Shown: positions 1 through 38,737 of the stretch, piece after piece
Layout of the letters: every line of letters begins with the position of its first letter
Position numbering within the stretch: the stretch's first letter is position 1
NCBI GenBank assembly: GCA_004524535.1
Contig: SDNY01000021.1
Location: forward strand, 1 to 38,737
Direction: 5' to 3'
From: Promethearchaeota archaeon
GTDB lineage: Archaea > Asgardarchaeota > Lokiarchaeia > Sigyniarchaeales > SOKP01
Length of the DNA stretch: 38,737 nucleotides
Notes under the pieces: generated by a model
The model's database searches: none
Told to the model about the DNA's origin: nothing
The model's input: the letters and a program-made list of their open reading frames with translations, nothing else
Made by a program: the position numbers and the translations under genes

Positions 1-149
1 CGTATATTTGGAATAGAGAGAATCCTTAATTATATACTGAAAAAAACACGACATAATTTAAGATGGTATAGAAACACTATAAAAAAGTTATTTAAGACGA
101 GAAAATTAAAAAATAGTAAGAATTGGAATAGTTAAAATTTCCTCAATTA

Positions 150-1553
150 TTAAAGTTTTAGTTCTTTCAATTTATTTTTAATAATTTGAACTTTTTCGGG
201 CTTAAGATCATAAATTTTCCACATACATAGGAATCCGATAAAATAAAAGAATGCAGGGACTGCAAACATACCAATAAGAATTCCCCACTGTGCTAGAGGT
301 GATTGATTAGTAGCTTTTGGATTGAAATGAGTAAGAATGTGCAATATTCCGAATGTTAAGGCCTGAATTACGATGGAAAGGCGTCCAAAAAATGTACGTA
401 AGCCATAATAAACACCTTCATCTCGTTTTTCCGTTTCAACTACAATTTCATCAATTACATCTGAAAAACATGGATAGAGTAGGGTCCAAGGTGCTCCCAT
501 AGAGATTCCAATCAAAATCATACCTACCATTATTCCATAGAAATCTGTAATAAACATTGCAATTGTCAGAAAAAGGGCTGTACCCCCAGTCCCACACATG
601 TATCCGATTCTATTCCCATATCTTCGAGCTACCATTATCCATATTGGAGCCGAAGCCACGCTTGCTAGGAGAAATACTAATAATAAAATTAATTCTTCTA
701 TTGGAGTAATTTTCGTAATATATTGCGCCCAATAGGGAATCGATGCAAGCAATAGTGCCATAACGGTCGTTTGTGCGAGATATGCAAAAAGATATGCCAT
801 GAAATTTTTTTGTTTAACAGCATATTTCAATATTTTAAGATAAGGTTCACGATCTTCTCTTTTTTCGATCCGAAAGGTACGATCTATCATTTGTCTATCT
901 TCGCGCATACCAGGTAACATAATTAAGACAGTAATGGCGCAAATAATTGTGATTATTAATGCAGTAATGAAATAAGATTCAATATTTGTCCCAGGGGGTC
1001 TTGTTGTAATGATTAGCAGAGGTATTATCATTCCTACACTCAATCCGAGTAAGGAGAAAAGAATTTGAAATCCAGCTACTTTAGTACGTTCCTTTTGTTC
1101 TCGAAATTTATCAGGAAAGATCGACTGCCAAGAAATCGTCATAAACGAAAATAGCGTATCGAATATGCAAAGAAACGCCAACATCCATAAAAAAATAATA
1201 AATTCATTGCTAGCTGGCGGAGTAAAAATAAATACAAAAAGTAATGAACATGGAATGGCCGTAATTATAAACCATGTGAATCTTTTTCCTTTAGCTTTCA
1301 TAAATTTTATGTTTCTATCAGAAAGGTGACCTGCGATTGGATCATTAATCATATTCCATAATCCATACATAACCACTGCAATAGTTATAAATATAATAGG
1401 TAAGAAGACTTCAGTCTCATAAAATTTAAACACCCATATACTTAAAGCAGTAGCTACAAAATCATTGAAAAAACTCCCAAGAGCGTATGAAAGATGAATT
1501 CCTGTAGAAGAGTTGTCTTCGATGGAAATATTACCCTCATGTATTTTACTCAT
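150..1553 (-). CDS. MFS transporter, GPH (glycoside-pentoside-hexuronide)/MelB-like family
   Basis: About 12 hydrophobic segments; 'WNMINDPIAGHLSDR' and 'FSDVIDE...RDEGVYYG' motifs typical of GPH symporters. Confidence 0.85.
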   Translation of the reverse strand: MSKIHEGNISIEDNSSTGIHLSYALGSFFNDFVATALSIWVFKFYETEVFLPIIFITIAVVMYGLWNMINDPIAGHLSDRNIKFMKAKGKRFTWFIITAIPCSLLFVFIFTPPASNEFIIFLWMLAFLCIFDTLFSFMTISWQSIFPDKFREQKERTKVAGFQILFSLLGLSVGMIIPLLIITTRPPGTNIESYFITALIITIICAITVLIMLPGMREDRQMIDRTFRIEKREDREPYLKILKYAVKQKNFMAYLFAYLAQTTVMALLLASIPYWAQYITKITPIEELILLLVFLLASVASAPIWIMVARRYGNRIGYMCGTGGTALFLTIAMFITDFYGIMVGMILIGISMGAPWTLLYPCFSDVIDEIVVETEKRDEGVYYGLRTFFGRLSIVIQALTFGILHILTHFNPKATNQSPLAQWGILIGMFAVPAFFYFIGFLCMWKIYDLKPEKVQIIKNKLKELKL

Positions 1554-1600
1554 TTATATTATTCCCACTTTAATTTAATTCAATTTTTTTGAAATTTTAA

Positions 1601-3295
1601 TTAGTCCAATGGAAAAATCTGTTTACCACGATGATAAGTAGCGATTATTTTAAGTTCTCTCAATTTATCTATTGGTTGAGTCATAATATTATGGTCTAAT
1701 ATAACAAAATCTGCTAATTTTCCTTTTTCAAGACTTCCTTTTATGGTTTCTTGCCCGAGTGAATAGGCACCGTTATATGTGAACATCCTGAGAGCTTCAG
1801 AAATGGAAATAGACTGTTCGGGGACAAAACCATTTCTCGTAACACATGCTTGGAATGCATCCAATACACTTGGAGATTCGATTGGTGCATCAGAAGCTCC
1901 AGCTAAAATGATTCCTGAATCAATTATAGATCTAAAGGGATAGACATATTTGATTCTTTCAGGACCTAATCGTTCCTCGAGCCATGTATATTCGCTGTTA
2001 ATAAATGACGGTTGACTTACGAATATTAAACACAAATCTGCAGCATCTGCCAAAGTTTTTTCATTAATAAGAGATGCATGCTCAATCCGGCATCTTAATA
2101 ATTTATTTTTTTTATTCTCATTAATGACATCTCTGAACACATCTACTACTATTCTATTTGCTTGATCACCTATTGCATGGCAAGCTATTGGAAAACCTAG
2201 TTTATATGATTCATTAAATAATTCATAGAGCTTATCTTTCTCTAATATCATAAATCCCGTTTTTCCTTCGGGTGAATCCGTGAAAGGTTCAAACATATAT
2301 GATGTAGACGCTCCAAAACTACCATCAGCCCAGAGTTTTAGACCTCCAATAGTATATTTATCGTCCTCACCAAATAATTTAGAAAATGATCTTTTAACTT
2401 GATTTATTTTCTTAGGTTTGTAAGTTGCTAAATAAAAAACAAAGTCTTGCTCGATTACTCCTTCTTTAAGAATATATTTTATAAACGGCAATTCTACGCT
2501 TCCAATTTTTCCTGCAATTCCCGTTTCACCTATTTGAATAATAACGCCACAGGTAGTAATCCCAAATGTCGCTAATTCATAGGTGAATTTTTTAGCAGCT
2601 TCCATAAACCGTTCACTACTAGGAATAGCGATATTTTCTAAAGCATAAGATGTGGCTCCTTCTGTAAAAACACCTGTTGGATTTCCTTCCGCATCTAATT
2701 GGATTTCTCCCGAGTCTGGAGTGAATTCTTTAGCATTATCTTTAGTAATACCTATTTTTTCTAATGCAATTGAATTTACAGAACAGATATGCCCGTCATA
2801 TCTAAGGATAATAACTGGTCTATTGGGGCACATTTCATCTAATTTATATCTATCTGGAAAATAATGTTCGCCCGGATCTTCGAATCTTTGTTCCATTAGG
2901 TTGTATCCAAAAATCCATTCATTTTCTTCCCTGATGCTATCTTCGCTATTTAAAATTGCCTCTAATTCAGAATAGCCTTTTACAAGCACCAAATTGACCT
3001 GTGTTTTAAAATAGATTGCCATAACCGCGTGAAGGTGCGAATCAATAAAACCCGGAACTATGCATGCTCCATCCAAGTTTTTTTCTATTAACCTAATATT
3101 TTTATTTGAATCTCTTTTAAAATTTTCCTTAAAAGTATCAATTTCGTTTCGAACCTCGATTAATTCTCCAATAGCTATGATTTTATCCTTAAATATAGCC
3201 ATCGCTTCTGCCTTGGAATCATTTTTATCAACTGTTAAGATAGTGCAATTATAAAAAAGATTAATTATTAGATTATTCATTTTGTAGCCACTCAT
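1601..3295 (-). CDS. YtcJ-like metal-dependent amidohydrolase (Amidohydro_3)
   Basis: PGFIDSHLH, KLWADGS, HAIGD, RIEH, ASDAP and GSLEKGKLADFVIL motifs. Confidence 0.88.
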   Translation of the reverse strand: MSGYKMNNLIINLFYNCTILTVDKNDSKAEAMAIFKDKIIAIGELIEVRNEIDTFKENFKRDSNKNIRLIEKNLDGACIVPGFIDSHLHAVMAIYFKTQVNLVLVKGYSELEAILNSEDSIREENEWIFGYNLMEQRFEDPGEHYFPDRYKLDEMCPNRPVIILRYDGHICSVNSIALEKIGITKDNAKEFTPDSGEIQLDAEGNPTGVFTEGATSYALENIAIPSSERFMEAAKKFTYELATFGITTCGVIIQIGETGIAGKIGSVELPFIKYILKEGVIEQDFVFYLATYKPKKINQVKRSFSKLFGEDDKYTIGGLKLWADGSFGASTSYMFEPFTDSPEGKTGFMILEKDKLYELFNESYKLGFPIACHAIGDQANRIVVDVFRDVINENKKNKLLRCRIEHASLINEKTLADAADLCLIFVSQPSFINSEYTWLEERLGPERIKYVYPFRSIIDSGIILAGASDAPIESPSVLDAFQACVTRNGFVPEQSISISEALRMFTYNGAYSLGQETIKGSLEKGKLADFVILDHNIMTQPIDKLRELKIIATYHRGKQIFPLD

Positions 3296-3310
3296 CCACT
3301 TTTTTTGTTA

Positions 3311-4480
3311 TTATTTTAATGTTTCTGTTGAAGCGACTTTGTATTTGTCTAAGGCTCTCTCGTCAAGTTCTATTCCCCAGCCAGGACCAGAAGGAACTTT
3401 AGCCGTCCCTCCTTCATAATTTAGAGGTTTTGTAATGAGATCGTCCTCCATCATTTCGGTTCCAAAAAGTTCGGCGGCATAACTAAAGGAATGATATCTA
3501 GCTGTGGCTATATGGATATGCATAGCAGAAGCAATACCAAGTGGTTGATCGTGTATCACAGCGCCAAGGCCTCGTTGTTCAGCGTAATTTAATGCTCTTA
3601 AGGCGTTTGTGACTCCTCCTGGTCTTGTGGAATTTAATCCGAGGACCCCTACTGCTCCCATTTCTACTAATGTAATAAAATCTCGCAATGTAAAAAAATC
3701 TTCATGCGACATTAAAGGAGTAACCACGCGCTTTTGTACATAAGCTAAGCCAATATAATCGTTATTACGTACTGGTTGTTCAGCAAAATCAATACCAAAT
3801 GGGTCAATCGCTTTAATGGCGCGAATTGCTTCATTAGGATTAGGATACGCTTGATTATAATCAACGCGTAGATTTACTTTAGAACCTAAAGCCTTTCTTA
3901 TTATTTCACAAATTTCAATATCTTCTTCTATGCTATTTCCAAGTTTTAATCTAAAAGTCCGAAAACCTCGTTTGTAATAACTTTTAGCAATTCCTCTCAT
4001 TAACATAGGATCGGCAAGTGGTATAAGTGCTGCGAGCGGAATCTCATCTATAGTTTTTCCTCCTATAAGATCATACACAGGTCGCCCCAAAATTTTTCCC
4101 ATTAAATCGTAGCATGCCATATCTAAAAGTCCTTTAGCTACCTCATTTAATGCTACATTGATATTCATCTTATATCGTATCTTCTCAACATTGAAAGGGC
4201 TCTCCCCTATAACATATCTATGTAAGGCCTGCTTTATAACGCTAATAATTTGATCGGGTAATATACCTGACTCGGGTAACCAAACAAATGACTCTCCAAT
4301 CCCAACATTGCCATCATCTGCAATAAGCTTACAAATAACAAAATCTCCACCTAACCAAGGTTCTTCAGCTGGAATTGCCATTCCTAAACCCCCTTCAGTT
4401 TCTCCCAATGCATGTCTTACTGCTTCTTTGAATGGGACGTGTATTGGAGTCAATTCTATACTTATAATTTTAGGATTCAT
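3311..4480 (-). CDS. Enolase superfamily protein (mandelate racemase/muconate lactonizing enzyme-like)
   Basis: LDMACYDLMGKILGRPVYDLIGG capping-domain motif; RVDYN, EQP and GPGWGIELD motifs. Confidence 0.88.
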   Translation of the reverse strand: MNPKIISIELTPIHVPFKEAVRHALGETEGGLGMAIPAEEPWLGGDFVICKLIADDGNVGIGESFVWLPESGILPDQIISVIKQALHRYVIGESPFNVEKIRYKMNINVALNEVAKGLLDMACYDLMGKILGRPVYDLIGGKTIDEIPLAALIPLADPMLMRGIAKSYYKRGFRTFRLKLGNSIEEDIEICEIIRKALGSKVNLRVDYNQAYPNPNEAIRAIKAIDPFGIDFAEQPVRNNDYIGLAYVQKRVVTPLMSHEDFFTLRDFITLVEMGAVGVLGLNSTRPGGVTNALRALNYAEQRGLGAVIHDQPLGIASAMHIHIATARYHSFSYAAELFGTEMMEDDLITKPLNYEGGTAKVPSGPGWGIELDERALDKYKVASTETLK

Positions 4481-4720
4481 TATTAAATTAACCTAAGGTT
4501 TTTTTTAAATTTATATCAATATTAAAAAATTGAATTTAATTAGTTATAATAATTTACTTTTTAATTAGAAATGATATGACCTAATTATTTTTTCATATCT
4601 CTCAATTTCTACATTTTAGTAAGTAAAAAAAGCAAATTTATATTTTTAACAAATCTTTTTATCTAATATGCTCTCATGATTTAAGAGGGTCTAGAGAACA
4701 AATAAGACACGGAAAAATTT

Positions 4721-5320
4721 ATGATACCCCCTTCAAATAACCGTTATGTTTTTAAGATATGCATTTTAGGATCTGGAGGAATCGGGAAAACCTGCTATGC
4801 AAATAGGCTTTGCTTAAATAAATATGATGATAATACGAAATTGACTATTGGAATTGATTTTTATAGTTATGAACTTCCAATTATAATTAAGAACAAGGAT
4901 TCACTCGTCTCTGTTACAATCTGGGATTTTGGAGGGCAAGAACAATTTCAAATACTATTTCCTTCTTATATTAGTGGTGTGAGTGGTGTATTAATGGTCT
5001 TTTCTCTCATTAATATGCAAAGTTTAATCCGATTGGATTGGTGGTACGAACGACTTTTTAAAAATGTTGATAAAAATAAAGTTCCTCGAGTTGTGTTAGG
5101 GACTAAGTACGACTTAATTCAAACTGCATCTGAAATTAGATCTGAACTTGGTCCTGATAAAATTAATGATTTAGTAATTGATCAATTCTTATATAGACAT
5201 GATGAGAAGGATTTTTTCAGATGCTCTTCAAAAGAAAATTACAATATTTCCAAGAGTTTTAAAGTTCTCATAAAAAAAATATTGGATACTCAAAATATGG
5301 ATTATGATTGGATTCCTTAA
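4721..5320 (+). CDS. Ras-superfamily (Rab-like) small GTPase
   Basis: G1 GSGGIGKT, G2 TIG, G3 WDFGGQ, G4 TKYD, G5 CSSK; no C-terminal prenylation cysteines. Confidence 0.9.
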   Translation: MIPPSNNRYVFKICILGSGGIGKTCYANRLCLNKYDDNTKLTIGIDFYSYELPIIIKNKDSLVSVTIWDFGGQEQFQILFPSYISGVSGVLMVFSLINMQSLIRLDWWYERLFKNVDKNKVPRVVLGTKYDLIQTASEIRSELGPDKINDLVIDQFLYRHDEKDFFRCSSKENYNISKSFKVLIKKILDTQNMDYDWIP

Positions 5321-5467
5321 AGTGATTTGATTCATTTAAATTCATCAGTTACTATTTAACTTAATCATTTTACATCTTTTATCTATAAGTAAAAATAATT
5401 TAGTATAGAAAAAAGGAGATTTTTTTATATATTATTTTGAAATTAATGCCAAACTATTATAATATTT

Positions 5468-5863
5468 TTAAAGTGATAAAAATTCTTCTTTTGACATATA
5501 CTGTCTATGCTTCTGGTCTGCCCATAGTTTACGATAAAAGTAGAAATATTCATATAAATCGTATTTATTTGGGGAATATATTAATATTCCATTTTCGATT
5601 ATATCGATTTTTATATGTAGAGGTAATTCTGAAAAAATGCGTATATCATATTTTTTTTTCACTACATTAATATTCCCTACTATAAACGATAATAATTCAA
5701 AATTATCTTCATCCGGAGCGACGATGCAGATATCTACATCGCTCTTGATGGTCTCTTGATCTTTTGCTAAAGATCCATATAATAATATCCCAATAATCTT
5801 CCTTTTTTCTATTATATATAAGAAATCGTTGTAAATTTCCTTTATACGCTCTTTTGCAGCCAA
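5468..5863 (-). CDS. mntA: Minimal nucleotidyltransferase (MNT) antitoxin
   Basis: GS-x10-DVD motif (YGSLAKDQETIKSDVDI); overlaps the HEPN gene. Confidence 0.88.
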   Translation of the reverse strand: MAAKERIKEIYNDFLYIIEKRKIIGILLYGSLAKDQETIKSDVDICIVAPDEDNFELLSFIVGNINVVKKKYDIRIFSELPLHIKIDIIENGILIYSPNKYDLYEYFYFYRKLWADQKHRQYMSKEEFLSL

Positions 5864-6279
5864 CTATCAATAGCCTCTTTATATTTTTCTAGCTCTTCTA
5901 GATATTTTTGAATGCTTTTAAACGCAATTTCTTCATCAAGACTATTATAACTATGAACTATTCTATTTCTTAAACCATTTGCTTGTTTCAAATTATACGA
6001 TAAATCTTTAGAAATAATTCCTTTTTCTGCTAAAACATCGAGGTTAATATAATCATCTTTTGGAATTACTTTTAAATCCTTTATAATCATGGCTGTTAAA
6101 TCTGTTATTATTTCCAGTATAATTTGGTAAGCGTGATATATCGAAAATTGTTCTCTTAAAGTTAATTTAGTAATAAATTCTTTTTCATTTAAATCTTTAG
6201 TCCATTCTTTTAATTTTCCAATTAATTTTGCAAAATATTCTTCTTTTTCTTTATAACGTTGAACTCGTTCTTCATTCAT
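5842..6279 (-). CDS. hepT: HEPN (DUF86/HepT-like) ribonuclease toxin
   Basis: R-x4-H-x-Y motif (LRNRIVHSY); paired with MNT. Confidence 0.88.
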   Translation of the reverse strand: MNEERVQRYKEKEEYFAKLIGKLKEWTKDLNEKEFITKLTLREQFSIYHAYQIILEIITDLTAMIIKDLKVIPKDDYINLDVLAEKGIISKDLSYNLKQANGLRNRIVHSYNSLDEEIAFKSIQKYLEELEKYKEAIDSWLQKSV

Positions 6280-6338
6280 AATATCATAAATTATTATTTC
6301 TAATTATTTGAATTTTTCTTACTTTTTTACTTAATAAT

Positions 6339-6470
6339 TATGAAAAGAGTAAGCTTGTTCGAATCTTGATAAGGCTTGAGGATAAAGTATATTCATTTAC
6401 GATCCCTCTAGATGGAAATCAAGTAGTGAGTGTCTCAAAAGATAATACTGTAAAAATTTAGGATTTATAA
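6339..6470 (+). pseudogene. Degenerate single WD40 repeat remnant
   Basis: Frame reads YEKSKLVRILIRLEDKVYSFTIPLDGNQVVSVSKDNTVKI*DL*, matching the WD40 consensus with TAG at the Trp position. Confidence 0.7.
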
Positions 6471-6514
6471 GAAGCAATAAAATAATTTTATTTTATTAAA
6501 TTCTTTTTTAGAAT

Positions 6515-7246
6515 TTATTCCAATAGTTCTTCTAATTCTCTATCAGAAAGAAATCCTTTATATTGCATTTTTTTTCTAATTTTTTCTAAAATATCTGTAG
6601 TTGAATGAGAAGCTTCTGTTTTTTTTTCTAAAGTTTCAAATTTTTCAGTTAAATCATTCAATTCATTAACCTTGGTTTTTAAATTACTTTTATAACTTTC
6701 AATTTCTTTCTCCTTCTCTTTTAGCTGGTGTGTCAAATTATTTGATTGTTCTGCCATTTTACTTAATTTTTTATCTTTTTCTTCTAACTCAGATTTTATA
6801 TTTTTTATGCCGCTCATTTCCTCTTCTTTCTTTTTTAATTCCTCTTTTAATCTTTTTATTTCATTATCCTCTTCTTTATTTTTTAATTCCTCTTTTAATC
6901 TCTTTATTTCATTCTCCCTTTCTTTAAGAGTTTTTTTCAATTTAGAAGCCTTTTCTGAAGAAGTATCCAACTTTATTATTTCATTAGAAACTTTTGTCTC
7001 AGATTCTCTTAATTTCTTTTTTAATTCTGCTATTTCATTTTCCCCTGAAGCATTTTTTTCGTTTAACTCATTTAAATTTTTTACTGTAGCTTTTAGTTTT
7101 TCTTTAGTTAAGATTAGTTCTTTTTTATTTTTATCTAAATCTTTAGCCAAATCGTTAACTTTCGTTCTAAACTCTAATAGAATTCTTCCCTCTACTTTTT
7201 GTGCTTTTTTAGGGGATTCCTTACATTTAACCCAATCAATACTAAT
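6515..7246 (-). CDS. Coiled-coil protein; ORF probably extends upstream of the called TTG (7150) to an ATT at 7246
   Basis: E/K-rich heptads; frame open for 32 more codons (xSIDWVKCKESPKKAQKVEGRILLEFRTKVND); AGGTGA SD-like site 6 nt upstream of the ATT. Confidence 0.7.
   Translation of the reverse strand: MSIDWVKCKESPKKAQKVEGRILLEFRTKVNDLAKDLDKNKKELILTKEKLKATVKNLNELNEKNASGENEIAELKKKLRESETKVSNEIIKLDTSSEKASKLKKTLKERENEIKRLKEELKNKEEDNEIKRLKEELKKKEEEMSGIKNIKSELEEKDKKLSKMAEQSNNLTHQLKEKEKEIESYKSNLKTKVNELNDLTEKFETLEKKTEASHSTTDILEKIRKKMQYKGFLSDRELEELLE
6819..6913. repeat. 48-bp-period tandem duplication inside the coiled-coil gene
   Basis: NEIKRLKEELK(N/K)KEE encoded twice with near-identical DNA. 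Confidence 0.85.
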
Positions 7247-7382
7247 TTTTCTTCACCTAATATCCTTAATCACAAATAAAATTAGAATAAGACAATATTA
7301 ATTGGTGATTTATTAAATATTATTTTTATCTTTTTTCAATAAACTAAATGAAACTACTTTTTTGATATTATAATCCATTATT

Positions 7383-8399
7383 TTAAAATGAAGTGCCTTC
7401 CAAGATTGGATTATTCTCTGATTTGTATTTAACTAAAGTTAAAGCGCCTCTTACACCAATTTCATCTCTATATTTTGTTATTTTTATTTTAGGGGGATGA
7501 TTTATTGTAAATTTAATTGGATCTTTCTCAAATTGTTCAATTAATGGGGGAATTATTTGCATTTCATCCTTTATCATAGCACCCCCAAAATATATAGTTG
7601 AAACATCGTAATAATTGTTAATCAATCCAATACCAACCTTACAATAAAATATGCACTCATCTACAATTTTTTTAGAAAGTATGTCTCCTTCTCTTGCTGC
7701 TTGAAATACTTCTTTAGCAGTAATTTTAGATTTGTTTCCATTTACTATACCTAGTAAAATATCTGCGTTTAACTCCCCATCGTTTAATGCGTTTAATGTT
7801 CTTAGTTTAACTCCTGTACCTGAACTATAGACTTCCCAGCATCCATATGCACCACAATTACATTGGATTGTGCTTTTTGGTTCAACTATTCCATGTCCAA
7901 TTTCAACCGCATTTCCCTCCTTTCCAAGTAATAAGTGACCATTACAAATAGCTCCTCCTCCAACTCCGGTTGATACTGTAATATAAACAAGATTCTCTTT
8001 TTCATCATCATCCGCTTCAAAATATTGGACTCCTAATACTGCTGCATTACAATCATTAATTAAATATATCGGAATTCCTGGGAATTTTTCTTCAATGGGC
8101 CCTTTTAAGGGTATGATTCTAAAGCCTAAGTTTGGATTGTTAAAACCTTCACCCTTAATAATATCAATAGGGCCTGCCATGGCTAACCCAATCCCGATAA
8201 TCTGTTCATTTTTAATATCATTTTCTGATAATAACGCAGATAACAGCTTAACCACAGAATTACTTATTGAGTATTTATTTTCCTTTAAGGTTTCTGTGAT
8301 TTTAATTTTAATGTTTTTATCTATTAAATCTGGTGTACATATCGCAACTCGAATCCAAGTGCCACCAATATCTACTCCTACGATGAATTTTTCATCCAT
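7383..8399 (-). CDS. ROK family sugar kinase (glucokinase-like)
   Basis: VGVDIGGT, NDCNAA, STGVGGG, EIGH and CNCGAYGCWE Zn motif. Confidence 0.9.
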   Translation of the reverse strand: MDEKFIVGVDIGGTWIRVAICTPDLIDKNIKIKITETLKENKYSISNSVVKLLSALLSENDIKNEQIIGIGLAMAGPIDIIKGEGFNNPNLGFRIIPLKGPIEEKFPGIPIYLINDCNAAVLGVQYFEADDDEKENLVYITVSTGVGGGAICNGHLLLGKEGNAVEIGHGIVEPKSTIQCNCGAYGCWEVYSSGTGVKLRTLNALNDGELNADILLGIVNGNKSKITAKEVFQAAREGDILSKKIVDECIFYCKVGIGLINNYYDVSTIYFGGAMIKDEMQIIPPLIEQFEKDPIKFTINHPPKIKITKYRDEIGVRGALTLVKYKSENNPILEGTSF

Positions 8400-8474
8400 T
8401 TTTAAATAATATTTCTTGTTTCTGATTATTGAGGTTAAATTTTTAGTAAAAGAAAAAAGAAATTTATAGTTTTA

Positions 8475-9731
8475 TTAATCTTCTAAAGCGTCTAAAAACA
8501 ATTCTACCAAATCTACCATTTTTATATCAGAATTGAGCGCATCAATGGCGTCAAATAAGTTCCTAAAACAAAAAGGACATGTACTTACTAAGATTTTTAC
8601 ACCAGTTTCCTTAGCATCCTCAACACGATTTTTAGCCATTTCAAGAGCTAAATCAGGAAAGCCCTTCTTTACACCGCCTCCTGCCCCGCAACACATGGCC
8701 CCTTCTCGATTTGTCTTCATTTCAACGAGATTGGAGATTTTATTAAGTATATTTCTTGGTACTTCATATAAGCCCATATGTCTTCCAATATGACATGGAT
8801 CATGATATGTTATATTAATATCCAATTTTTTTAATTTAAGGTTTTTTTGGGCAATAAGTTCGTTTAAAAACTCAACTGTGTGTAAAATCTCTATCCCTTC
8901 TAATTTATTTCCATAATCTTTTTTAAGAGTTCGATAACAACCAGCACAACTTGTGATAATTTTCTTTATTCCTCTCTCTTTAAATAATTTAGCGTTTTTT
9001 TCTGCCACTACTTCGAAAGCTTTCCTATCACCCGTCCGCATTGCTACACTTCCACAGCAAACCTCATTTTCTCCAAAGATAGAAAAATCTACGCCCAATT
9101 TGTGTAATATTTTAGCTGTAGCTATCGCAACATTATGAATTTGAGATGTTAATGCTGCTGTACATCCGACAAAATATAAGACTTCAGCATTTTCTTTACT
9201 AGCGTTTTTTATTTTAAAATCCAACTTTTCAGTCCATTCAGTCTTCTCTTTATTATCTCTGCCATAAGGATTTAATAATTCAACCATAGCTTTGTTCATA
9301 GGTATATGTGATTCTAATGCAAATCCTGCTTCTACCAAATCTGCTCTCAGTGCTTCATAAGTTCTAACATTTTCAGCCCAATTATGGTTAGCAAAATTAA
9401 TTTTTTCATTAAAAGAATTATGACAAAACTCCTCACATGCACCACATAAAGAACATTGAAATATGATCTCGCTCAGTTCTGGACTCAATTCTAAATCCCC
9501 CCATAATAATCCTTTTAAAATGAGGTTTTTCCCTCGTGCGAAGTATGGTTCGAATTTTGGGGTAACCTCAGTTTGATATACAGGGCATACATAATATATT
9601 CCTGCAAAAGGTGCTTGAGGCGTTCTACATTGACCACACTGCACACAGGCAAAAGCAGCTGATCTCAATTCTTCTAAATTCTTTAATTGTCCTTTATTTC
9701 CATTTTTTTGAATTTCTTTACTATCGCTCAT
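8475..9731 (-). CDS. Fe-S oxidoreductase with two CCG domains (GlcF/GlpC/HdrD-like)
   Basis: CVQCGQC...CP and CSLCGACEEFC; VCCG, TSCAGC, YHDPCH, MCCGAGGG, STCPFC; ATG at 9731 preceded by GGTGA (track start 9743). Confidence 0.88.
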   Translation of the reverse strand: MSDSKEIQKNGNKGQLKNLEELRSAAFACVQCGQCRTPQAPFAGIYYVCPVYQTEVTPKFEPYFARGKNLILKGLLWGDLELSPELSEIIFQCSLCGACEEFCHNSFNEKINFANHNWAENVRTYEALRADLVEAGFALESHIPMNKAMVELLNPYGRDNKEKTEWTEKLDFKIKNASKENAEVLYFVGCTAALTSQIHNVAIATAKILHKLGVDFSIFGENEVCCGSVAMRTGDRKAFEVVAEKNAKLFKERGIKKIITSCAGCYRTLKKDYGNKLEGIEILHTVEFLNELIAQKNLKLKKLDINITYHDPCHIGRHMGLYEVPRNILNKISNLVEMKTNREGAMCCGAGGGVKKGFPDLALEMAKNRVEDAKETGVKILVSTCPFCFRNLFDAIDALNSDIKMVDLVELFLDALED

Positions 9732-9743
9732 ATTAATCACCAA

Positions 9744-11261
9744 TTAGTATTTATCTCCTAAATAAAACTTCCCCGGGCTCAAAATTCCATTTGGATCAAG
9801 GGCTTTTTTAATTGTTATCATAAAATTGTAATATTCTTCTGTTAGTGCTCCAGAATCCACTAATGCCCTTCCAATGATCTCTCCCATCCAGTAATGGATT
9901 CCCCCTGTTTCCTTTATCTGAGCGATTATTAGATCTTTCCATATTTCATAATGTTTCTCTCTCAATTCTGGATCAGATTTCATAAATAATAAACCCCCTG
10001 TTATATCTAAATAAGTCGGATAAACGCCAAATACAATAAAGCTTGCACTCCCGCCCCCAGCTTCATTGAGTTTATTTACATTTCTTTTATTCCAATCATC
10101 ATATAATTTAATATAATCTGGCAATTGATAAGTTGGGCATTTTAGGCAAGAACCACAAGTACCTGCACTAGTTCCTGTCAATCCCCAATACGCATAAGCC
10201 CATTGCCATCTTCCTTCTTCTTCATAAAACCATTTTCCAAAATTACCTTCTTCTAAAGTATCTCCTAATTGCCTTAATTCAGCATCTTTAGCGATTTTTT
10301 CAATTCTTTCTACATTATGTTCTAGGTCTTTTTGTGTGTTTGCTACAGTTGTGTAATATAAAAGTCCACCTCTAACTTTAGCGTCTTTTAAAGGCCCAAA
10401 TATTCCTCCTCCTCCTCTCAATATTGTAACAAAAGTTGGAGGATAGTAATAAAAATCATGTAGTGGTAAATGATTTTGTTGCCATTGTATCATTACATCT
10501 GTAACTCTTTCTGAGGGTGTTTTATCTTTAGCTTTTTTAATCTCATATGTGTTAAATGCTGCATATTCCGGTAGTGGATATAAATGAAAAGATGCTTTTG
10601 TCTTTATACCGTGAATTCCAACATCTCCTAAAAATAATCCAGAATAATCAGGACCTAATCCAAATCTTGTAAATTGTTTCTCTGTAAAAGAATTAGCTTT
10701 TGCACCCGTATATATTATCTCTCCGGTGGGTAGAACTACTTCTAAACCAACACATTGTTCTGTAACTGCTCCATACATGGCAGCCCCTCCACCTCCAACA
10801 GAATTATTTGAAAGCCCTCCCCCAACTGTTGCTGAAAATCCAGAGGCAGGCCCAGTTGACCCCGTATAATATCCAATTCCAATATGTCTTAATTGTTCGC
10901 ATAATTCACTCCAAGATATTCCAACTTCAACTGTAACTACCTGATTTTTCTCATCAACATCTAAAATTTTATTCATTCGAGTTACATCTATTACAAGCCC
11001 CCCTTTACCAATTGGTTTTGCTCCCCCTGTTAAATCTGCTCCGCCACCTCTAGGTGTTATTATTATCTTATCTTGATTTGCTATTTTTAAGATTTCAGAT
11101 ACTTCTTCAGCGGTACTTGGACGAACAACTAAATCTGGAATACCTTGTAAAACTGTATCGCAATTCATTGAGTAAGAATAACATATTGGTTTTGAATCGG
11201 ACACATATTTAGTTCCTACAATATTTTCGATCTTCTCATAAACATTTTGAATTTCAGTCAT
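9744..11261 (-). CDS. FAD-binding oxidoreductase (GlcD/D-lactate dehydrogenase-like, VAO family)
   Basis: PDLVVRP, TPRGGG, ATVGGG, GLEVVLPTGE, GPDYSGLFLG and IKKALDPNGILSPGK motifs. Confidence 0.88.
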   Translation of the reverse strand: MTEIQNVYEKIENIVGTKYVSDSKPICYSYSMNCDTVLQGIPDLVVRPSTAEEVSEILKIANQDKIIITPRGGGADLTGGAKPIGKGGLVIDVTRMNKILDVDEKNQVVTVEVGISWSELCEQLRHIGIGYYTGSTGPASGFSATVGGGLSNNSVGGGGAAMYGAVTEQCVGLEVVLPTGEIIYTGAKANSFTEKQFTRFGLGPDYSGLFLGDVGIHGIKTKASFHLYPLPEYAAFNTYEIKKAKDKTPSERVTDVMIQWQQNHLPLHDFYYYPPTFVTILRGGGGIFGPLKDAKVRGGLLYYTTVANTQKDLEHNVERIEKIAKDAELRQLGDTLEEGNFGKWFYEEEGRWQWAYAYWGLTGTSAGTCGSCLKCPTYQLPDYIKLYDDWNKRNVNKLNEAGGGSASFIVFGVYPTYLDITGGLLFMKSDPELREKHYEIWKDLIIAQIKETGGIHYWMGEIIGRALVDSGALTEEYYNFMITIKKALDPNGILSPGKFYLGDKY

Positions 11262-11482
11262 AATATTATCTATTTTTAATTAATTTAAATGATCATTTGA
11301 TGTATTCATATTTAAATAATTTCACATCAAATTTTAATATTGAATTAATGAATTATTTTAAATATAAATTTTTAAGTTATATTGCGAAGAATTTAATTAT
11401 TTAACTATTATAGTTTTTAATTGTGTTCAAATAATTTGTGCCTATTGTATAAAAGATAAAAATCAATTGAGTATGATAAAGA

Positions 11483-14400
11483 ATGAAAAATAATAGAGAA
11501 TCCGAAAAACAATATAGAAACTTTCTAGAGAATCTGAATGACATCGCTTACGAAACAGACAAATTTGGCAATATAACTTATTGTAATAAGATTACAGAAG
11601 AAATAAGTGGTTTATCTATGGATAAAATAATAGGATATAATTTCTTACACTTGTTTTCAGAAGAAAATGGGAAGTTAGCATTAGAAAATTTTACTAAAAC
11701 TCTAAATGGAGAATCTCCTACATTTGAACTAACCTTTATCAATAGTGGAAAAATTTGTCAGTTTAGTAATAAACCATTGAAAAATGATAAAGAAGAAATT
11801 ATTGGTGTATCTGGTATTGCAAGAGACATCACCGAACGCAAGAAGGTGGAGCACGAATTAAAAATATATCAAGATCACCTTGAGGTATTAATAAATGAGA
11901 AGACTAAAGAATTAAAAAAATCAGAAGAAAATTATCGTATAATTACGGAAACAGCTAATGATTTAATCCGCATTCTTAACGATCAATTTAAAATCGAATA
12001 TGTTAATGAATTAACTCATTTAAGAATATTAGGATATTCAAAAGATGAAATGATTGGAAAGTTTGCTGGAATTTTTATGCATCCAGATGAGTATGAACAA
12101 ATTGGCAAATATGCATTTGAATTCCGAAAATATGGATCTTCTAGTCGTGAAGGAAGATTTAAGCATAAAAATGGAATTTGGATCTGGATGGATATTAAAA
12201 GTAAAAGGTATTTTGATAATGAAGGAAATTTGAAAGTATTAACGATTTCAAGAGAAATCACAGACCGTAAAAAAGCAGAACAAAAATTAAAAGAATCAGA
12301 AGAAAGATATCGTATAATTATGGAAACAGCTAATGATTTAATCCGTGTTCTTAACGATAAAGTTGAGATCGAATATATTAACGAATCAACTCATTTAAGA
12401 ATATTAGGATATTCAAAAGATGATTTGATTGGAAAATTCCCGGGAATTTTTATCCATCCAGATGATTATAAACACATGAGTAAATACGTAATTAAACTCC
12501 GAAAAGAAGGATACTACCAACGTGAAGTAAGATTTAAGCATAAAAATGGAACTTGGATCTGGATGGATATTAAAAGTAAAATGTATTTTGATAATGAAGG
12601 AAATTGGAAAGTATTAACGATTTCAAGAGAAATTACAGACCGTAAAAAAGCAGAACAAAAATTAAAAGAATCAGAAGAAAAATTTAAAGCACTTTTTAAA
12701 GGAGGGCCAGTTCCAACATATACATGGCAAGAAGTAGGAAATGATTTCAAATTAATTAATTATAATAATGCTGCGGAAAAATTTACTCTTGGAGATGTGA
12801 AAAAATATTTAGGATTAAAAGCTTCTGAGATGTATAAAGATCGACCTGAGATCTTAAAGGACTTGCATAGTTGTCTTGAAAAGAAAATCAATATTACTCG
12901 TGAGGTGAAATATTATATCAATATTTTAAAAGAAGAAAAAGATCTTTTAGCGAAATATAGTTATATCCCTCCAGACTTGGTATTAGTTCATACAGAGGAT
13001 ATTACAGAAAGAATAAATGCAGAGCAAAAATTAAGAGAATCTGAAGAGAATTATCGTAATATGATTAATAATTTAGATATTGGTTTCTATAAGGGTGAAT
13101 TTAAAGGAAAATTATTAATGCATAATCCTGTCTTAAATGAAATCCTTGGAATTGATCCTTCAAAAAATTTAATTGGCTCAGAGGCGTCTAAATTCTTTAT
13201 TAATCCCGAAGATCAAGAAATCTATTATGAACGATTAATCAATCAAGGATTCATTAAGAATTTTATTATTCAATTAAAAAAAGTAAATGGAGAAAAAATA
13301 AATGTAGAAATAAACGCTCATATGATTTATAATATTGAAGGGAAGCCAAAAGAAATTGAAGGTACAGCCGTGGACATCACCGAAAAATACAGATTAGAAC
13401 AAAAATTAAAGGATTCTGAAATAAAATATCGACATTTATTCGAAAGTTCTCCATACGTTATAGGATTATTAGATCTGAAAGGAAATTTAATAGATTGTAA
13501 CAATGCTGTAAATAAATTACTTTATTTACAATCTAAAGAAGATATAATTGGAAAAAATTTCAGAGAACTTTTTTCAGTAACAAATAAAAACAAACATCTT
13601 ATTCCGATATTCGAAAGAATTTCCAATATAATAAGCAATGGTGATAATACAGAGACGTTTGAATTTCTATTGAATAGGTCTATTGGAGATGTTATATGGC
13701 TAAGTTTAGATTGTTCTTTAATAAAAATAGAAAAAGAAACCCTAATACAAATCATAATCCAAGATATAACAGAACGTAAGAGTTTTGAACAAACTTTAAA
13801 AAGATCTGAAGAAAAATTTCGCTTTCTTTTTGAGAATACGCCTAGTTCTATACTTTTAATAAATCCTGAGGGGATAATTGTTGATTGTAATCCCGCAACT
13901 GAAAAAATAACTGGATATAAAAAACAAGAATTAATAGGCAGAAACTACAGAAATCTCTCTGCAATCGCGCCTAAATATATAGAAATAGCAGATTCTCTTT
14001 TCAGAGAATTCTTTGAAGGAAGAGAACTACATCGTTTAGATATACAACTCTACCATAAAGAAAATCGCTTGATATGGGTAAATTTACAATCATCACTTGT
14101 GAAAATCGGGGAAAAAAGATATTTGCAGTTACTTATGAATGATATTACTGAGCGTAAAAACGCCGAGGCTTTAGTAAAAGAAGAAATTAAAAAATTAAAA
14201 GAATTAGATCAAATTAGAAAAAATCTAATTATTAGAGTATCGCACGAGCTTAAAACCCCCTTAATTCCAGTATGTGGAGGGACTGAGCTTCTTTTAGATG
14301 AATATGAAGAAAAATTATTAGAAAAGGGAATTAGTGAGATAATAAGGATGATTGACAGGGGAGGTCGACGATTAAAATCGTTGATTAACAAATTACTTGA

Positions 14401-14905
14401 CTTATCTCGACTAGAATATGGTATGCTTTCATTGGAAAAACAAAAAAGCAATTTAAGCGAGATAATAAAAGAATGTTCCGCTGATATGACCTTTTTAATT
14501 AAAAATAGAGATATCACGCTTAATCTTGAGATTCCAGACAATTTTTATTTAGATATAGATGCGATGAGAATTAATCAAGTAATTACAAACCTTTTGTCGA
14601 ATGCCATTAAAAACACACCACCTCAAGGTAAAATATCCGTATTTTTAGAAAAAGATAATAATTGGGCAAAAATGACTGTAGCCGATACAGGAGTGGGTTT
14701 AACTAAGGAAGAGATGGCCATAATTTTCAATAGATTCAGTAAAATAGAAAGAAATGAAAAAGGACTTGAATATATAGATATTACAGGCTCGGGATTAGGC
14801 TTATTTATTTCAAAAGAAATTATAGATTTACATGGCGGCAAGATTTGGGTTGAATCTAAAGGGAGAGGATTAGGAAGCAATTTCATAATTGAACTACCTA
14901 TTTAA
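11483..14905 (+). CDS. Cytoplasmic sensor histidine kinase with about 7 PAS/PAC domains
   Basis: Repeated DITERK/EITDRK PAC ends; H-box VSHELKTPL, N-box NLLSNAIK, G1 DTGVG, G2 GSGLGL; no transmembrane segment seen. Confidence 0.93.
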   Translation: MKNNRESEKQYRNFLENLNDIAYETDKFGNITYCNKITEEISGLSMDKIIGYNFLHLFSEENGKLALENFTKTLNGESPTFELTFINSGKICQFSNKPLKNDKEEIIGVSGIARDITERKKVEHELKIYQDHLEVLINEKTKELKKSEENYRIITETANDLIRILNDQFKIEYVNELTHLRILGYSKDEMIGKFAGIFMHPDEYEQIGKYAFEFRKYGSSSREGRFKHKNGIWIWMDIKSKRYFDNEGNLKVLTISREITDRKKAEQKLKESEERYRIIMETANDLIRVLNDKVEIEYINESTHLRILGYSKDDLIGKFPGIFIHPDDYKHMSKYVIKLRKEGYYQREVRFKHKNGTWIWMDIKSKMYFDNEGNWKVLTISREITDRKKAEQKLKESEEKFKALFKGGPVPTYTWQEVGNDFKLINYNNAAEKFTLGDVKKYLGLKASEMYKDRPEILKDLHSCLEKKINITREVKYYINILKEEKDLLAKYSYIPPDLVLVHTEDITERINAEQKLRESEENYRNMINNLDIGFYKGEFKGKLLMHNPVLNEILGIDPSKNLIGSEASKFFINPEDQEIYYERLINQGFIKNFIIQLKKVNGEKINVEINAHMIYNIEGKPKEIEGTAVDITEKYRLEQKLKDSEIKYRHLFESSPYVIGLLDLKGNLIDCNNAVNKLLYLQSKEDIIGKNFRELFSVTNKNKHLIPIFERISNIISNGDNTETFEFLLNRSIGDVIWLSLDCSLIKIEKETLIQIIIQDITERKSFEQTLKRSEEKFRFLFENTPSSILLINPEGIIVDCNPATEKITGYKKQELIGRNYRNLSAIAPKYIEIADSLFREFFEGRELHRLDIQLYHKENRLIWVNLQSSLVKIGEKRYLQLLMNDITERKNAEALVKEEIKKLKELDQIRKNLIIRVSHELKTPLIPVCGGTELLLDEYEEKLLEKGISEIIRMIDRGGRRLKSLINKLLDLSRLEYGMLSLEKQKSNLSEIIKECSADMTFLIKNRDITLNLEIPDNFYLDIDAMRINQVITNLLSNAIKNTPPQGKISVFLEKDNNWAKMTVADTGVGLTKEEMAIIFNRFSKIERNEKGLEYIDITGSGLGLFISKEIIDLHGGKIWVESKGRGLGSNFIIELPI
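11921..12680 (+). repeat. 375-bp tandem duplication of one PAS-PAC module
   Basis: Units start at 11921 and 12296 (tcagaagaaa...), with long identical DNA stretches such as TGGATCTGGATGGATATTAAAAGTAAAA. Confidence 0.92.
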
Positions 14906-14988
14906 AAAAAATTACCAATAAAATAAACAAGTAAAATTAATAAAAGAGTAATATTTTAAAAATATCATAAATAAGAATATAATGAACT

Positions 14989-15378
14989 TTGCCGTCAATT
15001 ATTAAACAATTTTGGCTTTTTTCAAAGGATGGGCTTCCAATAGCGGAATTTAGTGGCGACGAGCAAACCTTAGATAAAACACTTATGGGGGGGATAGTGT
15101 CAGCCATTAAAACCTTTTCTCAACAACTTACAAGTAAGGGTTTACAAAGTTTAATGTTAGAAAACGATAAGCTAAGTTTCGGAAAGTCGCACGATGGTAA
15201 TGCTATTCTTGTTTTTAGAACTAGTTCTAAAATTAAAGATAAAAAGATACAAAAAGTATCTAAAAATATTGTTGAAATCTTCGAAGAATTATACGATGTC
15301 AATGATATTTTATCTTGGGATGGAGATGTCAGATATTTTAATGGATTTAAGGAGAAACTTCAAAAATTCCTCAAATAA
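14989..15378 (+). CDS. Stand-alone longin/roadblock-like domain protein (Asgard-type)
   Basis: FWLFSKDGLPI...LMGGIVSAIKTFS...WDGDV pattern, similar to the C-terminal domain of 16270..17922; TTG start. Confidence 0.7.
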   Translation: MPSIIKQFWLFSKDGLPIAEFSGDEQTLDKTLMGGIVSAIKTFSQQLTSKGLQSLMLENDKLSFGKSHDGNAILVFRTSSKIKDKKIQKVSKNIVEIFEELYDVNDILSWDGDVRYFNGFKEKLQKFLK

Positions 15379-15552
15379 TCAGAAAAAATAAATGAAACTA
15401 CTAAAGAATAACTGAAATTTTCTGAATATCCCTCATTCTAATAAAATTTAGTAAATCTAATAGATTTAAATACATAATTATCTTTGTATTGAGTTAATAA
15501 GAGAAATTAAAAATTAGAATTTTTTAAAAGAATAAACTAAACTTGATTAAGG

Positions 15553-16251
15553 TTATTTTCTTTTTTTCTTTCTCCTTGAAGGTATTACTACTTTTTGCTC
15601 TCGAACAAAACGTAATCGTTCGATACGATGTTGCATACTCGTTATAATCATTCCAATAAAAAGAAAGCATACAATGATTGTGATCCATTCCATAAGCGGA
15701 ATTATACAAAACCAGAGGATTAAATTAATGATAGTGGCAATAAAACCGAATATAGCAAGGTTTCTTGTGAATTTAAATTTATATAATGCATAGGAGGGTA
15801 AAAAAAAAGTTAAAACGGATATTGTAAATAAACTCATAGACCAAAAAATATGTATCTCCAAATAATCATCTGGAAATATTCCTATCATAATCATTGCCAA
15901 AGCTGTATAGAACCCAGCTGCTTGAGTTAACATTGTGAGTATTTTATTTTTTCTTCCACCGATCCACCATTCATAAAGACCGCCGAAGAATGGGAACATA
16001 GCAATACCTGATATTATACATCCCATATTAAAAAAGACGGAACCTTTTGGATTTTTTGAATACGAACCTAAATCAGAAACCCAGTTAATGAGAGGGTTAT
16101 ATGTCGTAGGGAAAAAAATTATCGATATGATAGTACAACTCCAAAATACAGTAATAACAAATATACCAGAAACGACACTGATTGGCCATTTTCTTGGAAT
16201 TGGGAACGATTTAAGCGTGTTTACAACTTTATCTACTTTTTCCGCTTTCAC
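15553..16251 (-). CDS. DUF998-like membrane protein
   Basis: NWVSDLG..NPKG..FFNMGCI and IGIFP motifs, about 6 TM segments; paralog of 27682..28350. Confidence 0.7.
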   Translation of the reverse strand: MKAEKVDKVVNTLKSFPIPRKWPISVVSGIFVITVFWSCTIISIIFFPTTYNPLINWVSDLGSYSKNPKGSVFFNMGCIISGIAMFPFFGGLYEWWIGGRKNKILTMLTQAAGFYTALAMIMIGIFPDDYLEIHIFWSMSLFTISVLTFFLPSYALYKFKFTRNLAIFGFIATIINLILWFCIIPLMEWITIIVCFLFIGMIITSMQHRIERLRFVREQKVVIPSRRKKKRK

Positions 16252-16269
16252 TAAATATATCTCCTATAA

Positions 16270-17922
16270 TTAATTTATCTCGAAACGGTTTTTAATCATT
16301 GTTTTTACTGGTAGAAATTTGTCTAGGTCTCCATCCCAGTGTTCAATTTGTTCCGAGAAAACATTTTGAATTTCCTCAGTTAAAGTTTTTAGTTTATTTC
16401 GGAGTATTTTAAGATCTTTAGATGAGATCAAAACAGAGGTAAATCCTTTTCCATATTCAAATAATAACTTTTTATCTTCATGGTCTATAACTTTCAATTT
16501 AGATTGTTGAGAATCTATCATTTCTTTTAACATTGTACTCACGCCAGAGATGCCTCCTGAAAACAAATTAGGATCAAATTCTTCTGTTTTTCTTTCTATT
16601 AAAGGATCTTTTTTCTCTCGCCATTTTAAAAAGGAAAAATCAGACATAACAATTCCTCCTTCAGCAATCACATATATATGTAAAATTTTTTTTTGCCATT
16701 CCATTTCTTCGGCAGGCGGGAGTGAATCTCTCATTGAAATAAATGGTATCATCGAGATTTCACTTAATCCAATAATTGTCATAACAACCAAAAGGTCGAT
16801 TTGTGCGAGGAATGCTGGTGTTGTAATTAGATATCCTACGAGAAATCCGACTGCTCCACCTAATCCCATTGAGCTCCACCCATAACCATTATACTGTCCC
16901 ATTTTACCCTCAGGAGCTAGATCACACCAAACCGTGCATTCTATAATAACATAATTAGCACATATTACGGAATAGATGGCTAAACTAATGACTATAAAAG
17001 TGAACATATTCCAAAATGCTAAGAATATCAAACAACAAGGGATTAATAAATTTGATAAGAAATAAACAGGTTTACGTCCATATTTATCCATGAGTTTCCC
17101 AAAGATTGGACTGAGCAGAAAATTTAAAGCTCCAACTGCGATGAAATCAAAATTGATCAGGCCTAAATTATAGGATTCTGCGGTTGCGAAATAATATCTA
17201 AGGTTTTCTAAATAGAATGATTTCATAGATTCATCGAATCTCATACTTGTACCTAATAGAAATACAATAATTCCTAAAAATGTTGAAAATACTAATGAGC
17301 TTATCCAGAAGATTATCATATTTTTTTTTATGTTATAATCTCTTGGAATTACGATTAATTGTTTCCATTCAAATTCTACTTTTCGAGACCGAACCAGAAG
17401 AAAGCTAATTAAACCAACTAGAATATTTGATATAGCCAATATCCAAAAATTTATATGCAAATCTAAAAAGGATATAAAGGCTGTTATCGCAACTATCCCC
17501 CACCCTATCCCTAGATAAACACCGGCATAAAAACCCCTTCTATTCATAGGGATGTTTGAACTCATATAATTAGCACCTGTAATGACATTCAACCCTGTCA
17601 ATGCAGCTGAAATCGATACCAAAACAAGAGTAAGAATAACATTTGTATAAGTGAAATTGAGTAATATCACTATGAATCCCCATACTATAAAAGAGAAACA
17701 TAAGAGCTCTTTTGTTTTTATACGATCCACGACTTTAAACAGCCCAAAAAGGATACATGATATACCAAATGGGGCCCAGAAAAACAGAGCAAATAAAATA
17801 GTCATATATGTTTCAAAATAATTGAGAAGAGGAACAAAACCAAAGGTTATTGTTGTCATCATTCCAACTGATACTAATAAAAATGAAAGAATAGTCTGGG
17901 ATATATTCCTTGAAGTTTCCAT
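16270..17922 (-). CDS. MFS transporter fused to a C-terminal longin-like domain
   Basis: MFS motif GKLMDKYGRK and ~12 TM; soluble C-terminus ILHIYVIAEGG...LFSGGISGVSTMLKEM...WDGDL. Confidence 0.78.
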   Translation of the reverse strand: METSRNISQTILSFLLVSVGMMTTITFGFVPLLNYFETYMTILFALFFWAPFGISCILFGLFKVVDRIKTKELLCFSFIVWGFIVILLNFTYTNVILTLVLVSISAALTGLNVITGANYMSSNIPMNRRGFYAGVYLGIGWGIVAITAFISFLDLHINFWILAISNILVGLISFLLVRSRKVEFEWKQLIVIPRDYNIKKNMIIFWISSLVFSTFLGIIVFLLGTSMRFDESMKSFYLENLRYYFATAESYNLGLINFDFIAVGALNFLLSPIFGKLMDKYGRKPVYFLSNLLIPCCLIFLAFWNMFTFIVISLAIYSVICANYVIIECTVWCDLAPEGKMGQYNGYGWSSMGLGGAVGFLVGYLITTPAFLAQIDLLVVMTIIGLSEISMIPFISMRDSLPPAEEMEWQKKILHIYVIAEGGIVMSDFSFLKWREKKDPLIERKTEEFDPNLFSGGISGVSTMLKEMIDSQQSKLKVIDHEDKKLLFEYGKGFTSVLISSKDLKILRNKLKTLTEEIQNVFSEQIEHWDGDLDKFLPVKTMIKNRFEIN

Positions 17923-18020
17923 CTTATACTTTACCTCATAAAAATAAGTCTTAGTTATTTAATGTATTTAATATATTTAAAAATAATTATATCCCCTAAA
18001 AATCATCATATCCATAGGGA

Positions 18021-19205
18021 TCATATTTTAAACGCAGAAAAGGGAAAATTCATAACCCTCCATATTGCGATATCCTCAAACCCTAAAACCTCTGCTTGAG
18101 TTTGTTCTCCATTACAAACCTCAATTAATTTTTTCCATAAAATTTGGGCTACATCATCCACACTTTTATTTTCTGTGATAATACTACTCGCATCCACATC
18201 AATATTGCATTTCATCCAATCACATGTTTTTGGATTCCCGCAGATCTTAATAACCGGTGAAACTGGATTGCCGGTAGGGCTCCCCCTTCCAGTAGTCATA
18301 ATAATTACTTGAGCTCCTGCTGCTGCTAATCCTGTCATGGATTCTACATCCAAACCAGGTTCAAACATTAACCATAATCCTTTTTTCTTTGGGGCTTCAG
18401 AATATTCTAAAACTCCTTGGATTGGTGCCTTTCCTGCTTTTGCTATTGTACCCAAAGATTTTTCCTCAATCGTTGTTAAACCTCCCGCAATATTTCCTGG
18501 AGTTGGTTGAACCCCTCGAAAATCTATGCCAATCTTCATCGTATTTTCAAGAAATGAATTCATAACAGAATGAATTTTATCTGCAATATTCTGATCCACT
18601 GCTCTTTTCATTAATAAATGTTCAGTACCAATCCATTCAGTAAACTCTGGAAGAATTGATGTCCCTCCAAGATTTACAATTTTATCTGAAACAATTCCAA
18701 CTGCAGGATTTGCAGTTATTCCTGAAATTGAATCAGATCCACCACATTCTAATCCTAAAATCAAGTTGGAAAAATCAAAAGGTTCTCTCTTTAGTTCTGA
18801 ACTCTCCTCTCGCATTTTTTTTCCAATTTCCACTCCTTTTTCAATAGCAGCTATTGTTCCACCTTTAATTTCTTGTACATCATAAAACTCTACTGGTTTT
18901 TTTGCTCTCTTTATTTGTCTTGCTAACTTCTTACTTGTAAGATTCTCACAGCCAAGTCCAACAACAACTACTCCAAATACATTTGGATTTGTTGCTAAAC
19001 CTGCCAAAGTTTTAATTGTATAATTGAAATCATGTCCAAATTGCCCACATCCAAGAGGATGAGTTATTGCAACAGAATTCTCAACTTTTTTCGCAATTTG
19101 TTGAGCAACGTGATTAACGCAAATAACACTGGGCAAGATAACAATTTTGTTTCTAATACCCACTTGTCCTTTTGGTCGTGGAAATCCCATAAATTCCTCA
19201 GTCAT
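18021..19205 (-). CDS. UxaA/GarD-family dehydratase large subunit (altronate dehydratase/SuyB-like)
   Basis: GQVGIRN, HPLGC, GLGCE, ECGGSD, TPGNIAGGLTTIEEKSLG and TTGRG motifs. Confidence 0.9.
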   Translation of the reverse strand: MTEEFMGFPRPKGQVGIRNKIVILPSVICVNHVAQQIAKKVENSVAITHPLGCGQFGHDFNYTIKTLAGLATNPNVFGVVVVGLGCENLTSKKLARQIKRAKKPVEFYDVQEIKGGTIAAIEKGVEIGKKMREESSELKREPFDFSNLILGLECGGSDSISGITANPAVGIVSDKIVNLGGTSILPEFTEWIGTEHLLMKRAVDQNIADKIHSVMNSFLENTMKIGIDFRGVQPTPGNIAGGLTTIEEKSLGTIAKAGKAPIQGVLEYSEAPKKKGLWLMFEPGLDVESMTGLAAAGAQVIIMTTGRGSPTGNPVSPVIKICGNPKTCDWMKCNIDVDASSIITENKSVDDVAQILWKKLIEVCNGEQTQAEVLGFEDIAIWRVMNFPFSAFKI

Positions 19206-19488
19206 TTTTTATCTTCTCCAAATAATGACTTTTTATATTATGTGTATGAATCCAGTCCCCTGCTTTTATATCTATTATCGCAATTCCAATTATTTCTCCA
19301 TACTTTTTTATTAAATCTCCTTTTTTAAGATCCTTTAAGGCGATTTTATGACCAATTTCAATATCTTCATTTAATTTAATACGATTACCATTTATTTCTA
19401 TTTCAGCATCTTTAGAAATTGTCGCTAAAGCAGTAGCGCAATTATCTTCACTGTTCATAATAATAAATTTATTTTTCAAATTAATCAC
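19198..19488 (-). CDS. SAF-domain small subunit of the UxaA/SuyA-like dehydratase
   Basis: DNCATAL, GHKIAL, KYGEIIG and GDWIHTHN motifs; overlaps the large subunit. Confidence 0.9.
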   Translation of the reverse strand: MINLKNKFIIMNSEDNCATALATISKDAEIEINGNRIKLNEDIEIGHKIALKDLKKGDLIKKYGEIIGIAIIDIKAGDWIHTHNIKSHYLEKIKND

Positions 19489-19518
19489 TATTTATTAAAA
19501 AATACATATTTATTTCAT

Positions 19519-20808
19519 TTATTTTACTTCGCTTAACTCTACTCCCTTGGTCTCTTTTAAGAATAAGTAGTTTATTGGTATTAGCACGAACAAAATGATT
19601 ACAAAAACAATAAATGTGGTAGCTAAACCGACAATTAATATAACTGCACTGCTTAATAATAATCCAAATGTTCCACCAATAGAGGCAAATACACTTCTTA
19701 ATCCTAATCCTGATCCTCTTCTCTCAGTGGGCAAAAGTTCTAGGGCTGAAAGTCTAAGCATTCCAAATAGACCCCAATAAGAAATATGAGTAGTAGCGTA
19801 TCCTATTTGAACTAGAATGAACGCATAGTTAGGATTTTGAGCTCCAAAAACCCATAGTATAACAGATGTAGGAAGGGATATTGACCATAGATAAATTAAA
19901 GGTTTCCTTCCCAATCGATCGGATAGTATGCCATTTGCTAAATATGCTATTATAACAGCAAAAACAGTCCATAGAAAAATGATTGATATTTGAATTTGGC
20001 TCAATGTAGCTAAGTCGGATACATATTTCTCGAAAAGGAGCATATAGACAGCAGTAAACCCGAAGATTAGGCTCATGATTAGGATGGCTGTGTAAGATTT
20101 ACGATTTTCTGTTTGAAAAATAGCTTTTATATCTTCTTTAAATGATTTTTTTTTCTTTAGAGTCCCATCTTCTTTCATTAACTGATATTTTGATGATTCT
20201 TTCAGAGTCAAAAGGATAAATATGCTTAATGGAACCCCTATAATTATAGGAAAAAGCATCATTGCCCTCCAATTCGAAGCTGTATCTGTTATAAAAATAG
20301 AACGCAAAATCACCATTATAAATGCACCAATTAATCCAGCCAATAAAATAATATTCGTGTAGAACGCGCGCTTCTTTTTATCGGACTCTTCATTGATATA
20401 AATTAACCATACATCTGAACGCTGAAAAAAACCGAGGAGGAGCGCTAATATTACATACATAATATAAGTCGTAGATAGTATTATTAAAAAACATGTGGCT
20501 CCCATACCTAAAACTGTAATGGCAAGCATTATTTTACGACCTAATTTATCTGTGAGATATTGACTAAAAAAGATCAAATATGCTCCAATAGAAGATATGC
20601 CTGCTCCTAGAGCCAGTATAGCATTCTGTTCGTTTTCAGTGTATTCACCTAAAAATTCTTTAGCGATTTGAGAAGGGATAGCACCTAGCACCACTGTACA
20701 GTAGGTATCTACTATTTGTACTAGCATTAATACAACAATTAAAAATATGAAGTAAGCTCTTGTTATTGAGATTTCTTTTGAAATATCAGTATTATTTTTT
20801 TCAGACAT
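19519..20808 (-). CDS. MFS transporter
   Basis: LTDKLGRK, LSDRLGRK and ELLPTERRGSG motifs, LKETKG at the C-terminus, ~12 TM. Confidence 0.88.
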   Translation of the reverse strand: MSEKNNTDISKEISITRAYFIFLIVVLMLVQIVDTYCTVVLGAIPSQIAKEFLGEYTENEQNAILALGAGISSIGAYLIFFSQYLTDKLGRKIMLAITVLGMGATCFLIILSTTYIMYVILALLLGFFQRSDVWLIYINEESDKKKRAFYTNIILLAGLIGAFIMVILRSIFITDTASNWRAMMLFPIIIGVPLSIFILLTLKESSKYQLMKEDGTLKKKKSFKEDIKAIFQTENRKSYTAILIMSLIFGFTAVYMLLFEKYVSDLATLSQIQISIIFLWTVFAVIIAYLANGILSDRLGRKPLIYLWSISLPTSVILWVFGAQNPNYAFILVQIGYATTHISYWGLFGMLRLSALELLPTERRGSGLGLRSVFASIGGTFGLLLSSAVILIVGLATTFIVFVIILFVLIPINYLFLKETKGVELSEVK

Positions 20809-20963
20809 AATTGATATATCTACCTATTTAATATATAAATCTTGCATTAGGATTAATATTGCCTAATTAATTTTAATTTAAAATTATAAAGGAATTTAAT
20901 ATGAGCGAAAAAGAAGTGAATTTAAAAAAGCGAAGCGATGAATTATTTGAAACAATTAAAAAA
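20795..20963 (+). repeat. Left copy of an imperfect direct repeat (MFS start, divergent promoter, first 21 codons of ilvD)
   Basis: Ungapped alignment to 23430..23598 at offset 2635; by hand count 13 mismatches in 20806-20865 and 4 in 20866-20963. Confidence 0.92.
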
Positions 20964-20969
20964 CTTTAA
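20901..20969 (+). pseudogene. Truncated 5' stub of ilvD (MSEKEVNLKKRSDELFETIKKL*)
   Basis: First 21 residues identical to the protein at 23536. Confidence 0.9.
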
Positions 20970-21036
20970 AAAATAAATATTTATAGAACGACAATATTAT
21001 AACAAATGTAATCAAGTAAAACAATGATAATTAATT

Positions 21037-21927
21037 ATGTCAGAAAATTCATTTGATAAATTTAAATATGTATTAAAGGAAGATTTAAAATCTTATCTCA
21101 ATGGTTTAAATGATTTAGATTTCGGATTTTGTAATATTTTAAGTAATCGTATAATGACTAATTCACTAATCTTAAACTCTAAGATTAATGCACTATTGGG
21201 AGCAGTTTTAAAAGAAATAACTTACGAATTTAGATTTTATAAAGAAGATGTAAATTTAAAAAGAGGTTTAAGAAAACTGAAAAAAATCCTAAATAATTAC
21301 ATCTCTGATAAATATGATTTAGATGCAAAAATGATTATGGAAGATTATCAAGATTATTATAATGAATTTAGGGATTTAATAAAAGTTGAACGAGAAATCT
21401 ATAAAGACAATCCAGAGTTTTCTCAATTTTCAATTAATTTTTGTCTTGAATTCTATATTAAAGAATTAAACTTTAATGATACCCCAGTTAATTTAGATGT
21501 TCTAGTTTTTGGAGTTCTTAATGAACTTAATAGGGTTATTAAAAGTCATGGTTCAACTTCTAAACAGTTGATGCTAAAAATCATTCTAAATTCTTTTGGT
21601 AGAATGCATGAATACTTTAGAATCTATCTACAATATGAAGAAGAAAAAATAAAGAGATGGAAAGAATCATATGATAAATTTAAGAAAAACTTATTAGATA
21701 ATCTAGAAAGATTTAATGATGATAAAGATTATATAGAAAACAGTATTGATTTTTTATTTGAGATTTGTAAAGAATGGAGATATATGTTTATTAGAATGTT
21801 GGAGATTCCAAAAATTTCAACTTCTGTTGTAGAAAAACAAACTACGGTTCCGAAAAAGGTAAAGGAAGATTTAGATGAAATAGTTTCAGAATTAATAGAC
21901 TCAAAACTAGAAGATAAAAAAGAATGA
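21037..21927 (+). CDS. Hypothetical protein, probably all-alpha (cassette gene 1)
   Basis: 296-aa ORF; ATGA overlap with the next gene; no motif recognised. Confidence 0.75.
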   Translation: MSENSFDKFKYVLKEDLKSYLNGLNDLDFGFCNILSNRIMTNSLILNSKINALLGAVLKEITYEFRFYKEDVNLKRGLRKLKKILNNYISDKYDLDAKMIMEDYQDYYNEFRDLIKVEREIYKDNPEFSQFSINFCLEFYIKELNFNDTPVNLDVLVFGVLNELNRVIKSHGSTSKQLMLKIILNSFGRMHEYFRIYLQYEEEKIKRWKESYDKFKKNLLDNLERFNDDKDYIENSIDFLFEICKEWRYMFIRMLEIPKISTSVVEKQTTVPKKVKEDLDEIVSELIDSKLEDKKE

Positions 21928-22952
21928 CTGAAAAGATAAAGAAATCTTTTGATTTTAAAAATATTTTAGTTGAGATCGAAAAATTTAATCCCCATTGTAC
22001 TCGAGAGGAAATTATCAAATCTATAGGGAGTCACATCACAGATATTTATTATACGAGAGTCAATGAGCTTGGATTAAAAGATAAGTTAGATCGGTTTGCC
22101 CGAAAAAAATTATTATTACAGAGAAGTAGACAAGCTAAAAAAGCTCAAGTATTGACGGACTCTAAAATAAAAAAGGATGAAATGATTTCAGAATATAAAG
22201 GGATTAAGTCAATACTAACAGGCTTATCAAAATCCTATGCTTATAACAATGCATATTTTGATACAAGAGAAATTGATAAATTTAGCGATTCTGACTCATC
22301 AGATTTCATGATTAATGGAGAGTCTGTAAATCTATTGAAGGATAAAGATGACTTACTACAAGCTAGTTTTAAACCCAAGTTAGAAGAAGATCTTAAAAAT
22401 ATTGACAGAGAGTCTAAAAGCAGTAATTCATTAATTAAAGAAGATATCGAATTATATGATCAAACAGTTGTAATTGAAGGATTAGAAACAGAACCACTTT
22501 TTCCACTTGAAGATGAAGATGTTTCCTTAATTGATAATTTTGATGAATCGTTCTTTTTCAATAATAGACAATATCAAACTTTAAAGGATGAAATTTATAA
22601 TTCAAGAAAACATATTTTAAGTTTAGGGGAAAATTGGAATGGAGAAGGGAGTAAAGCGTTTAACCTTGAAGTCTGGAGGTTTGCTTCAGATTTTTTAATT
22701 AATTTCTTTTACAAATTTAATTTAAGACATTCATTAAATCTAAAAGTTCCTAATATTTTACCAGTTGGAGATTTAAGTATTGACATTCATTGGAAAACTG
22801 AAGAAATGGAATTAACAATCAATTTTTCTGAAGAGTTCTTAAATTTACCCAGTTTTTATGGAAAGGATAATAAAAATAATGAAATCCAAGGAATTATTGA
22901 TATTGATAAAATTCATACTGTGATTTTTCCATGGTTAAAAAACTTCCGTTAA
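21924..22952 (+). CDS. Hypothetical protein with acidic middle and a C-terminal NWxGEG...P.I.P.GD.SIDIHW domain (putative antitoxin/partner; cassette gene 2)
   Basis: 342-aa ORF; overlaps both neighbours; C-terminal pattern resembles an uncharacterised family I recall upstream of ART-like genes. Confidence 0.6.
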   Translation: MTEKIKKSFDFKNILVEIEKFNPHCTREEIIKSIGSHITDIYYTRVNELGLKDKLDRFARKKLLLQRSRQAKKAQVLTDSKIKKDEMISEYKGIKSILTGLSKSYAYNNAYFDTREIDKFSDSDSSDFMINGESVNLLKDKDDLLQASFKPKLEEDLKNIDRESKSSNSLIKEDIELYDQTVVIEGLETEPLFPLEDEDVSLIDNFDESFFFNNRQYQTLKDEIYNSRKHILSLGENWNGEGSKAFNLEVWRFASDFLINFFYKFNLRHSLNLKVPNILPVGDLSIDIHWKTEEMELTINFSEEFLNLPSFYGKDNKNNEIQGIIDIDKIHTVIFPWLKNFR

Positions 22953-23353
22953 AAGTCAAAAATCTTCCAAATATGGATTTTTTATTCAGAAATTTCAACC
23001 TTAAACTAATTGTTAAACCTAGGGGATACAATGCTCATGAAGTGCCAATAAATGCTTTTAGGGATGAAAATGGAGATGGAATATCTACCGCTTGGGAAAA
23101 ATACTGTAGTGCAAAAAAGTTAAGACGATTAGCAAGGGTACCTAAATTTAATGGAGTAATTAAAATGAATGCTGGAAACATTCGTAAGATTCCCTCCTTA
23201 GAGGTTGTCCATAATCCAACAATGAGAAATTAAGGTCATTCTCTAATAAAAGGATTACCTAATAATCGAGCAGAAAGATTAAAAATAAGAAGCAAATTAA
23301 AAAATATTGCTAAATGGGTAATACCTCTAAATATGGATTTGATTGAATCTTAA
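22931..23353 (+). pseudogene. Putative ADP-ribosyltransferase/RES-like toxin interrupted by an in-frame TAA at 23231-23233 (cassette gene 3)
   Basis: LFR...P..AF...GIS..W...GVI...V.H.P..N*GH..I.G pattern; frame continues 39 codons past the stop to TAA at 23351-23353. Confidence 0.6.
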
Positions 23354-23429
23354 TATAAAATCTAATTAATAATTTGAACGATATTTCACAATTTTCTCGG
23401 TTTAATAATAGCCATTTATTAAATATGCT

Positions 23430-23598
23430 TTTTTTTCAACCATAATTCATATATCTATTTATTTATTATATAAATATTACATTTGAAGTATTATTGTTTT
23501 ATTAATTTTAAATTAAAATTATAAAGGAATTTAATATGAGCGAAAAAGAAGTGAATTTAAAAAAGCGGAGCGATGAATTATTCGAGACAATTAAAAAA
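23430..23598 (+). repeat. Right copy of the direct repeat (MFS stub MVEKK on the - strand, promoter, functional ilvD start)
   Basis: Ungapped match to 20795..20963. Confidence 0.92.
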
Positions 23599-25206
23599 AC
23601 ACCATTTGTATATGCCACCTTAGGGATTATTAGCGGGTTAGGTTTAGAAGAAAAAGAGATTTATAATAAACCTTTCATCGGAATTGTGAACACTTGGAAC
23701 GAAATCAATCCCGGGCATATGCATCTACGTTCTTTAGCCGAGGCTGTTAAGCTTGGTATTGCTGAGGCAGGGGGGATTCCACTTGAATTTAATACTATTG
23801 CACCTTGTGACGGATGGGGTAATGCAAATGTAGGCATGCGTTTTATACTTCCTCAGAGAGAAATAATTGCCGATTCTATTGAAGCCATGGTTGAGGCACA
23901 TCGACTTGATGCTATAGTTACTCTTTCGAGTTGCGATAAAATTAATCCCGCCGTTCTAATGGCCGCTGTAAGGTTAGATATTCCCACCATTTGCGTGCCG
24001 GGAGGACCAAATCTATTTAAAGTTGCATTTTCCCCTGAATATAAAGGAATAGATGTAAAATGCTACGATGATTTCAAACAAAAACCAAGATGTATCTCAT
24101 GTGCTACTCCAGGCGCGTGCGAATTTATGGGTACTGCGAATACAACTCAAGCCTTGATGGAAGTTTTTGGAATGACGCTCCCAAATGCAGCTACAACTCC
24201 TGCATTTACACGCATGAAATATATAATTGCAAAGAATTCGGGAAGAAAAATTATGGATTTACTTAAAAAAGGAATAACTCCTTCGCAGATAATGACTGAA
24301 AAGTCTTTAGAAAACGTTATGATTGCTGATGCTGCTATTGGAGGGTCCACAAATGCGACATTACATATTCCCGCAATAGCCCACGAAATGGGTTTGGATT
24401 TTGATATAGAAATTTTTAACGAGTATAGTAAAAAGATTCCTATGATTGTAAATGTGTCACCTTCAGGTGAATATGGGGTTGTAGATCTCTATAATGCTGG
24501 AGGAATTCCTGCTGTGTTAAATCGAATCAGGGATTATCTTAATTTAGATTGTATGACAGTTTCAGAAAAACCAATTGGTAAGCTAATTCGAAGAACTAAA
24601 GGTTTAGACGATAAGGTTATTAGGCCATTGGAAAACCCTGTGTATCCTGAAGGCGGAACCGTGATATTAAAAGGTAATTTAGCTCCTAAGTGTGCAGTTG
24701 TAAAACAATCTGCTGTTACTAATAGGAATATGTTGCAATTTGAGGGGCCTGCTAAAGTTTTTGATTCTGAAACTGACGCAATCAATGCTTTTGCTAAGCG
24801 AGAAATAAAAAATGGATCTGTTATTGTTGTTCGCTATGAAGGTCCAAAAGGAGGGCCCGGAATGCCTGAATTAGTTGGTTTAACAACCAATTTAATGTTG
24901 AGAAATGATATGAATGAGGTTGCCTTAATAACGGATGGTCGCTTTTCAGGAGCTACCCAAGGTCCTTGCATAGGACATCTATGCCCTGAAGCGTATGTGG
25001 GAGGACCGATAGCAGTTGTTCAAGATGGTGATATTATAAAAATTGACATACCTAATAGAACCCTTAATTTTGATGTATCCGATGATGAAATTAAGGAACG
25101 GTTTAAAAATTGGAAGCCATTTGAAAGAGATATTAAAAGTAGAGTATTATTAAAATATAGAAAATTGGTTACAGATTCATCTAAAGGCGCAATTTTAGAA
25201 TTTTAA
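23536..25206 (+). CDS. ilvD: IlvD/Edd family dehydratase (dihydroxy-acid or sugar-acid dehydratase)
   Basis: PCDG, CDK, GACEFMGTANT, GGSTN, GNLAP, RYEGPKGGPGMPE and TDGRFSG motifs. Confidence 0.9.
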   Translation: MSEKEVNLKKRSDELFETIKKTPFVYATLGIISGLGLEEKEIYNKPFIGIVNTWNEINPGHMHLRSLAEAVKLGIAEAGGIPLEFNTIAPCDGWGNANVGMRFILPQREIIADSIEAMVEAHRLDAIVTLSSCDKINPAVLMAAVRLDIPTICVPGGPNLFKVAFSPEYKGIDVKCYDDFKQKPRCISCATPGACEFMGTANTTQALMEVFGMTLPNAATTPAFTRMKYIIAKNSGRKIMDLLKKGITPSQIMTEKSLENVMIADAAIGGSTNATLHIPAIAHEMGLDFDIEIFNEYSKKIPMIVNVSPSGEYGVVDLYNAGGIPAVLNRIRDYLNLDCMTVSEKPIGKLIRRTKGLDDKVIRPLENPVYPEGGTVILKGNLAPKCAVVKQSAVTNRNMLQFEGPAKVFDSETDAINAFAKREIKNGSVIVVRYEGPKGGPGMPELVGLTTNLMLRNDMNEVALITDGRFSGATQGPCIGHLCPEAYVGGPIAVVQDGDIIKIDIPNRTLNFDVSDDEIKERFKNWKPFERDIKSRVLLKYRKLVTDSSKGAILEF

Positions 25207-25275
25207 ATATAAATTATTTTTAAAAAAATAGTAAAAAATAAAGAAAATATAAAAAAAAGACCTAAAAAATAAGGA

Positions 25276-25878
25276 TTATTTAACTTCTATTTTTTTAGTT
25301 TCCTTTTCTTCGAGTTCTCTCTTTGGTAAATCGAGTTTCAAAACTCCCTTCTCTAATGTAGCGTCAATTTTATCCTCGTCGATATTTTCAGGCAATTTAA
25401 AGGTTCTATAGTAGCTTGAACTACTGTATTCTTTTCTTACATAACCATCTGTCTTATCTTCATGCTCCTCCTTTTTCTCACCTTTAATTTCTAAACTTCC
25501 GTCGTGAATTTTAATCTCTAAATCACCTTTATCTAATCCGGGTAATTCAGCGGTCAAGTGATATCCCTCATCATCTTCGGTTACATTAGACAATGGTGTT
25601 CTAAAGAAACTATCTTCGTCGTCAAAAAGTTTCAAACTAAAAGGCTCAAATTCCCAACTAAAAGGGCTCCAAAACATATCACCAAACCATCTGGTTATAT
25701 CGTTAAAAAATCTGTCAGTACCTCTGAACAATGATAATGGTCGATATTTTCGTCTTAATTCGATTTTTCCTTCTTTTTGTTCCTCTTTAGGAGTTTCTTC
25801 TGTTTTTTTCTCTTCCTTATTTTCAGTATGTTCTTTTTCTTTTATTTCAACTGTTTTTTCTTCTTTTACATCTGACAT
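25276..25878 (-). CDS. Small heat shock protein (Hsp20/alpha-crystallin)
   Basis: AELPGL, IKGEK, YRTFKLPENID and ATLEKGVLKLDLPK motifs; ATG at 25878 has a GGAGGT SD (track start 25941 is unlikely). Confidence 0.92.
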   Translation of the reverse strand: MSDVKEEKTVEIKEKEHTENKEEKKTEETPKEEQKEGKIELRRKYRPLSLFRGTDRFFNDITRWFGDMFWSPFSWEFEPFSLKLFDDEDSFFRTPLSNVTEDDEGYHLTAELPGLDKGDLEIKIHDGSLEIKGEKKEEHEDKTDGYVRKEYSSSSYYRTFKLPENIDEDKIDATLEKGVLKLDLPKRELEEKETKKIEVK

Positions 25879-25914
25879 AAAATTTACCTCCATAATTGTA
25901 TTTTTTTGTTTGAA

Positions 25915-25933
25915 TGTCAACCATCGGTTGACA
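25915..25933. promoter_or_regulatory. Perfect inverted repeat TGTCAACC-atc-GGTTGACA; candidate heat-shock repressor operator or 5'UTR hairpin
   Basis: 8-bp arms; lies between a TTTAAATA TATA-like box (- strand, ~25962-25969) and the Hsp20 start. Confidence 0.6.
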
Positions 25934-26319
25934 ATCCTCAATTAACACATACAAAACTACCTATTTAAATGCTTTGTTTTTTGAAATTAAACCTTAGGCG
26001 GCTTGAAGTTATCAAAATTAAGATATAAAAAGTAATAGACTTTTGAAATATTTAATATTATAATCAAAAAACACTATTTATATATGCAAAAAGGGATGAT
26101 TTAGATAGAATTAATCTATGCTATAAGCATAATCTTCCATATTAATCGAATCAAATGAAGAGAATATAAGGAGATAAGACCAGAAATCATTCACATATGC
26201 TTCTAAGCTGGTAAATAACGCCCCCAGTAAAACCTACTTAACTGAAATAAAAGGGATAATTTAATATTTTTGTACTAATATATAAATAATATAAATACGA
26301 AAAGAATAAAGTGTATTTA

Positions 26320-26529
26320 ATGAAGACTCAAGAAAAAATTCAAAAATTTGAAGATGTTCAGGAACCAGACAATTTCTATATCATGTCTACAAATGATGAT
26401 CTTGTCTTAAAATCAAAAGAAGCGGCGGAACTTTTATTGAAAGATTTAGAAAATGTAGAATATAATGAAAAATTGGCTGATTTTTATTCAAATTTAAATA
26501 ATGAAATAATAGTTTTTACAAAAAAATAA
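26320..26529 (+). CDS. Small acidic protein, weakly DUF1778 (TacA/AtaR C-terminal)-like
   Basis: LVLKSKEAAELLLKDLENVEYNEKL resembles ITLTDEESENLIELMKRGPNEKA of 27083..27292. Confidence 0.45.
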   Translation: MKTQEKIQKFEDVQEPDNFYIMSTNDDLVLKSKEAAELLLKDLENVEYNEKLADFYSNLNNEIIVFTKK

Positions 26530-26574
26530 AATCTAATTGAGTAAATTTTAATTTTTAATCATGGCAATATTAAT

Positions 26575-27075
26575 TTAGATTAATAGATCAAGACCTAAAA
26601 TAAAGAAACCCTTACTTTGATGTAATAATTCAAAACCAAAAGATAATAAATATTTCATGATTGGATCTTCTTTTTTAACTTCTACAACTAAAAGACGGCA
26701 CCCAATAAAATCCTTTATATAATGACATCTCCCTCGTGCAAATAAAATCAGATCTCTTCCGAGATTATTCCCTCTATAATCATCGGCAATGGCAATTCTT
26801 CCTATTAATGCCGCAGGAACCTTTTGAATTCCAAATTTCTTCCCTTCTGCCAATCTTAACATATAATTAGATAGTGTTATGAAACCAACAACGGCTTTGT
26901 CTTTTCTGTTATAATAAAGGTATACTTTAGAAATAAGATTTTTTTCATTATACCTTGCTTTTTCGAGGAAGAATTCGTTTAATTCTTCACTTTCGCAATG
27001 AAACTTGCTTAGCTCGATATCATCCTTAAGCTCTATAATAATTAGGTTTTTTCTTATTGGATCTGACACTTTCAA
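26575..27075 (-). CDS. GNAT acetyltransferase toxin (AtaT/TacT-like)
   Basis: FHCESEELNEFF, VVGFITL, VPAALIGRIAI..YRGNNLG and GCRLLVVE motifs. Confidence 0.82.
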   Translation of the reverse strand: MKVSDPIRKNLIIIELKDDIELSKFHCESEELNEFFLEKARYNEKNLISKVYLYYNRKDKAVVGFITLSNYMLRLAEGKKFGIQKVPAALIGRIAIADDYRGNNLGRDLILFARGRCHYIKDFIGCRLLVVEVKKEDPIMKYLLSFGFELLHQSKGFFILGLDLLI

Positions 27076-27082
27076 TCAAAAA

Positions 27083-27292
27083 TTAAGTATGCTTTTTATG
27101 TATTATATCCTCATAAAATTTCAAAGCTTCTTCAGAAAAAATTTTAGCTTTTTCATTTGGCCCTCGTTTCATTAATTCTATGAGATTTTCTGATTCCTCA
27201 TCAGTTAAGGTTATATCTGTAAATTCTGAAGCACTTAGGCAAAAATCTATATCTTCTTTTCTAACTTTCCTATCTTTAGTTTTTTCAACCAT
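27083..27292 (-). CDS. Putative antitoxin, DUF1778 C-terminal-like
   Basis: Immediately upstream of the GNAT gene; ITLTDEESENLIELM..PNEK motif; GGAG SD before ATG 27292. Confidence 0.6.
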   Translation of the reverse strand: MVEKTKDRKVRKEDIDFCLSASEFTDITLTDEESENLIELMKRGPNEKAKIFSEEALKFYEDIIHKKHT

Positions 27293-27344
27293 AAAATTCT
27301 CCAACAAGATAATTTACTTCTTTCTAAACAAAATATAGTAATTA

Positions 27345-27660
27345 TTCCTTAAATCCTTTTTTATGATAACACCTTTAATTTGTATATTATCTTTATATTT
27401 TTCCCATCTATTTTTCCGATTGTTGGATTATCTGGATTTTGATTTAAATATCCATTGAATTATTTGTCTAGATCATTATATGGCACGTACACAGAACGCC
27501 GCTGATAACTATTTTGCCAGGCCCCTTATCTACTTAATATAATATTTTCAAATCATATTATTTGATATATTGGTCGTTTTGTTTGATGACTTCCCTAAAA
27601 TATGTCTCAATTGATTTCAATTCATCAATCGTTAAATAACCCGAACCATTTACCACTCGA
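27345..27660 (-). pseudogene. Possible decayed ORF of unknown identity
   Basis: Protein-like fragments broken by stops and a frameshift: RVVNGSGYLTIDELKSIETYFREVIKQNDQYIK*, VDKGPGKIVISGV, FNGYLNQNPDNPTIGKIDGKKYKDNIQIKGVII. Confidence 0.3.
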
Positions 27661-27681
27661 TTTTATATTGAATATAACGAT

Positions 27682-28350
27682 TCAATTCTTTACTCTATTT
27701 TTATAAATATTGAAAATTATCAATGCCACATAACCGAGTGCTGTTGAAACTGAAATCCATTCGAGTAATGGGGAATTAACCATAGATACCGTCAGAAGAA
27801 CGAATAAAAAATTGATGCCAGCGGCACTCCAACCGTAAATTGCGATAGGTTTCATAAAATCTTTATGAAACATTAAAGCAAGATTTGCCCCAACCAAAAC
27901 CCATAGATTAAACCAAAAAAAAAGACCAGACCAAATCATATGTGGGATTGAAAAATCTTGAGAAAACACACCAAGCATAATTAAGGCAAATGCAGAAAAA
28001 CATCCTAATATTTGAACTCCAATCACTGCGATTTTATGATAAATCTCTTCTCTATAAAATTTGTACATGCCGATATAAAATGGAAACAACGCACTTCCCG
28101 TTAAAATACAACCAAGATTATATAAAAAAGCGCCATTGGGATTATAACTTGAGGTTCCCAAATCGCTTAACCAATTATTCACAGGACTAAAGGGGGAAGG
28201 ATAGAACGCAAGTGAAATAAATGTAAAAGTATAGAAAAATCCGATTACTAAAATGCCTGGTATTACATGTATCAGCCATTTATTTAATTTCAATAAATTT
28301 ATTATTGAACTTGTTAATTTTTTTATAAAAAAATTAAATTTACTAATCAC
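27682..28350 (-). CDS. DUF998-like membrane protein (paralog of 15553..16251)
   Basis: NWLSDLG..NPNGAFLYNLGCI and LGVFS motifs, LLEW near the C-terminus; start uncertain. Confidence 0.7.
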   Translation of the reverse strand: MISKFNFFIKKLTSSIINLLKLNKWLIHVIPGILVIGFFYTFTFISLAFYPSPFSPVNNWLSDLGTSSYNPNGAFLYNLGCILTGSALFPFYIGMYKFYREEIYHKIAVIGVQILGCFSAFALIMLGVFSQDFSIPHMIWSGLFFWFNLWVLVGANLALMFHKDFMKPIAIYGWSAAGINFLFVLLTVSMVNSPLLEWISVSTALGYVALIIFNIYKNRVKN

Positions 28351-28414
28351 TATGTAAAGATAATTAATTTTAAGGTATAAAATTTATGAATTGCAAATTT
28401 AAGATAAATTCTAT

Positions 28415-28831
28415 TTAAAAAAATTCCTTGTAAGATATTGCTAAAGCGATTATCCCAAGAATTAAAAAAGCAACAAAATAAAAATAGTTCATACTAAAAC
28501 CTAAAACTGGAAAAGTTAGAATTAATAATGAGCTAAACATAATACAAACACTTATTAGGAAATAAATCCAAGCCCACTTTTCCTTTTTATAGAATCCAAA
28601 GAATAAAATAAATAAATTTGCGATTGATATCGTTATAACATAAATTCCCATTAATCGAATAAAAGCTTCTATTAATATCATTAATTCAGAATCATATGCT
28701 TTCACATTACTTTCAGTTTTGCCGGTAAAAGCTACGTGATATGGCAAAAATGTGCCAGAGATTGCATAGATAAGCCCAAGTACAAAACTAAATAGAATAA
28801 TTATAAAAATCAGGATTATAGCAATATTCAA
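28415..28831 (-). CDS. Hypothetical membrane protein, about 4 TM
   Basis: Hydrophobic segments; FLPYHVAFTG and EKWAW motifs. Confidence 0.65.
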   Translation of the reverse strand: MNIAIILIFIIILFSFVLGLIYAISGTFLPYHVAFTGKTESNVKAYDSELMILIEAFIRLMGIYVITISIANLFILFFGFYKKEKWAWIYFLISVCIMFSSLLILTFPVLGFSMNYFYFVAFLILGIIALAISYKEFF

Positions 28832-28954
28832 TCTTTTAGAATCTGTTAGTATTTTATATCACTTTTTTTTTATTAAAATGAATTTAATTAAGATTTATTT
28901 TAAGAATATATAAAACTTTAATTTCTTAAATAAAGATAAATTTTTAATCGTATT

Positions 28955-30148
28955 ATGGATGCTCGGGAGAGACTTCTTTTAGCTTTAAATCACGAAGAAC
29001 CTGATAGGGTACCGTCATTTGAGATTGAAATTGATAATATCGATGTATGCCAACACTTTAATGAAGAATATGTTTATACTGGGATCTCTAAAAGCATTGA
29101 CGATTTGTATAATCTAAGCAATGGAAATATAGAACAGCTAACAAAAACAGTTCTTGGTGCAACAGAATCACGATCCTTTCTAAAAAATATTTATAAAAAG
29201 CAATTTGGACTTTATGATAAAATTGGTATTGATCTATTCGCTTGTCCTTTAACTGGATATATTATGATGCCCTCTAAAATAGATAAAACATCATTTATAG
29301 ATGAATACGGAAGAATATTTGATCTCAAAGCAAATCCTGCAGATGGTTTAGAGTTATTTTATTATAGAGATGGCTTATGTAAGACTTTTGAAGATTATCA
29401 TGAACTCCCAAAACCAGATCCAGATAATCCAAGAAGAAAAAAATACTTCATGGCAATGAAAAAGGTCGAAAAAGAATATAATGGTAGAGTGTACGGGGCT
29501 CCCGCGCTATGGAGTACATTTGAAGCAACTTGGCAAACTTTTGGCTTTACGGAATTCTCTAAATTGCTCACTCGGCCTAAGCAAATGAAAGAAGTCTTTG
29601 ACGAGAAGGGCAAATTTTTAGTAGAGGTTTTGAAAAGATTTATTGAATGGGGCGAAGAGAGCATTGTATTTGTCTTTGATGATTTTGGCTATAAAACAGG
29701 GTTGATGATAAGTCCAAAAGATTATAATAAATATGTTATTCCTTGGTTAAATCAGCTCTGCAAAATAGCTCACAAGGCGGGCCTTAAAGTTGCTTTACAT
29801 AGTTGTGGCGAAATATCAAAAATTCTCGACGATCTTATAAAAGCAGGAATAGATGGACTTCATCCTATAGAGCCAACCACGGCGAATCCTAATTATAATA
29901 TTTTTAATTTGAAAGAAAAATATGGAGATAAGATTACGCTTATTGGGAATGTATCACCTCAAGATCTCGCGGATAAAGATCCTGACTATATAATGGAATA
30001 TACAAAACGATTAATTGAAGAGATTGGTCCCGGAGGGGGCTTTATTCTAAGTTCTGGTCATAGTATTAATCCCGCAGTAAAATTAGAAAACTTTCTTGCA
30101 ATGCATGAGACATTGAAAAAATACGGTAATTATCCAATCGAGATTTAA
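28955..30148 (+). CDS. Uroporphyrinogen decarboxylase (UroD)/MtaA-CmuA methyltransferase family protein
   Basis: ARERLLLALNHEEPDRVP, DDFG, LHSCG, GIDGLHPIE, LIGNV and GGGFILSSGH motifs. Confidence 0.88.
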   Translation: MDARERLLLALNHEEPDRVPSFEIEIDNIDVCQHFNEEYVYTGISKSIDDLYNLSNGNIEQLTKTVLGATESRSFLKNIYKKQFGLYDKIGIDLFACPLTGYIMMPSKIDKTSFIDEYGRIFDLKANPADGLELFYYRDGLCKTFEDYHELPKPDPDNPRRKKYFMAMKKVEKEYNGRVYGAPALWSTFEATWQTFGFTEFSKLLTRPKQMKEVFDEKGKFLVEVLKRFIEWGEESIVFVFDDFGYKTGLMISPKDYNKYVIPWLNQLCKIAHKAGLKVALHSCGEISKILDDLIKAGIDGLHPIEPTTANPNYNIFNLKEKYGDKITLIGNVSPQDLADKDPDYIMEYTKRLIEEIGPGGGFILSSGHSINPAVKLENFLAMHETLKKYGNYPIEI

Positions 30149-30370
30149 AGGCGCTGGTAAAATATCGTTCGGCTCTGCTCCATACAAACATCTGTTCGAT
30201 CCGTATGTCGATGGGGCCTGTTAATCATTTTTTTTGACACCAATAATGCAACTGAAATTTAAATGGAAATCATCGTTTGGAAAATCTAATTGAAAAAATA
30301 AAATAGTAAGTTTTTAATAATTATTTTTGTATTACATTTATGACATTTAAAAATAAAATGTGTATATTTT

Positions 30371-30646
30371 ATGGGAATTTTAAATGATCTTGGTGTAGAT
30401 GAAAATCGTCTAACTGGAATTGTAAAGAAACATGATGAAAGTATGAAGTGGATGTACGAAAATATGGAGAATCTTCAAAAATCATACGCGAGTAAATTTA
30501 TAGCGATTTATAACAAAAAAATTGTAGGATCAGATGCAAAAAAGACAGAATTATTCAATACATTAAAGCAAAAGTATACGGATGATGAATTAGAAGAAAT
30601 TTATATTGATTTTATAAATCCTAAGGGGTATATTCTAATCCTTTAA
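30371..30646 (+). CDS. DUF5678-like small protein
   Basis: WMYENMENLQKSYASKFIAIYNKKIVGS matches the W...L...Y.G..IA...G.IV pattern as I recall it. Confidence 0.65.
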   Translation: MGILNDLGVDENRLTGIVKKHDESMKWMYENMENLQKSYASKFIAIYNKKIVGSDAKKTELFNTLKQKYTDDELEEIYIDFINPKGYILIL

Positions 30647-30656
30647 ATCTCAATTT

Positions 30657-31091
30657 TTGGAAAAAATGCAGTTCGAAGCTAGAATAACCCCTGATGGTGC
30701 TTTTATTCCCGCATTAATTACATGTAATGAATTTTCATTATTTAGACATATATATTTTTTAATAGATACGGGTTCTGCGATTTCAGCTTTGAGTAGTAAA
30801 GACCTTGGAGGAGATATAGATTATTCTAGTTTTGATAAGAAATCAGAAGCTGCAATTGGAATAGGAGGATCATTAGAATGTTATTTAATTCATGAAGTTA
30901 AATTATTTCTGTTTACCGCAGAAGAAAATTGGATAGAATTAACTAGATTTGATTCCATGTGTTTATTGCCACCTTCTATCGATCTCTTAACTAAAACTCG
31001 CATATACCTTCCTTCAATTATAGGAAGAGATATTTTGGGTACTATTTTAGATCTATATTATTTGAAGGATAAGATATATTTGGAAATTTAA
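30657..31091 (+). CDS. Retropepsin-like (clan AA) aspartyl protease
   Basis: FLIDTGS catalytic motif, GIGG flap and SIIGRDIL motif. Confidence 0.85.
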   Translation: MEKMQFEARITPDGAFIPALITCNEFSLFRHIYFLIDTGSAISALSSKDLGGDIDYSSFDKKSEAAIGIGGSLECYLIHEVKLFLFTAEENWIELTRFDSMCLLPPSIDLLTKTRIYLPSIIGRDILGTILDLYYLKDKIYLEI

Positions 31092-31321
31092 TTTAACAGT
31101 TAATAACTTTTTCTAATTAAAACTTATTAATTCCAGAAACAAATTTAAACAATCCATTAATTTTTTAAATCAGTGTATTAAAAATCACGGGAAAAAGTAT
31201 TTACAATCATTTTTTATCTGAAAAAACATAGTAATTATCCAATCAAGATTTAAATTACTAATCTAAAACTATAAATAGAATTCATCGTGAAAAAACAATA
31301 TAACGTATAAGATATAGTAAA

Positions 31322-32470
31322 ATGTCTGAAACTAAATTAAAAAAGTCCAAAAGATTAAGAGGTTTTGCCGCAACTTTAGGAAATAGACTTGAATTAGTTA
31401 AAGAAATGGATGAATTTAAGGAGTTTTCTAAGGATATTAGCATTAAATTATTGATGAACCCATTAGATGGAAAATATGCTGCGTTAATAACTATCGATAA
31501 AGGAACATTGAACATTGAAGGAATCCGCAATGATGACCCAAGTAATTTAAAGAAGAAGAAACTGGGTTGGAATGGTAAAATGGCAATGAAATTGCAACTC
31601 TTTCTGGAACTTGCTTCAGGAAAGATATCGCAGGGTAAATTATTGGGAATGGTTGCTATAGGGAAAATTAAGGTTAGAGGTCTTGTTTATTTCGTTATTC
31701 TTCAAAAATTATTCTCCTTTTTACCTGATAGTGAGGAGTCAAAGCCAAAATATCTTGAAAATAGAACTAAACCATTTATTGCTGCTAAATTATTCTTTTT
31801 CTCTGGGCTCCTTCACATAGCTATTGGCATTTTAGCCTTCGGGCTAGTAAGTGTACCTTTAACTGCTTTTCTCTTTGCATTTTTTGTTATTTGGCTTTCT
31901 ATTTGGTTTAATAGATTAGTAAAAGCCAATGTAATGAATGATACGGAAATATTAATATCTATAACTATAATCACTATATTAAACTCTATGAATTATTTGA
32001 TATTCATACTCGAGGGAGTTACAGAGGGACGATTTTTTTTGAATATACTTATGTACATTGTGTTAAGTCTCAATCTAATAAATTTCTTAATATTTTTTAG
32101 CACAAAATCTAAGTTAAATAGTATGGATATGGATGAGAAACTAAATTATTTCTCTATTTTATTAATGAGAGGTTTAGGAATGAATTTCTTTTTTAGATTT
32201 CTAGATTTTATTCGAGCACCAGATCCTCATTATTTAATAGCAATTTTTTGCATTATATTAGGTACATGTATTATAATATATGGAAATAAGGTAATGAATA
32301 AAGAGGATAGGAAAGTTCAGATTATAGCTTTAATATTGCTATGCCTTTCAATAATATATTCGTTATTAATATATATGTTTATTGTGCTAGCTTTGTGTAT
32401 GCTTTTTAACATAGTGTTATTCAGTGTAGTGGTTTTGATTCGATTTTATTATATAATAAAGAAATTTTAA
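31322..32470 (+). CDS. N-terminal SCP2 (sterol carrier)-like domain fused to a multi-pass membrane domain
   Basis: FLELASGKI...GKIKVRG SCP2 signature in the first ~133 aa; about 8 hydrophobic segments after it. Confidence 0.6.
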   Translation: MSETKLKKSKRLRGFAATLGNRLELVKEMDEFKEFSKDISIKLLMNPLDGKYAALITIDKGTLNIEGIRNDDPSNLKKKKLGWNGKMAMKLQLFLELASGKISQGKLLGMVAIGKIKVRGLVYFVILQKLFSFLPDSEESKPKYLENRTKPFIAAKLFFFSGLLHIAIGILAFGLVSVPLTAFLFAFFVIWLSIWFNRLVKANVMNDTEILISITIITILNSMNYLIFILEGVTEGRFFLNILMYIVLSLNLINFLIFFSTKSKLNSMDMDEKLNYFSILLMRGLGMNFFFRFLDFIRAPDPHYLIAIFCIILGTCIIIYGNKVMNKEDRKVQIIALILLCLSIIYSLLIYMFIVLALCMLFNIVLFSVVVLIRFYYIIKKF

Positions 32471-32487
32471 CTTAAAAACAATAAAGA

Positions 32488-33624
32488 ATGGATTTAAAAG
32501 AATTAAAGGGAGCAGTAAAAAAAATAGTTCATAATTCGGGAGCTAAATTGGTTGGTGTTGGCAGTAGAGAACGCCTTAAGGAAGCACCCCCCTCAGGCAA
32601 TATGGATTATTGTCTTCCCGGCGCACAAAGTTGTATCATTTTTGCTTATCCTAATCCAATAGAAGCCCTTGAAAGTTATTTTTCTAAGAAAGAAAGGATG
32701 AGCCTTAAAAAAGTACTCCATGATTCATATACAAATGCATGGAAAGCGGCACAAAATATAGCAGAATTAATTGAAAAAAATACAGAGTATACTACATTTC
32801 CCGTCATTCCAAATTTAAAATACAGAAAAGAAGACAAAAAAGCATTTTCTAATGTTTTTAAAGCGGATATAGCATATCCAGATTTTTCTCTACGATATGG
32901 AGCTGTAGCAGCGGGATTGGGTCATATAGGATGGTCGGGAAATTTAGTAACAAAAGAATATGGTGGATCATTATTTTTAGGAGGTGTTCTAACTACAGCA
33001 CCACTTGAACCAGACCCGATGGCAGAGGAAAATTATTGTAATAAGTGTAAAATATGTATAAAAGCTTGTACTTCTGGTTATCCTTCTATGGATGAGGAAG
33101 AAAATACACAAGAAGTAATAATTGGAGGACAAAAAGAGATTTATTCTAAGCGGGGGACATATACAAAATGTGGGATAAGCTGTGCTGGCTTAGCAGGATT
33201 ATCTGAGGATGGAACCTGGACAATATGGTCGCCTAATCATATCTGTTTAAAAAAAATATCAAGTGAAGATTGGCAGGATCTTAAAGTTAGGCAAAAAATA
33301 ATAGTTGAAATTTTGAATAATCCATCAGAAAATATACAAAAAGTGAATAAAGAGCTTCTAAAATCATTTGCACTTGCGGCGAAACGTGAAAATATGGCTT
33401 TATTATCCTTAGAGCAACGTGAGTTCCCCCGTTGTGGTAATTGTGCTTTTATTTGCGTATCTTCTCCTTCTAAGAGAGCCGAACTATATAAAATGTTAAC
33501 AAGTAGTGGGAAAGTATATATAGATGACGAAGGAAAAGAATATGTTAAGAAGATAGATGAGAATGGTAATGAAATAACGTATTATCCCCCGACTTTGGAA
33601 GAATATTTCAGTAAAAAAAAATAA
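32488..33624 (+). CDS. Epoxyqueuosine reductase (QueG)/reductive dehalogenase-like Fe-S protein
   Basis: GAKLVGVG, FSLRYGAVAAGLGHIGWSG..VTKEYG...GGVLT, CNKCKICIKAC and CGNCAFIC motifs. Confidence 0.78.
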   Translation: MDLKELKGAVKKIVHNSGAKLVGVGSRERLKEAPPSGNMDYCLPGAQSCIIFAYPNPIEALESYFSKKERMSLKKVLHDSYTNAWKAAQNIAELIEKNTEYTTFPVIPNLKYRKEDKKAFSNVFKADIAYPDFSLRYGAVAAGLGHIGWSGNLVTKEYGGSLFLGGVLTTAPLEPDPMAEENYCNKCKICIKACTSGYPSMDEEENTQEVIIGGQKEIYSKRGTYTKCGISCAGLAGLSEDGTWTIWSPNHICLKKISSEDWQDLKVRQKIIVEILNNPSENIQKVNKELLKSFALAAKRENMALLSLEQREFPRCGNCAFICVSSPSKRAELYKMLTSSGKVYIDDEGKEYVKKIDENGNEITYYPPTLEEYFSKKK

Positions 33625-33658
33625 AATAATTAGAACAAATTGTTCATTTTTCTGTTTT

Positions 33659-35182
33659 TTAAATTTCTAAAATGCCGTCCCATGCTTTACGTTCTTTATC
33701 TAAGAGTGCATTTTCAACTTTCCATTCAGTTCCAAGGACCATTGTCGCTCTCTTCTTAGTATCATAAGCTGGCCACTCGGGAATGTCTTTATGGTTAGGA
33801 TTTCCAGTATGAGCAAACGCAATCCAAGTATCCATCATCTTTTCACTGAGTAAATCCGCATCTGGACCTTTACCAAAAAAAAGATCAGCTTTAGGTACAT
33901 CAAGTGTACCAAAGGCAAAAGGAATTTCCATGGCATGGCAAGAACCTAATTTTCCTTTAAATGCTGGTGAAGGCCATGTAAAAAAATAATTGTATACATT
34001 TGAGTTATGGATCTGATGAGCTTCTGCAAAACGAATTTCTGGGATACGAAATACAAAATCAGTACCAATAGCATCAAAAATTTCAATAGGATTAGTAGAA
34101 GCTACATCTTTCATAGTGTCTTTATATACTTCAAGAATCTGCAAACTCTTAGTGTCATCGATATCCATTCTGCTTAAGAGAGCAGATATCAATCTAGGAA
34201 AAGTTTCTTCTTTTATTTCTTTAAATCTAGGATCTAATATCGTCCATAGTTTATATTCATCTTTATTACTTCCTATTAATAAATCAATATTTTTACCTGC
34301 TCCCTTTCTTAGTGCTTCTAATGGATGTGTGGGAAGTACATCTCCATCAATACGGGGGCGAAAATCCATTATTTCATTTGTGCCCTCCTTTTCTAACTTA
34401 GCTAAAACCTTATCTTGAGCGGCAATTATTTTTTCGGGCGGAATCTTTCGAAGCGCATCGATATCTCCTTCCTTAATATCCAATTCACGAAATAAATTCT
34501 CAGTGCTTTTTCTTGCTGGTTTTGGCATAAGCATTGGCGCACTTTGAGAAATAACACGGTGGAAAAGTCCATTCGCAGCTGGCATAGCCATTAGAGTTAT
34601 AACTGAAATCCCTCCAGCCGACTCACCAAAGGTTAAAATATTATTTGGATCACCACCAAAGATTTCAATATTATCACGAATCCATTTAAGTGCAGCAATT
34701 TGATCTAACATCCCGATATTAGCAGTTACACCAGCAGCATTTAAAAAACCTAAAGCACCTAATCGATAATTAATAGTAACTACCACAACATTACCACGTC
34801 GGGTTAAATTTGAACCGTCGTAAATAGGGAACGCTCCACCCCCAGTAATGTAACCTCCCCCATGAATCCATACCATTACTGGACGTCTAGCATTATCAAT
34901 ATTAGGAGTCCATATATTTAGTGTTAAACAATCTGTTTCGCTTTGCCATCCTGGTTTTCCAAATAAGGCGTCAAGAGGAGAAAACCCTTGATATACATAG
35001 GGGCCATGTTTAGTAGCATCATGTACATTACTCCAAGCCTCTCTCTCAGCTGGTGGGCTAAAACGTAACCGCCCTACTGGCGAGGCTGCATATGGTATAC
35101 CCTTAAAGATTTGTATACCATTGTTAATATAGCCTTGAACTTTACCAGATTTAGTTTCAATAATATCAGTTTTTTCGTGCAT
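33659..35182 (-). CDS. Type-B carboxylesterase (pNB esterase-like)
   Basis: FKGIPYA, DCLTLNIW, WIHGGG, FGESAG, catalytic E (NKDE) and H (CHAMEIP). Confidence 0.93.
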   Translation of the reverse strand: MHEKTDIIETKSGKVQGYINNGIQIFKGIPYAASPVGRLRFSPPAEREAWSNVHDATKHGPYVYQGFSPLDALFGKPGWQSETDCLTLNIWTPNIDNARRPVMVWIHGGGYITGGGAFPIYDGSNLTRRGNVVVVTINYRLGALGFLNAAGVTANIGMLDQIAALKWIRDNIEIFGGDPNNILTFGESAGGISVITLMAMPAANGLFHRVISQSAPMLMPKPARKSTENLFRELDIKEGDIDALRKIPPEKIIAAQDKVLAKLEKEGTNEIMDFRPRIDGDVLPTHPLEALRKGAGKNIDLLIGSNKDEYKLWTILDPRFKEIKEETFPRLISALLSRMDIDDTKSLQILEVYKDTMKDVASTNPIEIFDAIGTDFVFRIPEIRFAEAHQIHNSNVYNYFFTWPSPAFKGKLGSCHAMEIPFAFGTLDVPKADLFFGKGPDADLLSEKMMDTWIAFAHTGNPNHKDIPEWPAYDTKKRATMVLGTEWKVENALLDKERKAWDGILEI

Positions 35183-35241
35183 AATATTATTTATTAACCA
35201 CTATTTATTAAATAGAGATAAATAGAAAAAGTTGAAAAACA
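35180..35241. repeat. Upstream/promoter region homologous to 36815..36876
   Basis: cataatattatt...tattaaat..agataaat.gaaaa.gttgaaaaaca is shared by both esterase upstream regions. Confidence 0.8.
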
Positions 35242-35299
35242 ATTCTAAAATCACAAATCAGGGAATTAAAAAAAAAGATAAAAAAAAAATAACTCAATT

Positions 35300-36817
35300 T
35301 TAGACTTCTAAAAGTCCATCCCAAGCAGCTCTTTCTTTATCAAAGAGTGCATTTTCAACTCTACATTCTTCTGCTAAGATCATTGTTGCTCGTTTTTCAG
35401 CGTCATATGCAGGCCATTCGGGGAGTCCATCATGGTTGGGATTGCCAGTTTTTGCAAATGCAATCCAAGCATCCATAATTTTTTCGGATAATTCACGAGG
35501 AGCCCCTTTAACAAAATCTTTTAGAACTGGATTATTAAGAGTTCCAAATACAAATGGAAGCTCCAATGCATGACATGCACCTAATCTGCCATTTAGTCCA
35601 GGAGATTTCCAATCAAATAAATAATTATATGTGTTAGGTTGGTGTGGTCTCTGAGCCTCAAGCAGGCGGATTGTAGATATACGGAATGCATAATCATTTA
35701 CAAGGGCGGTAAAAAGATCTGTTGGTTCATTTGAGTATTTTCCCTCTCTTGCTTCTTTATAGACATCAATGATTTTAGCGCTTCTCTCTGAAGGGATTCC
35801 TGCCATTCCTAAAAATCCGACTAAGAGTTTTACAACGTCACCATCTTCTATTAAGTTTTTCAACTGTTCTTGTTCAGAAAATAGTTTAAACTCATCCATA
35901 TTAGACCCAATCATAAAATCTATATCAGCACAGTCTCCATCTCTAAAAGCTTGCAATGGATGCTTAGGCCAAATATTACCATCAATCATAGGTCTTAATG
36001 CCATAATATTCGTGGGATCAGCTTCAAATACCGCATTTTGAGCGTCAATGATTTTTTCGGGAGGAATTTTAAGGAGATCTTCGAAAGTCCCTTTTCTTAA
36101 ACCTAATTTACGCATCATCTTCTTAGTAGTTTTGTCATCTATTTCAGGGGGAATAGTTGGGGCACTCTGACCAATAACCCTTCGAAATAATCCTTTTGCG
36201 TCTGTCATTGAGCATAAGGAAACTACAGAATACCCTCCTGCAGATTCACCAAAGATTGTTACATTATCAGGATCACCACCAAATTTAGAAATATTTTCAT
36301 TGACCCATTTCAATGCGGCTATTTGGTCAAGAGATCCTACATTAAGAGTCTTTTTTCCTTTAAAATTAAGGTACCCAAAAGAGCCTAACCTATAGTTAAT
36401 CGTGACTATTACAATGTTACCACGCTTAGCTAAAGCAGATCCATCATATATTGGATTAGCACCTGTTCCGGTAATGAAGGCGCCACCATGTATCCAAACC
36501 ATAACAGGACGTTTTCCATCATCAGTTGCGGGAGTCCAAATATTTAAATTTAAGCAATCTTCATCTTCTGGGCCATCTTTACCAAGAAATTCTTCGAGTT
36601 GTGTGTATCCTTGCCATGCAACATTCCCATATTTAGTTGTTTCGAGCACATCATCCCATGGTTTCTTAGCAACGGGGGGGAGAAACCTTAATTCTCCAAT
36701 TGGAGGTTCTGCAAATGGTATATTCTTAAATATCTCTAATCCATCTTCTTTGTAGCCTTGAATCTTTCCAGATTTAATTTCAATAATATCAGTTTTTTCA
36801 ATAATTTCTGTTTTCAT
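35300..36817 (-). CDS. Type-B carboxylesterase, tandem paralog
   Basis: EDCLNLNIW, WIHGGA, FGESAG, NMDE and CHALELP motifs. Confidence 0.93.
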   Translation of the reverse strand: MKTEIIEKTDIIEIKSGKIQGYKEDGLEIFKNIPFAEPPIGELRFLPPVAKKPWDDVLETTKYGNVAWQGYTQLEEFLGKDGPEDEDCLNLNIWTPATDDGKRPVMVWIHGGAFITGTGANPIYDGSALAKRGNIVIVTINYRLGSFGYLNFKGKKTLNVGSLDQIAALKWVNENISKFGGDPDNVTIFGESAGGYSVVSLCSMTDAKGLFRRVIGQSAPTIPPEIDDKTTKKMMRKLGLRKGTFEDLLKIPPEKIIDAQNAVFEADPTNIMALRPMIDGNIWPKHPLQAFRDGDCADIDFMIGSNMDEFKLFSEQEQLKNLIEDGDVVKLLVGFLGMAGIPSERSAKIIDVYKEAREGKYSNEPTDLFTALVNDYAFRISTIRLLEAQRPHQPNTYNYLFDWKSPGLNGRLGACHALELPFVFGTLNNPVLKDFVKGAPRELSEKIMDAWIAFAKTGNPNHDGLPEWPAYDAEKRATMILAEECRVENALFDKERAAWDGLLEV

Positions 36818-36875
36818 AATATTATTGTATTAATCACCATTATTAAATCAAGATAAATTGAAAAGGTTGAAAAAC

Positions 36876-38120
36876 ATGAGTGATAAAGTTTATGTATTTG
36901 GCGTGGGAATGATTAAGTTTGGCAAATATCTTGAAAAAGATATTAAGCAACTAACGGGAGAAGCACTTGAGTCACTCCTAAAGGACTGTGACTTAAATTC
37001 GAAGCAAATAGAGGCCGCCTGGTTCAGCAACTCCGGCTGGGGAATGAGTGAAGATTTTCAGCATTGTATACGGGGGCAAGTAGCACTTACTGCCAATGGC
37101 ATTGATAAAATACCTATAACAAATGTGGAGAATGCTTGCGCTGGCGGGAGTACCGCTTTTCAAGGAGCTTGGATGTCAATAAAAGCGGGAGTTTTTGATT
37201 GTGCCCTAGCTATCGGTGTTGAAAAACTATATTTTGAGGATCGATCTAGGGTAATGGAAGGTTTTCTCGCAGGGACAGATGTGGTAAAAACTCGTAAACT
37301 TATAGAGCAATTAAAAAAAATGGCTGAAAAACGAAAGGCGATGATGGCAAAAAAACAGGGAACTGAAGTAAAAGGAAAAAAAGGTCATTCGGCGTTTATG
37401 GACCTTTATGCAGCAGCGGCCCGCGTGCATATGAAAAAATATGGCTTAACACAAAGACAATTGGCTATTGTAGCCGCGAAAAACCATAATAATTCAACTC
37501 TAAATCCTCTTGCCCAATACACTTTTCCTATGACAGTAGAGCAAGTAATGGAAGATTATGAAGTTTCTTATCCCCTGACTAGGTCTATGTGCGCTCCAAT
37601 CGGAGATGGTGCTGCGGCAGCTATTTTATGCTCAGAGAAGTTTTTAAACCAACATCCAAATTCAAGAAAAATCTTAATACGAGCATCGGTTTTGCAATCT
37701 GGTTCTTGGAACAAAAATGATATTGCCGCACGTGCTGCCAAAATCGCCTATGAAATGGCCGATCTTGAGCCTAAAGATATAAATGTGGCAGAAGTTCACG
37801 ATGCTACCGCGTTTGGAGAGGTAAACCAAGTCGAGCAAATGGGGTTTTGCCCCATTGGGAAGGGAGGGGAATTTGCAGAGAGCGGAGCCACAGCTCTTGA
37901 TGGAAAAATCCCAATTAACCCGAGTGGAGGATTACTTTCCCGTGGACATCCGATTGGAGCCAGTGGTTTGGCACAAATTTATGAATTGGTCACTCAATTA
38001 CGCGGAGAAGCTGGTAAAAGGCAGGTTAATCAACCAAAAATTGCCTTAGCTGAGAATGGAGGCGGTAATATAGGCCCTGGAGAAGCTGCCATGTGTGTAC
38101 ATATTTTAGAGAAGTTATGA
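36876..38120 (+). CDS. Thiolase family protein (archaeal/SCP2-type thiolase-like)
   Basis: VENACAGG, KNHNN, EVHDAT, NPSGGLLSRGHPIGASG motifs; ATG 36876 preferred to TTG 36858. Confidence 0.9.
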   Translation: MSDKVYVFGVGMIKFGKYLEKDIKQLTGEALESLLKDCDLNSKQIEAAWFSNSGWGMSEDFQHCIRGQVALTANGIDKIPITNVENACAGGSTAFQGAWMSIKAGVFDCALAIGVEKLYFEDRSRVMEGFLAGTDVVKTRKLIEQLKKMAEKRKAMMAKKQGTEVKGKKGHSAFMDLYAAAARVHMKKYGLTQRQLAIVAAKNHNNSTLNPLAQYTFPMTVEQVMEDYEVSYPLTRSMCAPIGDGAAAAILCSEKFLNQHPNSRKILIRASVLQSGSWNKNDIAARAAKIAYEMADLEPKDINVAEVHDATAFGEVNQVEQMGFCPIGKGGEFAESGATALDGKIPINPSGGLLSRGHPIGASGLAQIYELVTQLRGEAGKRQVNQPKIALAENGGGNIGPGEAAMCVHILEKL

Positions 38121-38185
38121 TTTATGTTTAAAAATAATCCTTTTTTATAATATCTAAAAATATTAAAAAAAAAAAGTAGAGTTTT

Positions 38186-38689
38186 TTAATCCTTTTCCTC
38201 TAAAATTAAACAATTTTTACAATCACAATGAAATTCAAAGTTAATAGGAACAATATAATCAGTCAAAACGTCCGTTATAACATTAATTATGATTTTTTTA
38301 ACTTCAGCCATACTTCTAAAGTGAAAATTAACAATTTTCTCTATATCTTTAAGTGTAAAGCTCGTTATAAGTAAGCTCACATTATAATCTCCACTAGTTC
38401 GAAAGGCATTAAGCATAAATGGACAAGTTTTAGCGATTTTATAAATCTTTTCGGGTGATTTAGTCTGAATTTCAACTCTGGCAAAGTACATATCAGCAGT
38501 TTTTAAGTTTATACCCGCTTGAAATTGCAATACTCCTATTTCCTCAAGTTTGCGGATTCTCATACCCACTGTGGGCTGAGATCGGTTTACTTTTTTAGCT
38601 ATTTGAGTATGAGTAAGACTAGGTTGGTCTTGAATTAAATTAATAATTTGCTTATCAATCTCATCTATCTTTAATACTTCGGACATCAT
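38186..38689 (-). CDS. Lrp/AsnC family transcriptional regulator
   Basis: IDEIDKQII...IAKKVNRSQPTVGMRIRKLEEIGV helix-turn-helix plus a RAM-like domain. Confidence 0.88.
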   Translation of the reverse strand: MMSEVLKIDEIDKQIINLIQDQPSLTHTQIAKKVNRSQPTVGMRIRKLEEIGVLQFQAGINLKTADMYFARVEIQTKSPEKIYKIAKTCPFMLNAFRTSGDYNVSLLITSFTLKDIEKIVNFHFRSMAEVKKIIINVITDVLTDYIVPINFEFHCDCKNCLILEEKD

Positions 38690-38737
38690 TCTTTTAAATC
38701 ACTTTTCATTTGATATTATTTTATATATAGATATATC

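Follow-up and report, generated by a model that had tools for sequence, protein, structure and literature searches.

The window, the whole 38,737-nucleotide stretch of DNA analysed here, contains an insert of three overlapping genes enclosed by a long direct repeat. According to the open reading frame listing, gene 1 (21037-21927, + strand) encodes 296 aa and gene 2 (21924-22952, + strand) 342 aa, and gene 3 opens with a first piece of 100 aa (22931-23233) that continues in frame to a stop codon at 23351-23353, giving 140 codon positions. These positions on the + strand, with overlaps of 4 nt between genes 1 and 2 and of 22 nt between genes 2 and 3, are exactly those that an earlier note on this DNA had given. 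Its view that the three genes form the whole cargo of the insert also stands, since no further supported open reading frame of at least 60 aa was found there. The features are as follows.

20795..20963, no strand: left repeat copy; 14 nt of the MFS gene 5' end, the complete MFS/dehydratase spacer and a piece from the 5' end of the dehydratase gene
20902..20970, + strand: remnant of the dehydratase-gene start; 21 matching codons, one further codon and a stop, aligned with 23536 onward
20962..23371, + strand: portable module of 2.41 kb, homologous to positions 6038-8440 of locus L001; the homology begins where the left repeat ends
21037..21927, + strand: gene 1; 296 aa, without known family, a variable accessory gene of the module
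21924..22565, + strand: N-terminal part of gene 2, residues 1-214; differs from locus to locus, family match absent
22566..22952, + strand: C-terminal domain of gene 2, residues 215-342 and stop codon; conserved NW[DN]GEG...SID.HW...FYGDD, delimited from family searches, an AF2 model and complex prediction
22931..23353, + strand: gene 3, 140 codon positions, interrupted at codon 101; PDC-M32B-related small alpha/beta protein, candidate effector
23231..23233, + strand: in-frame TAA, codon 101 of gene 3; Tyr in 13 of 13 homologues
23430..23598, no strand: right repeat copy; includes the promoter region of the intact dehydratase gene (23536-25206) and its start

The repeat taken earlier as the boundary of the insert is present: 20795-20963 and 23430-23598 are direct copies of 169 nt with 89% identity, rising to ~96% across the final ~100 nt of the alignment. 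It is a duplication of the complete spacer that separates the MFS gene from the gene for an IlvD/Edd-family dehydratase, together with the first 21 dehydratase codons, and the dehydratase remnant at 20902..20970 thus brings a copy of the dehydratase promoter region upstream of the module. The intact dehydratase gene matches Pfam ILVD_EDD_N and ILV_EDD_C over 23536-25203. Neither a tRNA, a possible integration target, nor an Rfam match was found in the window.

Every sequence motif quoted in the earlier note was recovered in the translations, as were the acidic middle of the gene 2 product (residues 91-214, pI 4.15), which follows a basic head (residues 1-90, pI 9.6), and the basic character of the gene 3 product (pI 10.65). 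Between the window and L001, dN/dS is 0.10 for gene 1, 0.16 for gene 2 and, for gene 3, 0.27 before and 0.22 after the internal stop. Given these values of 0.10-0.27, the genes exceed chance open reading frames, and purifying selection acts on all three.

The module at other loci and its relation to PDC-M32

The insert represents a portable accessory module of small size. By blastn, positions 20962-23371 of the window share 84.0% identity over 2413 nt with positions 6038-8440 of L001, a locus in another Promethearchaeota genome, with unrelated flanks, and the neighbours of the module there differ from those in the window. At a further locus, L002, only 22577-23344 is in common with the window (blastn), which corresponds to the C-terminal domain of gene 2 and to gene 3. 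The 22-nt overlap of these two genes is kept at all three loci with DNA (the window, L001 and L002), and recognisable defence genes are found around the module at none of the three. A long repeat bounding the module was looked for at L001 and L002 and is absent from both, so that the window's locus alone carries the 169-nt repeat.

Gene 1 lies outside the conserved core of the module. Its product is 84% identical in amino acid sequence to the L001 counterpart, and it is missing from L002, from fused proteins and, to the extent observed, from relatives in bacteria, in all of which the C-terminal domain of gene 2 and gene 3 are retained. L002 holds a gene of 218 aa at the corresponding position, which was considered as a diverged gene 1 and rejected (BLASTP E=6.8). 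The earlier note called gene 1 an orphan, a label that holds as far as family libraries go: no match was obtained in Pfam, NCBIfam, PHROGs, PADLOC or PDB sequences, and the ESM Atlas gave nothing usable. The suggestion that gene 1 is a sensor or chaperone found no support, an unrelated gene taking its place in L002.

The core pair is, as judged by profile comparisons, a remote Asgard-archaeal relative of a bacterial pair, PDC-M32 A/B, which PADLOC-DB v2 carries as a two-gene phage-defence candidate. Gene 2 of the window matches PDC-M32A with E=1e-3 (16.2 bits), residues 231-329 aligning with positions 265-356 of 375; the C-terminal domain alone reaches E=7.8e-4, and 34 of its 41 relatives match the same profile, the best at 1.7e-7. 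The match covers less than the full length and is best described as shared-domain homology. On the side of gene 3, neither piece of the window copy matches PDC-M32B at E<=1, nor does the L001 protein (P0003) at E<=0.1. Among its relatives, 13 of 128 match PDC-M32B at E<=0.01, and 21 of the 120 non-Asgard ones do so at E<=0.05 (best 2e-6), with alignments spanning almost all of the 123-131 profile positions; the Asgard gene 3 profile in turn finds PDC-M32B-matching members at E ~1e-11 to 1e-14. The apparent link of the window's gene 3 to PDC-M32B is thus only transitive, running through intermediate relatives.

Both core genes appear to correspond to those of PDC-M32, with A followed by B, adjacent and on the same strand, and the C-terminal domain of gene 2 matches the last ~90 of the 375 positions in the PDC-M32A profiles. 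Unlike PDC-M32, the module resides in an Asgard host, includes an extra upstream gene and has no BREX, DISARM or RM locus around it; moreover, the similarity is remote, with only the C-terminal third of A common to both. PDC systems are described as 145 candidates located within BREX, DISARM and type I RM loci (bioRxiv 10.1101/2024.01.29.577857), and in the accessible part of PMC12429752, PDC-M32 is mentioned as listed matches only. Literature searches on Asgard defence and ART/KptA toxins yielded no description of the pair formed by genes 2 and 3. The system had been put forward as undescribed, which is partly true: the pair is a variant of a candidate listed in PADLOC, though only a remote one.

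Gene 3 and its predicted complex with gene 2

The stop within gene 3 noticed earlier is confirmed, as an in-frame TAA at 23231-23233. Codon 101 is Tyr in 13 of 13 homologues, so that the window copy is the only one of 14 aligned sequences with a nonsense codon, and both L001 and L002 read TAT at this position, a single-base difference. The TAA cuts the protein before the invariant His103 and before helix 113-126, which forms much of the predicted interface with gene 2. Given a TAA where relatives have TAT, the candidate effector is probably dead in the window genome, its partner gene 2 being intact, through a recent single-base nonsense mutation. It is somewhat unlikely, if readily conceivable, that the stop instead reflects faulty assembly or sequencing, or a polymorphism of a minor strain, and that the module is fully functional in the organism. 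The difference amounts to one base, the 39 codons past the stop are under purifying selection similar to that before it (dN/dS 0.22 vs 0.27), and, as the related records are MAGs, the sequence seems to stem from a metagenome assembly; however, a very recent mutation would look identical, and the data hold no direct counter-argument to an artefact.

Gene 3 belongs to a large family. A profile search at E<=1e-3 recovered 497 cluster representatives (50%-identity clusters), of which 69 reach E<=1e-10. Pfam gave nothing for gene 3 at E<=10, NCBIfam and PHROGs were also empty, the form read through the stop with X being included in these searches, and none of 128 relatives matches any Pfam family; a search of PDB sequences with the gene 3 profile gave no match. 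The ESM Atlas returned unnamed bacterial clusters, the nearest named cluster being DUF6098 at 0.93, a value flagged as often due to chance. Two bacterial relatives out of at least 150, P0058 and P0044, had no tblastn match among plasmids. Four Vibrio phage tblastn matches of P0044, one of those relatives (E 0.07), were rejected as spurious because they lie on the strand opposite to the annotated CDS. In P0099, a Metallophos / PDC-S60-like protein of 749 aa, the gene 3 domain is embedded in a longer chain.

Across 120 non-Asgard relatives, conservation reaches 0.99 for S52, 1.00 for W55, 0.94 for Y58, 0.96 for R85, 0.95 for H94, 1.00 for P96, 0.99 for H103 and 0.92 for R120. The R, S and H positions picked out in the earlier note map to strands 1, 2 and 5 of a confident AF2 model (pLDDT 93.7, pTM 0.87), with S52, H94 and H103 95-99% conserved. 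The strand 1 Arg is R21 in 81% of the family and R20 in the Asgard clade, and the Ser-Thr of strand 2 is at S52 (99%). The ART catalytic triad is R-S-E or H-Y-E on strands 1, 2 and 5, and gene 3 departs from this classical arrangement, the strand-5 position being His103 (99%), not Glu. The Asgard clade, which reads LFRNFN and NYGH, also lacks R21, H23 and R101 of the wider family. With these residues and the ART Glu absent there, the chemistry of gene 3 may differ or be lost.

The proposal that gene 3 is an ART- or RES-like toxin is weakened, as the assignment does not reach significance. No Pfam RES or ART match was found. Against the PDB, Foldseek gave no match at E<=1e-3 (best E-value 0.39, TM <=0.44). 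Of the 44 PDB matches listed, 10 have TMq 0.30-0.44 and come from KptA/Tpt1, DarT or the VPA0770-VPA0769 RES complex, and the remaining listed matches have TMq <=0.27. The nearest structure among those listed is KptA/Tpt1 9ldi (probability 0.63, TMq 0.44, E 0.64), which superimposes on the gene 3 model with an rmsd of 3.9 A over 130 columns. An hhalign comparison of the gene 3 family profile with E. coli KptA gave no match (probability 0.1). A Foldseek search of BFVD was uninformative, its best match being an unnamed 149-aa viral protein (E 2.5e-3) and its thirteenth a phage 'putative RNA 2'-phosphotransferase' (TMq 0.28). Since the best-TM matches (0.30-0.44) all belong to the ART superfamily and none is significant, the model is no more than suggestive of an ART-like architecture; the part of the earlier proposal that stands is a structural likeness which, among the matches listed, is to ART-superfamily entries only.

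Gene 2 combines a variable and a conserved part. Residues 1-214 are conserved neither in L002 nor in bacterial relatives and have no family match and no PDB sequence match. The whole protein has no match in Pfam, NCBIfam or PHROGs, Pfam being empty also for the relatives scanned, and its profile retrieved only coiled-coil noise (gp41 chains) from PDB sequences. With a profile of the C-terminal domain, 42 proteins are retrieved at E<=0.01, of which 25 are distant. Within this domain, dN/dS is 0.10 vs 0.20 for the rest of gene 2, D73, W76 and G99 are invariant, and D25, E27, H75 and D101 are conserved at >=90%. Its AF2 model is confident (pLDDT 93.1) and has no significant Foldseek match (best E-value 0.032); weak ones include a chain of the TreTu-TriTu complex (7zhm_C, with TMt 0.53 and E 0.28) and one of the UDG-Ugi complex (1lqm_H, with TMt 0.45).

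The C-terminal domain of gene 2 and gene 3 are predicted to form a two-protein complex, which would be the conserved core of the module, both folds and binding being read from models. The complex prediction scored an ipSAE of 0.88 vs 0.00 for the best of 3 controls, a level reached by 116 of 157 solved complexes and by 2 of 215 mismatched pairs, these rates being approximate here as custom alignments were used. Between runs, >=97% of contacts agree, and the partner pLDDT is >=88. The predicted interface with gene 3 takes in 11 of the 20 positions of the gene 2 domain that are conserved at >=90%; S52, H94 and H103 of gene 3 are not among its named residues, which thus give no indication that the putative pocket is blocked. 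In P0088 and P0133, the two domains occur in a single chain, the gene 2 domain preceding the gene 3 domain. The conserved overlap, these natural fusions and the predicted complex all favour the earlier idea that genes 2 and 3 work as a pair. Type II toxin-antitoxin systems consist of adjacent, co-transcribed genes whose products bind one another, and the pair conforms to this, with binding as predicted by the model. For an antitoxin, however, the gene 2 domain shows unusually strong conservation, and it is sometimes fused to gene 3; a stable enzyme subunit would fit both observations equally well.

Proposed mechanism and alternative explanations

Our preferred reading, quite possibly correct but held tentatively, is that the portable module has as its core the PDC-M32-related pair, in which an ART-like effector is restrained by gene 2. 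Gene 3 would be the effector, an alpha/beta enzyme of ~130 aa whose architecture is ART-like but divergent (KptA/RES/DarT-like). Its conserved pocket may be formed by the Arg on strand 1, the Ser-Thr on strand 2, His94/His103, Arg85 and Arg120, and it may act on a nucleotide, for example NAD+, on a nucleic-acid phosphate or on both. As antitoxin or regulator, gene 2 would restrain this effector by means of a C-terminal domain that is conserved and rather acidic, with type-II toxin-antitoxin gene order and presumable translational coupling of the two genes. Specificity or triggering could come from the variable N-terminal part of gene 2 together with the variable gene 1. Toxicity, chemistry, the antitoxin and defence roles and the role of gene 1 are what we infer from the combination of models and comparisons above.

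Several known systems offer points of comparison. The RES-Xre type II toxin-antitoxin systems (for example VPA0770-VPA0769, MbcTA and ParST) likewise have a small effector of ~130-160 aa encoded downstream of a larger partner, which in our case is predicted to bind the small candidate effector, and gene 3 weakly resembles a chain of the 8gug complex in structure (TMq 0.38). Unlike in these systems, gene 3 and its 128 relatives have no Pfam RES match, gene 2 has no Xre/DUF2384-like domain, and the conserved residues of gene 3 are Ser, His, His and Arg as opposed to R-E-S. RES toxins are NAD+-consuming ART-like enzymes (PMC12204516). KptA/Tpt1 RNA 2'-phosphotransferase is the best structural neighbour of gene 3, although the match is insignificant (E 0.64). 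Tpt1, like gene 3, has a conserved site rich in Arg and His that lacks a catalytic Glu; KptA is two-lobed, whereas gene 3 is a single domain of ~130 aa. CmdTAC, which consists of an ART toxin, an antitoxin and a SecB-like chaperone, had been named earlier as a possible parallel. It resembles the module in having three co-oriented genes with a possibly ART-like effector, but gene 1 has no SecB-like or other family match (Pfam, NCBIfam, PHROGs and PADLOC), is not conserved with the core and is replaced by an unrelated gene in L002, so the parallel does not extend to the third gene. CapRel is a fused toxin-antitoxin defence protein, and P0088 and P0133 may be likened to it in carrying a presumed regulator and a presumed effector domain in one chain; there is no kinship in sequence or fold, and sensing by the regulator domain would be pure analogy.

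Among the alternatives, one in which the gene 2 domain and gene 3, as two subunits, make up an accessory enzyme or regulator that is not toxic, for instance in nucleic-acid or nucleotide modification or in repair, is rather unlikely. Here, the gene 2 domain would complete or activate the site, and the module would be a mobile accessory operon. Such a role would suit the natural fusions, with the gene 2 domain ahead of gene 3, and the strong conservation of W24, D25, E27, D73, H75, Y98 and D101, polar residues of the gene 2 domain of which many lie in the predicted interface. It would also suit the purifying selection on all three genes, the absence of a defence-island context at all three loci and the fact that the closest structural neighbours, KptA/Tpt1, are not toxins. 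Yet the pair is related to one picked up inside BREX/DISARM/RM loci, its distribution is patchy and portable, with differing neighbours, and a hypervariable gene 2 N-terminus next to a replaceable gene 1 is typical of conflict systems; furthermore, the nonsense mutation falls in gene 3 alone.

A DarTG-like arrangement, in which gene 3 modifies a target and the gene 2 domain is an enzyme that reverses the modification and also binds the toxin, is improbable. The invariant or near-invariant acidic and His residues of this domain, and its stronger conservation than the rest of gene 2 (dN/dS 0.10 vs 0.20), would be expected of an enzyme, but the conserved residues lie in the predicted protein-protein interface, the domain is unlike macrodomains, ARH, NADAR or any Pfam family, and its weak resemblances are to chains of inhibitor complexes (7zhm_C and 1lqm_H). 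Even less probable is that gene 1 is the real effector, such as an all-helical HEPN-like RNase, with the complex of genes 2 and 3 as its sensor or regulator. Gene 1 has one R-x4-H string (RVIKSH), conserved in L001, is under strong purifying selection (dN/dS 0.10) and overlaps gene 2 by 4 nt; however, one such string is expected by chance in 296 aa (an estimated ~0.5 per protein), no HEPN or other family match was found, and gene 1 is absent from L002 and from the fused forms, where the gene 2 domain and gene 3 are always retained.

Taking the preferred reading of an ART-like effector restrained by gene 2 further, one may conceive of the pair as a large unnamed superfamily of two-component conflict modules in bacteria and Asgard archaea. 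This would comprise a hitherto unrecognised minimal ART-like effector with an Arg/Ser/His site in lieu of the classical Glu, altering a nucleic-acid or nucleotide substrate by new chemistry, a new conserved inhibitor domain that silences it, and a trigger sensor made up of the hypervariable gene 2 N-terminus and a swappable upstream gene, with the present module as the first archaeal example, a picture that we regard as doubtful in its entirety.

PDC-M32 is one of 145 candidates, and its two proteins belong to much larger families without a Pfam model. The partners are predicted to bind each other tightly and are occasionally fused. The small partner has a confidently modelled, apparently new fold, with likeness, among the matches listed, only to NAD-using ART enzymes, and the PDC-M32-like pair extends to Asgard archaea, where it travels on a portable cassette of 2.4 kb. 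Should gene 3 indeed be an ART-like enzyme whose catalytic Glu is replaced by His, the range of chemistry known from the ART superfamily would become wider. If gene 3 proves harmless, the pair would still be a widespread, uncharacterised two-subunit enzyme deserving a name.

Anatomy of the insert and its setting

The open reading frames (ORFs) confirm the coordinates and overlaps of the three genes described in the earlier note (g1/g2, 4 nt; g2/g3, 22 nt), and a 169-nt direct repeat does bound the insert on either side.

Features of the insert and its neighbours
19519-20808, minus strand: MFS transporter gene, left neighbour
20795-20963: left copy of the 169-nt direct repeat (sequence alignment)
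21037-21927, plus strand: g1, ORF of 296 aa
21924-22952, plus strand: g2, ORF of 342 aa
22931-23233, plus strand: g3, ORF of 100 aa up to a TAA stop
23231-23233, plus strand: this TAA, past which g3 reads on in the same frame to a second stop at 23351-23353 (140 positions)
23430-23598: right copy of the direct repeat
23536-25206: IlvD/Edd-family dehydratase gene, right neighbour

The repeat comprises the complete divergent MFS/dehydratase intergenic region and the first 21 dehydratase codons. Since the whole divergent promoter region is thereby duplicated, both neighbouring genes retain an intact upstream region, and the extra copy of the dehydratase promoter region, with its 21 codons, precedes the module. 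The copies are 89% identical overall, reaching ~96% in the last, promoter-proximal ~100 nt and ~75-80% in the distal ~67 nt. The three genes are the entire content of the insert, within which no tRNA or Rfam match was found, and the module carries no recombinase. A possible origin is one crossover of the chromosome with a circular DNA on which the module lay beside a diverged version of the same intergenic region; this would produce a repeat of the kind seen. Target-site duplication was also considered as its origin and rejected, 169 nt at 89% identity being too long.

Codon 101 of g3 is TAA in the window versus TAT in L001 and L002, two other loci carrying relatives of the module, and encodes Tyr in all 13 aligned homologues; the stop is either recent or not real. 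A truncated g3 would be without His103 and without the interface helix (113-121 in the L001 pair model).

The window has a low GC content (~30%) and derives from an Asgard archaeon of Promethearchaeota (Lokiarchaeia) type; the closest relatives of the studied genes come from records titled Promethearchaeota archaeon. Two encoded proteins are eukaryote-like signatures that fit an Asgard origin: a Ras/Roc/Arf-family small GTPase (4721-5320, plus strand; Ras, 2.6e-29) and a Roadblock/LC7 and longin-like protein (14989-15378, plus strand). The gene for the latter is directly preceded by that of a sensor histidine kinase (11483-14905, plus strand; 1140 aa), whose PAS domains number at least 5 or 6. 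Elsewhere, a HepT-like RNase gene (5842-6279, minus strand; Pfam HepT-like, 5.6e-25) overlaps a nucleotidyltransferase gene (5468-5863, minus strand; Polbeta/NTP_transf_2), forming a HEPN/MNT-type toxin-antitoxin pair (5468-6279, minus strand) within a stretch at ~4500-7500 whose GC content, 23-26%, is below that of its surroundings. Two neighbouring paralogous carboxylesterase-family genes (507 and 505 aa; COesterase, 2e-119 and 2e-117) occupy 33659-36817 on the minus strand.

Portability and selection

Two loci were recovered by scanning genomes with the g3 alignment. L001, on a 326-kb Promethearchaeota contig, has the same three genes in the same architecture as the window, and a single blastn block joins window positions 20962-23371 to L001 positions 6038-8440 (84% identity over 2413 nt); in the window it begins where the left repeat ends and stops 58 nt short of the right one. 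The L001 flanks are unrelated to those of the window, the module there following an AsnC-type regulator and preceding a sugar-kinase-like gene, and no long bounding repeat was found around the L001 module. In L002, blastn homology is limited to 22577-23344, that is, the C-terminal domain of g2 (g2C) and g3; its g2 (239 aa) differs at the N-terminus, and the upstream gene is a 218-aa ORF unrelated to g1. The 22-nt g2/g3 overlap is retained in all three loci. In L002, where the first gene of the module begins at 6647, a 61-nt tandem direct repeat (6405-6465 and 6501-6561; 92% identity, spacing 96 nt) directly precedes the module.

The module is portable, and purifying selection acts on all three genes: comparison of the window with L001 gives dN/dS values of 0.10 for g1, 0.16 for the whole of g2, 0.10 for g2C, and 0.27 and 0.22 for g3 before and after the stop, respectively.

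Families and predicted structures

A word-indexed search found 13 intact g3 homologues (132-145 aa, 70-83% identity), and a profile search of 1.84 billion representatives returned 497 proteins at E<=1e-3, 69 at E<=1e-10 and 2 at E<=1e-30; nearly all g3 relatives among the 150 matches listed are stand-alone proteins of ~120-150 aa. None of 128 family members matches any Pfam family. Across 120 non-Asgard relatives (numbering of L001 g3), conservation is highest at W55 and P96 (1.00 each), S52 and H103 (0.99 each), followed by I12-P13 (0.96/0.93), R85 (0.96), H94 (0.95), Y58 (0.94), E10 and F43 (0.93 each), R120 (0.92), N100 (0.89), R21 (0.81) and H23 (0.72). In the Asgard clade, which retains most of these positions, LFRNFN stands for the family's LFxRVH and NYGH for its NRAH; by these readings the clade lost R21, H23 and R101, and R20 is present in their place. 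In P0099, a 749-aa metagenomic representative, a g3-type domain (~397-515) lies inside a larger protein, preceded by an N-terminal calcineurin-like phosphoesterase region that matches the PADLOC candidate PDC-S60 (7e-21); P0177 (206 aa) seems to be a piece of a protein with this architecture.

The conserved part of g2 is residues 215-342, g2C, and follows an N-terminus with a basic head (pI 9.6) and an acidic middle (pI 4.15). A domain-only profile recovered 42 proteins at E<=0.01, 25 of them distant (225-281 aa), with the ~120-aa domain at the C-terminus and mutually unrelated N-terminal halves; these distant proteins match no Pfam family. Two proteins fuse both families in the gene order: P0088 (g2C 122-241, g3 252-369) and P0133 (g2C 56-170, g3 178-302). 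Another, P0182 (252 aa), lacks a g3 domain and has tandem g2C domains (2-120 and 121-236).

We modelled g3 on its intact L001 copy, P0003 (82% identity; alignment of 128 sequences), and AF2 predicted six strands and five helices (pLDDT 93.7, pTM 0.87). Foldseek found no PDB match at E<=1e-3 (best E 0.39). Among the 44 rows listed, ten are ART-superfamily (six KptA/Tpt1, three DarT and one chain of a RES complex), and these have the top ten query TM-scores (0.30-0.44, other listed rows being at most 0.27); the best neighbour among them is 9ldi (probability 0.63, rmsd 3.9 A over 130 columns). The RES row is one chain, of either partner, of 8gug, the VPA0770-VPA0769 RES-Xre complex, of which VPA0770 is, according to PMC12204516, a RES-domain NADase toxin. 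In the g3 model, strand 1 carries LFR, strand 2 carries ISTAW, and H103 opens strand 5. In R-S-E ARTs, these three strands bear Arg, Ser-Thr-Ser and Glu, respectively; at the strand-5 place, g3 has His rather than Glu. However, neither g3 nor its 128 relatives matched a Pfam ART or RES family, a PDB sequence-profile search with g3 gave no match, and hhalign of the g3 profile against E. coli KptA gave nothing. The ART/RES-likeness seen in the earlier note is therefore a consistent hint, in neighbours and motif placement, that fails every significance test applied, and the predicted fold is interesting and possibly new.

For g2C, AF2 (41 sequences, pLDDT 93.1) predicted two long helices, a five-stranded sheet and a C-terminal helix, with no significant PDB neighbour (best E 0.032). 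Its weak neighbours, which are leads only, include the Ugi inhibitor (TMt 0.45) and, from the TreTu-TriTu toxin-immunity complex, a chain of 87 aa (TMt 0.53, E 0.28). The model supports g2C-g3 binding: the L001 pair scored an ipSAE of 0.88 against 0.00 for the best of 3 controls. Of 157 solved complexes, 116 attained this mark, compared with 2 of 215 mismatched pairs, a calibration that custom alignments make rough. At least 97% of contacts are shared between runs, with partner pLDDT of at least 88. On the g2C side, 11 of the 20 positions of highest conservation lie in the predicted interface (W24, D25, E27, P66, S71, D73, H75, E82, Y98, G99 and G109); on the g3 side it comprises residues 23-33, 39-47 and 68-73 and the helix 113-121, to which the conserved R120 belongs. 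S52, H94 and H103 are not named in it.

A relative of PDC-M32 and its possible working

With PADLOC profiles, window g2 weakly matches PDC-M32A, of the two-gene phage-defence candidate PDC-M32 (E=1e-3; C-domain only, positions 265-356 of 375), as do 34 of 41 g2C relatives (best 1.7e-7). Neither window nor L001 g3 matches PDC-M32B, whereas 13 of 128 g3 family members do at E<=0.01, and 21 of the 120 non-Asgard members at E<=0.05, over most of the length of the profiles (123-131 positions). Beyond this there is no recurrent PADLOC family, with one match each to HEC-01B, GajA, a type I specificity subunit and DpdF. The PDC systems have been presented as 145 untested single- and multi-gene candidates, discovered by their embedding in BREX, DISARM or type I RM loci (bioRxiv 10.1101/2024.01.29.577857); the mention of PDC-M32 in PMC12429752 is confined to a PADLOC match list for Sinorhizobium prophages. 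Because both genes are tied to PDC-M32, the module, a candidate undescribed system in the earlier note, is not wholly undescribed, although the match is remote and PDC-M32 itself uncharacterised. From these profile matches, the module core appears to be a remote archaeal variant of this catalogued pair.

The observation in the earlier note is confirmed, and its interpretation as a toxin/defence system is partly supported. We tentatively favour, at somewhat less than even chances, a reading in which g3 is an effector enzyme of ART-like architecture, possibly toxic, acting on a nucleotide and/or a nucleic-acid phosphate, and g2C would hold it inactive; the variable g2 N-terminus and the replaceable g1 may supply specificity or triggering, perhaps in defence. 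The main rival, that g2C and g3 form a harmless two-subunit enzyme, is rather improbable in our estimate; the g2C-g3 fusions, the unusually strong g2C conservation and the lack of defence neighbours in all three loci fit it equally well.

Under the effector reading, one base change would have disabled the effector here while its partner g2 persists. Loss of the effector first, with the partner retained, would be the order in which a toxin-antitoxin pair can decay safely.
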